Of a stretch of DNA of 64,000 nt, positions 1-64,000 are shown piece after piece. The notes beneath the pieces were generated by a model. The model was not told where the DNA came from, made no database searches, and worked only from the letters and a program-made list of their open reading frames with translations. Within the stretch, counting starts at the first letter, position 1; each line of letters opens with the position of its first letter. The DNA is from Phaeosaccion multiseriatum (Eukaryota; Protista; Ochrophyta, other classes): assembly GCA_965112735.1 (NCBI GenBank), contig OZ218950.1, positions 6,944,001 through 7,008,000 on the forward strand, in the 5' to 3' direction. The position numbers and the translations under genes were made by a program.

Positions 1-3000
1 GCCAAGACCAGCTCGTGCCAACAACCATCGAGAGGGAGCGGGGGCGGTGAAGGGGAACTTGTTTTGACGCCTGCGCGCTCCTCGCCGTTACGGGACGAGA
101 GGATCGGGGCGTGCTTCTTCCTGTGCCTGCTCACTTCTGAGCGGCGGGTCAGAGAGGGGCTTTTGAGGTTGCTGGACGCCACCCTCGGTCTCTGCCACCA
201 GGGTGAGCAGTTGGTGATACAGCAACAGCAGCAGCTGCAGCAGCAGCAGGGGGCGTGGCGACACCAAATGAAGCAGCAGGGGAGCAAGCAGAGAGGGGGA
301 TTTGTGGCGGCTTCTCCTCCACCAACAGACCCGGCAGTCTCCCTCCCCTTGCTGGCCTCACATTTTCCTTCCGTGGGCAAGGCTTTGTGGCTCGGCGGTG
401 TGCTCAAGTACCTTCAGACCAACCTGTGCACCACGGCACCGAGGCCGCAGCTGTCGTTCTCGAGCTGGAGGGGCTTCTTTGAGATGGTTTCTGCCCTCTT
501 ACCTTCATTGACTGCGCTGCTCAAGAAGGACGAGAGGGAGGAGGGGAGGAGGGGGAAGCGCAAGGAGCAACGGAGGCAGCAGTTGGTGGTACAGCGCGAG
601 CAGCGGCGACAGCGGCGGTTGGAGGAAGCAGACACTAGTGGTGATGGGGATGGTGAGGAGGAGGATGAGGGAGGTGATGAGGACTCGGAGTCCGACCCAG
701 ACGAAATACACAGGTATACAGTGACTGACGTGGTCCGCCTGCTGTGGTCTGCCATCAAGGACACAGTGCTGCGAGAGGCTCTTGTCGTGCATAGAGAGCA
801 GCACCGCTCGAGGCTGAGTGATACCTTTGTGAAGCTCTTCAAACTGCTGACGGAGCTGTGGGTGCTGTCCAATAGAAGGAGGCTTATCCTGCCGGGCCTT
901 CTCGCAGAGAGGGAGGACTGGGCCAGAGTGCTGCTTGCGTGGATTGCTCCAATTCAACTGCAGCTGCAGCCGTCGGTGGTACAGCAGAAGCAGCAGAAGA
1001 GGCAGGGACCACCGGACGTAGCCGAGGGGGGGGAGCTTCCCATGGACGTGAGGAAGGGGGCAGCCGCCTTCGGAGAAGCCATGCTGCTCACCTTGGACAA
1101 GCTGGGCCTGCTCGAGCCCACAAGCAACCTCCGGATGGGCGGCAGGGCAGGGGAGACCTTCCGCCTGCTACGCCTCACCACCGAGCGGCTCATGGGCACG
1201 GTGCTTGTACCCTCAACGCCGCCTGGCTCTCCCAGTGGTGGTGGTGGTGGCGGTGGTGGTGGTGATGGTGGTGGTGGTGGAGGAGGAGGAGGAGGAGGAG
1301 GAGGTGGTGGTGGTGGTGGTGGTGGTGGTGCAGCTCTGGAGGTTCTTGTTGACCATGAAGCTGACGGTGAGGAGGATGATGATGATGACGATGGTGACGT
1401 GCAGATCATTGAGTCTCCCTCGTCAAGAGGTGCGCCCAGTCCAACGAAAGCCCTCAAGTCTGGACAGCAGAGCATCGCGCATTTGAGGAAGAGAAAGCGT
1501 GTTGGTGCTGGGCTTGCTGCTAGATCACCACCTGCTGTTGCTGCTGCTGCTACTTTTTTGGGAGCTACGAAGAAGAAGAATGGAAGCCAGGTAAACCAGC
1601 AGGCGAGAGGCCTGGCGGAGAATGGAAGCAGCCGGTGGTTGCAGGAGCAGTTGGTAGTACAGCAGCAGGGGCGAGAGGAGAGGAAGAAGGGCGAGGAGGA
1701 CTGGAGGGCATTTTCTCAAACGTGCCACAGCCCCTTCTGCAGCAACGAAGCCACCCACGGCTTTATCGTGCTCTCCTCGAGTGCCTCGAGCGGCAGCAGA
1801 GGGGCTGGCAGAGACAGAGACAGAAACAGAGGCGTTGCTGGGGGGGGAGGAGGCTTGGGAGGAGAGGAGGACGCCCACTGCGTGCAAGTACGCTATTGCG
1901 CAGAGCACAAGAAGCTACGGATGGTGGACAAGCGACAGTGGGAGAGGGACAAGCAGAGGCGGAAGGAGGCAAAGGAGGACAGCAAGAGGAGGAGCAGAGC
2001 AGCCGCCGAGGCCCACTTATCGTCGGTGGCTGGTGCGACTGGTGGTGGTGGTGGTGCTGCTGCTGCTGCGGGGAAGCGGGGCCGGACAGGTGTCAGGGGT
2101 TTGTCCGGGCCGAGCGTTTCAGATCTTCTGGCCGAGGCTACGAAGATGGGTATGCGCCAAGGGGGTTGGGCGGGGGCGGGTGGGAGTGGGGTGGGGCCTC
2201 AGCGTGCTCCATTCACAGCGGCGGGCAGTGGGGTAGAGTCCTTTCGTCCGGGTAGAGGCGGGGAGGAGGAGGCGGCCTGGGCAGGTAGAGCCATTGCACT
2301 CCAATTGGCGTCGGCGAGGCAGACGCTTGCGAGGCAGCTCTCCTCCAATGTGCAGAAGGCCACGCAGCCGCAAAAAGTCAAGGGCAGACTCGATCGCTTT
2401 CATCGCTTGGTGCTCACCACGTGGACAGAGCAGGACCTTCTGGAGCAGCCCCAGCAGCAGCAGTCGCCGCAGTCGCAGCAACAGTTGGCGGGACAGAGGC
2501 AGAGCAGCAGCATCGGGAGCGGGAACGTGAACGGGAGTGAGAGTGGGAGTGAAAACGGGCTCCTCCGTGGTGGTGTGGTGTCAGACCCTACCTTGCACCC
2601 TGCCTTGCACACTCCCATGGTGCAGACGCGTTATCAGAGTGTCGCACACTACCAAGACGTGTTCCTGAACCTCTTGTTGGAAGAGGTCAGAGCGAGTCTG
2701 GCGCAGGGCTTCAGCAGTGGGCGTAATAGCAGCGGCAGCGTGGTGCAGATGAAACTTGAGGGTTCGGTGCGAGAGGAGACGAGTGGATTCACAGTGGCGA
2801 CGATGGTGATGCCTAACGGATTTACATGTAGAGGGCTGGCGAGAGGCGGGAGGGGGGGTGGAAGAGGTGGAGGGAGGGGGGGTGGAAGGGGGGGGTGGGG
2901 AGGACGGAGGGATGGCAGTGGACGGGATAGAGGACAGGAGCTGGACTACTCGAGGGCAATTGGGAACGGTTGGTTTGACAACGACCTGCTGCTACTGCGC

Positions 3001-5205
3001 CCCATTACAGCAAGAGGAGGAGGAGGAGGAGGAGGAGGAGGACAGCAGCAAGAAGAGGCGTGCTTCGGCATCCTCGTGGAAGATAAGGAGCTGACCTACA
3101 CACGCGAGGGCCGTAAAGCCCGCCAGCACGGCGGGGAGAAAGTCAAGATCAAGCTGTGGTTCCCCTCGGAGGAGGATAGTGAGGACGAAGACAACAACGA
3201 CGGCAAAGAGGCCAATCATGCATCCCTCTCTCCCTCTCCCTCTCCTCGCCTCTGCCTGCGGCGCCTCGACTCGGTGTGGGCGGTACAGCGGCTCGACTCT
3301 CTGGCCACGTGCAGCCGTGAGTTCGTGGCCCTCTGCAATCTCAAGCATATGGGCCTGCTGCATTACCTCCTGCAGGCCACAGGAACGCCGGACCTCTGTT
3401 CCATCGGCGGGGATGCCCCCCCCCCCGTCAGCACTTCTGACTCGGTCGGCACGATCATGGCTGTTCCCTACGAGGTCAGTCGGTCTGTGTATATATGTGC
3501 GTGTGTGTGTGGGGGGGGGGGGCATCTGCTGCCATCGCCGCTCACCCTGGCCTTGCTCTGGCCTTGCTCGGGCCTTGCGGCTCACCTCCCCCCCTCTTGT
3601 TGGGACCGTGCCTTACTGGCCTATGCATGTGATACAGACCACCCGACCTGTGCATGCTCGCTTCACACGTATGTTTCGTTTGTATCTTGCCTTTTTCGTT
3701 ATCTTCACCACCCTTATAAACCCCCATCGTCACCACCATCCACTCCAAGGTTGACAAGGCCGCCTTCACCGACTCTGCTCGGCGTCTCTTGGCAGCAGTG
3801 GCGGCATGCAAGAGCCGAAAGCGCTGCTCCTCTCGCCCCCTTCTCGCGGTGCGGCTCCTGAACCTGCTGAGCTCACTGAGGGAAATGCGTCTGCCAATCA
3901 AGTTGATACAGGAGGTGCAGCAACAGGAGAGGCTTCAAGTGGGCAAGGCTATTAAGGACCTCGCCAAGAGGTGAGGAAGGGAGGGATGGCAGTGGATGGA
4001 TGTAGCGGGAATGCTGCGCCTTGTGTGGTCGACCGTAAGAATGCCTGCTGGGTGTTAGGTCGTGGCTTGGCGGGTGATTGATCTGATTGAGTACGCATGA
4101 CACACGTATGGCACACTCTACCCTGCCCTTCCCCGCCGTACTTGCTCACCACGTTCTTTGCTGTCTTGTGTCTCGTGGCTTGTGGCTTGTCATCTGTGAC
4201 AGGCATTGGCACTCCGACATCAAGAAGGAAGCCTCCGAGGTGATTTTGAGCTGGAAGGCGCAGTGGGCGGCAGACAGCAGCGACAGAAAGGCCACTGAGG
4301 CCATTGTCAAGCCGGAGGGAGGGGGGGGGGGGAGAGCAGAGCACGATAAGGGCAAGGCGGCAGCAGAAGGAGGAAGGCAATAGCAGCGAGGGAGGGAAGA
4401 AGCAGAAGGAGGAGGAGGAAGAGCAGGAGCAGGACGAGGATGAGGAGGGACCGCCTCCTGCCCCTCCCCATCTGGTGCCTTCCCCGCTGTGGAGCACTCT
4501 CAAGAGCGAGTTCAACCCCTCGCAGCTGGGTAAGTGCGCGATTGGAGAGGGGGGGGGGAGGGTGGTCTTTGGACCTACGTTGGACCTTGTGCGTGTGCGT
4601 GTGCGTGCGTGTGCGTGTGCGTGTGCGTGCGTGCGTGTGCGTGTGCGTGCGTGTGTCTGAGTGCGTACTGTCGCCCCCCCTCGGGACCTGACCGTCAAGC
4701 ATGTCCTTCACGCTTTGCCTTCCCTTCTTCCCTCTCCTCTCTCTCTCTCTCTCTCTGAGAACCCCACGTTTGTCCACTTGTGCCAACTTCCGCCCACGGT
4801 CTTTCATCATTCCAACGCGCCTCTTATGTATTATATATATATGTGTATGTATATATATACCCCTTAACATGTTACATATATGTGTGTCCTGTTGTCAAAG
4901 CATTTTTATTGACTCTTTGCCTCTCTTGTCTCTTCTCCCCGCCCATCGCTCCAAAAACATCGGGTCTAAAAACCTATAACCCAACAAACGGCCCTAAAAT
5001 TGTGTAACCCTTCTCCCCACCGCATCAGCTGCCATCTGGTCGGCCTCAGCGAGCATGAGGGAGCGCGAGAAGAAAGCGGACGCGTCACAGTCTGTGTCAT
5101 CACAGTCATCACACTCTGGACACTCTGGGAGGCTCGACAGGGACGGGGCCGTGGTGCTGCTGCAAGGGCCGCCGGGAACAGGTGTGTGTGAGTGTGTGTG
5201 TGTTA

Positions 5206-5243
<38 letters not shown>

Positions 5244-6451
5244 GTGATTAGTATGTATGTGTGTATGTGTATGTGTGTGCATGTGTGTATATCCATACCC
5301 CCATCCACTGTGTAGTCCTATGCAGTGTGTGTGTGTATATCCATACCCTGTAGTCCTATGGGTAGTCCTCTACCCCCCTCGAGGACCTCTCTCCATGCCC
5401 TTCATCCGCGGCCCCACCAGACCGCCACAGCCACCCCTAACCCACCCCTGACCCCCCCCTCCCATCAACTGCCATCTTCCTGCAGGCAAGACGAGAACCA
5501 TCCTCGGAGTCGTCAGCGCCATCCTCGCCCGCAGGATCGACAAAGCCAGCAACCCCCAGCAGCAGCAGCAGCCCCAGGCCCAGGCCCAGGCAGCCCCCGG
5601 TTTCCGACGCGCCACTCTGTCTGCTCGCCTGGAGACTGCTCAGGTGCAGTTTCAGTTTCAGTTTCAGCTTATTGAGAATCTTAATCGTTGTCGAGCATAT
5701 CGATGACGCACTTTACAGAGCTTCCCGCTTATATCCTTTCTTCGTTTTCCCTCCCTCTCTCCCTCTCTCCCTCTCTCCCTCTCCTCCCTCTCCTCCCTCT
5801 CCTCCCTCCTTCCCTCTCCTCCCTCCCTCCCTCCTTCCCTCTCCTCCCTCCCTCCCTCCCTCCCTTCCTCCCTCCTTCCTTCCTTCGTTCCTTCTTCCTT
5901 CCTCTCCTCCCTCTCTCCCTCTCCTCCCTCCCTCCCTCCTTCCCTCTCCTCCCTCCCTCCCTTCCGCCCTACCTCTCTCCCTCTCCTCCCTCCCTCCCTC
6001 CTTCCCTCTCCTCCCTCCCCCCCTCCGTTCCGCCCTCCCTCCCTCCGTTCCGCCCTCCCTCCCTCCCTTCCGCCGTACCTCTCTCCCTTTCCTCCTTCCT
6101 CCCTCCCTCCCTCTTCTCCCTCCTTGCACCATACTCTGCGACAGGTGCACCAGAGGGTGTTGGTGTGTGCCCCAAGCAATGGTGCTGTCGATGAGCTCAC
6201 GCACCGCCTTGTGGACAGCGGCGTGTGGGACAGGGGGGGGGAGCCGTTCTGGCCGAGGGTGGTGAGGTGAGTGCGTGAGTGAGTGAGTGCGTGAGTGAGT
6301 GCGTGAGTGAGTGTGTGAGTGAGTGCGTGAGTGAGTGCGTGAGTGAGTGAGTGAGTGAGTGAGCTAGTGAGTGAGTGAGTGAGTGAGCAATGCTGGCCCA
6401 CCCCGCCTCGTATCCGCCCCTCGCTTGACCTCCCCCCTTCCCTTTGCCCCC

Positions 6452-6494
<43 letters not shown>

Positions 6495-6553
6495 TCTCTC
6501 CCTCTCTCCCTCTCCCTGTCTCTCTCTTTCTCTCCCTCTCTCTTTCTCTCTCT

Positions 6554-6589
<36 letters not shown>

Positions 6590-9500
6590 GCCCTCCCCTG
6601 TCCCATCCTCATCATTGGCCGTCGATAATTAGGATCGGCACCGCTGGACCAGGAGCGACAGACAAAGTGCGCGCCATCACCCTCAGAGCGAAGGTGGATC
6701 AACAAGTAAGCAAGTGTGTGTTTGTGTGTGTGTGAGTGAGTGTGTGAGTGTAAGTGAGTGAGTGAGTGTGCGTGCGTGCGTGCGTGAAAGTGGTAGAACC
6801 TAGTCTTACTTGTGTGGGGGTGTCTATTTGCGAGCCTCAGATTCTCAGTGTCGCTCTCCAACCCCTCCCCCCCTCTCTTTCCTCCCCCCTCTCGAACATC
6901 TCCACCCTCCCCTCCCCTCCTCCCCCTGTATCACCAACTGCTGCAGATCAAAGACGAGCCCAAGAACATCGCAGCCGAGCAAGCCCTCCGCCGCATCGTA
7001 GACTTGCAGCATGAGACCGACTTGGTCAACGTCGCCCTCAGGAAGGCAGAGAGAGGCGAGTGGGAAAGAGGAGACACAGATGTACCGTCTGCTGCTGCTG
7101 CTGCTGCTGCTGTATCACCAACTGCTGCTGCTGCTGCTGGTGGTGGTGGTGGTGGTGGTGGTGGTGTGCCTGGATTCGGCGGCGGAGAGACTGAGCAAGG
7201 AGAGGTGAAGGCCAAAGCCGGGGTGACGTCATCATCGTCAACAGCATCAGCGGGTGTGGGCGTGGGCGCCCCTTCGGCCGCGAACCCATTGCGAACCCCT
7301 TCTCCTTCTCTTGGCGCTCCTAGTTCTCCTTCTTCTCGTCCTCCGCCTCCTCCTACTGCTGCTGTACCACCAATTGCTGCTCCTCTGCCTGTTCCAGACC
7401 GCACGGGCCTGAGCGGCATGAACGAGGCTTCACTGCGGTTCGAGGCGCGGCGGCTTAGGGCGGAGCTGGACAGAGCCTTTAAGAGACGCAGGGAGGCCCT
7501 TCTCGCACTTGACCTCATCAAAGCCACGGCAAGGAGGAACATCATCAGCACCTCGCAGGTACAAAGGGAGGGAGGGGGAGGAGATGGGAGTTGATGGCAG
7601 TGGATGGCAGTGGATTGTAGTTAAGAGACAGTTCATGGATGGCAGCCCTTCTTAAGCGATGAATGGATCAGCTTCACGTCTCCCCGCACCCCTCCTCCCT
7701 CCTCCACCCCGCTCCGACCCCCTCTTCGCCCGCCTGCCCCTCTCCTCAGATCGTGTGTGCAACTCTGGCGGGGTGTGGGGCGACGGAGCTCACAGAGGCG
7801 GTGTACTCGTCCAAGAAGGGCTTCGACACTGTGGTGAGTCACGTGGGGGAGGGGTGGGAGATTTGTTAGCTTGTTAGTTAGTTAGTTTGTTTGTTCGTTT
7901 GTTCCGATGGCATCGCATGACGAATCGAAGCCCGCCCCCCCCCCTTGATGCGTGACCTCGTCTTGTGCCCCTTGTGCCCCTCTTTTGTTGCCTCGTGTTC
8001 TTCATTCAATGCTGCCATTCAATGCTGCCCCTCCCCCCCTCCCTCCGTGCTTAGATCGTTGACGAGGCGTGTCAGGCAGTAGAGGCCAGTACGCTGGTGC
8101 CCTTGGCCCTTGGATGCAAGAGGGTGATCCTTGTGGTAAGTCAGCAAGTCAGCAAGTCAGTGATTTATCCGGAGTAGATCCGTAAGTAAGCAAGTGTTGA
8201 CGCTTCCGCCACTTCCCCTCTCTTCCCCTCCCCTCCAACCACACGCACAAACGCACGCAACACACACACACACACACGCACCCCTAACGTAGGGAGACCC
8301 CCGCCAGCTGCCCGCCACAGTGCTGAGCGTCATCGCGGCCTCAAAGGGCCTTGAACAGAGCCTGTTCGAGCGCCTGGAGAGGGCAGGGCACCCTGTCTGC
8401 ATGCTAAAGCATCAGTACCGAATGCACCCAAGCATATGCGCCTTCCCCTCCACGCACTTCTACAAAGGCAAGCTCAAGAGCAAAGGTATGACCACTCTTT
8501 GGAAGGAGGTGACTGCCTGACTGACTGCCTGACTGACGGACTGACTGACTGCCTGACTGCCTGACTGACTGACTGACTGCCTGACTGACTGACTGACTGA
8601 CTGACTGACTGACTGACTGACTGACTGACTGCCTGACTGACTGACTGACTGCCTGACTGACTGACTGACTGACTGACGAGACTTGACGGAGGAGATGTGG
8701 CCGATAGGCGCTGGAAGCTGACACTCTACCCCGAACCTGATACTGTACCCTGCGTCGAACGCTTATGGCTCTGCTCTTTCGTGTGTGTCGATGTCTCCTC
8801 ATCTTATTTCCCTTCCTCCACCCTCCCCTCCCCTCCCCTCCCTCCCCTCCCCTCTTTGCCGCTGCCCCTGCCACCCCCGTGCTGTCTGCCTGACTGCCGC
8901 TACCTGGTGTCAGGCACGGGGTCAGACGAGCGCGAACAGCCCCCTTACAGTCGCGACAAGGCCTTTTCCTCCTTCCTGCTCTACGACATCGCAGAGGGGC
9001 AAGAGAGAACCGCTGGGTAAGGGCATATATATACAAGTGTGTACAACCAACACGTCTACTTGCTCCAACCCGTCTGCTTGCTTTTAGTGGTCTCTCCGTC
9101 CCATTTGGCCATTCCCTCTGGCTTTGAGCGAAGCTCCACATTCAATCCACGACCTCCTCTCTCCTTTCCTCTCCTCTCTCTCTCTCTCTCTCTCTTCTCC
9201 ACCCCCTCCCTGCCCCCCCTCTCCTGCCCTCCCCCTCTCTCTCTCCTGTGGCGTTACAGAAAGTCCTTCGAGAATGCTGTGGAGGCGGCTTGGTGCTTCG
9301 ATGTGGTTGACGCCCTCCGGCAGCTGTTCGGCAGGGAACACATTAGGGGAAGGGTGGGCGTCGTCACCCCTTACAAGGCGCAGGTAAGTCTAGCAAACCG
9401 ACCAAGCACCCAACCAACCAACCAACCAACCAACCCACCAACCAATTAACCAACCAACCAACAACAGGTGGCCAAGATTGGGGAGGAGTTTCGCTCCCGC

Positions 9501-10932
9501 TGGCCCAAGGCCTGCCCTGCCGACCTCAAATGGGAAGAATGGGTAAGGACGCGAATGAAGTGAACGGGCGCTCTCTCTCTCTCTTTTTCTCTCCTCTCTC
9601 TCTCCGCTCTCTCTCTCTCTCTGTCTGTCTCCCTCTCTCCCCCTCTCTCTTTCAAGGGGGGCGCCATCCTTGTCGACAGCAGGCAGTAGGCACTCCCCTC
9701 ACACACGTACACCCCTTCATGCAACTCCCTCCAACTCCCTCCAGGTGGACGTGAGTACTGTGGACGGCTTCCAAGGCAGGGAGTCCGACATCATCATCTT
9801 CAGCTGCGTTAGGGCAAACAGTCACGGAGGCATCGGCTTCCTGAAGGTGAGAGTCCGTATGAGTGTGAGTGTGAATAGATGTAATAGCAATAGCACTGCT
9901 TTGCTTTCAGTGTGGATAGGAGGTTTCCAGCCAGGTACTACAAGAACCCACCACCTCGTTTGCCTCATGTCAACGCCTCCTCCTCCTTCCCCACCCCCCC
10001 TCAAGGACGAGAGGAGGATGAACGTAGGACTGACTCGGGCTAAGTTCTGCCTCGTGGTGCTGGGCAAAGTGACATGTCTCGAGCGGCATAGTGCTTGGGG
10101 GGCGTTGGTAGCCCATGCGAGGAAGGAGGGGCGCCTCTTGGGTGGGAGGAGCTTTGCCGACCTGTACAAGAGATGCGGGGGCAAGGTCAAGGCGAACAAC
10201 GGCACCAACATCAACACGTCCGGGGAGGCAAGGGTGGCCACTGTGCAGCACCATCGGCAGCACCAGTGGCAGCACCAGGATAAGAAGCACCAGGATAAGA
10301 AGCACCAGGAGCATCAGGAGAAGAGGAAGCAGGACCACCAGAAGGGCAAGGGGAAGCAGAAGTCGCAGCAGAAGGCGCCGTACCAGCGGCAGCAAGAGGA
10401 GAAGCAGCAGCGTCACCAGCAGCAGCAGCAGCGTCACCAGCAGCAGCACGAGCAGCACCACCAGCAGCACCACCAGCAGCGACAGGAGAGAAATAGAGGT
10501 GTGGAAGGGGGTGGGGGGGGGCAACCACAGCTGCTGGACAGCTTGCTTGACGGCGTGAGGCGAACGAGTGATCACACACGTTCAGGGATGGAGTACGAGA
10601 GAGAGAGGGGGGAGAGGGGCTCGGCGGAGAGGAACAGGGAGAGGGAGAGGGAGAAGGCTCCCAGCAGGAGGGGAGGAACAGACTGGGATATAGATGGGGG
10701 GGGCGGTAAGAGGCCAGGAAACAACGGGGGAGGAGGTGCGGGAAGCGGGCGAGCCGACAGAGGGGCGGAGGGGGAAGCCTTCGTCCGGGGAGGAGGGCAT
10801 TACAGAGAAGAGAGAGAGGAGGAGGGAGGGAGGAGAGGAGGAGGAGGGCAGTATTCGTCTGCGGCGGGCAACAAGCGCAAGAGAGAGAGAGAGCAGTGGG
10901 GAGAGGATGGATATGGAAGGGGCAAACTTTGA
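1..10932 (+). CDS. SEN1: Sen1/senataxin-like superfamily-1 (UPF1-like) DNA/RNA helicase, multi-exon (~16 exons), 5' end outside the window
   Basis: Frame is open from base 1. Spliced exons give SF1 motifs in order: LLQGPPGTG|KTRTILG (Walker A, ~5155-5500), RVLVCAPSNGAVDEL (~6150), IVCATLAGCG, IVDEACQAVEASTLVPL (~8055), GDPRQLPATV, QSLFERL, QYRMHPSI, VGVVTPYKAQ, STVDGFQGRESDIIIFSCVR, DERRMNVGLTRAK. Stop at 10932. Confidence 0.88.
1723..1929 (+). other. EsV-1-7-like cysteine-rich motif within the Sen1-like protein
   Basis: CHSPFCSNEATHGF...(Gly/Ser insertion)...VRYCAEHKKLRMVD matches the EsV-1-7 pattern Cx4C...FG...YCxxH...MV(D/N). Confidence 0.55.
3860..4263 (+). other. TFIIS N-terminal (LW/Med26-type) domain within the Sen1-like protein, split by an intron
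   Basis: LLNLLSSLREMRLPIKLIQE...QVGKAIKDLAKR|HWHSDIKKEASEVILSWK resembles the TND consensus IGKxVxxLxKH...AxxLxxxWK. Confidence 0.6.
5750..6122. repeat. Intronic polypyrimidine (CCCT/CCTT)n low-complexity tract
   Basis: About 370 bp almost entirely C/T, upstream of the acceptor at ~6144. Confidence 0.9.
8511..8677. repeat. (GACT)n tetranucleotide microsatellite, intronic
   Basis: Tandem gact/gcct units seen directly. Confidence 0.95.
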
Positions 10933-11027
10933 CGAGCGCAAGAGGAAGGCTATGTCTTTCTTCCGAAGCTTTTTGAACAGGGACGGGGAGGAGTTCGGGG
11001 GGTCGGCGTGTGCCTCTTTCCATGCGT

Positions 11028-11062
<35 letters not shown>

Positions 11063-11278
11063 TAGAGATGGTTATTGGTTATGGGGGGGGCGGGGGTCTG
11101 AGTTCTCCCCCTCCTCGCCACCACCACCACCAGTCGCAGCAGGAGCAGGGGCAGGAGCAGGGAGGAGGCGCTTCAGCATGATGGTCCTCAGCACATTTCC
11201 CGGACGGCAATCCATCCTGGTCGACCGCAGCCAGGGCTTCTTGCCCAGGCAAAGCCCTCTGCATTTATATACTTTACT

Positions 11279-11471
11279 CGACCCCTGATACACTATCGCC
11301 ACATTCTCGATAGCGCGCTATCGGGCCCCGGCGATAGCGGATAGCGTGCCGGCTGGCGCCGGCCGATAGCGGATAGCGCGCCGGCTGGCGGATAGCACGC
11401 CCCAACAACCCCCCCCCCCAAAGCCGGCTGACGCCGGCGATAGCGGATAGCGGATAGTGTATCAGGGGTCG
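11279..11471. mobile_element. 193-bp MITE (non-autonomous DNA transposon) with 19-bp TIRs and 8-bp target-site duplication
   Basis: Left TIR CGACCCCTGATACACTATC (11279-11297) and its perfect reverse complement (11453-11471). Direct repeat ACTTTACT flanks both ends (11271-11278 and 11472-11479). Interior is rich in GATAGC repeats. Confidence 0.9.
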
Positions 11472-11742
11472 ACTTTACTTTCTGTTGCCCCTTTTGTCGC
11501 CGCTTCTGCTTTTAATTACCTCCCTTCTGTGTAGCTACTTCTTGTTTACGACGCAGGAATTGGGGTTTTCGCCGCCCGCGTATCCGTATCCGCCGCTTTA
11601 TTAATTTTTGTTTTTCTTTTCCTCTTTTCTCTCTCTCTCTCTCACTCTGGCTCTCAAGTCTCAATCTCATTCGTAGCTGCCTAGGTACCTTCATCAACCC
11701 TCATACAATACAAACCACCTTCTTTCGCAGTGCACTACCATC

Positions 11743-14607
11743 ATGGCACAGGGGTTCGGGAACAGTTTTAGTTGCGTCAACAACGTTCTCGAATGCATCG
11801 GCCCTGCTCCCTTAATCGTTTGTCCAAGCCTTGCTGATGTGAGTGATAACACAGGCTGTGAGTGGAACTTGGAGGCTTGCTTGGCTGGCTGCCTCGCTTC
11901 TTTTCCGACTCGCAGCCACCAGCCAAACTTTTCTTCCTCCTCTCACTCCTCCTCCGCTCTTCTTCTCCTCGCTCTGCGCCCGGCCGGATAACCCATACAG
12001 GTTACTGACTGCACCATTACATGCACCCCACCAGCTCTCCCTAACATGGTGGAATCATGCGATGTACGTACGGCCGCCAGCCAGCCATGGCTGCCTCCTT
12101 CGGCTCCTCCTGGCTGGCTGAGCGATTCATTCCGTCGACTCGCATCAAGTCCAGACACGGTTCACGTACCGTCTGCTCCCCCCCCCCCGCCCCCACGCCT
12201 CTCTCCTCCTCCTCCTCCTCCTCCTCCTCCTCCTCCTCTCCTCCTCCTCCTCCTCCTCCTCCTCCTCCTCCTCCTCCTCCTCCCGTTCTCCTCCTCCTCC
12301 TCCTCCTCCTCCTCCTCTTCCTCCTCCTCCTCCTCCTCCTCCTCCTCCTCCTCCTCCTCCTCCTCCTCCTCCTCCTCCTCCTCCTCCTCCTCCTCCTCCT
12401 CCTCCTCCTCCTCCTCCTCCTCCTCCTCCTCCTCCTCCTCCTCCCATTCTCACCGGCCTCGCTCCGCCCTGCGCCTGCCTACTTACGTCTCTCTTCCACT
12501 TCGAGAACAGTTTGCCACTTTTGGCGAAAGCGTCACGGCACTGTGTCCGTTTGGCAGTTGCCAGGTGAGTGGTGGTGGAGGCGCGCCGAGCGAGACTTCG
12601 ATGCCATCCTCCTACCTCGACTCGGCCGCCTCAGAGACTAGTATTGGCATGCTTAGCCACCCACTCAGATGCTATGCTTGTTTGAGCCATAACTCCTCTG
12701 ACTTTCTTCGCTCTGATCCTTCGCTCTTGGGCTGGCTGCTCATGCATTGGTACTTTACTGCGTTGACTACAGTCTCCAATCTTCGAGGCGGAATCCGCAG
12801 CGGAGTGCGATTCTGGTGCTTGCAACGTGAGTGGTGGTGGAAGCGAGCCGAGCGAGACTTGCTACTTGCTTGAAACACTCTGCTCCATGCATGCATGTGG
12901 CCTTGCTTGGTTGGCTGGTGACCTGCCTCGCTCACACCAAACCGCCCCCGCCCGCTGCCCCGACCCCCCGCAACCCCCCGCAAACTTTCACTGACCACAT
13001 GATGGCGTGGCGGGTACATCAGCTTGCTGATTTTCAACCCGGATCCTGTTGCGACGGCCTAGGTTGGTGAGTTTGCAGAAGGGGTGGGGAGAGAAGAGGG
13101 AGCCGGTAGACAGGGAAAGGAGAGAGGGGGGGGGGTGTAGTCCTGCCTCGGCCTCGGCCGCTCGAGGCACGCACGCGCCACACAGCCACATGACGACCTT
13201 GAAAGTGACGCACCCATGATGGCTGTCAAACAATGCCTCGCCTGCATGGCTGCCCTCAAGCTGTGCTTCTTCCCGGAAAAATTAAGTGCGCACCCGCGCC
13301 GGTTTGTTTCTCCTCCTCCCTCCCTCGTATTGTTCCTACTCCCAGCCCTCCTGTTGTTGAGACCCCTACGTGTTCTAGTACGCCCTCCCCGCCACCTTCC
13401 ACCCCGCCACCTTCCACCCCGCCACCTTCCACCCCGCCACCTACAACCCCGCCACCTACAACCCCGCCACCTACAACCCCATCCGGCGTTATGGACGACC
13501 CCATGGTGCTGGGGCTTAAGGGCCAGCAGTTCCTGTTCATGGGCGTGGACGCCATGTGGTATGCGGCGATCGCCGAAGAGCACATCCAGTGGAACTGGCT
13601 CCTTCACGTCTTCGAAGAGTGCGAGAATGGCCTCAAGCCGGTGAGGATATTGAGGGGGGGGCGAGTGAGAGCAATGAGGAGAGCTGCTTGAATATCCGTC
13701 TCGTGGGAGACTACTCCGGAGTGGCTGCCTCCCCTTCTTGGTTGGGGCCCCGGCTCGCTCACACTCCCCTGCCTGCTGCCTCCCTCGTGCCCGGCCTGCC
13801 CTGCTCGCTTTTTCCCCTCTCACCACACATACGTACGTGTCCAGGCACGCATTCACCTTCTTTGCCACGGACGGCGCGGCGGAGTACGAGATGGAGGTCG
13901 GCGTCAAAGACGTTACCACCTACAACCCCGGATGCCCGGCGGGAGACGGTGACGCGTGCCTCGGCGACGGCTCGCTGGAAATGGTCGTCAACGGCGAAAA
14001 ATACACCAACCCTGGGGAGTACGTGCTTGAGAACGGTGGCTCGATCAGGGCGTTTAACAATGTGGGGGCCTGCCAAATTAAGCGGGACAGTCATATGATG
14101 CAACGCCTCAAGGACGAGGACGAGGAGCTCCGTTCGGCCACGCAGCGTCAGCTCCTCGAGGAGGAAGACTCGGCAACCACGGCCGACCTCCGTGCTCTTG
14201 ATGCGGTGGAGGCTCGTCTCCATACGATGGAGGACCCCGAAGCGTGCAAGGCTTGGATTACCGAGAAGCGTCGTGACCGCGACCTGTTCGACTCCCCCGG
14301 CAGCTGGGCGTCCATCTACATCACTACTTCGTCCTACGCATTCCAGCTCGACTACCGCCAGGAAGTGGAGCGCTGCCATGCCCACGTTGTAGACGCAACC
14401 ATCCTCCTCCACCCCGACGACGCGGGCGTGGAGGAGTGGAGCGGCATTCTAGGGGAGACACAGACCCTGAGGCGCGACTCCGACTCTGGCCGGGTTCTTG
14501 TTCGAGGGCGTCAGGAGGTGCTGAGCTCGATTCGCGACGAAGACTATGTTGTGGATGGGCCTTGGGGAACTGCCTTCCCTGCGCGTGCCAACGCTACTCC
14601 TGAGTAG
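11743..14607 (+). CDS. Putative extracellular protein: Cys-rich micro-exons, (S/T)TPPP repeats and a VWD/root-cap-like domain of a family common in brown algae
   Basis: In-phase exons 11743-11838, 12001-12063, 12511-12564, 12773-12826, 13023-13066, 13346-~13640 and ~13845-14607. Motifs DDPMVLGLKGQQFLFMG...WYAAI and GCPAGDGDACLGDGSL resemble the GDPHxxGFxGQKFDFxG...WY family. Start codon and last junction are uncertain. Confidence 0.6.
12203..12443. repeat. (CCT)n trinucleotide microsatellite, ~80 units, intronic
   Basis: Seen directly; it produces the spurious poly-S/L/P/G ORFs in the track. Confidence 0.95.
13387..13480 (+). repeat. 15-bp coding tandem repeat (~6 copies) encoding STPPP/TTPPP linker
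   Basis: ccccgccaccttcca / ccccgccacctacaa units. Confidence 0.9.
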
Positions 14608-14990
14608 CTATGCTGAAGTCGTGGCTTGGTCGGCTTTCTGCGATCACAGATGCCCATGGAGAACCAGTGCCAAAGGCATGTCGTCAGGCAGGACCTACTA
14701 TTTATTATATCTACCCCACCACCGTGCCCTCCATTCCCTTCCCCTCCCCTTTCTCTAATTTTTTATTTTTTTTTTTATTTCTTGTATAATACTAATAGCT
14801 AATACTGTAGCAGAGGAAAGGAAAGGAGGTTGTTCTATGGTTGTCTAAAAGTAATGTGTCGTTTATGTCGGGCCCCGGGCCCGCAGCTACGAGAGACCTG
14901 TGATTTTGTCGTCGACCCTCACCTGTTGGTCCTCCATATTTCTGGGGTTGGGGTGATGCTCCATTCCTCTCTCTCTCTACCTCTGGATCA

Positions 14991-17536
14991 ATGGCAGCGC
15001 ACCCGCAGTACCTGGACCGAGTGTCCTGGCAGCAGCACGACTTCGGCCTGGACCGCCGCCTGAGGAAGGCATGCTCCCGCCTGGGCTGGATATACCCCAG
15101 TCTGGTGCAGCGCCAGTGCATCCCGCTGGCTCTCTCAGGGAGGGATCTACTGGTCAGAGCAAGGACCGGGTCAGGGAAGACCGCGTCCTATGCCCTCCCC
15201 CTGCTGCATAAGATACTGTGCACGAAGGAACAGGCTGCCTCTGGGGCAGCGGGCAAGTCATCCGTGTGCGCCGTGGTGCTGGTCCCCACCCGAGAGCTTT
15301 GCGAGCAAGTGCGGGCTCAGATTACAGAGCTGCTCTTCTTTTGTCAAGGGGTGGTGAGCCTGTTGGCGCTTGGGGGAGACAACATGGAGGCCCAGAAGGC
15401 GCAGCTCCGGGACAAGCCTGACGTGTTGGTGTCCACCCCTGCTCGGTTGGTGGCCCACCTCAAAGCAGGCAATGTCGAGGTGAGGGAAGGCTACGGGGAG
15501 AGGGGAGAGGGGAGAGGGGGGGCAGGGTTGAAGGAAGGGACCCGCCACACTGGAACACGGAGTGACGGGGTGAAGGAGTGGAGTCCACGGATCAGGTCCA
15601 GTCAGGGTTTGAGGTAGTGAACGACACGACCCCAACTCTGTCCCTCCTACGCATGTGTGTGTATGTGTGTGGGTCCGTCTAAGCAGCTCCGCGATAGCGT
15701 GGAGACCCTTGTAGTGGACGAGGCAGACCTCGTGCTCTCCTACGGTTACCAAGAGGACCTCATCACCATCACCAGCCATCTGCCGAGCATCTGTCAGAGC
15801 TTCCTCATGAGCGCCACACTGCCGAAGGAGCTGGAGGAGCTGAAGCGGGTGGTGCTACACTCGCCAGCCATCCTCAAGCTGGAGGAAGGGGACGGGGGTG
15901 GCTTGGGGGGAGGCAGGCTGACGCAGCTATTCCTGCCGCTGCAGACGGAGGAAGACAAATACCTCATGCTCTTTGCTTTCCTCAAGCTCGGGCTGCTCGA
16001 GGGGAAGGGGCTCTTCTTCGTCAATCAGGTACGGTACCCCCACAGCGCATAGTCCAAACCATGCATGCCCTGGGGCTGGCAAGACAAGACAGTGACGTCC
16101 CCACTAGTGCCGCTTGTTTCTTGCATTGCGCACACAAAGGAATCAAGCCGCGAGTCTCGTTCGCTTCTCTCTCTCTTCTCTCTCTCTCTCTCTGTGTGTC
16201 TCTCTCACTGTCTCCCTCTCTTTGATGGGAACCATCAATTCAAACGGGAGCAGGTGGAGGGGGCGTACCGTTTCAAGCTGTTTCTGGAGAGCTTCTTCAT
16301 CCGGAGTGCCGTCTTGAATGCCGAGCTTCCTCTCAACAGCCGCCTGCACGTGTTGGAGGAGTTCAACAGAGGCATCTTCGACTATCTTATCGCTACGGAT
16401 GATAGCGTGGAGGCGGGAGGAGGGTCGTCGTCGGATGAGGATGAGGAAGATGAGGACGAGAGTGACGATGACGAGGAGGAAGAGGAGGAGGAGGAGGAGG
16501 AGGAGGAGGAGGAGGAGGAGGAGGAAGAAGGAGAGGAGGATGAGGAACAAGATAAGGAAGGGACCGACTCAGATGATGATGAGGAGAACGGCGAAGACGA
16601 GGAGGAGGAGAGCGAGGAGAGCGAGGCGGGAAAGAGGGATTCTCTTAGTGACAAGCTGAAGCGAAAGAACAAGAAGAAAGAGGGGAAGAAGAGTACCAGG
16701 GGCAAGAAACAGCAGCATCAGCAGCAGCGCAAAGGCTCCAAACGCTCCGACAGCGAGTACGGTGTGTCACGTGGTATTGACTTTCGCGGGGTAAACTTCG
16801 TTGTCAACGTCGACTTCCCCACCAGCACGGCGAGCTACACACATAGGGTGGGCCGTACAGCAAGAGGAGGGGCGAGCGGGTCTGCGTTGAGTCTGGTGGT
16901 GGCGACTAGGCCAGAGGAGGTACGAATGCTTCGTCAGGTCCAGCAGGCACAGCCCCCACTGCCCCCCACGCCAGCGTATCACCAACAGCAGCAGCAAGGG
17001 CAGGGAGGGGGGGCGGATGGAGAGAACCTTTTGACGTCAATGGGAGGCGGCCCGGAGGAGGGGGGCGGTGCAGCCGGGGCGGGGGTGAGTCAGCCCACGG
17101 AGCTGGCCTTTGACATTCGCGAGGTGAGAGGGAGAGGGAGGGAATGGAGGGGAGGGGGGGAAGGGGAGCACAAGAACGGACATGTGTGGAATGAGAGGGG
17201 AGAGCGAGAAGAGAGACACCCCCCCTTCTCCTTCTCTTTCTCTGTCCTGATACCTCCTGTCCTGACACTCTTTCTGTCCTGACACCCTCCCTCTCTGTCC
17301 TGACGCTCACCACCCCCTTCTCTTTCTCTGTCTTGACACTCATACTCGTCTCGCTGTAAAAGGTGGAGCAGTTCCGTTACCGCGTGGAGGATGTGCGGCA
17401 GAAGATCACACGCATCATGGTCAAGGAGGCAAGAGTACAGGAGATCAAACAGCAGATCATCAACTCGAACAAGCTCCAGGTGAGGCAGTCACAAGAGAGA
17501 CGGAGTAAGGGAGAGAGAGAAAGAGAGAAAGAGAGG

Positions 17537-17594
<58 letters not shown>

Positions 17595-18415
17595 AAGAGA
17601 GGGAGATGGAGGGAGGGGGGCAGGGGGGGGAGATGTGAACAGGCAGGGATCCGTCCCATGCGGCCCACACAGCACCTCTCAATAAACTTGCCCATCCTCT
17701 CCCCTCCCCTCCCCAAATGGCAACCACCCACCCCCCACCCATCTACCCATCGATCGCAATGAACCATGGACCATGGACGGACTCAACTCAACTCCTAATA
17801 CGGACACCTCCAACACGGGGCCCACCTTCTTTTGATTGTTTTGATTTAGCTGCACTTCAAGGAGAACCCCGAAGACCTTCGTGTGCTCAGGCATGACAAG
17901 ACCGTGCTGCACCCCGGCAGGAAGCAAGACCACCTCAAGACCATACCGAAATACCTCATGCCAATGGGCCTGCAGGTAAGTCAAGAAAGAGAGGGAGGGA
18001 GGGGGGAAGGGAGCAAGGAAGTCCGACACACACGGCTGGGCTAAAGTCACACTCCCCCCCCCCCCCCCCCCCCCTGACCCTGACCCCACACACCCAGACT
18101 GGCGAGGACCCCACCGTCCGTCAGCGCAGGAAGCGGAAGCGTGGCGGCGTCAAGATAGGGTCGGGGTTGGGCGAAGAAGCCTCCCGACGCAAGGACAACG
18201 ATCCTTTGCAGAGCTTCGAAGCAGGAGGGTCGCTGAAGGAACATGCCAAGAAGAAGGTGGAGGGGAGGGTGGTGGGGTTGAGGGAGTATGTGGGTAAGAG
18301 CACCTCGGGGAGGAGGAAGTGGCAGGAGAAGCACAAGAAGGGGAAATTCAGCAAGGCCTTTGCGGCAAGGGCAAAGAACAAAAAGGGGACACAGTTTCAC
18401 ATTCCGATGGTTTGA
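14991..18415 (+). CDS. DDX56: DEAD-box RNA helicase DDX56/DBP9 (60S biogenesis), 6 exons
   Basis: Exons 14991-15479, ~15687-16028, 16254-17123, 17363-17479, 17850-17975, 18098-18415. Motifs [69 protein letters not shown] and HFKENPEDL are typical of DBP9. Confidence 0.92.
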
Positions 18416-19232
18416 TTTTTTTTTCATGTTGTTGTGTTTGTTGGGTCTTTTGATTTCGATTCGATTTGATGTGATTTGATTAGGGGGTGGGTGGCGCCGT
18501 GCAGGGGAATGCTCCCAATTTTGCTTGAGAAAGGTTTGACCCTCTTGCTATCGTGTTAGGAAGTGTTACGTAAGCTCGAGAGTATGTTTGGTTGGGTACC
18601 TTGTACAAGTACCCCTTTGCAAAGAACTGAAAGGGGTTCTCGAGTGAGTGCTGGTCGTGTGTCCCTGACTTACTCACAGCTGTGGTGTGTGTGGGGCGTA
18701 GTTTGAGGCTACGTGAGCCTCGCACTTGCCAATGAGAAGGTGTCAATCAATGAGTGTTTGGTGTGGGGCGTCTTGGGTTGCCGGCGATAAGAGGTGTGCG
18801 TCCATCGATCATCGATGTGCGTGCTCTGTGTGGCGAGAGAGAGCGCGTCGTTCGGGGAAAGGAAGGGAGGGCCGCGTAAACTCTCGCCCCCCCCCCAGTG
18901 ATGTTCAAACCTACCATTAGTTCAATATATTATAGGGAGAAAAAAGATTGATTGTAATGAATGAAAGAATGAAAGCCACGCTAAACAGCTCGCGCTTAAC
19001 AGCAAAAATGTGGCGTACCAAAGAGTGTGCGTTGGTACATGAGTGTGTGAGTGTGTGCGTGTGTATCCCCCTCGATATCTCCCATCTACTGCCATCTCTC
19101 TCATCTCCACTCTGTCTCCGTTTCGTGTTGGTGGAGGTGTGCTGCGCTCCCTCCTTCCCTTCTCCCCTCCCACCCCTTTCCCCCCTTCGCCACCCTCCAC
19201 TGCCATCCCCCATCCCTTCATCCAACCTTCCC

Positions 19233-22200
19233 TCACGCGGAGGGCAGAAGCCTCGCCGCCTCCGGAAACTTGGCCCCATATACCTCCGGCTGCATGTAAC
19301 GCACCACCACCTGCCTGCCCGCAAACCACCTCCCGTGCATGGCGCTCGAACACGCCACACAGGCACTGGCGCTGTCAAAGGCCACATACACGCATCCTGT
19401 GGGGTCGCTCGTATCCACGAACGAGTGGCAAACCTTGCCGTGCTGCTGGCACTCGTCCTCCACGTCTTCCTTGATGCCCATCTCCCACCCCTGTTCCGTC
19501 TCCTCCTCGGGGTCGAACATGTTCTGGAGCTTACAGCAGGCGGAGGGGGTGCCCTCGACGGGCCCGACACCCCCCCCACTACCGCCAGAGGTCATCGGTG
19601 CTGCTGCTTCAGCCCCCAGTGCACCGCCCCCAGGGGTCGCTGCTGCGAGCGCCGCCATTGCCTGTGCCTGGGCTTGTTGCGTGGCCATCAAAGCGGCAGG
19701 GGTGGTGGGATTGGCAGACCCATTAAAGACGGGGTTGGCACCCACGGAGGTAGGGTTGCCCAATGCTGCAGAGAGAGCCGCGCTGGTGGTCATGCTCACA
19801 GGCGGCATCCCTCCTCCCGCCACGCCCGCCTGCGCCTGCTGGACCTGCTGCTGCAGGACCTGAGGAGGGAAGGTAGGCCCGACCGCAGGGGGTGCCATCC
19901 CCATTGCCTGGGCCAGGGCCGCCTGGGTTGCGGCGCTCGGCTCGCTGGGCACTCCTCCTCCCGCGCCCCCCATTGGCACGCTCAAAGCGGGGGCCCTAGC
20001 CATGGGCACAGTCATGCCGGCCGCCTGCCCAAGTTTGGCCATGAGGGCCGCCCGTGAAGTCGAGTCCATCTTGGTGCCGCCCCCGCCCTGCTCATCCAGC
20101 TTCCAGCTCGCAGCACCCGCATTCGTTGCACCTGTCCCTGCCCCACCCATACCAGCGGCGGCGGTGGCGGCGGCGGCGGCGGCAGCAGCAGCAGCGGTAG
20201 CCGCGGCATGCTGGGCAGGCTCTGCGGCGAAGGCCACGCTAATGTTCTTGCCGGCAAGGTCCAGTCCGTTGCAAAACTCCAAGCATTGGGCCGCAGCCTC
20301 TCGGCTCTTGAACGTTGCAAAGGCAAAGCCCTTGCTCTCCCCTGCCTCATTGACATGCAGCACTAGAGACTCGAGCTCTCCAAAGGCCACAAGCACTGTA
20401 CGCACGTCGTCCTCCGTGAGGTTCGCATGCAGACTGCCCAGATAGAGTTTGCGCTTCTCGGACTCCGGCGAGGGGCCCTTGTTGGGCATGTTGTTGGCGT
20501 TGATCGTCTGAGAGGAAGGAGCACCAGCTCCCCCTGCTGCCTTAGCCTCTTGCTTGGCGTTGAAGTTGCGCTCTGCCTCCGAAGCACGCACCCCAATGGG
20601 GAACTTTTGAAAGTCCGGCACAGTCATGTTCAGAGCAAGTGCTCCTGGAAGGGCCTCAAGGTCGGAGAGCTCGACATATGCGAAGCCCTTGTGCCGCTGT
20701 GAGAACTTGTCCCGCATCATGATCACGTTCTTTACCTGTTTGGGGGGGGGGTTCTTTCGTCAGTTGCCATTCAATTGTTGTGCAATGGAGTGAGTAAACG
20801 TGGGATTCGCTCACCCTCTCACTCACCCACCCGTTCATCCACCCGCTCATCCACCGACTTGCTCACCCACCCACTCACTCACCCACCCACTCACCCACCC
20901 AATCACTCACCCAGTCCCTCACTCAGTCCCTCACCCATCCACCCCATTCATTCACACAATCACTCACCCAGTCACTCACCCATCCACCACACCCACCCAC
21001 TCACCCATCCACCCCACCCACTCACCCACACACCCACACACCCCACCCACCCCTCACCCACTCACCCACTCACTCACTCCCTCCTTCCCCCACTCAACCC
21101 ACTCCACTCACTCACCCACCCACTCACTCACCCACACACCCACCCACCTACCCCCTCACTCCCTCTCTCACCCACCTCACTCAATCACTCACTCACCTCG
21201 CAGCCGCATGCCTTCTCGAAGAAGGCCTTGACGTCCTTCTCTCGAACCTTAATCACCAACTGGTCCACAAATACCGTCCGCTGGTCCTTGGTCAACTCAT
21301 CCAGTGCCGTCTGTTGTTTGAGGGCCTCCTTCTCCTCGGCAGTAAGCGGCTCTGGCTCGGGGCTAGGACTCTTCCTCTTGCTCCTGCTGCTGCGATGGTA
21401 GCTGCTGCTGCGCGCCCCCCGATCCCGATCCCTACCACGGTCGCGGCTCCTGCTTCGATACCCGCCCCCCCTCCTCTCCTCCCTGTAGCCGTCCCGCCCT
21501 TCCCTCCCGCCTCCTCGATGTCTCCTGTCCGACCTGTCTCTGTCTCGCCCTCCTCGCTCTCGGCTCCGATCTCGGCGGCGGTGATCGTCCCCTCCTCGGT
21601 GGTGGTCCCGATCTCTGTCTCTCCGGCTTGACCCCCTGTCTCTGTCCCTCCTGCTTCCTCCCCGGCTCCGACTGCGACTGCGGCTGCGGCTGCTCTTCTT
21701 CCGCTTGTGCCGCCTGCTGCTGCTCTCCCGCTGATCCTTGTCTGCGTCCTTATCCTCCCCTCCCCTGGAGCGGCTGCGAGAGCGGTGTCTGTCGCTCTTG
21801 TGCCTCTTGCTGCGTGAGCTGCGGTGTCTGTCGCGGTCACGCTCGCCCTTGGACTTGCCGATGAGCCGCTCGCCCTCGGGGGAGGGAGATCGACTCCTGC
21901 TGGCGCTGCGTCTGCGGAGGGAGTAGAAAGTAGAGATTGAGAAAAAATGGGGGGGGGGGGGGGGAGAAAGCAGAGAAGGAGGTAAATAGACAGTTAGAGT
22001 GGGCTGGCGGTCGTCGGCTACAGTGTCTCCCACACCTCCCCCCGCCATGCCAACGGCTGTGGCGATCCTCTCTCTGAGGGGGTGTTGCGCATCATGCCGA
22101 CGAAGAAACCTCCCTCCCTCGAGGCGAAGTAGGTATATGATGCACCGCCCCGCCCCCCCCCCCCTCCTTTTCACAATTGCAGGTTGGTTGGTTGGTTTGG

Positions 22201-23350
22201 GGCGTCTCTGGAGGGGATTGTTTCGTCATGATGTTATCATTGGGTTAGAGCAGTCGACTCGAGTGGATGGGCAAGTACGAAGAGGAGGGAAGAAAGGAAA
22301 GAAGGTGGGTCGAGGTGTTGGTGGGTGGTGTGTTTGGGTGTGTTTGGGGTAGTGGTGTCGTCTGTGGCCTCCGATTCCATCCCAACTGAAGTGATGGACC
22401 GACGAACCCGCTCTGGCGTAGAGGGTCGACTCTGCTGCTGCTGCTGCTGCTGCTGCTGCCCCTTCGTCTTCCAATGGCCATCTTTCTGTCCTGTTCAAGA
22501 ACACAGAGCTGCAGTTGAGAGCAGGTGGGCCTTATCGGGTGCCCAGGCAATGACTGAACACACTGACCACCCACTTTACTTTCACCATCACATACAGGCT
22601 GCGTTGCGTTCCTGGTGCGAATGCCCGGTAGTAGAAGGCGCCCTTGCCTAACAAACACAAAGACATGAGGGATGGAACGAGATGCCGCCCCCAAAACCGG
22701 TAGCGAATCCTCTCCTTTCCCGACCAGCAAGAGCCTGAACGTCAAGTGCAGAGTACGACAGGAGGAAGGGGTGCGGAGGAGGCAAGCCGATTCCCCTCCT
22801 TGTCCAGGACCCAATCCATGTCCCCCGACTCCGCTGCTCCCCTTCCCCCTTCTCACCGCCTCTCTTCGGTCGATCAGTCACCCCCAAAACGAACGATAAC
22901 CGCAGGGATCTGGAAAGCCTCCTCCTTCATCCTTTCTCTGTCTGTCTGTCTCAGGCGCATATTTTGCTTTGTTTGGAGCGCTGCCAATCGCCAAACTGTC
23001 CAGTAGAAGATCTTCGGGGATGAGCGGGGAGTGGTGGTGCGGAGGAGGAGGAGGTGGTGGTGGTGGTGGTGGTGGTGGTGGTGGAGGAGGAGGAGGAGGA
23101 GAGAATGGCAGGAACATAACACTAGATCTCACCTTTTCCCATTGGTTTGCTCTACGCCGCCGTCCCCGTTGTCGCGGCCATTGGCCGGGCTTCCTCCCCC
23201 GTCTTCTTCTCCGCCGCCGTCACGAGAAGACGTTCCCTCCTCCTCCTTTGCGCCTCCGTTGGTGGTGCCGTTGTGCTCCACCTCATCCCCCGGCACGCTG
23301 CTGCTGCTTCCATTGTCACTCCCAGAGCGTTGGTCCTCTTCTCCACTCAT
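19233..23350 (-). CDS. RBM39: RBM39/CAPER-like splicing factor (RS domain, 2 RRMs, C-terminal UHM)
   Basis: Exons 23350-23133, 21911-21197 and 20735-19233 join in phase. RS-rich region; DQRTVFV...KGFAYVE (RRM1); KLYLGSLH...KGFAFATF (RRM2); SRAALMAKLG linker; LQNMFDPEEETE...IKEDVEDEC...HGRWFAGR (UHM). Confidence 0.92.
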
Positions 23351-23523
23351 CTCGCTGCTGCTTTCTGGCGTGCAATTTTCCAATTTTCCACCCTCCAGAG
23401 GTGAAACTGAAACTGGGCGTGACTCAAGGCGGGTTGTTGGATAAAAGCGAGAGCTGTTGTGGTTAAGAGTTATTGTTGTGAATAAAGACAGAGGATCGAA
23501 GGTCGCTTCGAACAGTGCGGAGA
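23351..23523. promoter_or_regulatory. Probable bidirectional promoter/5' region shared by RBM39 and sufS
   Basis: Divergent start codons are only 173 bp apart. Confidence 0.5.
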
Positions 23524-27100
<3,577 letters not shown>

Positions 27101-27437
27101 CAGCAGGAGGCGCCGCACGAGAATGAGGAGTCCGTAGCGCGCCAATACCGAGGAGCTGCAGCGGTAAGAGTCGATACGAGCACAGCATCGCGGCGGCAGA
27201 AGGGAGGCTCCTTTCTCCCCTCCGGCCTTACTGAAGGCCAGAATTGTAGCTGCAGGGGAGGATTATTAAGGGGACGAAAAGAGCCATACCGTGTGCCACA
27301 TTAAAAGACTAATTTATTAGGTAATTTATTAGGAATGGGTTGTAAATTTACATATAGCGCCGATGGATACGATAAGTGAACCAAAACGCAGGGCTCAAAG
27401 TGGCACGAAGTTGCCCGATCAACAAGTCTGTGTCTGC

Positions 27438-28526
27438 TTAGCTCTGGAGCACCGCTTTGGTCGCGCACTGATCGAAGGCATCCACCACCTTCCCACACGC
27501 CAGTACGTCCGCGTCGCCTGCGCGAAAGGGGAAGGAGGGAGGGAGTGACGGACGGACGGACGGAGAAAGGGAGGGAGGGAGGTTGGCCATCGATGACCAT
27601 GCAAGCAATGCAGAGAGGGAAAGAAGAATGAAGGCCGCACCGCTTGCATAAACATGCAGAGTGACATGCAGAGTGCAGAGCATAAACATGCAGAGTGAGG
27701 CGGTGCTGCCATTAACAACCACAGAGTGCAACACGCTCTAGGCCTCACCTCGGTAGCATTTCAAGACGGCTTCTTGCTCCTCCTGACACGCCGGCTCCCC
27801 CTCTGGTACTCGGAACTGCTGCACCTTGATACCTGTCCGGGCAGAGCGAGACAAAGAGAGAAGGGAGGAGCAGCAGAGGGTATCGTGAACAATGGTGCCT
27901 CCCTGCACATGACAAGCTGTGCGTAGAGGTAGGTGAGGGTCTACGTAGCGAGAGGAAGGGTACTGCTATGCCTGCGTGGAGCCAAAGCTCCATCAGAAGA
28001 TAGACAAGTTCCTGGAATCATTCGGCATCAATTCCAAGAGAAGCAGATTTTGCCTTCCCTTCACAGCCCTTCTTTGTGTTCTAGTGCATCAACCATCGCA
28101 ATCTCCCCCTGCCGTGTCCTATCCTTCACCCCTTGCCCCCCCCCCCTCCTCTTTCTCATAGACTTGGCCCATAGTGATCTTCCTCCTTCTCCCCGCCTTC
28201 CCTTCCTTCTCCCCACTCGTGCACTTACTTTCTGTGAGACTTCGGACCTCCTCCTTCTGCGAAGCCTCTCCCCTCTGCAACTGCGACACCGATTGCTGCA
28301 GCCCAACCATACGCCCTTGGTCGAACGCAGCTTGCAACCTTGGGTCCCCTCCCCCTCCCCCCCTTGCTGCTTCTGTTCCCGCTGCCTCCCCTGCTGCTGC
28401 CTCTATATTGGCCTTGAGACCCTCGAGCAAAGCAGGGTCCACTTGCACTGTAATCTTCTGGGGCGCCTCTTGCTCCAGCTCCACCTCATCTGGCTCTTGC
28501 TCCGCGCTACTCCCCCCGTTCCCCAT
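27438..28526 (-). CDS. Mic19/CHCHD3-like MICOS subunit (N-myristoylation motif plus twin CX9C CHCH domain), 153 aa, 3 exons
   Basis: Exons 28526-28229, 27832-27749 and 27517-27438 total 462 nt in frame. Starts MGNGGSS. C-terminus has C-QEEQEAVLK-C and C-GKVVDAFDQ-C. Confidence 0.7.
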
Positions 28527-28948
28527 CTCTACTCTCTCCTCTCTACTCCTTCTCCCTACAAGAACCCACCAAGAAGAAGATGGGGGTGCCCGTGTTGCAA
28601 TGCAGACCCCACACACAGCACAGCAAAAGGAGTGATGAGAGAGAGAGGAGGAGGTAGAGGAGAGAGAGTGAGAGGGGATGGAGGAGAGGAGAGAAGACTT
28701 CGATATTTGCGGTCGATGATCTCGATTTCCCCAACAACTGAAACTTTTGATTATTGGACATCTTGGACGGTTGAGTGAAAAGAAAAGAAAAACATCTTTC
28801 TCCCAACATGCAGGCGAGGAGAGGTCCTGAGGGAGTTGCCAGGGCTCTTTCCCCTCTCTCTGTCCATCTCCCTCTCTTTCCCTCTCTCTGCCTCTCTCTC
28901 AACCCACCGTTCTCGATCGGGCCTTTTTGAGGAAGGGAGCCTCTCGTG

Positions 28949-31900
28949 ATGGGAAACACCGGAGGCAGAAGCACCGGGGTTGATGAAGGCGAGCAGCAAA
29001 AGCAAGGTCAGCAGCGGCGGATCGGCAAGAGTAGTTCCGTTCCTCACCTCCCCTCCTTCGAAGAAAGCTGCGCGACAGAGCGCACGAAGGTGAAGCGGGG
29101 TCACCTTGCGAAGCAAGCATGCGACGGACAAAGCTCGAGGCGAGGGAGGAAGGAGGGGTCATCAGATGTGGTATCTTCCTCTCTCCAGCGGCGGAGGCTT
29201 CTCCATTCCCAAAGCGCCCCTCTGGACCAGGAGAGGGACAGAGGGGACCGCAGAGCAGCAACAAAAAGAGGGGGAAAGAGAAGGATGAAGAGCGCCGTCT
29301 TGGGCGAAGCAACAGAGCCGGGTAGTAAACGAAATGCTGATGAGACCGCTTTCCTCGTGCCTCAGATTTCACCTCAGCCCTCGAGCGAGCGGCGACTGAG
29401 GCATGCCGTGGAGAGAGGAGACTACAACAGACTCAGCCTGTTGCTGGGACCAGGCAGGCCCTCTGACGACATGGTTGAAAGCACCAGGAGCCACGCACAG
29501 GCTCTCCCCCAACGCACCATCGCGAATCTCATGGTCATGGCGGCGGCGCAGGGGCAGCACCTCGACATTATGGAGCTTCTGTTGCAGCACGCAGACTCGG
29601 AAACCCTCCGCGATGGAGTGGGGGGGCAGCTCCCTCTTCACGCGGCGGCTGCGGCGGGTGCGTATGAGATGACTGCCTTGCTCTTGTCTGCGGGCATGAG
29701 CCACGCACAGCGAGACGCAGAGGGGAAGTCCGCCCTGCACCACGCTGCTGCACTGAGGCAAGCAGTGGCGGCTGACTGTGTGCACCTCCTGTGTTCGGCG
29801 GCTGCAGAGGCAGAGGCAGAGGCAAGGATAGGCGCAGGGAGGCGGATGGGCAGAGGAGAGGGAGGTTATGACAGCTTGTACGATGTGGAGGGGTGGGTGG
29901 ACTCGAGGGGGGACTCAGCGCTGCACGTGGCGGCGAGGAAGGGCGCAGTGGACGCTTTAGAGGCCCTGGTGGGCGTGGCGCTTACCTTTCGAAGGGGGCA
30001 GCAAAGGGCAAGGAGAGGAAGAGGTAGTGGTAGAGGAGGAGGGCGGAGGGAAAAGGGGTGGAAGGGCAGTGCCGTGATGAATGGGGAAGGAGACACAGCC
30101 ATGGCCCTCGCCCTGAGGAGCGGTTGTGATGAATGTGTGCACATTCTGGCCACAGGGAAGCGGAGGGAGGCGCGTCCTTCTCGCCGGATAGCGCGGCCTG
30201 TGGAAGGGGGTTTGGGCAGCACAAGTAGTAGTAGTAGTCTCAGGAAAGGGAGAAGGAGAAGGAGAAGTAGGGTGGAGAGGTGTGAGGGCCTCGATGGGCC
30301 GGGCGGAGGGGAGGGGGCTGTGGGTGGCGTTGAAATGGACACAATTATGGCCGTGTGGGCCACTTTCTTCGACAACGCCCTGCTGCGGGGGCTTTCGGAC
30401 GACTTTGAGTGGAACTCTGTCTCTGTCTTCGACGACGCGGATGCACAACTGGTGAGGGAAGGAGAAGAAGAACGCGGAGGGGCGGGGGGAGTACGGAGAG
30501 GTGAGAACGGAGCCCTGACCCTGACCGGGTTGTTCAGGGGAAGGGACGGACTGGAGAGCGAGCAAGCAAGGTTTGCCGGTAGAAGCGAAGCAAGCGGGAG
30601 ACTGCTGATGGGGAATTTGGCATGGCTGGAAGGAGCGGAACAGGAGTGCGGAGGTGGGGAGGGAGGAGGAGGAGGGAATGCAGAGGCAGCGAGGAGCATA
30701 CTCTCATCAGAGGCCGCCGAGACAGAGGGGGAGAGAGGGGCACATTATGCCGGACCTGGCGTGGGGGGCGTGGTGGGTGCAGATGGAGGAGAAGAGAGCC
30801 ATCTCGAGCCACCACCACTGAGTAGGTGGAGTGGTGCTAGGGTTAAGTCAGCACCTGGGTACGAGGCAGAGCGCTGCGAGAATGAAGGGCACGAGCAGCA
30901 GGTGGTGGTGGTGGTGGAGGAGGAGGGGAAACAAGAGGAGGAGAACAAGGAGGAGGGGGGGGAGGAGAAGGCGCGGAAGAGCGATGAAGGGTGGTTGGAG
31001 TGCTGGGACGAGTCGAGTGGTGCGACTTACTTCTTCCACCAGACCACGGCTGAGTCGAGATGGAGCAGGCCTGATGATTTTGGAGTACAGAGCGGGGTAG
31101 AGGGGGGAGGGGTAGAGACAGGACGACAGAGAGCAAGGGGGGTGCGAGAAGGCGAGAAGGCCTTCGTTGAGGGGCAGCGGCTCCATGGGAAGGGGGCTGA
31201 GGAGGAGAGAAATGCCATTGGGAAAGAAGGTATAGAAGAGGAAGGGGGGGGGGGGGAAGAGGAGGGGGAAGAGGAAGAGGAAGAGGAGGAGGAGGAGGAG
31301 GAGGAGGAGGAGCAGGAGGAGGAGAAGCAGGAGGAGGAGGAGGATGAGGAGGAGGAGGAGGAGGAGGAGGAGGAGCAGGAGGAGGAGGAGGAGGAGGAGG
31401 AGAAGAAGAAGAAGAAGAAGAAGAAGAAGAAGAAGAAGAAGAAGAAGAAGAAGAAGAAGAAGAAGAACAAGAAGAACAAGAAGAAGGAGGAGGAGGAGGA
31501 GGAGGAGAAGGAGGAGTGGACTCGATGCTGGAGCGACGAACACAGCTGTTGGTACCGGGTGAATACCACGACGGGGTTTGCAGAATGGGAGCAGTGGGGA
31601 AAAGAGCCGGCAGAGCAGCAGCAGCAGCAGCAGCAGCAGGAGCAGCCGGACGAGGAGCAGGAGCAGGAGCAGCAAGGTGAGTCTTCCGGGGGGGGCGCCC
31701 CTCTGTCTGCAGGTGGAGGTCGGGCGTCGCTTAGACCTGGAGAGGGCGAGCGACTGCGGTTGCCTCTCTCCTTCTCGCGCCTACAGGTGTGTGTGGGGCC
31801 ATCAGACGCTCACCAGAGGAGGGCGTGGGATGGTGTGGCGGGCGCATGGTACGTGTACGACACAGAGACGGGAGAGTCGCACTGGGACGAGAGGCAGTGA
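28949..31900 (+). CDS. Ankyrin-repeat and WW-domain protein (apparently single exon), possible N-myristoylation
   Basis: Ankyrin motifs LPLHAAA, GKSALHHAA, GDSALHVAARKG, GDTAMALA. WW-like segments GWLECWDESSGATYFFHQTTAESRWSRP, EWTRCWSDEHSCWYRVNTTTGFAEW and RAWDGVAGAWYVYDTETGESHW. Poly-E/poly-K tract. Confidence 0.75.
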   Translation: MGNTGGRSTGVDEGEQQKQGQQRRIGKSSSVPHLPSFEESCATERTKVKRGHLAKQACDGQSSRRGRKEGSSDVVSSSLQRRRLLHSQSAPLDQERDRGDRRAATKRGGKRRMKSAVLGEATEPGSKRNADETAFLVPQISPQPSSERRLRHAVERGDYNRLSLLLGPGRPSDDMVESTRSHAQALPQRTIANLMVMAAAQGQHLDIMELLLQHADSETLRDGVGGQLPLHAAAAAGAYEMTALLLSAGMSHAQRDAEGKSALHHAAALRQAVAADCVHLLCSAAAEAEAEARIGAGRRMGRGEGGYDSLYDVEGWVDSRGDSALHVAARKGAVDALEALVGVALTFRRGQQRARRGRGSGRGGGRREKGWKGSAVMNGEGDTAMALALRSGCDECVHILATGKRREARPSRRIARPVEGGLGSTSSSSSLRKGRRRRRSRVERCEGLDGPGGGEGAVGGVEMDTIMAVWATFFDNALLRGLSDDFEWNSVSVFDDADAQLVREGEEERGGAGGVRRGENGALTLTGLFRGRDGLESEQARFAGRSEASGRLLMGNLAWLEGAEQECGGGEGGGGGNAEAARSILSSEAAETEGERGAHYAGPGVGGVVGADGGEESHLEPPPLSRWSGARVKSAPGYEAERCENEGHEQQVVVVVEEEGKQEEENKEEGGEEKARKSDEGWLECWDESSGATYFFHQTTAESRWSRPDDFGVQSGVEGGGVETGRQRARGVREGEKAFVEGQRLHGKGAEEERNAIGKEGIEEEGGGGEEEGEEEEEEEEEEEEEEEQEEEKQEEEEDEEEEEEEEEEQEEEEEEEEKKKKKKKKKKKKKKKKKKKKKNKKNKKKEEEEEEEKEEWTRCWSDEHSCWYRVNTTTGFAEWEQWGKEPAEQQQQQQQQEQPDEEQEQEQQGESSGGGAPLSAGGGRASLRPGEGERLRLPLSFSRLQVCVGPSDAHQRRAWDGVAGAWYVYDTETGESHWDERQ

Positions 31901-31903
31901 CGA

Positions 31904-31905
<2 letters not shown>

Positions 31906-31958
<53 letters not shown>

Positions 31959-31959
31959 C

Positions 31960-31999
<40 letters not shown>
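31906..31999. repeat. (CAGA)n microsatellite
   Basis: Seen directly after the stop codon at 31900. Confidence 0.95.
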
Positions 32000-32000
<1 letters not shown>

Positions 32001-32700
32001 GGCATATGGGCAGACAAACAGACAGAGGCGTATAGGCAGACAAACAGACAGAGGCGTATGGGCAGACAGATGGTGCCAGAGAGTTGTGCAGGCCAGCAGC
32101 AGCGAGGAGTACATACGTATGCACATATGTACGCAGCCCCGCCATGTGGCTGGCGAGCGTTTCATAATATATTCATCAAGCCAACCTTTTCACTTGCGAC
32201 TATTGTACGGCCCACCCATTGCTCGACCCAAACTCCACCGCGGCGAAGGAAGGAGATGAGGCGGATGGCAGCGGATGGCAACAGGGCGATCCGTCATTAC
32301 AAAGGTCAAGGCCCCAGGTATCGGCACCAGGGCCCTCCACACGCACGCACACGCGCTCCCAGCCCCTTCCGCCCCCCCCTCTTGTTCTCACCCGCTCTCA
32401 CCATGCTCTCCTCCAGCACCGTCCACTCCCCGTCCTGCTTGTCGGCATCATTATCATCATCATCACCGTCATCCCCTCCCCCTCCTGAGCGATAGCGGTG
32501 GTAGGCAGTCGCATAGCCTCGGGTAGTGCTCTCCACGCTGGCGCCCTTCCTCTTTGTGGCAGTGGGGCAGCACCGACTCCTTCTGCTGGTGATCCTGCCA
32601 CCGCCTTCTGCGGCCAGCGGGATAGGGAGCTCTCGAATGGCGTTTCAGTTTCAGCTCATCGGGAGGAGGGGGGCTCATGTGGTCTCGTGTGAGAGAGGGG

Positions 32701-33278
<578 letters not shown>

Positions 33279-33764
33279 TCGCCCAGTTGAGCAGTTTTGG
33301 TCACGCGTCCCAGGTAGGGGTGGGTAAGGAATTTTAGTGGCACTGCAATACACCAAATCGCCTTTTAGATGTCTCGATCTCTCTCTTCTTATAATTGTAT
33401 AGTTTACTCTATATGTATTTTTTTAATTTTAATTCTAAAAGCAAGAGACCCCCCACAGTGGCGAGCAAACCCCCCCACTCCCTCTTCCTTCCGGCCCTCT
33501 TCCTTAGTGCGCTCTTAGAATACACGCGCACTCAAGCCCCTACTTACACTCACCCACACCAAAACACCCCACACACAAGCATGTCCTCTGCCCTGTCCTG
33601 TCGGCCGTTACACAGCCCCTCTCTTCCCCCCGAGGGACTCGACATCGACTCAAGGGGAGGCGCGCATGGCCCGGGCTCAAGCAATTCGCGATTGCTACCT
33701 CCCTCCCACGGCACAGCAGTTGGTGATACAGCAAGGCAGGAGCCCATCTCGTGGGACGGAGCGC

Positions 33765-35436
33765 TCAACAATCTCCGTAGGACGTAGGCCGGAACGGTTT
33801 CATCGGCACACCCGCGTAGTCCCAACACCAGGCAGCGCTTTCCCCGGCCACGATCATGCCCCCCCCTCCTCCTCGTGAGGCTCCTCCTCCTCCTCCTTCT
33901 TCTTCTTCTTCTTCTTCTTCTCCTTCTCCTCCTCCTCCTCCTTCTTCTTCTTCTCCTTCTCCTCCTCCTCCTCCTCCTCGTCCTCCTCCTCCTCCTTCTC
34001 CTCCTCTCCTTCCTCCTCCTCCTCCTCCTCTCGGTCCTACAGCGAGAGGACGGAAGACTTGTCCTCGACAGGGTTGAGAGTTGGCCCCAAAAACTGTACA
34101 GGGCTTGACAATGGTGCCTCCAATGATCTTACTCCCCACTCCCACCACCGAGGAGTGTCCAATACGGATGGGCAGGACCTCAAAGTGGCCCGGCCACACA
34201 GCATGAGGAGACAGAACGGCGCCTCCTGATAGCATGACCCCTTCCCCGAGCGATAGCAGGTGGTAGTCCAGCAGCCCACGCTCCGTGTCCACAAAGACCG
34301 AGGCAGCCACCGCCCCACCCTGCAGCCGCATATAGACAGGCAGGAGTGGAGTGCCCCGCATCCACGTCACAAACGACCCGCCCAGGGCATTGAAGTTGCT
34401 CGTGGCGGTGTGGCAGCCGCTCATCCAGCTTGGGGACATGTAACGGCCCGCTCGGATCCTTCCCATCACCGCCATGGCGACGACGCTGCACAGACAACCA
34501 ACTGCTGCAAACACGAGCAGGGCCACGGGAAGGAGCAGCGTCTGGGTATCGAACCTCGCCCACATGTCGTGAGCCGCCCCTGCTGTGGGCATGGAGGCAT
34601 GTGGGTAAGCCTCCCTCCGCTCGTCTTGCCACTCGTCAATGGGACCTTGGAACAACGAGAGGAGCTCGACGGCGGCAGCAGCGCAGCCGAACAACCGACA
34701 CACTGGGGAGGGCGGGTCGGGAGTGGGGGGGAGAGAGAGAGAGAGTGGGACAGCGAGGAAGCGTTAGGGGGAATCGACACGCACGCGGCCCCATTCTGAG
34801 GCCGGTATGCATTGAAAGGGGAAGGGGGAGGGAGAGAAATGGCATCTTTGCTGCAGGGAAGGCGCGAGAGGAGACGAGGCGTGAAGGTACGCTTTCAGTA
34901 AGTCAATGAGTCAGTAAGCCAGCCAAACTGCGTCCTCTGAGGCCCTCACCGTGCAGAGCGGCAGCGAGCAACGCCCAGAGGGAAGCCACCCCGAAAGGTG
35001 CCTTCGGCATGAGCTGCTCCTCCGCTTGCTGCTGCTGCTGGAACACGAGCCGAGAGCCTACCACCCCCCCCCCTCCTCTTCTTCTTCCTCCGCGTCTTCC
35101 TGTCGCCACGCGAGTTACTCGCGCGGGGATGCCCGTCGTTGTCGCTTCCAAGGGCACCACAGTCTGCTTGGTATACGCACACACACGTACACACACACAT
35201 GGAGCGAGAGTGAGCGAATGAAGGGAGGGAGGGAGAATGGGCGAGGCCCCGCCAAATGTGTGTGTCCGTGCGTTAAAAAAAGCAGAGCGAGGCGCTAGGG
35301 GGGAAGGAGCAGAGCAGTCTCGACAACTCTGAGTGAGTGAGTGAGTGAGTGAGTGAGTGAGTGAGTGAGTGAGTGGGTGAGTGAGTGAGTGAGTGAGTGA
35401 GTGGGTGAGTGAGTGAGTGAGTGAGTGAGTGAGTGC

Positions 35437-35503
<67 letters not shown>

Positions 35504-37306
35504 GTAACAATAACACTACCACCACCACCCTCACCACCACCAATAAACAACAACCCCAGTCAGCAGCTCCCACCTTCTCGCTGACCCAAGAGAGCGAGCT
35601 AACGAGCGCCAGCGACTCCACCCTGCTGCCTGCGCCCACGATGCTGTCGTCGCCCACAGCAGCCCCCACCTCCACCGTACACCCGGTGAGCACTCCCCTC
35701 TCGCTCTCCGTCAGCAGCAGGGCCGCCCGCCCCACAATCGTATTGGCTTTGATACGAACCGTGTCAGGGTCCGTGAGCACCACCCCAGCTCCTAGGAGCA
35801 CGGAGGAGTGAATGCCCGCCCCCAGGAGGCGGTAGTAGCCCACCAGTATCTCTGTGGAGCTGAACCAATTCATGAGCACCGTGTCGGAGGTCCGGATGAT
35901 GCGGTTCGCTGTCTCTCTCCGTGCGCGGGCGAAGGGGCTGAGAGCGGGCACCTTGGTTCCTCTCTGCTGCTTGCCTACGAGCAGCCACTTGAGCAGAATG
36001 GTGATGCACACGGCCGTGACTCGGATCAGGGCCATGTAGAGGAAGAGCAGGAGGAGTGCGGTGTAACGGCCGAGATTGAGGCTGTCGGACACGTGTAGCT
36101 GCAGCCAGATGCACAGTATCAGCCCAGGGGCGAACTAAGGGGCGGATTGGGTGCATGGGAGGGAGGGAGGGAGGGAGGGAGGGAGGGATGGGGGGGGGGG
36201 GAAGGAGAGAGGGAAGGAGAGAGATGGTGAGGGAGGCAGGGACGGTGAGGGAGCAACCACAGACTCAGCTTAGAGCACGAGAATGCTCCCCTCCTCCCTG
36301 TACCATCAACATAATCTCGATATAACCGAGAATAACAAACTCAAACTCAAACTAGTCCCTCCGCTCCCTCACCATGGCAACATAGCACAGCCATAGGAGA
36401 TGTGCCTGCAGCAGCGACTCGGCTATACTCAGCCCCCCGCTCCTGCTCCTCCCGCTACTGTCGCTGCTGCTACTGCTGCTGCTGCCACTGCTGGTCCTTG
36501 TAATACTCCAGGTGGAATCCCCACTGGTAGCAACGGGGACGGCAGCAGCCGGACTGCCCTGATAGGCACGCTGACTCGCCAGACAGGCGCCCGGAGGGAC
36601 AGCGCTGCGAGTGCGGAGACTCACTCCTTCCTCGAGAGTAGCGTCTCCGTGGACCACGCTAAAGGCGTCGAGGCGACATCTGGGCCCGATCTTGACCTAA
36701 GCACGGGGCAGGGGATGCCAGTGGAGAGGCGGTGGATGGCAGTGGATGGCAGTGGATGGAGCGGTCGATGGCAGTGGAGGGGCGGTGGGGAGAGCGGCGG
36801 TGGGCAGACGAGGGGGAGAGGAGGGTGTGAGTGAGTGAGTGAGTGAGTGAGTGAGTGAGCGAGGGTCCGTTGGGGGGGGGGGGGGCTGTGGCATATGCTC
36901 CCTTCCAAATACAACACAAGGTCAGTGGTGGTATGTTTGTCTTCTCTTCCCTCTCCCCCTGTCTTCTCTCCTCTCCCCTCTCTTTTTCGCATCCTCTTCC
37001 CGCTCTCCCCTTGCCACAAGAAGCGTACACCTCCACCTTCGCTCACTCCTCCTCCCCGTTCTCTCTCACCTTCCCGTATCTTAGCCTCATTCTCCCAAGG
37101 AGAGACTTGGGTGCGAGTACGGCCCGCTCGTTGATGGAGCAGTCGCTGCCGATGTCCACGAGGTCGAATTCGCTCAAGCGCACCTGTAAATGGAGAGGCA
37201 TCGACACATTCGACATTCGATATATTCGAGGTCAATATACTGAAACTGAAACGGAAACTGAAAACACGCTGGCCTCCTCTAGTCAGCAATAGCAGTCCTC
37301 CTCCTC

Positions 37307-37345
<39 letters not shown>

Positions 37346-39646
37346 CTACTCCTACTCCTACTCCTACTCCTACTCCTACTACTACTACAACGACTACTCT
37401 CTCCTGCCTGCTATCACGCGTGCATGCACTCACCCCCGTAAGGTCGGTGCCTGTGCCAATCTTGGCGCCGAGGAGGCGGTACAGGGGCACGAGGAATACA
37501 GAGTCCCTCAGGGCACCGAGTGCGACGGGGTAGAAGAAAAAGCCCAGGAATAGCTCCACCGTCCAGCTGAGAGGGGGGAGGGATGGTAGTGGATGTTAGT
37601 GGATGGGGGGGAGGGGGGGAGGGAGAAGGAGAGGAAGAGGGGGAGGGGGAGGGGGAGGGGAGGGAGAGGGAGAGGGGGAGGGAGAGGATAGGGGGAGGGC
37701 GGAGGGAGAAGGAGAGGGAGCGAGAGGGGGAGGAGGGAGGGGGGGGGGAAGAGTGAGTGAGTGAGGCCGAGGAAGGCGAGGGCGAGACCAGTGCCGCTTA
37801 CGTAAAGCACGACCCAAGGCTCCGCCTCCTCCCTCCTCCTCACCAGCGCAGGTGGTAGCCGCTGTAGATCTTGTGTTCACCGGCGCGATACCTCCCGACC
37901 ACCAACCACTTTGTCGCAATGGAGGCCAGCAGGGTGGTCACCAAGAAAGCAAGGAAGCCCAGGGCAAGGGAAACAGTGATGAGCACGAGCGGGCAGGCCG
38001 TGTCCAGCAAGGCCTGCAGAGACGACAGAGTGTACGCCTCGATGCCGCGGCTTCCTTGACCTTCGTGTACTTCGAGCAGCTTCATGCCCTGTGAAGTAGA
38101 GCGGTGAAGCAATGAAGCAGTGAAGTAGTCACGGGCAGAGAGAGGAGGGGGGGGGTGGGGAGGATGAGGGGCGGAAGCGTTGGCGTGGGGCATGTGCACA
38201 ACAGTGTGAGAAACAACCGCCGCAACTCTTCACTCCCCTCCCCGTCTGAACTCTGGAGCGTTTCGATATCGAGATGCTCGACACGACGTTGATCGAGGGC
38301 CAATTCAACAGACACTGAAAGTAAAACTCAAACCTATCGCACACACCTGGAAGAGATTGAGCAGCGGCACACCGGACACCCACAGCACCACCGTCAGCGG
38401 CACTTTCGCGAGCAACACGAGCACCAAGAAGGCCACTGCCAACAGCGACGCTATCTGCACCAGCCCCACCCCAGCCAGTCGGCAGCCGCTCATGTGACCC
38501 AGTTCAGCCTTCCGAGAGGAGGGTATATGGGCATCCTGCGCCTCCTGCCACTGGTGCAAGGGGTTTCCCTCACCACCCTGATCATGGCTCTGGCCCTGAC
38601 CCTGACCTCGAACCCTGCTGCTCCTGCCATCGGACAGCCCAGGTCCTCCACCTCCCCCTCCGCCTCCTGCTGCTCCTCTTCCCTCTCCTCCCATCCTCCC
38701 CGTTGCCCTCGTCTCGCATGTCTTGCTGATGAGGCTGGCAAAGGCCCTTAGGCTTGGGTTGTCGAAGAGGGCAGCGGGCGTGATGGTGGCGCGGATCTTT
38801 CTAGCAGCCGCGTGCCGCACCCAGTCCGCTGTTGTCGTTGTCGTTTCCCCTCCTCCTGCTACTGTTCGTGAGATTCCTCTCGATCCCCCCCTTGATCCTC
38901 CCCCTTCCCCCCCCCCTCCTCCTCCTCCTCCTCCCCCTTCCCCCCCTCCTCCTCCTCCTCCTCCTCCTCCTCCTCCTCCCCCTTCTTGCCTGGCTGCTGC
39001 TAGCGCGTGCTCGAAGCTCCCCCCTCCTCGAATGGCACTAGCCACGCCCCCTACGCTCCCCACATGCCCAGCGCTAGACGCCCTGTCCGGCCTCACCCAT
39101 GCCCTTCCTCCCAGTCGCCCTCCACTTCTCTCTGACGGCTCTCTTCCTCTCGCGGAACCCATCGAAACCGGATTCGTTGTAACCGTCGTTGTCGCCAGTT
39201 GGGGGGGATACTCTCCTACCCATGCCGCCGCCGCCGCCACCGCCGTCGCTGCCTCAGCCGAAGCCAACACAGGGGGAGAGTTCGGTCGAAGAATGCTGCG
39301 CTGGCAGACGCTCCTAATGTCTCTCGAGCCCGAGCCAGGGGCAACAGGGCCGGCAGAAGAGGGCCCCGACCCCACCCCCCTGCCGACCACATCGTCCACG
39401 ACCCGCTTCACGAAGGCCTCGATGGCCCACGCGTCGTAGCAGAGCAAGTGTAGCAGTTCGGTGTCCGGCACGGACAAGAGGCCTTGCGTCGCACCTGGGG
39501 AGATGGGCATCGCATCATCCTCTCGGCGGCCACCAACGACGGTGGACTGGTCCTTCCCTTGTCCTTGTAATTGTTTGTTGCGCGAGCTGCTGTCCCCGTC
39601 CCTGTCCCCCACCTCGTCCTTCTCGGCGTGTGAGGCGGAAGCACCG

Positions 39647-39679
<33 letters not shown>

Positions 39680-41204
39680 TCACCAGCTGGTGATACGCCC
39701 GGACCGCCCAAGCCACCGCTCCTAAGGGTTGAAGCCGAGAGTAAGTGAGGTGTGATCACTGAAGGTGCGCCACCCACGCTGCCGCTCATCCGCCCGGCCG
39801 CTGCCGCTGCGCCTGCGACCCCTTCGCCTCCGTCTAAGCCCAGCTCCAAGTCGATCGCCAACTGTGACTCTCTCTGTGACTGTGTCGGAGGTGGCAGCTG
39901 ATGGGCCACACCGCGGAGTGCCTCCATCACAATCAAACAAATTGCCCTGACCCGCTCTGAGGAAGCCATGACTTGCAGCGCCGGCAGCTTGCCCGCGCCG
40001 ATGTGACTGGCTCCGCTACGATTGCTGCTGTTGATGCTGGTGCTGCTTGGTAGACCTGTACCCGCGTTGATGTTGCTGCTGCTGGCGTGCCAGTTCCACG
40101 GATCGCTCAGGTTACGGAGTATAATCTCTTGACCTTGACCCTGACCCTGACCCTGACCCTGACCCTGACCCCGAACCTGACCCTCACCCTGACCCTCACC
40201 CTGACCCTCACCCTGACCCTCACCCTGACCCTCCTGTCGTTCTAGTTCCTGCCTCTCGCCGCCCTCTCCATCGCTTGATGGCCCCAAAGACAGCATCCTC
40301 TCCTCATGGGCAGCAGAGAGGGCTTGCCCACCTCCTTCTCGTCCTCCCCTGCCCCCTCCCCCTCCTGCTCCTCCTGGTACTCCTCCTCCTTCAAAAGTCG
40401 CCATTTGCACCATGTCCTCAATCTCTCTCCCATTGTCCAACACGGCAGAGCTGTTCGAAGTGAGCAAGGAAGACAGGCCCTCACTAATGTCACTGCTGCT
40501 ACTACTGCTCCTGCTCCAGCTACTGCTCCTACTCCTACTCCTGCAGCCGGACCAATCAATATCGTCGCCGATGAGGGGTAAGGGGAAGGAGCGTCGGGAC
40601 TCGAAGCCCCGCCAGGCCGAGGCAGGGGCGGGAGCTAAGGACGAGTGTCTTTCTCTCCCCCCCCCTCCTGCTCCTACTGTCGACCCTCTGCTCAGGACGA
40701 CGTGGGCGCACACCCCATTCTCTCCAAAGGAGTTGACTCCAGCTATAAGTACCGGGAGAGCGCGACCACCAAACCTGACCACACCTCCTCCTCCTCCTCC
40801 CACCCCTCCTCCCCCCTCTCTGAGCGGGGCCTGCAGAGGGGTCATCCTTGTGGGGAGGACGAAGGGAAGGCTTCCCAGTTGAAGCTTGGGATTGATCTCA
40901 CTCAGATGGAGGTTGGGTGGGGCCGCCCCGTGCTGCAGCACCAACACGGCCTTGATGAGCTGTGCCATTCCCGAGGCTCCCTCCATGTGGCCGAGGGAAG
41001 TTTTGAGAGTGCCCACCACCAGAGGGGATGCCCTGCCGCTACCCTCTCCGAAGACGGCCTTGAGAGTATCTGGTGTCAGGTGGTCAAGTGCCAGGGTAGA
41101 GGAGGGAAGACCGCGTGAGTGAGGGCGTCCAACAGAAAACTGAAATCGACATGGGACACACAAAAAGAGATGGGCAGAAAAACAAAAGATACACACAGAA
41201 CTAC

Positions 41205-41251
<47 letters not shown>

Positions 41252-44200
41252 CTTCCCTTCACCCCACCCCTCCACCCCTCCACCCCTCCAACCCAGCCCC
41301 CCTCACTCACTCACTCACTCACTCACTCACCCATCTCGAGTATGTCCCCCTGCTGACTCCCCTCCGCATCCGCCTCCACGTAACACACGTCCCTTCCTTC
41401 GCAGCCCGCTCGAGCCAGCGCCTCCCGCACCACCGTCTGCTGCGTGGCTCCCTGAGGAGGCGAGGGCGGGCGTGTCAAGCGACTCGCTTCGCTCTTGGCA
41501 CCTTTTGAGCTCCGAGACAAGTGTGACATGTCGTCTCCTCCTCCCTTCGATCCCCCACCCGTGCTCGCCGCCCCGGAAACGGACTGTCCCCCACTGTGGC
41601 TCACCGCCGTTGCTCTAACGACGGCAGCGATGGTGTCGCCGTCCCTCCTCGCGTCCGCCAAGCGCTTCAGTACGATGGCACCGCACCCCTCGGCACGAAC
41701 GTATCCGTCGGCCGCGGTGTCGAAAGACTTACAGCGCCCCCCTCCAGTGCCATCGCCTCCCCCCTCCCCTCGCCCGCCATGCTGCTGTCCACCACGCTGC
41801 TGCGAGAGACGCCCCTCCCTCCTCAGCCGCTGAAAGCCCCTCCGGTCCAACAAAAGACTCACCCCCCCCACCACTGCGGCGCTACACTGGCCCAGCACTA
41901 GGGAGGTGGTGGCCGCATCAAGAGCCACCAGCGCAGAGGGCGAGGACGCGTCATCGATGGTCCGAACGGGGCCCGTGAGAGCAAGCGTGTGCGAGATGCG
42001 GCCAGCCAAGCAGGTACCGGGCAAGACGGGGCTGGTGCTGGTAGACGTTACACTAACACCGCCTCCACCAACACTAACACCAGTACCAACACCGGTCAAG
42101 CTGCTGGCGACTGTACCACCAACTGCTGATGATGCTAATGACGGCTCGAGCTCGGGATGTTCACGCCACTCGGAGCCCGACATACCCATGAACAAGCCGA
42201 TGCGCTGCCCCTCCAGTTGCTGCCGTTGTATCACCAACTGCTCCTCCTCCCCCTGCTGCTGCGGTCCCTGGCCGAGGGTGCCCCCTCCCCCCGCGACGCC
42301 CCCCCCTGCGGACGGTTTCTGAGCCCCCTCCTGCCCCTCCTCCTCCCGCCTGGTCCACGGCCAATGCCAAGGATGCTCAGCTTCACCACCATCTCCGCCC
42401 ACACCTCCACCTTCCTCCTCCGACGGTGGCGGCAGCCCCTTCTCCTTCTTCTCGAAGCCCGCATTGTGTAGCACCTCTGTGGCCACCTCGAGCATGATGC
42501 GTTGGTTGGGGTCCATTGATTGGGCCTCGAAGGCTGAGATGCCGAAGAAGGCGTTGTCGAACATGTCTACGTCGTCGATGAAGCCGCCTGCGAGTGAGCA
42601 CATACACGGAAGAGAGCGGGGCAGAGCACGCAAGGAGGGGATGAGGGAGGGGCGGAAGCGGCCTCATTTGATTGGGCGATTTGCGTATGCCATCAGATTC
42701 AGAGGGGGGGGGAGGGAAGGACAAAGGGGTTTGCGTGAATCGAAAGAAACGCACGCACGCACGCACACACGCAACACGCACGCGCCCACACACCTGTCTC
42801 GTCCCCCAGCCCCCTCAGAGGAGGAGCAGTGCCCACGCAATCTCTTCTCGCGCAGAGCGAGTTCCACAGCCTAGAGACGGTGTCGCACCCCCCGGGGTAC
42901 CTGCACGCCACTCCCACCACCGCAACATCCAACTCGTCTCTGTCTCTCTCTCCCTCTCTCTCCACCTCCCTCCCTCTGTCTCTCTCTCCCTCTCTCTCCA
43001 CCTCCCTCCCTCTGTCTCTATCTATCTCTCTGGCTCTGGATCTGTCTGTGTTTCTGGCTCTGATTCTCGCTCGAGGGTCGTTCACCACTCCCTGCGACAG
43101 GCTGTCCAAGAGGGGGGGCGCCTCCATCGCTGGTGATAGAGTACTTGGTGATACAAGATAATTTGGTGATGCGACAGGTGGTGATACCAGAAAGCCGGTC
43201 CCGCGGTGGTCCACGCCTCCTCCTCCCGCTGGGGGCGACGCTTGCCGCGCTCCTTCTCCTTCGTCTCCTCCTTCGTCTTCTGCTTCGGCGTCGGACCACT
43301 TCCCTCCCAATTGGACTCTCCCGCTGCCTGCTGCTCCCGCACCTCCTCCTACCACCCCACTACTGCCGTCCAGCCCTTCTTCAATGCCTCCAAACCTCTC
43401 CTCTTCCAGGAACGCTGCCAGCAGCGCCGGAGTGGGGTAGTTGAAGAGCGCCCCCACATCAACCTCAAACCCAAACTGTGGGTCGGGGCCTTTGCTGCAC
43501 CCGCTGCCGAACGTCCCCACCCCCCCCCTACCAATGCTACCCCCACCTCCCACGCTGCTATTGCCCCCACTCTGACTGTTCCCCAGCGATGCCCCTCCTC
43601 CTCCTCGTCCGCCCGCTCCCTGCCCTGATCTAGTGCTCCCACTGAGGCTGCCAGACCCAAATCCTGTGCCCACCCCTCCTCCTTCATCGTCGCTACCGTC
43701 GTCGTCTCCTCGCCCTAGCCACTCCTCCAAGGCATTTGCCAGTTGTGACACCAGCAGGGGTGTCATGCCTTCCTCGATGAAGTTGTCATTCGGCTTGAGT
43801 TTGAGTTTCAGGACGATCTCTTCTGTCTCTGTCGCCGTGGCGTCTGATTTGGCACGCTGCTGCGGTATCAACAACTGCTGAGCCTGTAGAGCGTCCTGGG
43901 CGAGGGCCAATATCCCGTCTTGGAGTAACGCCACTCTCGCGTGCTTTGGCTTGGATGCGATGAACGACATAGGAAGAGACGTTGCCTGTCCATGGAACCG
44001 CAACGCACCACCACACACACACGTGCACACGCACACACACGTACACGCACATACATACACGCACGCGACAGAGCAGCGTTCTTAGGCATCGATTGACTGA
44101 CCTTGCTAGATCACCAACAGGGGCATAGAAAATGCGAGCAGCCAAGATGGTAACATGGCGCCTCAACATTGCGAACCGGAGTCACAATAAAGTCAGGGCG

Positions 44201-47200
44201 TGATTGCCTTACCTTGATCAGCTCTGCTCTTGTCCCTTCTCCTCCTCCTCCTCCTCCTCCTCGTCCTCGTCGTCGTCCTCCTCCTCCTCCTCCCCCTCCC
44301 CCTCCTCCCCCTCCTCCTCCTCCTCCTCCTCCTCCTCCTCCTCCTCCTCCTCCTCCTCTTCCTCCCCCTCCTCCTCTTCCTCCCCCTCCTCCTCCTCCTC
44401 CCCCCTCTCTCCCACCCCCCATCACCCCACCTCCCTCCTGCTGCTGTATCACCAACTGCTCGCTTCGGTTGCCTGCCTCCACCTTCTGTCTCAATCCCAA
44501 CCCCCCCGAGCCGAGTCGAACATACCCGATCGCTCCGCCCCCAGTCCCTGGCGACCCCAGCCCCTCCGCTCCCGAGCTATAGACCAAGTCGCTGTGAACC
44601 CTTGCCGCGAGTGAGGCCGCGTAGGCCGCAGCGCACTCTGCCTGCGGGGAAGACAGTACCGTTGACCCTACATACAGGCCCCCCATGCCCTGCAACCCTT
44701 CCAGCACGGTGTACACGCCTAAGCGGATGTCTTCGCAGCTAAAGTGGGGGAAGTAAGGCCGCTCCACAAAGTGGGTGAGTCCTTTGAGTGGGGGTTGGAG
44801 GCCCAAGCTTGCCAAGTCCGCCCTGAGACTAGCCTGCGTCATGTTTCCCGTCTCGTCTGCAAAGGCCAGCACCCGTACTGTGCTGCTGCCCATATGCCTC
44901 CGCCTCTTGCCGGGTTGCAGGTGGAGCATACTGCGTCGCCCCTGCTTCTCTACCCCGTCCTGTCCAACAGCCGGGGCCGAAGCCACGCCGTACCAGCCTT
45001 CCTCGACATTATCGAGCTGCTCGACATCGAGGTCTGGCTCGATATCAGGGTCCTCGAGGACGCGACAGGGGATTACTCCCAGTCGCTGCTCCTCCTGCTC
45101 CTGCTTTTGCTCCCCCGGTTGTTGTTCTTCGTTCTCGTCCTCCTCCATCCCTTCCATCTCCTTCTCCCTCTCCTCGCCCTTCTCCTCCTCCCCCTCCCCC
45201 TCCCCCTCCCCCTCCTCCTCCTCCAGCTCGGCCACTGCCCTGGCGGAACTCAGGTACAGCACGCGACGAAAGATGCGACACAAACGAGTCGACACGTCAT
45301 CAGTGCCCTGCAAATAGGCTGCCATCGGAGCGGGATCATGTGCCATGACCACTCTGTCAAAGGCAAGGGTCTCTCCGCTCCTTAGCTTCACTAAACACTT
45401 CCTCCTCCCCGTGGCCCCATCCACTGCCATCCCCCTCTCCTCCGCTGCCGTCCCTTCTTCCTCGGCCCCACCCTCCCCAACAAAACTGCGCTCGTCCTCC
45501 GCATCTTCGTCGATCAGATACTCTGAGTCGTCCTCGTCTTCGTCCACTGCCGTCCCCTTATCCTTAGTATCAAAGACCCAATCTCGGATGTTCCAATCCG
45601 CCCATGCACTGCTGCCCCTACTTCTCCCGCTGCTATCGCTGCGGCCCCTACTCGAGCTTCTCCCCTTCCCTCCCCCACTGCTGTTCGAGCTTGAGCTACG
45701 GCCTCTGCTACCGACACTTGTACCCGTGCTCCTCCCCCTGCTATTGCTCCCGGTACTCCTACCTCTGCTTTGTCCTCTACTCCTCCCTCGGCTATTATTC
45801 CCCCCCCCCCCCGTACCACCGGAACTGCTGCCGCCTAAGCTCCGAACAGCACTCGGCCTTCCTCTGCTGCTGGTGCTGCTGCATATGGTGCTGGCAGCCG
45901 TTGCGAGGGTCGCGCCTGATCCGGAAGAAGCGCCCCCGGCCCCTCCTTTGCCCCCCTTGCCACTGCTACTCAAGGCACTGCTGGTGTTGCTCAACGTTGG
46001 CCTCGCAGGTATAGGGCTGGGTGCTGATCCTCCGCCGCGCGGCAACACACTCACTACTTCGCTGTTGAGCCTACAGTCCAACAGGCTGGCAGCGACACTC
46101 TCCCACAGCGCCGAAAAGCCGCCCTCTATCTTGGAGCGTGTTTCCGTGCAGCCAATGCTCGACACAAACTGTGGGCGTGCGAGGTTGGGTAGGAAGGTTG
46201 GGTAGGAAGGTTGAGTAGGCATGGTTGGGTGGGCAGGGTTGGGTATCAAGATTGGGTCGTGAGTAGGCAAGGTTGAGCATCGAAGGCACTATAGAGCAAA
46301 AGCAAGCGCGCAGCGAGCAGTTTCGGTCCCTTCCTCATCCCAACCCCCCCCCCCCCCCCTTTTTTTCTCTCCTCCTGCTCCTACTGGACCGATTTGACTC
46401 ACCCCGATCAAACCCCTCCCCGCCACTCCTCCACCTCAATCCCTGCCCATATGCCTCTTCCTCTCTCTCTCAACACACACACACACTGTTTCTCTCCTTT
46501 CTCTCCTCTCCCTCTTTCCTCTCCCCCTCTTCCCCTCCCCTCCCGCCTCTCCGTCCCTCCGTCCCTCCCTCCCCCCCTCGCCCTCACCTTGCGCAAGTAC
46601 GTCATGGGCAAATCTTGGCAGATCAGGCCGTAACCCGCTGCTGCGAATTGCGGCCCCATTACAGGCTCAAAGTAATGCTGCGTCCACTCGTCCTGCTGTG
46701 ACAGCCAGGTCCGAACAGTAAGACACCTCCCGCCCCCCACGCCTCCCACCGTGTCCGAAGGGGCCCCCTTGCCGATGGAGGCCATAATCTTGCGGGTCAA
46801 CCGCGCGAGTGCGATTTGGGACTCTCGTTGTTGCTGCATCACCGACTGCTGCTGCTGCTGCTGTTGCTGCTGCTCGCCAGTCGTCCCCCCGGCGATTGGA
46901 GCAGGAGCAGTACCAGCACTACTATGAACAGGAGCAGCAGCACCATCGACCTGCTCGCTCTTATCGTGTGGAATTTGGTGATACACAGTGGCGTGGTCTG
47001 GCACAAGGTCGTGTCCGAACCTCTCCGCCAAGGCCTTGATGTGCACGGACCGGTCGGGGAACACGGCGTGGCCGCCCAGAGGTAGCGGTACCGGAAGCGC
47101 AGCCTTCTCCTTCCCCTCGTCCTCCTTGTCTCCGCCCCCATCAGCAGCAGCAGCCGAGTACTCGGCCGAGGACGCACCGCCCACAAAGCCCCTCCTCTCG

Positions 47201-50200
47201 AGCAGCGTGACTTTATGGCCTCTGTCTTGGAGGTGCAGAGCCACATTGAGCCCGCTCGCCCCGGCCCCGATCACACACACATGCTGCGGTGGATGCTGCA
47301 TCGCCCCCTCCTCCTCCTGCTGTACAAACTGCTGCTGCTGCCGCCGCTGCTGCTGCAAACGATGCGGCGGCGTCATGTGCTGAAGATGCGGCGGCGACAA
47401 CTGATACTGCTGCTGCTGCTGCTGCTGGCGCTGAATCACCAACTGCTGCTGCTGTCGTCGCCACTCCTCCTCCTCCTGCTGCAGCCGCTCCCGCCTCCCT
47501 CGCACCTGCGCCTCTGCTTGCTTCCTGCGGTTCACAATCATCTTCATGCGCTCATCGGCGGTCATCTCCTCCGCCATCGGAGACAGGTGTCGTCGCATCC
47601 TGTGGCCCGAAGTACCACCTCCACCCTCGCCCCTCGCAGTGGCTGAAATCGGCTTGTGTTCTCTTCCACCTGTCCTCCTCTCGGGTCGGTTGCCTAGTCG
47701 TTGCTGCTGGGGGGGTGGTGACTGCTGCAGTCGCTGTTGCTGAGGCAGCGACAAGTGCTGCACCTGCGCCTGGTGCTCCTGCTTCTGCTCCTCCTGCTGC
47801 TGCTGCTGCCGCTGCCGCTGCTTCTGCTGCTGTTTCTGCTCCTGAGGCTCCTCCTCCGCTGGAACTACTCGTTCTATCTCTCCTCCTCCCCCTCTCCCTC
47901 CTCCTCCCCCTCGTCGTCTTCGTCCTCCTGCTGCTGCTGCTGCTCCTCTTCTCTGCCTTGTCTCCAAAGCCCCACCCCCTCCACCTTCCCTCCCGGTGGG
48001 GGGTATCTGCCGTGCCGGCTCTTCCGTTGGGAAGCTCCACACAACATCCTCCCGGTGCTCCCCGCCCCTGCCCCCCTTGCTGCTGCCCACTCCCCCCCCC
48101 TGTCCGCTGCCATCCCCGCCTCCGGACCCCTCACTGCTTGTGGCGAGAGAGCTCCGAGTCGGGGTGGGACCGCTGCGCGAAGGAGGAACCTCCATCTCGT
48201 TCTCTTTGGTTTGAAGCGCATCCCTCCGTGCAAGTCGCACTGCTCTCTGTTCGCCTGCGTCTGCGCCTCCACCTCCACCTCGTACCACCGTCCTGTTGCT
48301 TCCTCGCACTACTCCCACCACCTCCCCCTCCTCCTCCTCCTCCTCCTCCTCCTCCACCACCACCACCACCACCTTCTCCTTGCTCTTCCTCTCCTTCTTT
48401 TTCTTCTTTTTGTCCTTCTTCCTCTTCTTTCCCTTCCTCTCCCCTCCCAACAAAATTGAGGACGACAAACTAGTAGTAGTCAGCGACCGCTCCCCCTCCC
48501 CCTCCCCACTCCCCTCCCCCGTCCTCCTCCACATCTCGCTCAAAATCTGCAAACCGTCACTGTGAAGCGCGTCCCTTGTCGCCCTTCGTCGCAGCTGACC
48601 GCTGTCCGTCCTAGGTATGCTCCCTGCCTTGACCACCGCTACCCTGCTCCCCTTCACTCCGCTCACCGTTCCCATGATAACTTCCTGAGCTAACTCCGCC
48701 ACCCCCTCGGCCTCGGCCTCTGCCTCGGCCTCCTCGCCGTCGCCTTCTGCCCCCCCCGACTCAGAAACCAACTCCAGCACCACCTCCAGCACGCCGTCGC
48801 TGCCGTCTTCCAGCGAGGAGAAGGCCGCGATACTCCCATGCCCGTGCCTTGTCACAGATGGCAGCGCCTTCAGCAGGGCGAACTCAATGTCCTGAGGGTA
48901 GTGACACACTCCCCGCAGAGCGATAAGGTCCATGATACGACCGCACACGAACAGCTCACCCCCCTCGAAAAACCCAACGTCGCCAGTGCGCAGGTACACA
49001 CGGCTGTCGGCTGCTCCCCTTCCCAACCCTCCTCCTCCTCCTCCTCCTCCTCCTCCTCCTCCCTCCAGCCGCGCCCGGAACACTTGGTCTGACAAGGTGG
49101 GGTTGTTCCAATACCCCGCTCCCACTGACGCGGAGGAGATCCAAATCTCGCCCTCTTCCGTGCCATTGCCATCGGCGACCATCCTCACTTCCCTCCTGGA
49201 CGCAGGGTTGACGATCTTGATGTCCATGAAGCCTGCAGACAGCTCCGGACGGCCTACGCTGAGGAGATCGGGTCTTTGCTTGGATCGGTGCAGAGAGTCT
49301 GTCCGGCAGCCTGAGGAGAGGGGAGAGGGGAGAGGGGAAAGAGAGGGGCATTGGAGGCATTGAAGGCACTGGTTGAGTGAGTGATTGATTGATTCAGCAT
49401 GCGTATTTAGTTATGAGTAGCAGTTAGCGAACACAGTAGCAGCAGTTGGTGACACAGCCGCAGCAGGAGGCTTGATCTTGCTAGTGCCCGGTTTCAGTGC
49501 AGTGTCCCTTTCAATGACCCACACACTCACCCAACGCGACGTGCTCCGATAACACGTAGCCTCCTCCAAACCACCTTCGCAGAGCAGAGTGGAGGGTTGG
49601 TGATACAGAGCAGAGCAGAGTAGGGTCACAGAGGAGGGGGGAGGAAGCAAGAGCAGTGAGCACTGATGGTGTAGTGGGTGGACGAGTTGTGGCTCTGCAC
49701 CCAAGCTCACAAGAGACAGAGAGAGAGGGAGAGAGAAAGACAGAGAGGCGGGGGGGGAGAAGAGAGAGAGACAGAGAGAGAGAGCAACAGCGAGAGCGGT
49801 AGACGGAGGGAGAGGGACGCGAGAAATGGCCACACTCCTTCCCTTCCCCCCCCGGACTTGGCGTGTAGTGTACAGTACGTACCTCTCAGGCAGGCCACAA
49901 GGCTCAAAGGCCTCTCCAAAGCGCTCCACCGTCTCCAGGCGAGTGCGCTCGGTGGCGCTCTGCAGACACACCACACACGACAGGTCGAGAGAGAGTAGCA
50001 GCGCCGCCGTGCCTGAGGCCAGGTTTCCGCGCTGGGAGGCCATGTCCACCTGTGTGTCAGTATCAGTTTCAGTTTCAGTTGATTAGATTATGCTTCTGAA
50101 GCGAACTGAACCGAACGATTATCCAAACGCAAGCGAGTGGATGATTGTCAAGCAAGAGGTGTTAAAAGTCGGTGTAAAATAGACTAATCGACACTTCTGT

Positions 50201-51726
50201 GCTCACCTGTCTGGCGCACAAGGCGAGGGCTGAGTCTGGCGCAACGGACCAATGGCAGCGGTGTCGGGACATTAGCTCCAGCCACAGTAGGGGGCGGCGG
50301 AAGAAGGAGGCTGGTGACATGTAATGCATATGCATACCCGTCAGGAGCGGGGTGAGCAGACACGTCACCAAGCCAACGTCCTTAGGGAGGGGGGGAGGGG
50401 CAGGGGCAAGGGGGAGGAGCAGGCGGGTGAGAGGGGCACGGGAGGCGGGGGGGGAGGGGCGGGGCGGCTTGGGTAACGGTGTAGATGAGACGGCAGAGTG
50501 CCCGAGAAAGGACAGAGAGCATGGAGACCCCGACGTTGGGGAGGGGGGGAGGGAGGGAGGGAGGGAAGGGGCCCACTCACATGGTACTGCGGTAGCCACG
50601 AGAAGCCTGTCATGCCCAAGTCATGCACCTCCCTCTTAGTCCCTCCATCGCTTTTACCGCCACCCGCTCCCCCCTCTCCTCCTGCTGTTGCTGCTGCTAC
50701 GCCTGCTCGTGCTCCTGCTCCTGCCGCAGAGACCCTATCAACCCGACTGTCCTTCGCATTGACCCTCTCCTTGAGTCTCTGCATCCCGCTGGGATGACTG
50801 GCAGTGAGGTATACGTTGGCCATGAGGGCGCTGAATGTGACCATGACTCCTTTGGGGTCGCCCGCAGATCCACTCGTGTACTGGAGGAAAGCCACGTCTT
50901 CATCCTGGATGCGCAAAGCTTTCAGGTAGCTGCTGCGATACCAAAGCACATGCGATACCAAAGAGGGGGTGGTGAGTAAAGCAAGGAAGGAAACAACAAG
51001 GACTTCTGAGTGAAGGGGGTCGTACCTCATGGTGCTGGCGGAGAGCGACGGCGCCAAGCCCCCGAACACGCTCTCGTCTGTGGGCTGAAAGTCGAGGTCG
51101 GGCCAGAGATCCTTGGACGTGGAGCGAAAGTTGTTCCTATCCATGGCGCGCTGAGCCATCACGCCAGAGTCTGTGAGGCACAGCAAGGGGCTGCAGTCCG
51201 CCACGATGGAGCTCAGGTGGGGCAGAGAGGAGGCTAGGGGAGGCGACGGAGGATACACCGTCACTGCCACCACCCCGGCTCGCAGGCAGCCGAGGAAGGC
51301 GGCGAAGAAGTGGAGGCCCGGGCCGTAACACAAGAGCACTCTCCCGCTCTTGGGTACACGCCATTCATGCCGGAGCTTGTACGCCACCCGTCCGGCCTAA
51401 GAGGCGGCAAGAGGAGGTTAACACATGCAAACAGACAAAACAAAAATAGAGAAGAGAGTATGGTGTGTTACAAAGGGCAGGTAGGCACCAAATCAGGCAC
51501 AGGCACCTCTTCTCGGCCCTGAGAGGCCTGGGTTACCCCCACACACTCAGCCGGGCTTTCTCACCTCTTCCCAGATCTCCTTGAAGGTGCATTTGTGCGT
51601 CTCTTGGCCCTTCCCATCGTACCAGTGAGCAAAGGTCTCTGCGCCATGCTGAGCCACGACTTGCTCCGCCCTGCGATGGAAAGGTGTTCCACCCTCCCTC
51701 AAACGTGTTGGATGACACGCCGCCAT
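33765..51726 (-). CDS. Hybrid megasynthase-like protein (~4,550 aa, 18 exons): FAAL - PAI-like FAD oxidoreductase/isomerase - ACP - KS - ACP - Pls/PosA-type transmembrane/left-handed beta-helix terminus
   Basis: Manually spliced GT-AG exons, all phase-compatible: 51726-51565, 51396-51026, 50932-50581, 50380-50207, 50049-49883, 49574-49531, 49310-46588, 46168-44213, 43985-42794, 42587-41331, 41069-38347, 38088-37844, 37566-37434, 37183-37070, 36696-36373, 36134-35574, 35163-34950, 34702-33765 (13,650 nt). Domain motifs are given in the sub-features. Confidence 0.8.
34060..38480 (-). other. Pls/PosA-type NRPS terminal domain: three transmembrane plus hexapeptide beta-helix repeats
   Basis: KWLVVGRYRAGEHKIYSGYHLR, YRLLGAKIG..EFDLVDIG, KWLLVGK, YYRLLGAGI..DPDTVRI, GTPLLPVYMRLQG..DYHLLSLG..PIRIG, with hydrophobic helices between them. 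Confidence 0.8.
35330..35502. repeat. Compound (GAGT)n + (AAC)n microsatellite, intronic
   Basis: Seen directly within the megasynthase intron between exons 16 and 17. Confidence 0.95.
38715..39960 (-). other. Degenerate acyl-carrier domain 2 with large low-complexity insertions (Ser replaced by Ala)
   Basis: PDTELLHLLCYDAWAIEAFVKRV...ITPAALFDNPSLRAFASLI. Confidence 0.5.
40690..42930 (-). other. Type I PKS ketosynthase domain, catalytically degenerate (Cys to Ser, first His to Asp)
   Basis: VAVVGVACRYPG, FDNAFFGISAFEAQSMDPNQR, GRISHTL, TIDDASSPSALVAL (canonical DTACSS), CKSFDTAADGYVRAEG, YVEADAEGS (canonical EAHGTGT), KTSLGHMEGASG, GVNSFG. Confidence 0.88.
43405..43915 (-). other. Degenerate acyl-carrier domain 1 (Ppant Ser replaced by Pro)
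   Basis: PNDNFIEEGMTPLLVSQLANAL...VDVGALFNYPTPALLAAFL; the canonical motif is FxxxGxDS. Confidence 0.7.
44590..47285 (-). other. FAD-dependent domain related to polyunsaturated fatty-acid isomerase (PAI)/amine oxidase family
   Basis: VCVIGAGASG...LLERRGFVGG, FAAAGYG..QDLPMTYLRK, GGFSALWE, YFPHFSCEDIRLGVYTVLEGLQG. These resemble recalled Cutibacterium acnes PAI motifs (FTAFGYG..VPAAYV; YFPHVSSEDYKAGWYEKVEGMQG). Confidence 0.7.
48560..51726 (-). other. Fatty acyl-AMP ligase (FAAL) domain of the megasynthase; A10 Lys replaced by Gln
   Basis: AFLQYTSGSAGDPKGV, SWLPQYH|DVGL, RRPLLWLELMS, GYVLSEH, EGEIWISSASVGAGYW, YLRTGDVG, GRIMDLI, HYPQDIE. IPRTDSGQLRR replaces canonical PKTxSGKxxR. Confidence 0.85.
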
Positions 51727-51984
51727 AAGAAGCGGCGCCTACCTTCTGCGGTCCCCCATCTTCGCTCGAGGCTGCTGCAGGGCTGCTCCACAGCCTGTGG
51801 ATGGGTCCAGATCGCGTTCCTATCGCTCCTGCCTCTCTTTTTCTTCCCTTTGCTGGATGGAGATTTGAGAGATTTTTTTAAAGCCCTCGGTAGCTTAAAC
51901 ACTGAAACTCACAAAATCTGCGCGAATCGATTCGCCATTTTGTGTCTCCTCGCCAAGTCCGCACACAAAGAAACGTGAGTGCGG
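51727..51984. promoter_or_regulatory. Probable bidirectional promoter shared by the megasynthase and ankyrin-IQ gene
   Basis: Divergent start codons are 258 bp apart, with an AT-richer core. Confidence 0.45.
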
Positions 51985-52050
51985 ATGGAGGACCTGGATG
52001 CGGCTTCCCTGCTGCTGGACGAAAAGGAAGAGTCCCTGGCGTCGGAGGCC

Positions 52051-52090
<40 letters not shown>

Positions 52091-53338
52091 GAGAAGAAGG
52101 AGCTGACAACGAGACGTTGCCGGACGCAATTGTCAAGTACAACCAGGTGAGGAGAGCTTGGAGGACCCTAAGCTGTGCGAGCAGCACTCAGCAGCAGCAG
52201 CCTGCCTCCAAAGCAGAAGACCTGTTCCTCGTCAATTCCTCCAGACGCCCATTGTCATCTGCTTCTCTCTCCCCTCCTTCCTCCCTCCTTCCCCTGTCCC
52301 CTCTCCTCAGTCCGAGTACGGTGCTCTCCTCACGCAAGCCATCGCCGACGACTCCCCCGAGCGCATCCGCTGGCTCGTGGCCCACAACCTCGTCTCCTTG
52401 CACCTGCCCACCGACGAAGGCAATACCGCCGCGCATCTCAGGTCACTTCGTGCCTCACTCACTTACTCGCTCACTCACTCGCTCACACACACCACCCCTC
52501 TCCCTCCCTCACACTCAGTCCCTCACTCACACTCACCCCTCACTAACTCGATCTCGCCCTTTCACCTCTCACTCACTCACTCCACTCATCCACTCGTTAT
52601 CTCTCTCTGTCATTCACCACTCACTGCCTCACTCATTCCGCCCAAAACCCTGCAGTATCTTCCACTCCGCCCAAAACGCCCTGAGGGAGCTGCACGAGCT
52701 AGGCTGCGATCTTTATCAGCCATGCGACGGAGCTGGCATTGGCAACGCGTTGTTCCACGCCACCTACAACGGACGGATTGAGTGCATAGGCACGTTACTC
52801 CAGGTGTGTGTTCGAGTAAGTCACATACTCCGGCAGATTCACCTCTCGTATCTTTCATTGAGGCGTCTTCTTCCACCTCGACTTACTCAACGCCGTCTCC
52901 GCCTCCCCCCCCCCCCCCCCTCTCTCTCTCTCTCTCTTACACATTCCTTTCCTACGTGTCCATACATATGACAACACCACAACACACCAGCTGGGCTATG
53001 ACTTCACTCGGCCTTGCGACCGCTTCAAGCGCTCTCCTCTGGTGGTGGCCCGTGCCACAGACCAGCCCTTGACAGCAGAGGTCCTGCATAGAGGCATCGC
53101 CGCACCCACACACATGCAGCGAGTGGTGCGGGGGGGGCTGCTCCGGCGACGGCGGAGGAGTATGGGCCTGCTGCCGAGTAAGGCAGCTGTGGACAGCTGG
53201 GCCACTGGAGGGGAGGAGGGAGACGGAGAGGGGGGGGGGGAGGGAGAGTGGGAAGGGGAGGGAGAGTGGGAGGGGCAGGAGGAGGTACCGGTAGACTTGG
53301 CGCTGGAAGGAGGAGGGGCCGTCGAAGATGCCGACTAG
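51985..53338 (+). CDS. Small ankyrin-repeat protein with a C-terminal IQ-like motif, 4 exons
   Basis: Exons 51985-52146, 52311-52441, 52656-52803 and 52991-53338 join in frame. GNTAAHL, NALFHATYNGRIECIGTLLQLGYD, RSPLVVA; IQ-like MQRVVRGGLLRRR. Confidence 0.7.
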
Positions 53339-54698
53339 TGAGCCTTTGGCCGTGGGGAGGGACAGGGCACCCTCGGTAGCCGGCGGATGGCAGCAGATGT
53401 ACAGGTGCCTTCTCTGCCCTCCTACTGCGCCCCTTCTGCAGACAGCTCTACCTATGATCGTCGACTCTGGTGTAGCGCCGATGGAGTGCGGGAAGGACCC
53501 GCAAGGCTCTGGAGCAGCACGGGCACTCGAAACCGTACGAAACCCTACACGGACCCTCCTTCCCACGCTTTACCGCGGCAGCACTCCAGTCCGTGCTACG
53601 TGCCTGGAACAAACGTACTCTTAGCAGAGTCCTTACGTACCCTTAGCAGAGTCGTTTAGCTGTGTCCGGAGGGCGTCAGGAGCCCTTCGAACGTCTGTAC
53701 ACCGACCCACAAGAGTGGGGTCGGTGATACCCAATACCTGATGCCGTAGGCTCGTAGATGGCAGCAGAAGGCCCCGTGCGCCCCCCCAAAAGCTCCCAAG
53801 GAGCCGTGCTACATAAGAAGCAGTGGGAGGACGCAGCCCGGCGGTGACGTCACTCAGCTCCTTGGGGACCTGTAGCGCAAGCCTGGATGCCGCCCCTGCT
53901 CTATGCAAGCCCTGACAAGTGAGCGGGGCGCTCGCCGCTGAGAAGGAGGCCGGAGGGATGGGGATGTTGGCGGGGATGGCGCAAGCACTTGCTCGACCCC
54001 CGGGAGAAGGTGAAGCTCCCCCGAGGGAGGAGCCTGCCCGTTTCGGGGGGGCGCCAAACGCGAGCAGATGGCAAGGGACGAGCCGCATGGGCCTCGAGGG
54101 AGGCAGTTTCTGGCAGCTTTGTTGCAAACGGACAGACAGACAGACATACACAGAGAGGCACAGACAGGCAGACAGGCGAAGGTGGCCGCCTGCCAGCCAG
54201 CCAGGAGGGCAGGAGGCAAGGACATGTCGTTGCTCTGCAGGCCGGGCGGCGGGCATCTCGTTCGAAGGGCGAGACTGAGCCTCATCCGCATGCTGTGCGT
54301 TTCCTGCCTCTCGGCCCCTGCTTGGCCTTCATCTCTTCGCGGGCGGGACGCAGTGTTTTTGCGTCGCGGTCGCCAGCAAGTCCGACGAATGGTTGGCGAG
54401 GCGACCAGGTGAAATCGAAAGGTGTTTCCGCTCTGCATCACCAGCTGCTCTGCTCTGCTCTGCTCTGCTCTGCTCTAGCGAGATGTACAATGCCAGCGCT
54501 TCACAGCACAGCACAGCCTTGCTCACACCCAAACTGACTCGTGCGTGCGCGCGTCGGTGCGATGGGTTGATAGTGTAACGGCTCGGATACTCCGTGCCTC
54601 CCTGGTACATCCATGAATTACACTACATATCTACATATGCTTAACGCTCCTTGCTGCTCGCCCCCGTGAGGAGAGAGCGCTGAAGGTACAGGCACAGC

Positions 54699-55238
54699 GC
54701 AGCACAGGCAGAAGTCCTCCTGACGAACACTACGAAGTGTGTGTGCGTGCGTGCAGCACAGGCAGAAGTCCTCCTGACGAACACTACGAAGTGTGTGTGC
54801 GTGCGTGCAGCACGGGCAGAAGTCCTCCTGACGAACACTACGAAGTGTGTGTGCGTGCGTGCAGCACAGGCAGAAGTCCTCCTGACGAACACTACGAAGT
54901 GTGTGTGCGTGCGTGCAGCACAGGCAGAAGTCCTCCTGACGAACACTACGAAGTGTGTGTGCGTGCGTGCAGCACAGGCAGAAGTCCTCCTGACGAACAC
55001 TACGAAGTGTGTGTGCGTGCGTGCAGCACAGGCAGAAGTCCTCCTGACGAACACTACGAAGTGTGTGTGCGTGCGTGCAGCACGGGCAGAAGTCCTCCTG
55101 ACGAACACTACGAAGTGTGTGTGCGTGCGTGCAGCACAGGCAGAAGCCCTCCTGACGAACACTACGAAGTGTGTGTGCGTGCGTGCAGCACAGGCAGAAG
55201 CCCTCCTGACCAACAATACGAAGTGTGTGTGCGTGCGT
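54699..55238. repeat. 54-bp minisatellite, 10 copies
   Basis: Unit gcagcacaggcagaagtcctcctgacgaacactacgaagtgtgtgtgcgtgcgt, nearly identical copies with no spacers. Confidence 0.95.
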
Positions 55239-55476
55239 GCGTGCGTGCGTGCGTGCGTGTGTGCGCGTGTGTGTGTGTGCGCGATTATGCTCTCCTTCCT
55301 CCTCCTCCCCCTCCAAACGACTCGCTCAGTACGATAGTTTCACCAAATAGGACCCTCGAATGTGTGTCGGAGTGGCAGATCGATCTCTCCCTCTCCCTCT
55401 CTCTCTCCCGCTCCCTCTCCTTCTGGATGGGCGTCTCCTCCCCACAGCCTAGCCATAGCTGTTATACGTAGCGTAG

Positions 55477-58400
55477 CTAATGGTATTCACAGCGCTGATC
55501 CGATTCAAGGTCCTTGAGTTTTTGCAGGGAGTCGATCCCGAAGCGCTGAGGAGCGTTGGTCTCCCCCAAGTGCTCGCCCTTCAGCGCACCATCCACAATG
55601 TACTGCACAGCGCCACATTGGGAGAGCCGCAAATCAGTTCCGGTTTAGCAGAGCAGCATCAGCAGAGCAAAAGGGGAACATCCAAGAGGAGGGGCTTGAA
55701 GGAGGAGGAGCAGAGTGTGTGTGTGTATGCGCGTGCGGGCGTCCGCGCGTGGGTGAACCCCAAGACGTCAAGCGCAAGTGAATGACGTCATCAGGCCCCA
55801 CCCTCCGCCCCTCGAGGAGCGAGTGACTGTCTGCCCATATACTCCGCACAGGTAGTGGGGGCGAGGGCGACGCTCACGTTATATATCCATATGCCTTCCT
55901 CACCTCCTTGCCCATATGCTTTTGAGCCCAGCCGATGAGGGTGTCCATTACAGGGGTTTCAACCCCAGCCAAGTCAGCGACTCCCTTGTAAATGCACAGC
56001 CCCAGAGGGATGTCCTCTACTCGGTCAGGGTCAGGGTCAGGGTCAGGGTCAGGGTCAGGGTCAGGGTCAGGGTCAGGGTCAGGGTCAAGGTCAGGGTCAG
56101 GGTCAGGGTCAGGGTCCAGGGTCAGGGTCAGGGTCAGCGCGTTGGGGGACAGACACTGCAAGTACGTACGGGTAGGGCTGTACAAGTTGTGTGTGTACGT
56201 GTGTGTGCTTGTGTGTGTATGTGTGTGTTTGTGTGTGTATGTGTGTATGTGTGTGTGTGTGCGTGTGTGTGTGTGCGTATGTGTGTGTGCGTGTGTGTAT
56301 GTGTGTATCTCTTTTCCCTACCTGTGAAGTAACGGTTCGGTTGCGTGCGATGTGGCGTGCAGCCCCCACACAAAACAGGAGGGACCGAGTCGAGCGAAGG
56401 CGCCACGGTACGGTGCCGCCCAGTCGGTCCCGCATCGGGGAGGAGCGGCACGAAAAGGTAGAGGCAAAGGGGAGCGCAAAAGTCGGGCGGTGGGGAGCGA
56501 GCAGCGAGAAGCGAGAAGCGTGTCAGACGAGGGAAGGAGGGAAGCAAGTCGAGGCAGGCCTCTGAGGCGGTGCAGTGTGTCTCTCGACTCTTTCCTTCCT
56601 CGGTGGCACCATCGATATGTAGGGCGACAATTCACGCACGGGCTCTCATCACTTGCACGCACCGGCTTGAAGCCCCCCCCGGGAAGCTCCTTGAAGGGGC
56701 ACTTGAAGCCCTTGTAGGCGTTGTTGTTGCGGAAGAAGTTGAGCAGCGAGGAGGACTCCGAGTCGGCGTAGACGTACACCGCGAGGAAGTCGTATATGTG
56801 AGGTACCTTGCCCACGGGCACGCCCTCCTGCTTGAGCTTGGCGACGATTTGCAACAGTTCTTTATTCACCGCATCCATCATCTTTGCCCCCTCTTCCGTA
56901 AGCTCCTACGAATGGGCATCAAGTAGTGGGTAAGTGGGTAGCGAGAAGCGAGAGCAGTGGGTAGCAATGTAGTAGGGAGTACCACAGAGTCGAGGACACA
57001 ATAACAGAGTCCGCTCCCCTCCTCACCTCATAGAAGAGGGGGTTTCTATCAACCACCTCGTTCTCCTTCCCCTCACACAGAGTGTAGAGGCGCGCTGGAT
57101 GGATGACCGCGTTGATAGGGTAGAGAGTGCTCGTCAGGAAGGACCCCCCACACGCCTCTGTCTCTCCGAACATGAGCGTGTTGAGGCGAACACATGCCTC
57201 GACGTTGTTGGAGGGCACACTGCCGATGCGATATCGCCTATAGAAGGGGAGAAGGGGAGAAGGGCGGCAGGACAGGGCGGGGAGGGCGGAAAGGGGAAGG
57301 GGCGGAGCGGAGCGGGGCGGGTAAGCAGGGGGCAGTCGAAGGAAGGAAGGAAGGAAGGAAGGAAGGAAGGAAGGAAGGAAGGAAGGAAGGAAGGAAGGAA
57401 GGAAGGAAGTGTGCGAGGCACCGCCGCTCACTTAAGGCCCGCCTCTCTCATCCTGACACCTGGCACTACTGGCAGAGAGCTTCCGCCGAGACTCTGCGTG
57501 TGGTGTGGGTCCGTGCTTACCGCTTGAGTTCCTGTACCTCAACTTGCTTGCCCAAAGAAGAGATGCGGCAGTTGAAGGGCATGGGCCTGGTAGAGCCGTT
57601 GGTGATTCAGAGCAGGGAGGGAGCAGGCAGAGCAGATAGAGACATGCGGGGTGTGCTGTCACACGGTGCGTCAAGCATTTGTTGCTTCTCGGGCAAGGAG
57701 CAGGCCTCATGGCGAAGAACAAAGCTAAGAAGACGATCACGTTATTTTTGATGTAGGTAGGATAGTACTGCCCAGTCGACGAAGAACGCAGCTCGCAGCC
57801 ACACACCCACTCACATGATTGAGAAGAAAGTGACACGTTTCGCCTTCAATTCCTCTCCCAAAACCTGTGTGTACGTACAGGGCCGTGTGTGTGTGCGGTG
57901 CGAAGTGACAACAGACGGAGGCAAGAGTCACGGAGGCCGTGTGTGTGTAGGTATGGGCGACAGCTTCGCACAGCCGCCCAGGACGAGGTGCCAGACGAAG
58001 CAAGCAACGCGTTTTCCTTCACGCGCCGCGCGCACACGCACACACACACACACCCGCGCGCGCAAACACACACACACACACACGCGCGGGCACGCACCTC
58101 TCGGGCCACCCAGTCGAAGCCCCCCTGGCCAGGGGTCACAGCTGCCACCGGATACAGTGATACAGTAGAGAGAGGCACATGAACAAGAAAACAAGCAGGT
58201 AAGTAAGTAAGCAAGCAAGTAAGTAAGTTGCGGGGCTGCTTGGCCATCTGCCTCGCCTCACTCTTGCTGCCCACCCAGGTACATTAACCTGTAGTACATA
58301 CTGTTGTGACTGTTAGACTGTGGGTATGTCATGACTATTAGACTGTGTGACCGTGTGACTGTGTGACTGTGTGATTGTGTGTATGCCTCTTGACTGTACC

Positions 58401-59225
58401 TATGTACACCTCGTTCTTCAGGTGCGGGGCGATGGCCCTCAGCGTGCTTTCGTAGGCGAAGGAAGGGAGGGGCATAATGACCACATCGCTCTGGGGTATC
58501 ACGTCGACAGGATCCTGGAAAGAGGTGGTATACAGAGGAGCAGAGTGAAGAGAGCAGGCAGCCATAAGAGGGAAGGAGGGGCGAGGGTGCCGTCAGTGAG
58601 AGATAGAGAGAGAGAGAGAGCCCAGTGCTCTGGCTCTGGCCCTCCTTTCTCCAAAGCTCTGTCACCTTGGAAATCTTGAACGGCTTGCCCTTGATGGGCC
58701 CCGACACTTCGTTGTGGGCTCCGAAGTTGGCCAGCATGAAGCCCTGCTTGATGACACGAGGTGGCAACAAGTAGCCGGTCAGCAGGAGCAGAAGGACACA
58801 CATTCCCACATGCTCGTACCTGCTCCTCAATGCCCTTCTGCATCACCTCCGCGTCGTTCTCGAAGGGGCAGAACATGACTGTGGGGAAGCCCTTGTGGGG
58901 CAGGAGTGCCGCCAGGGTATGTGCGGCGTTGCCTGAAGCCGACGAGAGGGACAAGTGGGTGGAGAGGATTACGACAAGGCGGAACGACTGAAGAGAAGGC
59001 AGGTGGGAGGTTTATCGCACCTCCACCAACTATGCAGATTGTCGGTTTGGTCTTATCTACTTCAGCCATGCCAGCCATTGTGCTGCCGCTGCTGAAGACG
59101 CGTGTTGGAGCTCTTGAAGTGGGGCTGAGCTTTGTGAAATGCGGTACCGAGGGAGGGCAGACAGAACAAAATGATCTTGCGCTATATCCGGACGATGTCG
59201 CTAAGGCCGTCAGCGCGCGAACCAT
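55477..59225 (-). CDS. Opine/octopine dehydrogenase (NAD(P)-dependent, Octopine_DH family), ~12 exons, with an N-terminal presequence-like extension
   Basis: Spliced motifs: ICIVGG|GNAAH (Rossmann), VVIMPLPSFAY, TPGQGGFDW, MPMPFNCRI, IHPARLY, PLFYE, NNAYKGFKCP, NRYFT|EDIPLGL..KGVADLAGVETPVMD..IGWAQ..MGKE|YIVDG..NAPQRFG. Stop at 55477. Confidence 0.85.
56024..56137. repeat. (TCAGGG)n telomere-like hexamer array, intronic
   Basis: About 19 units of gtcagg seen directly. Confidence 0.9.
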
Positions 59226-59364
59226 CCGCGTTTCCCTTTTCTCGCAGCTCTCCTTGCTCTCCCCATTTAAAAGGAAAAGGACAAAAAGGGTTCTTGTTGA
59301 CTTACCGGTTCCCCTTCCGGCGCTGGATTCTTTGCGCCTCCTATCTTGGGAGAAGGAGAAGAAG
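59226..59364. promoter_or_regulatory. Probable bidirectional promoter shared by opine dehydrogenase and PPP2R3C
   Basis: Divergent start codons are 139 bp apart. Confidence 0.45.
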
Positions 59365-62300
59365 ATGGTAAGAGGCAGTCCGTTCGCTCATCCCTCCCTG
59401 CTGAGGTTTCTCCGTGCAACCCTGTCAGTTTGCCCTGCCTCCCCCCCCCTCGCTTTCATCCTTTTCCTTCCGTTTGTCCTGTCTTCACCCCCCCCCCTCA
59501 CCTCCCTCCTCCCTCTCTCCCTCTCATCCCTTCTTCTGTGAATCCAGGTTTCTTCCGCTGCTTCTCCTGCTGCTGATACTGCAGAAGATCCCGCTGTTCT
59601 GATAGCAGCCCTCCGAGCAAGAACACAGCACTTCAAGCAGAAGGGGGGTGAAGGCAAGGGCGATGAGGGGACAACAGATGCAGCAGCTGCGGCAGCGGCA
59701 ATGGAGAGAGACACTCTGGCGCACATGCGTAATATCTATGCACAGATGCAGCAGCACTCCAGGAGCCAAGGAGCCGGGAAGGGGGAGGAGGGCAAGATGA
59801 AGGCGAGCTATGATGTGATACCCAGGTTCTTTGGTGGGGTAGCTGGCCTTCCGGTAAGTGCGAGAGCGAGAAGAGGCGTGGCGTATGGACTGGCTTCCTT
59901 GCTCTCAATAGTGCTCAAGACTTTTTTCTGCTTCCTTGCGCCATAGGAATGGGCTGTGGATTGCAGGCAACGCTGCATATCCCTTCAACCATTTTGCTCA
60001 TTTCTCTTGACCAACGGCATAGGGTAGTGGATGTCATCTCAAGCCTGCGTTGTGCGTGTACCATATACCCACACGTGGATGTCCTGCTCCCCTGAATCAT
60101 AGGGCTCATCTCGCCCCCTCTTACCCGTCTTACCCGCCTGCCTCCCCATACGGTAATACAACGGTATCATACCCTACCGCTTGTATTTATATATATACGG
60201 CTGTTGTGGCACAGGCCCAGGAGGGTGGGAAGAGCGTGGACGACGGGGAGGAGGGGGGGGGGAAAGGCAGCATGAAGGCGAAGCTCAAACACCTGGCCAA
60301 GGCGAGGTTCCTACAAAAGAAGGAGGTGAGGAGCGTCGTCAGGACAGGACGAGTCTCTTGGGCGTTCACTCCGTTTTCCTTTCTTCTTCTTCATCATCAT
60401 CTTCTTCTTCTTCTTAGCACCAGGCACACACTCTCGACGGACAAGACTTTCTAACCACCAAGTTGACCTCTATTCTCCCCCCGCTGTCACTCGGTGGCGC
60501 CCTCTGTCCTGCAGGACGAGCTCATCAACCTTGACGAACTCAAGGCCCTTGAGCGGGCTCTCAGCGAAGCCAGCAGGGCCAGCGAGGGCGAGGGTGGCGA
60601 GGGGGGGAAGGTCAGCTACCAAGACTTCCTGGCCGTCAGGTGGGTGTGGTTGGGCTACCCTTGTTCCTGCTTTTGGGCTTCCTTCCCACCGTCCCCTGTA
60701 GGCTTGGGGATCACCTGACCCTGTTGCGGATCTTTCCCTCTGCCTTGATTCTCCGTCACTCGCAGTCTCTGACTCGCAGTCCTTCACTCGTACTGTATCA
60801 CACCCCCCCCCCGCCCCTCCTCCCACTCTCCCCTCCCCTCCACCTCACTACGCCCCCACACCCTTTTCAGAGAGGGAGCCCCTCTCAGCGCTCGCCAATA
60901 TCTGACAGCGGGCACCTTCTTGTCTCTGCATGATGAGAACGGCCGAGTGGACCACCGAGATCTCTTCAAGCACGTGTACGCCATCATCTGCCTGCACAAG
61001 ACACGCATCACCCTGCACTACTACGACTCGCAGGGCAAGGGCTACCTTAGAGAGCAGGTACGTGTGATTACGTACGGACGTGCGTACACATGGGACGGGC
61101 CGACGGACGCCCGGGATGCACCGATTACAATGTCAAACACACACAGAGATAGAGAGAACCCGACGTCGTTTCAGTCGACTTTGATATCGACTTGTCGTGT
61201 CGATGTATACAGCATCGAGATATCGCAATCCACACATGTGTAATGTCCGTGTCTGTGTCTGTCTGGTCCTCATCCTCGTCATACACCCCCCCTAACCCCC
61301 GCCATTTTTGAGTGTAGGACCTGGAGAACTACGTGTACGACCTGATCCCCACCATGCCCCTGCTGCGAAGCATGCACGACAACTTCTACCCCTTCTACGT
61401 CTTCACCGCGGTAAGATTAAGGCGCTTTTAATTTGCAGTTTGCAGTTTGCAGTTGGCTTTCTGCATCGATGTCGAACCTACCAAGCGGACCAATGTCGAT
61501 GCCTCTGTGCTTACTCGACACCAGGTTCGGCGTTTCATGTTCTTTCTGGACAAGAAGCGCACTGGCCGAGTGTCCATTGACCTCCTTGTGAGGAGCAAGA
61601 TCATGGACGAGCTGATGGAGCTGGGCATGGCGGGTGAGTGAGTGGATAGTAAGAGAGTAAGTCAATGAGTGGGTGGGTGAGTGAGTGAGTGAGTGAGTGA
61701 GTGAGTGAGAGGGTGGGAGAGAGAGTGCGAAGGAACAGCCCTCTGATTCTTCCTCTTGCCTTTATCTATCGATCATGTCAGGGTGCCCAAAGCCCTGCCC
61801 CACATGACGCACCCACCCCTAAGCCTCTCTCACCTCGACATCCCTCCCCCATACGGTGCCATCTGGTGGCCGCAGACGGAACAGGGGGTGCAGACGACGC
61901 GGTGGTGGCGGCGGGTATCGCCGAGGACAACTGGTTCAGCGCAGAGAATGCGCAGAGGGTGTACGAGGAATACCTCTCTCTCGACGCCGATCAGAACGGA
62001 ATGCTCAGCAGGGAGGAGATGCGGCACTACGCAGGTGCGGCGAGGAGGGGGAGGGGGAGGGGGTGCGGCGGGAGAGAGGGGGGAGGGCAACGGCATGTGT
62101 GTGTGTGTGTGTGTGCGTGTGTGTATGTTGCTTCAGTCCTCCTTCGCTTGCATCTGAATCATCCTCCTCCTTTGTCCCCCTCGCCCGCTCGCCCGCTCCC
62201 TCGGTCTTGCCCCATATGCCTCTTTCCATCTCTCTCAGGGTCGCGTGCCTCCATGCGCCTCACACCGGTGTTCGCACAGCGTCTCTTCGAAGAGACCATC

Positions 62301-64000
62301 ACCTACAAGATAGCGGCGGGGGAGGGCCCAGGGGGGGAGGGTGTGGCGGCAGCAGGCACGAAGGAAGGCGAGATGGACTACAAGACTTTCCTTGACTTCG
62401 TCTTGGCCATGGAGAATATGGAGGTGCGGCATGCGGTTACGTTTGTCATATGCCAGTGGAAGGGAGAATGGAGTGGGGTGGAATGGTTTGAGCCTTGGCA
62501 ACTAGTAGGAGCAAGGGATGCGGGTGAGGGTGAAACGAGGTCGAATGGCTGAGTGACGTTGAGTGGTGGCAGCCCACTCGCTCCCTCTAAGGCTGGTATA
62601 GAGTTTAGACGGGGGTGAATGAATGAACGGAATGGATGTCTTGTGCGGATCGTAAGGCGCTAGACAGCCCCCCCCCCCCTCCCGCTCCGCATCAAATGGG
62701 GGCACACACACACACATTCACACTTCTTCACACGCTCTCGTGGCGTTGCTCTCTTCGCTGAGAAGGGGTGGGGAGGAGATACGGAGAGTTGGCCTTCCAT
62801 CCTGTCGGCATGAATACCTTCCTTTCCTCACCCTTGCTGCCTCGCTTCGCTCACCCTCCCCTTCGATGGCCCCTCTCAACCCCCCCTTTTCGGCCGATTA
62901 GACCCCGCAAGCGCTGGCCTACTTCTGGCGACTGCTGGATGTGCACAAGTGCGGCTACCTCACCACCTGGAGCATCAACTACCTCTTCAGAGACGTCGTA
63001 GCGCAGCTCCTGGCCGTCAACTTCGAACCTCCGCAAGTGGCCGACGTGCGGGTAGGTGCCTATGGATGTTACGTAGGTGTACGTACTTTGTGGTTGATGC
63101 TGCTGCTCTCGGGTGGTGGTGGGGCCGCTGCTGGTGCTCCTGTTTGTAGTAGTAGTGGTGGTGATGCTGCTGCGGCTGCTACTGGTGCTGGTGGTGGTGC
63201 TGCTGCTGGTTGTGGTGGTGGTGCTGCTGCTGGTTGTTGTGGTGGTGGTGGTGCTGCTGGTTGTTGTGGTGGTGGTGCTGCTGCTGGTTGTTGTGGTGGT
63301 GGTGACTCGGGGCAAGAACGATGTGGGGAACAGCGCGGCCTTTGGTGTCCTCCTTACCCTCCCATCCTTTGCAACACCTTCCCGCCCCCACGCCTTATGT
63401 AACCGTATTGTAACCGCAACCCGCAGGACGAAATCTTCGACATGGTGAACCCTTTGGACCCGCACCGAATCACTTTGGATGACCTCGTGGGCAGCGGAGT
63501 CGGGCACACGGTGGTGAGTGACTGTGACGAGCCGGATTGGACAGGACTGGGGAGGGGGGGCGCTGGTTGTATAGTACAGCTTTCACAGTTGGATAGTTGG
63601 ATGGATGGATAGATGGATCGACCTGTGGTTGCCAGGGGGTAATCAGGAGTCAAGGCTGGCGGCATGGGCAGCGCCATCTGCCCACACTCCACATAGAGCT
63701 GTGTGGGCATGGCTCTTAGTACCGGTGTTGAGCGGTCTGACTGGTGTGCTGCGATGGGGAAAAACACAAGCAAAATCCTTTTTTGTCTTTTTGGCCTCCC
63801 TCCCCTTGTCCTTGTGTTGTCTCGTGGGGCAATGCTCTGCTCGCTGCAGGTGAGCATGCTCATCGACTCAAATGGCTTTTGCGCGTACGACCAACGCGAG
63901 AGCATGATGCACGACTCCGACGACGGAGAGGAAGAGGAGGAGGGGGAGGGGGAAGGAGAGGGGCTTTCCCACGACAGTGCATACGCTGTGGTGACGCAGG
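59365..64000 (+). CDS. PPP2R3C: PP2A regulatory subunit B''gamma (PPP2R3C / plant TON2-FASS), EF-hand protein, 3' end runs off the window
   Basis: IPRFF, KARFLQK, YYDSQGKGYLREQ|DLENYV..LIP, FYVFTA|VRRFMFFLD, NWFSAENAQRVY..YLSLDADQNGMLS, EMDYKTFLDFVLAMEN, DEIFDMV, MLIDSNGFCAYDQRE. Likely ATG-only first coding exon (59365-59367). Confidence 0.9.

Follow-up and report, generated by a model that had tools for sequence, protein, structure and literature searches.

The window analysed here, a 64,000-nucleotide stretch of contig OZ218950.1 from Phaeosaccion multiseriatum, carries on its minus strand one intron-rich eukaryotic gene for a predicted membrane-anchored, megasynthase-shaped protein (Table 1). 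We rebuilt the gene model independently, reading the junctions by hand and then assembling the exons, and confirmed the single spliced frame of ~4,550 aa proposed in an earlier note on this DNA: both models have 18 exons and span the same coordinates. The predicted CDS of 13,650 nt (4,549 codons) runs from an ATG at 51726 to a stop at 33765-33767, which is the sole stop in the assembled exons, and all 17 introns, 93-419 nt in length, begin with GT and end with AG.

Table 1. Positions, within the window, of the gene, its exons and its predicted domains
Feature	Position	Strand	Basis or remark
Whole gene model	33765..51726	-	18 exons, 4,549 aa; closed frame, single stop, GT-AG introns
Exon 1	51726-51565	-	
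Exon 2	51396-51026	-	
Exon 3	50932-50581	-	
Exon 4	50380-50207	-	
Exon 5	50049-49883	-	
Exon 6	49574-49531	-	
Exon 7	49310-46588	-	
Exon 8	46168-44213	-	
Exon 9	43985-42794	-	
Exon 10	42587-41331	-	
Exon 11	41069-38347	-	
Exon 12	38088-37844	-	
Exon 13	37566-37434	-	
Exon 14	37183-37070	-	
Exon 15	36696-36373	-	
Exon 16	36134-35574	-	
Exon 17	35163-34950	-	
Exon 18	34702-33765	-	
FAAL (aa 1-690, exons 1-7)	48511..51726	-	Pfam AMP-binding 4e-20; NCBIfam FAAL families 4e-31
PAI-like flavoenzyme (aa 1096-1854, exons 7-8)	44600..47295	-	Pfam DAO, NAD_binding_8, Amino_oxidase
Carrier domain 1 (aa 2030-2186)	43377..43847	-	PF00550 7e-6 on ORF
KS (aa 2335-2930, exons 9-11)	40678..42932	-	Pfam ketoacyl-synt 3e-40, C-terminal 2e-13 (PF00109, PF02801)
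Possible second carrier remnant (aa 3318-3585)	38713..39516	-	Weak carrier-profile match of C-terminal half
Pls/PosA-type terminal domain (aa 3650-4465, exons 11-18)	34020..38520	-	TIGR02353 1e-10

The predicted splicing draws its support from the splice sites, an unbroken frame, base composition, the periods of repeats, and homology that crosses most junctions. The second codon position has the lowest GC content of the three in 17 of the 18 exons, a pattern that introns do not show, and no internal stop is observed where base composition would lead to ~145 chance stops over 4,549 codons. Tandem repeats have a period that is a multiple of three in 36 of 39 exon arrays and in 14 of 43 intron arrays, a difference to be read with the caveat that a frame survives triplet repeats without selection as well. 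Furthermore, homology crosses exon junctions within the FAAL, the flavoenzyme and the Pls domain; intron 8, at the boundary between flavoenzyme and carrier, has no such support across its junction. Two places allow variation: intron 2 is in frame, and its retention would insert 31 aa, and exon 12 has an alternative in-frame acceptor 75 nt further downstream. The four runs compared (X1-X4), from one sample, are DNA; their contigs match the window letter for letter over the carrier stretch and the KS (41340-42931) and continue uninterrupted through introns 7-9. Apparent joints in these DNA contigs had sides of ~20 nt at low-complexity words and were discarded as artefacts. Introns split every complete catalytic domain, single beta-helix units alone being excepted.

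The predicted order of domains is FAAL, PAI-like flavoenzyme, carrier, KS, possible carrier remnant and Pls/PosA-type terminus, with very large low-complexity inserts within domains. The large minus-strand ORFs match Pfam profiles for AMP-binding, FAD Rossmann fold, PP-binding and both KS halves, and the same ORFs match the FAAL and Pls/PosA (TIGR02353) families of NCBIfam. The earlier note had proposed this order with two carriers; every domain in it stands except the second carrier, which has no Pfam match and is at best putative. Its further statement that no AT, KR or TE is recognisable holds, since a Pfam scan of all exon ORFs at E<=0.01 found no AT, KR, DH, ER or TE, and no intron is long enough to conceal a domain.

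The FAAL contains motifs A3, A5, A7 and A8, its top NCBIfam matches are FAAL, FadD32 and FadD21, and its top PDB matches are the solved FAALs 7r7e (8e-23) and 5d6j. Its alignment with four FAAL-Pls relatives stays collinear through exon junctions 1 and 3-6, and it is ~30% identical to land-plant FAALs. The A10 lysine, kept in all six FAAL-Pls relatives aligned, is replaced by Gln662 (codon 48597-48595), which aligns with the lysine of 7r7e.

The flavoenzyme carries four low-complexity inserts, together about 430 residues, at which global alignment broke, and its conservation was read from local domain alignments. The FAD Rossmann motif GxGxxG...E...VGG (GxGxxG from aa 1105) and the C-terminal signature YFPH...ED...LEG.QG are both retained. 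A profile of 21 PAI-like proteins matches with E=9.5e-29 over its positions 8-226 and 371-424, and the intervening positions 227-370 (~145), the central substrate part, are unmatched; flavoenzyme activity is putative because the family profile misses this part. The label PAI-like had been given from the letters alone, and it is upheld transitively. The direct match to PAI (PDB 2b9w, the Propionibacterium acnes polyunsaturated fatty acid isomerase) is weak (E=0.031); the flavoenzyme domain of a Marchantia relative matches that of the window at 1e-19 in three collinear pieces, one crossing the exon 7/8 junction, and has PAI 2b9w as its best solved relative at 3.7e-30, the next being at 4e-9. PAI and the PAI-like family have an N-terminal FAD Rossmann region and the signature YFPH...ED...EG.QG near the C-terminus in common; the domain described here differs from PAI in sitting inside a megasynthase, PAI being free-standing, and in the inserts and the unrecognised central part.

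Carrier domain 1 is interrupted by a ~75-aa low-complexity insert, and its two halves match positions 14-46 and 44-67 of the PF00550 profile. Aligned to the carrier domains of five relatives, it reads G-M-T-P in place of G-I/L-D-S, so that the phosphopantetheine serine, kept in every FAAL-Pls relative examined, is Pro2059 (codon 43760-43758). The G-x-D-S motif is absent throughout the 4,549-aa protein. The possible second carrier remnant contains a ~190-aa low-complexity insert and, if homologous, has Ala3346 (39432-39430) at the serine position. Neither of its halves is matched by Pfam, and its similarity to carrier 1 is not significant. A home-made carrier profile run on the whole protein reported two places, both weak, aa 3557-3583 and the corresponding stretch of carrier 1; comparison of the carrier regions with solved structures returned nothing, or matches to Gly linkers alone.

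In the KS, the catalytic Cys is Ser2595 (41946-41944) and the first His is Asp2787 (41370-41368), and the second His (His2827) and the Lys are retained. Both replacements appear in the alignments with its best solved relative (PDB 7zma, 7e-44), and the pantetheine-contact Thr residues flanking the site are also lost. The domain keeps 69 of 85 strongly conserved columns (81%), against a mean of 96% across 44 KS. Eight of the 16 losses fall in the three catalytic motifs, which cover 21 of the 85 columns, a modest clustering in windows defined post hoc. A search for close relatives of the KS found bacterial partial PKS alone, at <=44% identity.

In the terminus, a unit made of a TM pair and then a left-handed beta-helix occurs three times, which bears out the Pls-type membrane end named in the earlier note. 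Hydropathy places the six TM segments at aa 3661-3703, 3731-3772, 3969-3995, 4003-4034, 4221-4252 and 4288-4322, grouped 2+2+2, with KD values of at least 2.1 in five of them, 1.89 in TM5 and at most 1.85 outside the region. The C-terminal region of PosA is described in the same way, with TM helices in three pairs, six in all, and three left-handed beta-helix units in tandem (PMC10522769). A profile of 45 classic Pls/PosA C-termini matches the terminus in three domain matches (E=4e-81), as strongly as it does the land-plant proteins; the TIGR02353 match falls on one exon. When representative sequences were searched with the last beta-helix unit, 327 relatives came up at E<=1e-3, most of them with three matched stretches, over which identity is <=35% (<=28% in the 40 strongest), and in the Atlas the terminus neighbours Hexapep and Pls/PosA clusters. 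The His that is invariant across the family is present as His4404 (34205-34203). Of 70 columns conserved at 85% or more among classic members, 34 are kept and about half are altered; the FAAL-linked relative P0125, whose loading residues are intact, keeps 36 of 70, and in both proteins the third unit has a changed acidic E/D cluster. The window protein resembles the epsilon-poly-L-lysine and delta-poly-L-ornithine synthetases of TIGR02353 in its 2+2+2 TM arrangement, three beta-helix units and invariant His, but has a FAAL-type domain instead of an amino-acid adenylation domain, is predicted to lack a functional thiolation domain, its serine being gone, and bears the terminus after FAAL, flavoenzyme and KS.

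The closest known architecture is that of land-plant proteins of 2,300-2,465 aa with amine-oxidase-like flavoenzyme, FAAL, PP-binding, hexapeptide (Pls-type) and catalase-like domains. The earlier note had mentioned land-plant flavoenzyme-FAAL-ACP-Pls-like proteins without a KS, and we found them in Marchantia (MpACOS18, BBN01803), Eucalyptus grandis (XP_039159797) and Cryptomeria (GLJ23286); the form is widespread, occurring in Marchantia, a conifer and many angiosperms. FAAL, PAI-like flavoenzyme and Pls-type domain are homologous between the two forms and joined in a single chain in each. These homologies show the predicted protein to be a divergent member of a lineage in which FAAL and carrier domains are joined to a Pls-type membrane acyl-transfer domain and which includes the land-plant proteins, and support its earlier description as a rearranged, KS-containing member of a poorly described eukaryotic family; no paper describing the FAAL-Pls architecture, algal or land-plant, was found in the literature searched. 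In plants the flavoenzyme precedes the FAAL, whereas here it follows it; the plant proteins have a catalase-like domain between beta-helix units 2 and 3, which is absent here, and have no KS; and their A10 lysine and carrier serine are intact. That PAI-like, FAAL and Pls domains are joined in two different arrangements argues for a functional coupling of the three, presumably in fatty-acid chemistry at the membrane. No orthologue was found in a metagenome scan with exon 16, nor with the C-terminal part of the flavoenzyme in a word-indexed search that reaches relatives of up to about 1,750 aa.

Among bacterial systems, the order FAAL, carrier, KS recalls loading modules (the cyanobacterial PKS FAAL 7r7e; FadD32/Pks13; CurL; the KS 7zma), and type I PKS loading modules are the best solved relatives of both the C-terminal half of the FAAL and the KS. 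In contrast to these modules, with which identity is <=44%, the window protein has no AT, KR or TE, has a flavoenzyme inserted, and has the catalytic Lys, Ser, Cys and His replaced. KS folds without the canonical Cys-His-His triad occur in KS-CLF pairs, non-elongating KS0 and DpsC-type variants. In CLF, Gln replaces the Cys, and KS0 retains the Cys; the window KS differs from both in having the Cys and the first His changed together. DpsC-type thiolase-fold priming enzymes transfer acyl groups through a Ser-His-Asp triad (PMC12664062), from which the Ser/Asp/His arrangement of the window KS differs.

Four key residues are thus firmly replaced (FAAL Lys, carrier Ser, KS Cys and KS His), and the serine of the putative second carrier would be a fifth. 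These replacements show that, in the protein as predicted, thiotemplate chemistry cannot run in cis, because the FAAL lacks the A10 lysine that acyl-AMP formation needs, the proven carrier has Pro for the phosphopantetheine serine, and the KS has Ser for its acyl-accepting Cys and Asp for its decarboxylation His. The proposal of a thiotemplate line, with the protein loading fatty acyl chains and processing them, is therefore not supported. We judge it somewhat better than an even chance that the gene encodes a divergent FAAL-Pls lineage member that has lost in-cis thiotemplate chemistry and is kept as a protein, which would make it a pseudo-synthase among the paralogues of a FAAL-PKS-Pls family. 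Open frame and domain folds would have been maintained and the catalytic positions freed from constraint. A residual role would rest on the flavoenzyme, which retains both its FAD site and its C-terminal signature, and on the Pls-type membrane domain, as well conserved as that of P0125; alternatively, the protein may pair with putative FAAL-PKS-Pls paralogues elsewhere in the genome that are still active.

The same losses might instead mark a decaying, unexpressed or recently silenced FAAL-PKS-Pls duplicate, a pseudogene whose frame is still unbroken. The four or, with the second carrier, five catalytic losses across FAAL, carrier(s) and KS, the very large inserts within domains, the hardly recognisable central flavoenzyme part and second carrier, and the failure of the metagenome scan, the word-indexed search and the KS search to find an orthologue would all fit such decay. 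The intact 13.65-kb frame over 18 exons and 17 introns with canonical splice sites, the confinement of non-triplet repeats to introns, and the strong scores of the KS, FAAL and Pls folds do not, and degeneration of the Pls domain has gone no further than in P0125, whose loading residues are intact; we regard decay as unlikely, though with an appreciable chance. Highly unlikely is a working fatty-acyl line, with the FAAL for loading, flavoenzyme and KS for modification or extension of the fatty acid, and the Pls-type domain for its release at the membrane. Its appeal lies in a domain order that resembles both the FAAL-ACP-KS type of loading module and the release logic of Pls, and in homologous plant proteins with intact residues, but it would have to operate with Gln for the A10 Lys, Pro for the carrier Ser, and Ser and Asp for the KS Cys and His, with no second carrier bearing a serine, as no G-x-D-S motif exists, and without an AT to provide extender units.

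The replacements in the KS also admit a gain of function, in which Ser2595, Asp2787 and His2827 would form a Ser-His-Asp acyltransferase or hydrolase acting, carrier-free, on CoA- or lipid-bound acyl groups together with the flavoenzyme and the beta-helix domain. The three triad positions are indeed now Ser, Asp and His in an otherwise well conserved fold, and DpsC-type enzymes set a precedent for acyl transfer by such residues (PMC12664062). Asp and His are, however, swapped relative to DpsC, the flanking Thr residues that contact pantetheine are gone, and no structure or relative with an identical triad was found, which makes this reading improbable. That the locus holds two genes, a FAAL-flavoenzyme gene ending at a stop at 44113-44111 and a carrier-KS-Pls gene starting from an ATG in exon 9, is suggested by intron 8 (44212-43986), whose junction alone is crossed by no homology and in which read-through meets a stop after 33 codons, and by a Met near the start of exon 9. 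Yet this intron has canonical GT..AG ends, a typical length (227 nt), a GC content below that of its flanking exons and, as other introns do, non-triplet repeats; the intergenic gap would be merely ~140 nt, and plant relatives hold flavoenzyme, FAAL, carrier and Pls in a single chain. We consider two genes very unlikely.

If the gene is, as we favour, a retained pseudo-synthase, it offers a rare case of a giant synthase with frame and folds intact and catalytic residues lost, and would serve as a natural control for which megasynthase parts meet non-thiotemplate needs. A bolder extension, which we consider improbable, is that a carrier-independent membrane lipid enzyme has evolved from an expressed and selected pseudo-megasynthase. 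The dead FAAL would then act solely as a fatty-acid-binding module, the PAI-like flavoenzyme would isomerise or oxidise a polyunsaturated chain, and the Ser-His-Asp KS and the Pls-type beta-helix domain would pass the acyl group to a membrane acceptor. If true, this would be an enzyme logic not described before among thiotemplate relatives and could point to the role of the land-plant proteins, to which the algal form is linked at this locus through the three homologous domains. Around the gene, where no biosynthetic gene cluster was found among the neighbours, lie an ankyrin/WW protein, an RBM39-like RRM protein and helicase-like ORFs.

Large ORFs follow one another on the minus strand over window 33765-51726, and when each exon junction was read by hand on that strand and the exons were joined, they formed one spliced gene of 18 exons, with its ATG at 51726, its stop at 33765-33767, and a CDS of 13,650 nt (4,549 codons) with a single stop at the end. 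This independent rebuild yields the same ATG, stop and exon count as the earlier note. Each of the 17 introns has GT-AG ends, and their lengths span 93-419 nt. Tandem arrays in exons have a period that is a multiple of three in 36 of 39 cases, the three non-triplet ones being alternative descriptions of one 36-nt array, and just 14 of the 43 intron arrays are triplet-periodic. Codon position 2 has the lowest GC in 17 of the 18 exons, a pattern absent from the introns. FAAL homology runs gap-free over junctions 1 and 3-6, flavoenzyme homology spans junction 7, introns 9 and 10 interrupt the KS domain, and homology to the Pls-type domain takes in junctions 11-15; intron 8, at the flavoenzyme/carrier boundary, is the only intron without homology support. 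Together, splice sites, repeat periods, position-2 GC and homology over most junctions support a one-gene splicing model.

The four sequencing runs holding the stretch are DNA from one sample, with contigs that cover introns 7, 8 and 9 without a break while depth stays even; a search for RNA runs listed none. Apparent joints were rejected as splice evidence, all having sides of ~20 nt at low-complexity words. The contigs match the window letter for letter throughout the KS and carrier 1, so the unusual residues there do not stem from misassembly, with the reservation that these runs may be the data from which the assembly was built. DNA depth spikes 5- to 40-fold at CAG/GGA-type low-complexity words (window 42000-42400, 44400-44600 and 45400-45600), which are therefore common to many loci of the genome.

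Pfam finds, in order along the exon ORFs, AMP-binding, an FAD Rossmann fold (DAO, NAD_binding_8, Amino_oxidase), PP-binding and both the N- and C-terminal halves of a KS, while NCBIfam models also pick up fatty acyl-AMP ligase families (best hit 3.9e-31) and TIGR02353, the Pls/PosA terminal domain, in two downstream exons (1.3e-10). At E<=0.01 the exon ORFs gave no further domain match, and AT, KR, DH, ER and TE were thus not found, as the earlier note had said of AT, KR and TE. Its domain order is recovered for FAAL, flavoenzyme, ACP, KS and Pls-type terminus; the second ACP ("carrier 2") is, from its sequence, unproven as a carrier.

Domains of the spliced 4,549-aa protein, with replaced catalytic residues, and the catalase-like inserts of two land-plant relatives (numbering of each protein)
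Feature	Extent (aa)	Strand	Replacement	Basis
FAAL	1-690	minus	A10 Lys to Gln662	NCBIfam FAAL families; solved FAAL relatives
PAI-like flavoenzyme	1096-1854	minus		Pfam FAD fold; family profile
Carrier 1	2030-2186	minus	Ser to Pro2059	PF00550 match in both halves
KS	2335-2930	minus	Cys to Ser2595; first His to Asp2787	type I PKS KS match 7e-44
Carrier 2 (if a carrier)			Ser to Ala3346	
Pls/PosA-type terminus	3650-4465	minus		profile of 45 classic Pls C-termini, E=4e-81; hydropathy
Catalase-like insert, P0159 (Marchantia MpACOS18)	~1800-2250			
Catalase-like insert, P0145	1745-2005			

The best structural relatives of the FAAL are 7r7e (FAAL domain of a PKS) and FadD32. The flavoenzyme matches PAI (Propionibacterium acnes polyunsaturated fatty acid isomerase) weakly when compared directly (E=0.031). 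It shares three collinear pieces with the Marchantia domain, and a profile built from 21 plant and microbial members scores it at E=9.5e-29; on these alignments its homology to the flavoenzyme at the N-terminus of the plant proteins is clear. The label "PAI-like" holds through that family, whose best solved relative is PAI (3.7e-30), with putrescine oxidase far behind (4e-9). Both the FAD motif and, at the C-terminus, the YFPH...ED...LEG.QG signature are retained; ~145 central positions go unrecognised in the family profile alignment. A ~75-aa insert separates the two halves of carrier 1, and the nearest database relatives of the KS are bacterial, at <=44% identity. The membrane terminus proposed earlier is borne out by six hydrophobic segments in three pairs and three beta-helix units, fitting the published PosA model, in which six TM helices accompany a pseudo-trimer of left-handed beta-helices (PMC10522769).

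Aligned with solved structures and relatives, the protein has four firm replacements of catalytic residues and a fifth, Ala3346, conditional on carrier 2 being a carrier. No G-x-D-S carrier motif occurs anywhere in its 4,549 aa, and the A10 Lys and carrier Ser are kept in six of six FAAL-Pls relatives. Across 85 columns conserved at >=90% in 44 KS, this KS retains 69 (other KS: mean 96%, minimum 85%), and eight of the 16 losses lie inside the three catalytic motifs. In the Pls-type domain 34 of the 70 strongly conserved columns are unchanged, the invariant His among them, and P0125, a 1,749-aa FAAL-carrier-Pls relative with intact loading residues, retains 36. In ANL enzymes, carriers and KS, such replacements prevent acyl-adenylate formation, phosphopantetheinylation and Claisen condensation. 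Judged from its residues, the protein thus cannot run as a cis assembly line, and a fatty-acyl assembly-line function is not supported, the FAAL Lys, carrier Ser, and KS Cys and first His all being replaced. That the KS works instead as a Ser-His-Asp acyl-transfer site is speculative, with a precedent in DpsC-type enzymes (PMC12664062).

That the gene is a silent pseudogene we consider unlikely: an unconstrained frame of this length would be expected, from base composition, to hold ~145 chance stops, yet the frame is open, every intron has canonical splice sites, repeats with a non-triplet period occur only in introns, and the domain folds can still be recognised. These features favour, by a modest preference, a pseudo-synthase retained as a protein. 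In such a pseudo-synthase the flavoenzyme and the membrane beta-helix domain would be the candidates for remaining activity; alternatively, it may act as a partner of active paralogues.

A search of representative proteins returned distant relatives only, mostly A-T-Pls proteins of ~1,300 aa. Long eukaryotic FAAL-bearing relatives are those of Eucalyptus (2,313 aa), Marchantia (MpACOS18, 2,465 aa) and Cryptomeria, and P0125; the land-plant flavoenzyme-FAAL-ACP-Pls family named in the earlier note therefore exists. The plant proteins share three homologous domains with the window protein but are ordered flavoenzyme, FAAL, PP-binding, Pls-type, whereas the window protein has another order and an added KS. 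PAI-like pieces of the family are present in many angiosperms. In land-plant relatives a catalase-like domain separates beta-helix unit 2 from unit 3 of the Pls-type domain; this insert, which is not in the earlier note, hints at fatty-acid hydroperoxide chemistry. P0125 is the closest FAAL relative (32% identity), intronless and with Lys and Ser intact; its gene (L001:3001-8250, on an 11.5-kb Logan contig of SRR23287150) neighbours MFS/UNC-93-like and TMEM144-like genes. Our literature search turned up no publication that deals with algal or plant PKS-Pls or FAAL-Pls fusions, and none about MpACOS18; a Cladocopium preprint gives an NRPS_term_dom gene as of unknown function.

Within the window the surrounding ORFs are ordinary eukaryotic genes, with no biosynthetic cluster. 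They include an RBM39-like RRM protein (19236-20759, minus) and two helicase-related ORFs (AAA_12, Helicase_C; 9559-10929 and 16053-17279, plus), all ordinary housekeeping neighbours. A further open frame (1-3858, plus), of 1,286 aa and truncated by the window start, has no Pfam match and a high content of G, L and R. Convergent with the gene's 3' end is a 989-aa ORF (28931-31897, plus) with ankyrin repeats, a WW domain and many Glu/Gly low-complexity runs; low-complexity expansion seems to be common across the genome and not special to the megasynthase. Beyond the gene's stop, ~350 nt downstream, lies a long tandem array (32472-33422) of ~50 copies of a 12-nt unit, reading CLSV in one minus-strand frame.

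Follow-up and report, generated by a model that had tools for sequence, protein, structure and literature searches.

A stop-free FAAL-ACP-KS-ACP-Pls-type gene with replaced catalytic residues in Phaeosaccion multiseriatum: a candidate non-catalytic megasynthase paralogue

Can a megasynthase gene lose the catalytic residues of its whole thiotemplate line and still be kept as a gene? Individual domains that have died within a functioning synthase are familiar, in the form of KS0, KS-Q/KS-S, CLF and inactive CAL domains. The question of a complete dead line is raised by a locus on contig OZ218950.1 of the ochrophyte alga Phaeosaccion multiseriatum, where we analysed a window of 64,000 nucleotides (positions 6,944,001 to 7,008,000 of the contig; all coordinates below count from the first letter of the window). 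The original prediction held that five catalytic residues of a megasynthase comprising a FAAL (fatty acyl-AMP ligase), two carriers (ACP1 and ACP2) and a ketosynthase (KS) are substituted within an intact frame, and that this "pseudo-megasynthase" has been kept as a non-catalytic fatty-acid sensor, scaffold or regulatory partner of an active paralogue. We could confirm this observation in part, and found partial support for its interpretation.

Gene model, reading frame and read support

The features of the gene are collected in Table 1. The introns of the anchored 16-exon model are all of the GT-AG type, with donors mostly reading GTGAG and lengths of 126-373 nt, and the model contains no internal stop; two or so extra in-frame introns are likely in addition. 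Two other models were dropped—one from a codon-usage gene finder, which over-split the gene into 39 exons, and one based on the longest ORFs, which missed a FAAL exon backed by homology. Together, the nine long exon ORFs make up 4,910 codons free of in-frame stops, versus 151 and 123 stops when the two alternative frames are read. The reading frame runs across predicted introns, where a hidden defect is conceivable in principle. With a canonical, stop-free model at hand, the intact frame claimed for this gene is plausible.

Table 1. Features of the gene and its domains in the window
Feature	Position	Strand	Basis or remark
Whole gene, ATG 51726 to TGA 33765	33765..51726	(-)	Homology-anchored minimal-intron model, 16 exons, 14,712 nt, 4,903 codons
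FAAL domain, at least five exons	48530..51726	(-)	AMP-binding and FAAL family matches; profile covered end to end
FAAL A5 remnant YTTRQ for YG[L/M]AE	49858..49872	(-)	Exon end CAA/gtgagg; motif Gly and Glu invariant in homologues
FAAL A8, Lys of GRxKD to Met (GRIMDL)	48931..48933	(-)	Lys invariant in homologues
FAAL A10, Lys to Gln (CAG)	48595..48597	(-)	Alignment to solved FAAL 7R7E and homologues
Flavin amine-oxidase-like (PAI-like) domain, two exons	44213..47343	(-)	DAO, NAD_binding_8, Amino_oxidase; Atlas amine-oxidase clusters
FAD motif VCVIGAGASG	47251-47280	(-)	Within the flavin amine-oxidase-like domain
ACP1, divided by a ~78-residue low-complexity insert	43371..43904	(-)	PP-binding (PF00550), 29.9 bits vs cut-off 20.8
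ACP1 attachment Ser to Pro (CCC) in GMTPLL	43758..43760	(-)	Carrier-profile alignment
KS domain, three exons (42813-42938, 41327-42587, 40690-41073)	40690..42938	(-)	Type I PKS KS profile (PF00109/PF02801)
KS active-site Cys to Ser (TCC)	41944..41946	(-)	DDASSPS aligned with DTACSSS
KS first-His motif EAHGTGT to EADAEGS	41356..41376	(-)	His to Asp (GAT) at 41368-41370
KTSLGH, KS Lys and second His kept	40987..41004	(-)	KS profile alignment
KS C-terminal loop GFGGTNAH to GENGVCAH	40702..40725	(-)	Asn 95% conserved, Cys here
GCG codon in CYDAW, earlier "ACP2 Ser to Ala"	39430..39432	(-)	Without support from any carrier profile
ACP2 C-terminal-half remnant with ITPAALFDNPSLRAFASLI (38728-38784)	38707..38802	(-)	Weak, 6-12 bits
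Pls/PosA-type membrane domain (transmembrane segments and beta-helix repeats), about seven exons	33765..38229	(-)	TIGR02353 and relatives' profile

How much weight the open frame can bear was approached with a simple neutral drift calculation, which gave a probability of meeting no stop of 0.06 at 0.5% divergence and of 0.004 at 1%. Because neutral drift of 0.5% already breaks such a frame, the catalytic losses described below would have arisen while the frame was being maintained. Any release of the frame from constraint would thus be later than those losses, which argues against a merely young pseudogene—the counter-reading that had been named together with the original prediction.

The five codons themselves (CAG, CCC, TCC, GAT and GCG, minus strand) read as had been claimed, and each lies one base from a catalytic codon; we set this proximity aside as evidence of age, as it fails to discriminate between the explanations. 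Errors of assembly or consensus are an extremely improbable source of the substitutions. Short-read contigs from four runs (~50x and ~500x), which represent one sample and possibly the same sample as the assembly, were identical to the assembly at four of the five codons (ACP1 CCC, KS TCC, KS GAT and the GCG at 39432-39430), with no differing letters, and the substitutions at these four sites are therefore not errors. Many apparent joints in the reads were rejected as artefacts, with sides of 20-25 letters located at low-complexity repeats. All runs found to contain the locus are of DNA, and none is of RNA.

Adenylation, condensation and carrier sites

The FAAL profile match spans both the N- and C-terminal subdomains without an internal frameshift, and the motifs A3 (YTSGSAG), A4 (WLPQYH/DVGL, across an intron) and A7 (LRTGD) are intact. 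At A10, PRTDSGQLRR aligns with PKTSSGKIRR of the solved FAAL 7R7E, placing Gln at a position where Lys is invariant (115/115 of the nearest FAAL homologues). The catalytic A10 Lys is hence Gln, and the A5 motif YGxAE is YTTRQ; no YGxAE was found in any minus-strand frame of the whole stretch. The fold is conserved, with 35 of 40 near-invariant columns (conserved in at least 98% of homologues) and 75 of 88 columns at the 90% level kept.

A similar picture was obtained for the KS domain, where positions 6-429 of the 436 in the profile are covered at a total of ~306 bits, again without an internal frameshift. The residues found in place of the Cys-His-His triad are Ser, Asp and His, so that the alignment bears out the claimed loss of the Cys and the first His as well as the claimed retention of the second His in KTSLGH. 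The C-terminal loop GFGGTNAH, which adjoins the active site, is altered too. All 20 columns conserved at 98% or more are kept, as are 53 of the 65 at 90% or more; together with the FAAL columns, this upholds the statement that the surrounding fold motifs remain. Among 742 sampled KS domains, ~8% deviate at the Cys or at the first His. To our knowledge, the known non-condensing KS classes each lose one element. KS0 of trans-AT PKS, KS-Q, KS-S and the type II PKS chain-length factor (CLF) all keep the thiolase fold without a full Cys-His-His, as this domain does, but here, unlike in each of those classes, both the Cys and the first His are lost, a double loss that none of the 742 sampled domains shows. 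Instead of having been lost in this gene, the Cys may already have been Ser in a KS-S ancestor; a Ser is present as in loading-type KS-S domains, yet Asp replaces the first His and an AT is missing from the gene.

Do these changes amount to a new active site? The KS could have been retooled into an acyltransferase or hydrolase with a putative Ser-His-Asp triad that would act together with the flavin and Pls-type domains, an analogy prompted by DpsC-like priming enzymes of the thiolase fold, which transfer acyl groups with Ser-His-Asp (PMC12664062). The scaffold is well kept and the three triad positions do hold Ser, Asp and His; however, the combination of Ser and Asp occurred in none of the 742 KS domains sampled, the C-terminal loop has changed to GENGVCAH, and no usable Ser is recognisable in either of the carriers that would deliver the substrate. 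We regard such retooling as quite improbable.

Turning to the carriers, GMTPLL of ACP1 was aligned with GlDS of the carrier profile and fits the motif G[LM][TS]S[LMI] of the relatives, with Pro where the phosphopantetheine Ser is expected at the start of helix II. The claimed change from Ser to Ala in ACP2, in turn, found no support. CYDAW matches no carrier profile, and no N-terminal half of a carrier was found at this site in searches with Pfam at E values up to 10, with generic and relatives' carrier profiles, or with the N-terminal half alone; nor did Pfam yield a carrier match at CYDAW, GLSSLL or TTTTTADW. The sole alignment near CYDAW is non-significant and sets AIEAFVKRVVDDVVG on helix I. 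ACP2 is detectable, weakly, as a C-terminal remnant. A further candidate, GLSSLL at 40462-40479, is family-like and keeps the Ser; it was rejected as a chance match in a Ser-rich run ~70 residues after the KS, without profile support.

Four of the five substitutions (FAAL A10, ACP1 Ser, KS Cys and KS first His) are thus backed by alignments. Judged from the aligned motifs, the losses in the thiotemplate line exceed the earlier list, as FAAL A5 and A8 and the HGTGT and GGTNAH motifs of the KS are altered too. One mark of a retained pseudoenzyme, the loss of catalytic residues with conservation of the fold, is found here. Retention of conserved columns is 0.82 for the KS and 0.85 for the FAAL, compared with 0.845 and 0.917 at the 5th percentile of active homologues; therefore, some general relaxation has occurred as well.

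Additional domains, relatives and known systems

Beyond the thiotemplate domains, the gene carries a flavin amine-oxidase-like domain, which matches the isomerase 2B9W of P. acnes weakly (E 0.033), and a candidate Pls-type end. The last exon (33768-34703) matches positions 520-674 of the 695 in TIGR02353 with an E value of 1e-10 and 40.5 bits (whole-domain cut-off 423), and a second profile, for which eukaryotic FAAL-ACP-Pls relatives were used, finds matches of 6-30 bits in five exons. In the bacterial epsilon-poly-L-lysine synthetase Pls and in PosA, the terminal domain follows an amino-acid A-T pair, whereas here it follows lipid-building domains. No AT domain was detected in the gene by domain family search.

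A two-step search from a stop-free reference of at most 1,001 aa retrieved 41 eukaryotic FAAL-ACP-Pls relatives, the longest of them 2,550 aa and none containing a KS. Every motif that could be found among these 41 proteins is canonical: 27 of them show A3, 31 show A5 and 33 show the carrier Ser motif. The stramenopile members, including Seminavis robusta "FadD21" and a partial protein of Chrysophaeum taylorii, have FAAL domains 36-40% identical to that of this gene, a carrier motif that reads G[LM][TS]S, and the Pls-type C-terminus that five exons match here; however, at 1,100-2,550 aa, they have neither a KS nor a flavin insert. We know of no characterised protein among them. Neither this search nor those that follow retrieved an orthologue. 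A representative search with the KS exon ranked giant multi-KS bacterial PKS at the top because scores sum across domains, a word-indexed search with that exon, run on candidates of 240-763 aa, yielded bacterial fragments of no more than 37% identity, and a metagenome scan gave a best locus 36% identical. The genome itself contains dozens of paralogues.

Among the best matches to this gene are also FadD32 and Pks13 of mycobacteria. They share their sequence of reactions with the parent family, with a FAAL loading an N-terminal ACP, one KS condensing, and a second ACP following. Pks13, however, is active and has AT and TE domains, whereas the protein studied here has its FAAL fused, ends in a Pls-type domain and lacks the catalytic residues.

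A closer parallel for dead domains is offered by the natamycin/pimaricin loading bimodule (CAL-ACP-KS-S-AT-ACP), in which an inactive adenylating domain, a carrier and a KS with Cys changed to Ser are reportedly retained within the megasynthase (PMC12843615). Could the present gene be a vestige of such a starter, with an inactive ligase, an ACP and a KS-S whose ancestor already had Ser for Cys, contributing to synthesis with carriers or enzymes acting in trans? The pairing of inactive CAL and KS-S documented in polyene loading bimodules (PMC12843615) speaks for this reading. Yet in the natamycin-type bimodule the KS-S keeps both His residues, which it needs for decarboxylation, and hands over to an AT and a working ACP; in this gene, the first His is Asp, an AT is missing, ACP1 has Pro, and the downstream carrier is a remnant with an unrecognisable attachment site. 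We consider a vestigial starter decidedly unlikely. The dead adenylating and KS-S domains inside working synthases (PMC12843615) nevertheless provide a precedent for the explanation that we favour.

A proposed non-catalytic paralogue kept by selection

The explanation we favour, to which we assign about an even chance, is that the gene would be a diverged, non-catalytic paralogue, kept by selection, of this alga's family of FAAL-ACP-KS-ACP megasynthases with a Pls-type membrane domain at their end. The flavin amine-oxidase-like insert is a further feature of this copy. The residues for fatty-acid adenylation (A5 Gly and Glu, A8 Lys, A10 Lys), carrying (ACP1 Ser) and condensation (KS Cys, first His and neighbours) have been replaced and the second carrier is reduced to a remnant, while the domain folds and the frame of ~4,900 codons have stayed intact. 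Since a frame this long, once free of constraint, is broken by ~0.5% of drift, we infer that selection kept the protein after the assembly line was lost. Most likely, it would work at a membrane as a non-catalytic partner that pairs with active paralogues by means of the KS dimer fold, by analogy with the CLF and its KS; alternatively or additionally, its putative flavin and Pls-type domains might act on substrates supplied by other proteins. Of the original pseudo-megasynthase reading, the parts that stand are thiotemplate chemistry that is dead as far as sequence tells, and a frame and folds that are kept; its functional part had been inferred, and roles as a fatty-acid sensor, scaffold or regulator are speculation.

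The opposing view is that a decaying, unexpressed pseudogene of a large birth-and-death family merely looks intact in its frame. Dozens of paralogues form just the setting in which decaying copies are expected; losses have hit every thiotemplate domain, long low-complexity inserts lie within domains, the runs with the locus are of DNA and not RNA, and fewer conserved columns are retained than in active homologues. Decay is nonetheless hard to square with a long stop-free frame for which a fully canonical splice model exists, with near-invariant KS columns kept without exception, and with at least 10 changes in catalytic motifs that accumulated although 0.5-1% of neutral drift breaks the frame. 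On balance, a pseudogene appears unlikely.

Returning to the favoured non-catalytic paralogue, we propose tentatively, and with more doubt than confidence, that the whole module might have turned into a selected membrane-anchored non-catalytic protein, or into a new Ser-His-Asp enzyme, that modulates or completes the output of the many active FAAL-PKS-Pls paralogues of the alga. If the gene were an unexpressed relic instead, it would be the kind of by-product that large gene families commonly leave. If the proposal is true, a complete thiotemplate line, dead by its sequence but kept as a gene of 4,900 codons, would stand as a rare example of a megasynthase that became a pseudoenzyme, and would offer a handle on a eukaryotic family of lipid-building enzymes with a Pls-type membrane end. 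As a natural catalytic-null copy, it would reveal what outlasts the loss of synthesis, here the folds together with the flavin and membrane domains.

Domain order and catalytic sites

Pfam and NCBIfam searches recovered, in order, an AMP-binding/fatty acyl-AMP ligase (FAAL) domain, an amine-oxidase-like flavin domain, a weak PP-binding match, the N- and C-terminal halves of a ketosynthase (KS) and, at the 3' end, a match to TIGR02353, the profile of the Pls/PosA-type terminal domain (E 1e-10). All five codons named in the original prediction are present, each a single-base change from encoding the canonical residue, and alignments place four of them—FAAL A10, ACP1, the KS Cys and the first KS His—at catalytic positions, but not the one assigned to ACP2. 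In the FAAL, KAGSIPRTDSGQLRR of the window aligned to KPGSIPKTSSGKIRR of the solved olefin synthase FAAL 7R7E, and the A10 Lys was invariant in 115 FAAL homologues. When the KS was compared with solved structures and with a 400-domain KS profile, IDDASSPS aligned to VDTACSSS and the first-His motif YVEADAEGSQQGD to YVEAHGTGTKLGD; KTSLGH has the Lys and, as predicted, retains the second His. ACP1 rose above the Pfam cut-off with both of its halves supplied (29.9 bits vs 20.8), GMTPLL being aligned to GlDSil. As G[LM][TS]S[LMI] is the carrier motif common to most retrieved eukaryotic relatives, the Thr in GMTPLL is family-typical and Ser to Pro is the only derived change.

The Ser-to-Ala change claimed for ACP2 could not be established, as no carrier profile sets the Ser motif on CYDAW, the segment holding that codon. 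This segment gave no Pfam match at E up to 10 and no significant match to carrier profiles (one blank, the others about zero or below), the Ser motif staying unaligned; the sole alignment in the region, which is not significant, sets AIEAFVKRVVDDVVG on helix I. ACP2 was detectable as a weak C-terminal half, ITPAALFDNPSLRAFASLI, and TTTTTADWVRH, immediately upstream, contains no Ser; ACP2 is thus vestigial or unassignable. About 70 residues past the KS, a Ser-rich run contains GLSSLL, which resembles the relatives' carrier motif with the Ser kept; no profile backs a carrier there. Low-complexity in-frame inserts also lie within folded domains: about 78 Gly/Ser-rich residues between helix II and helix III of ACP1, and about 70 residues between KS profile positions 116 and 112.

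Coordinates of codons, motifs and neighbouring features in the window
Feature	Position	Strand	Basis
FAAL A10 codon, Gln (CAG)	48597-48595	-	minus-strand reading
ACP1 codon, Pro (CCC)	43760-43758	-	minus-strand reading
KS active-site codon, Ser (TCC)	41946-41944	-	minus-strand reading
KS first-His codon, Asp (GAT)	41370-41368	-	minus-strand reading
CYDAW codon, Ala (GCG)	39432-39430	-	minus-strand reading
FAAL A8 codon, Met in GRIMD	48931-48933
FAAL A5 region, YTTRQ	49858-49872
ACP2 C-terminal half	38728-38784
GLSSLL	40462-40479	-
ACP1 domain, with insert	43371-43904	-
KS region, with insert	41326-42633	-
Low-depth bin, (CCT)55 array	44225-44421
(CAGA)n microsatellite	32701-33278
984-aa open frame	28946-31900	+
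(GGA)87 array	31255-31516

Extent and ancestry of the losses

The loss of catalytic chemistry was borne out by the alignments and proved wider than originally seen, with A5, A8, HGTGT and GGTNAH changed as well. Measured against 115 FAAL and 400 KS domains, the FAAL keeps 35 of its 40 columns conserved at ≥98%, those lost being F265S, the A5 Gly and Glu, and the A8 and A10 Lys. The A8 Lys disappears as GRLKD becomes GRIMD, and the A3 loop carries a Thr-to-Ala change; A5 YG[L/M]AE is replaced by YTTRQ at an exon end (followed by gtgagg) or by WVIER in the next candidate exon, YGxAE being absent from all minus-strand frames of the A5 region. The KS keeps all 20 columns at ≥98% and 53 of 65 at ≥90%, and its active site holds seven of the 12 changed columns—C174S; H309D, G310A, T311E, T313S and P318I in the HGTGT/GDP motif; and N422C in GGTNAH. 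The combination of Ser and Asp occurred in none of 742 sampled KS domains; about 8% of these deviate at either the Cys or the first His, in line with the known KS0, KS-Q and KS-S classes. The Ser in place of Cys may be a KS-S trait that the gene inherited, and not one of its own losses.

Because adenylation requires the A10 Lys, phosphopantetheinylation the carrier Ser, and condensation the KS Cys and first His, the losses are predicted to abolish all three steps. In DEBS KS1, activity was dramatically reduced in C211A, H346A and K379A, with product down to about 1% in H346A (PMC7327777). One reading is a vestigial starter unit of the natamycin type that still works with partners in trans; it has a precedent in a bimodule of inactive CAL and KS-S (PMC12843615), but is weakened by the loss of the KS His and the lack of an AT and of a carrier site, and we consider it improbable. 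Retooling of the KS to a Ser-His-Asp triad, for which DpsC offers a comparison (PMC12664062), seems more doubtful still.

Two linked searches retrieved eukaryotic relatives of 1,100-2,550 aa consisting of a FAAL, a carrier and a Pls-type membrane domain; the diatom Seminavis robusta supplies many of them, environmental assemblies supply others, and the pelagophyte Chrysophaeum taylorii has one. No orthologue of the gene came up in the searches made for one. Five exons of the gene are hit by a profile built on the C-terminal domain of the relatives, whose motifs are canonical wherever found (27 of the 41 for A3, 31 for A5 and 33 for the Ser motif of the carrier). Together with the invariant A10 Lys in the 115 nearest FAAL domains, this indicates that the gene's motif states are derived. 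Seminavis robusta has about 18 such proteins (P0181-P0199, P0246, P0302, P0307-P0314), annotated as 'FadD21' or 'D-alanine--D-alanyl carrier protein ligase', nearly all with G[LM][TS]S instead of the usual GxDS. One 2,239-aa environmental protein, P0304, combines FAD-oxidoreductase Pfam domains with a FAAL, carrier and Pls-type domain; its flavin part precedes the FAAL, whereas that of the window gene follows it. The latter keeps the FAD motif VCVIGAGASG, and it matches amine-oxidase families and, weakly, 2B9W, the polyenoic fatty-acid isomerase of P. acnes.

Reading frame and read support

Across exons, the KS profile was covered from positions 6-429 of 436 and the FAAL profile from near the N-terminus to A10, and at no point in either does the homology move to another frame where an intron could not fit. 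In all, 4,910 codons lie in nine long stretches free of stops, while the other two frames of that DNA contain 151 and 123 stops. Dynamic programming with homology-block anchors and strong GT-AG sites only gave a predicted model from ATG 51726 to TGA 33765, with 16 exons, 14,712 nt, no internal stop and introns of 126-373 nt whose donors are mostly GTGAG. The intact frame thus stands in this model; two more in-frame introns, one near 51025-50933 and one after 49858, are likely and would yield the 18 exons and shorter coding sequence first proposed.

Contigs built from the short reads of four DNA runs, all on one sample, at depths of about 50x and about 500x, covered 39300-45200 in pieces (including 39300-39634, 41340-42931 and 43068-44227) and showed no letter differing from the assembly. 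The ACP1, both KS and CYDAW sites are therefore not assembly errors, and with four of five sites so matched, we regard that explanation of the substitutions as extremely improbable. Contig depth falls to about 1 in all four runs at a (CCT)55 array encoding a poly-Gly run, most likely a short-read assembly break at the repeat rather than a deletion. No run catalogued as RNA contained the locus.

Shorter AGAC, TGAG, CAA, CTC and CCT arrays occur in and around the introns and low-complexity exon parts, and a 578-bp (CAGA)n microsatellite (144 copies, 99% match) sits shortly past the gene's stop codon. A 984-aa open frame with ankyrin-like and WW-like stretches, a long Glu/Lys run and a (GGA)87 array is probably an adjoining gene.

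Proposed selection and a possible membrane role

Single-base changes create a stop in 3.8% of cases in the coding sequence, so that under neutral drift the frame would remain stop-free with a probability of 0.06 at 0.5% divergence and of 0.004 at 1%, indels uncounted—an argument that depends on the predicted splicing and is blind to a very recent end of constraint. At such divergence about 0.1 changes are expected in the ten named catalytic codons, and at least ten were observed. These figures imply that the catalytic losses would have built up while the frame was maintained, which argues for selection on a function other than that of an assembly line, and against a simple young pseudogene. 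Conserved-column retention (KS 0.82, FAAL 0.85) is lower than the 5th percentile for active homologues (0.845 and 0.917, respectively), pointing to some general relaxation; this favours an unexpressed, decaying copy, which we nonetheless hold to be unlikely given the losses accrued under frame maintenance.

The original interpretation of a non-catalytic protein is supported in part: it keeps its dead chemistry and preserved frame, and loses the ACP2 site. Dead domains inside megasynthases are already known, as is the eukaryotic FAAL-Pls family, itself unstudied. We give roughly even chances that the gene is a paralogue dead in loading, carrier and condensing functions, which selection would keep as a membrane protein that may partner active paralogues and/or work via putative flavin and Pls-type activities.

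Follow-up and report, generated by a model that had tools for sequence, protein, structure and literature searches.

A flavin domain of the polyunsaturated fatty-acid isomerase family in a probably disabled duplicate of an algal megasynthase gene

We analysed a window of 64,000 nucleotides from the alga Phaeosaccion multiseriatum (contig OZ218950.1, positions 6,944,001 to 7,008,000), which contains an intron-split megasynthase gene with the domain order FAAL - PAI-like - carrier - KS - carrier - Pls-type membrane end. The PAI-like domain, named for the polyunsaturated fatty acid (PUFA) isomerase of Cutibacterium acnes (PAI, PDB 2B9W), an FAD enzyme that forms conjugated linoleic acid by turning methylene-interrupted into conjugated double bonds, is a flavin domain that translation of the window places in two minus-strand exons (47,295-46,588 and 46,168-44,590). 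Family enzymes are proteins of about 420-490 aa; this domain does not stand alone and is embedded between the FAAL and a carrier in one gene. A cleaner counterpart lies on contig 10 of the same genome (G000:C10, approximately 2,594,000-2,604,000; L009); the window gene is its duplicate and evolves fast. The two agree in their FAAL - PAI-like - carrier - KS arrangement and in where an intron interrupts the flavin domain. The features that bear on the argument are, in order of the reading direction:

48595..48615, minus strand: FAAL A10 motif PRTDSGQ, in which the Lys of the duplicate (PKTTSGK) is replaced by Gln
47300..48590, minus strand: Lys/Glu/Gly/Gln low complexity, about 430 codons, open in frame, from the FAAL C-terminal end to the Rossmann motif
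46588..47295, minus strand: flavin domain exon part 1, with Rossmann beta-alpha-beta, helical substrate region and GYG..DLP..Y
47251-47268, minus strand: GAGASG, from the translation
47176-47199, minus strand: ERRGFVGG (within LLERRGFVGG), from the translation
46597-46635, minus strand: GYG..DLP..Y motif, GYGLICQDLPMTY, from the translation
46169..46587, minus strand: GT-AG intron of 419 nt within the flavin domain, after ...TYLRK (AAG/GTGAGG ... CACAG/TTT)
44590..46168, minus strand: flavin domain exon part 2, four ordered blocks and a last helix, from the PAI-family HMM and BLASTP to the duplicate
46082-46168, minus strand: block FVSSIG..GGFSALWESVAASL, exon part 2
45422..46027, minus strand: insert 1, missing from the duplicate, a low-complexity run of about 200 codons that is Ser/Gly/Arg-rich at first and acidic thereafter
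45332-45406, minus strand: block RRKCLVKL..FDRVVMAHDP, exon part 2
45086..45217, minus strand: insert 2, a Glu-rich run of 44 codons that the duplicate lacks
44687-44755, minus strand: YFPH..LEGLQG, YFPHFSCEDIRLGVYTVLEGLQG, from the translation
44648-44683, minus strand: C-terminal FAD-domain block GGLYVGSTVLSS, exon part 2
reaching about 44597, minus strand: last helix, exon part 2
43758..43781, minus strand: first carrier domain, GMTP where the duplicate has GMSS, phosphopantetheine Ser replaced by Pro
41929..41961, minus strand: KS active-site motif DDASSPSAL where the duplicate has DAACPSAL, Cys replaced by Ser
41359..41382, minus strand: KS motif YVEADAEG where the duplicate has YVEAHATG, His replaced by Asp

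The original prediction had quoted four motifs for the flavin domain (GAGASG, ERRGFVGG, GYG..DLP..Y and YFPH..LEGLQG), and all four were read at the claimed site in the minus-strand translation. The FAD dinucleotide-binding signature is complete, comprising GxGxxG (GAGASG), an acidic end of beta-2 (LLERR) and a GG motif (VGG), and alignment finds in the window copy all the GYG and Y-F-P-H ... Q-G hallmarks, which 81-100% of PAI-family members carry. The helical substrate region of the first exon bears a poly-Gln insert. Both flanks of the 419-nt intron are whole codons, its codon position is common to the window copy and the duplicate, and the junction across it gives a 19-residue spacing equal to that in the duplicate and in P0001, a eukaryote-like metagenome gene (L091). 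The homology blocks of the window gene are free of stops and frameshifts, with one frame per exon throughout. The only sequencing runs containing this stretch, four in number, are genomic contigs reading straight through the intron, and the apparent 'joints' in them are repeat artefacts.

Sequence comparisons support assignment of the domain, analysed exon by exon, to the PAI family. The C-terminal piece has PAI (2b9w) as its sole PDB match, both alone (E 0.003) and as a 4-row profile (E 5e-12), and a family profile of the relatives matches PAI at E 3e-69 (237 bits) versus E 1e-17 (67 bits) for amine oxidases. A PAI-family HMM built from 27 proteins matches the N exon at 49.8 bits (E 5e-17, HMM positions 8-191) and the C exon at 57.9 bits (E 2e-19), the latter at positions 211-239, 246-281 and 350-433 in family order; the middle part (HMM 282-349) is alignable solely via the contig-10 duplicate. 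Pfam matches to the N exon (DAO, NAD_binding_8 and Amino_oxidase) are limited to the Rossmann part. Searched against the PDB, alone or profiled with the duplicate, this exon returned generic Rossmann matches only, with PAI absent from the best 60; an exhaustive search with it gave weak matches, mostly to the Rossmann motif, the best being P0001 at 45.8 bits. Folded alone, it reached a pLDDT of 66 and matched only Rossmann fragments of 31-46 residues. The C block had no match in a word-indexed search, no PAI-specific model was found in NCBIfam, and an ESM Atlas search gave superfamily-level leads only. The model of the second flavin domain of P0001, a contiguous domain, has 2b9w as its best structural match (E 2e-26, TM 0.82), with CpaO and amine oxidases ranking behind it. 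The description of the domain as PAI-like is thus upheld by sequence profiles and by the fold of its nearest contiguous relative.

Flavin amine oxidases and protoporphyrinogen oxidase (PF01593) were considered and rejected, as the profile is matched at no more than positions 2-98 of 443 (27.1 bits), with no match from the C exon. These enzymes share the superfamily and the N-terminal FAD motif with the window domain, but the match is confined to its first ~115 residues, and the family profile scores them 170 bits below PAI. PAI and the window domain agree in their FAD Rossmann motif, in the order of blocks and in both hallmarks (GYG and YFPH..QG). However, PAI works on free fatty acids as a separate enzyme of 424 aa, whereas the window domain forms part of a megasynthase, is interrupted by an intron and contains ~250 additional low-complexity residues. 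To our knowledge, no flavin-dependent double-bond isomerase of fatty acids other than PAI has been characterised structurally. A red-algal polyenoic fatty acid isomerase, PFI, has been cloned from Ptilota filicina (PMC7700177).

The flavin domains of the window gene and of the contig-10 duplicate are 45% identical at aligned positions, and BLASTP of the C exon against the duplicate returns three ordered blocks (E 4e-27, 1e-15 and 9e-15). The earlier claim that the other modules are inactive is borne out by the loss of the FAAL Lys (to Gln), the carrier Ser (to Pro), the KS Cys (to Ser) and the KS His (to Asp), all four of which the duplicate keeps. It had also been proposed that the flavin domain may still isomerise free PUFA as the sole working module, with the dead domains serving as an anchor or delivery scaffold. 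The intact FAD motifs and family hallmarks beside a FAAL, carrier and KS stripped of key residues speak for this proposal, as do the long unbroken reading frames. With the P0001 gene as outgroup, the window's excess of changes, 58:23 in the FAAL, is also lower for the flavin domain (38:30 and 46:27), although the difference is not significant.

Several observations weigh against continued activity. First, the window copy matches 33 of 73 family-conserved columns where the duplicate matches 44 of 73; about 10 conserved residues kept by the duplicate are lost in the window copy alone, among them F416, invariant in the PAI family. Second, the window flavin branch is approximately three times longer in a tree of the N half, and PAI-family HMM scores fall from 84.1 bits in the duplicate to 49.8 in the window copy for the N half (about 60%) and from 134.6 to 57.9 for the C half (less than half). 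Third, the flavin domain is conserved relative to the duplicate no better than the dead domains are. Finally, the window copy carries large low-complexity inserts, of which the duplicate is almost free. Insert 1, which could be in part an unrecognised intron, maps, in the model of the P0001 domain, to hairpin loop 231-240, and insert 2, around which hexamer and triplet repeats occur (45134-45224), maps to loop 299-308; between the FAAL and the Rossmann motif, the duplicate has an intron and a ~35-aa linker in place of ~430 codons. Together with the Val at the position of the PAI residue Arg88, discussed below, these differences make a still-active free-PUFA isomerase a very unlikely account of the domain.

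A second explanation is that the gene in its entirety is a relic, either decaying or without any catalytic role, its flavin domain as inert as the neighbours and its intact-looking motifs simply not yet hit. The window copy belongs to a family of more than 20 FAAL-headed genes, among which it is the outlier (58-63% identity to the contig-10 gene, against 71-93% for the others), every one of its domains has lost conserved residues, and it is heavily invaded by triplet-repeat low complexity. No orthologue was found among 1.84 billion representatives or in a metagenome scan, which returned only five stand-alone bacterial PAI-like genes. Against this explanation, the homology blocks remain open, the splice sites are canonical and conserved, and fold-level similarity persists across all domains; a translated protein therefore fits better than a dead gene, and we consider a relic unlikely. 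Because the FAD-binding motifs and family hallmarks remain, the window domain may retain binding of FAD and of a lipid chain, while turnover by this copy is rather improbable.

The relatives of the domain bear on its ancestral substrate. In the N-half tree, the window copy and the duplicate are sisters (99/96) and are joined by P0001 (95/85), and these group at weak support (83/61) with bacterial fusions of a PAI-like domain to a carrier; in every member of this group a carrier domain adjoins the flavin domain. P0001, the nearest relative outside this genome, consists of FAAL exons, two PAI-like domains, three carriers and a Pls-type end. It resembles the window gene in its FAAL head, its Pls-type membrane end and the lack of Arg at the Arg88 equivalent, and differs in having two tandem flavin domains and no KS. 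The bacterial genes (P0034, P0059, L011) encode allene oxide synthase - PAI-like - carrier fusions in which, as in the window, the carrier directly follows the PAI-like domain and the Phe168 equivalent is a small residue; unlike the window gene, they have a catalase-related allene oxide synthase head in place of the FAAL, lack the KS and Pls-type end, and carry Arg at the Arg88 equivalent. We found no mention of FAAL- or carrier-fused PAI domains in assembly lines in the searchable literature.

The roles of two substrate-site residues of PAI, Arg88 and Phe168, were reportedly described in 2006, and we take Arg88 to be the residue that binds the free carboxylate. The equivalent position is Arg in 20 of the 27 family members and Val in both the window copy, where it was placed via pairwise alignment to the duplicate, and the duplicate itself. 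The Phe168 equivalent, which precedes GYG, is likewise Phe in 20 of 27, Ala in the window copy and the duplicate, and a small residue in all carrier-linked forms. Neither of the PAI residues whose check had been proposed is thus present in the window copy, and the Val in both algal copies, with a clade whose members are all carrier-fused, counts against the original prediction of a domain acting on free PUFA. Loss of the Arg is no clean mark of tethered substrates, since the bacterial carrier fusions retain it. Because the algal copies group with carrier-linked relatives, the ancestral substrate is more likely to have been a tethered acyl chain than free PUFA.

That the carrier-linked clade departs from PAI at both the Arg88 and the Phe168 equivalents could also indicate that these domains, the window's included, are oxidases or desaturases rather than redox-neutral isomerases, an idea that overlaps the other explanations. 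CpaO, an FAD oxidase whose own nearest structural relative is PAI (PMC13003489), is the second-best structural match of the P0001 domain 2 model. However, PAI is the only characterised close relative, at 237 bits versus 67 for any oxidase, and the bacterial fusions adjoin oxylipin-type enzymes (allene oxide synthase and patatin), a setting consistent with PUFA chains being rearranged. We regard oxidation or desaturation as quite unlikely.

We favour the view, at a probability of roughly 0.6, that the window holds a PAI-family domain in a disabled duplicate of a FAAL-PAI-carrier-KS-carrier-Pls gene, the intact type of which acts on a tethered chain. In that intact type, the FAAL would charge the neighbouring carrier with an unsaturated fatty acid, and the PAI-like domain, judging from domain order alone, would act in cis on the tethered chain. 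Double bonds would most likely be moved as PAI moves them, with a hydride passed transiently to FAD; one KS step would follow, and the chain would finally be released at the membrane. In the window copy, both loading and condensation would be disabled, so that its flavin domain would be left without in-cis substrate supply.

A more speculative extension, which we think unlikely, is that carrier-fused PAI domains form a distinct, unstudied clade that rearranges the double bonds of tethered PUFA, and that the window gene is a translated 'pseudo-megasynthase' whose working flavin or lipid-binding domain has been recruited to another task, for example to sense or pass on the chains that the active duplicate makes. 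Such a clade would comprise the algal FAAL-PAI-carrier-KS-Pls genes and the bacterial allene oxide synthase-PAI-carrier genes.

Because its activity is doubtful, the window copy is the weaker candidate of the two genes. With one gene in which the catalytic residues are intact and one in which they are disabled, the alga offers a natural comparison. If true, a carrier-dependent relative of PAI within an assembly line would represent a new route to conjugated or rearranged polyunsaturated chains.

The assembly around the window (G000:C1:6,944,001-7,008,000) comprises 67 Mb in 22 contigs, and the minus strand from ~51.7 kb to 33.8 kb carries a single intron-split gene with much triplet-repeat low complexity. 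Its domain order is AMP-binding/fatty-acyl-AMP ligase (FAAL), flavin Rossmann, carrier (PP-binding), ketosynthase (KS), and a Pls/PosA-type end (TIGR02353 matches, E 1e-10 and 1e-5). The four motifs quoted for the flavin domain in the original prediction are all present in the minus-strand translation, in two exon parts.

Motifs and exon boundaries of the window flavin domain
47251-47268, minus strand: GAGASG motif
47176-47199, minus strand: ERRGFVGG motif
46597-46635, minus strand: GYGLICQDLPMTY (GYG..DLP..Y motif)
46588, minus strand: end of first exon part, AAG/GTGAGG
46587-46169, minus strand: 419-nt intron, whole codons on both flanks
46168, minus strand: start of second exon part, CACAG/TTT
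44687-44755, minus strand: YFPHFSCEDIRLGVYTVLEGLQG (YFPH..LEGLQG motif)

A duplicate gene on contig 10 of the same genome carries the intron at the identical codon, and the conserved Lys/Arg and the GG(F/Y) block lie 19 residues apart after splicing in the window, the duplicate, and P0001, a eukaryote-like metagenome gene with two PAI-like domains. All four sequencing runs that cover the stretch consist of genomic contigs, come from one sample, and read through the intron unskipped; their joints are repeat artefacts. Upstream, ~430 in-frame Lys/Glu/Gly/Gln low-complexity codons (47300-48590, minus strand) separate FAAL from flavin domain; in the duplicate this interval is taken up by an intron plus a short linker, and part of the window segment may be an unrecognised intron. 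A (CCT)x55 microsatellite (44235-44401) encodes a long poly-Gly run immediately behind the flavin domain, and many further in-frame CTG, CCT, and CTC arrays lie within 44.1-49.3 kb.

Assignment of the flavin domain to the family of the Cutibacterium acnes polyunsaturated fatty-acid (PUFA) isomerase (PAI) is sound, and its predicted PAI-like nature is borne out by PDB matches, family profile, HMM, and a relative's model. The window exons were searched and folded separately. The C-terminal piece alone has PAI (2b9w) as its sole PDB match (E 0.003, PAI residues 339-420), as does a four-row profile with the window as first row (E 5e-12). Our own HMM, built from 27 PAI-family members, scores 49.8 bits on the N exon (positions 8-191) and 57.9 bits on the C exon (positions 211-239, 246-281, and 350-433), while the Pfam Amino_oxidase model gives 27 bits over only the first ~115 residues of the domain and no match to the C exon. 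Exhaustive searching with the N exon returned weak matches only, the top one, P0001, being confirmed as a true relative; neither this search nor a metagenome scan found an orthologue of the window gene. When both P0001 flavin domains were profiled together with two bacterial fusions and a stand-alone protein (five rows), the match to PAI extended over its full length (E 3e-69, 237 bits); amine oxidases came next (1e-17). Amine oxidases are likewise not the best structural match at family level: the AlphaFold model of P0001 domain 2 (pLDDT 80) finds 2b9w first in Foldseek (E 2e-26, TM 0.82), followed by CpaO (0.79) and amine oxidases (≤0.74). PAI is the nearest structural relative of CpaO (PMC13003489). 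The window N exon folded by itself (pLDDT 66) matches only Rossmann fragments.

The duplicate is arranged in the same way (FAAL, PAI-like, carrier, KS), is nearly free of low complexity, and keeps the canonical residues that the window has replaced.

Canonical sites in the duplicate and the window
48595-48615: FAAL A10 Lys, PKTTSGK in the duplicate, PRTDSGQ in the window
43758-43781: carrier Ser, GMSS in the duplicate, GMTP in the window
41929-41961: KS Cys, DAACPSAL in the duplicate, DDASSPSAL in the window
41359-41382: KS His, YVEAHATG in the duplicate, YVEADAEG in the window

Because all four residues are changed, the FAAL, carrier, and KS modules of the window gene are disabled, as the original prediction had presumed. 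Its proposal that the flavin domain may be the only active module is therefore plausible in its negative half; the positive half, that this domain is active, is unproven. In the duplicate itself (L009:5220-5260, minus strand), ASG replaces the family-invariant GG motif after beta-2, which the window copy keeps.

Judged by its sequence, the window flavin domain is spared only in part, with FAD motifs and hallmarks kept and conserved residues lost. At least 80% of the family share the residue at 73 columns; the window agrees at 33 of these and the duplicate at 44. Window-specific losses include Y68S, L151R, D184C, D277Q, A391R, and F416S, the last at a family-invariant Phe, and pairwise alignment to the duplicate indicates that Y294 is probably lost as well. 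The family HMM gives the duplicate 84.1 + 134.6 bits vs 49.8 + 57.9 for the window. The N-half maximum-likelihood tree pairs window and duplicate as sister sequences (99/96), the window on an end branch of 1.32 and flagged for unusual composition, the duplicate on one of 0.44. In a Tajima-type comparison with the family consensus, changes number 29 in the window and 11 in the duplicate (chi-square 8.1); with P0001 as reference the imbalance is milder (38:30 and 46:27), and for FAAL, with the P0001 gene as outgroup, it is 58:23. The flavin domain is thus worn at most as much as FAAL and possibly less, a difference that is not significant; window-duplicate identity is alike for the FAAL, flavin, and KS blocks. 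The window domain also carries four inserts without counterpart in the duplicate.

Inserts in the window flavin domain
45422-46027, minus strand: ~200 codons, Ser/Gly/Arg-rich and acidic
45086-45217, minus strand: 44 Glu-rich codons
Poly-Gln stretch
13 residues in the first hairpin

On the P0001 model, all four map to loops or to helical regions of low confidence, and they need not disrupt the fold.

The weakest part of the original prediction is its free-PUFA substrate. In the PAI structure paper, the free carboxylate is reportedly bound by Arg88 at the channel mouth. This column holds Arg in 20/27 family members, Val in the duplicate and (by pairwise alignment) the window, and Glu or Ala in P0001. 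The residue preceding GYG (PAI Phe168) is Phe in 20/27 members and Ala, Val, or Cys in all carrier-linked forms. Window and duplicate join P0001 in the N-half tree (95/85), then weakly the bacterial fusions P0034, P0059, and L011 (83/61), and in every one of them a carrier directly follows the flavin domain. This carrier-linked clade and the two column patterns favour, as far as domain order can indicate, a tethered acyl chain rather than free PUFA as ancestral substrate, although the bacterial fusions, unlike window and duplicate, still have Arg at the Arg88 column.

The P0001 gene (L091:789-10592, on a eukaryote-like JGI metagenome contig), the closest outside relative of the window flavin domain, has upstream FAAL exons, two tandem PAI-like domains, three carriers, and a Pls-type hexapeptide/membrane end but, unlike the window gene, no KS. 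In the bacterial proteins (P0034, P0059, L092:8001-11507, and L011:2-2563; ~1,165 aa), a catalase-related allene oxide synthase head (PDB 1u5u, E 8.5e-35) is followed by ~270 uncharacterised residues, a PAI-like domain, and a carrier. The P0034 gene adjoins a patatin/cNMP phospholipase and a thioesterase, a neighbourhood that, from its gene content, looks like a carrier-dependent oxylipin cluster.

Within the alga's own genome, a PAI-like domain inside a megasynthase was found only in the window and contig-10 genes. More than 20 FAAL-headed megasynthase loci (among them C2:962968, C2:277615, C4:636313, and C6:675793) share 71-93% identity with the contig-10 FAAL, and either recent expansion or gene conversion may lie behind this similarity. 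An outlier is the window FAAL (58-63%), as is its KS; a second divergent gene lies near C4:3.53 Mb (C4:3529927-3536204). Contig 7 holds stand-alone PAI-family genes at C7:477836-481162 (L004) and C7:486550-489765 (L005); L004 has one 541-aa open frame (135 bits against the family HMM) and also contains, on the opposite strand, a second, inverted copy of the 3' portion of the gene.

A PAI-type domain within carrier-dependent assembly lines appears to be undescribed in the searchable literature, and the intact contig-10 gene, rather than the window copy, is the better object for its study.
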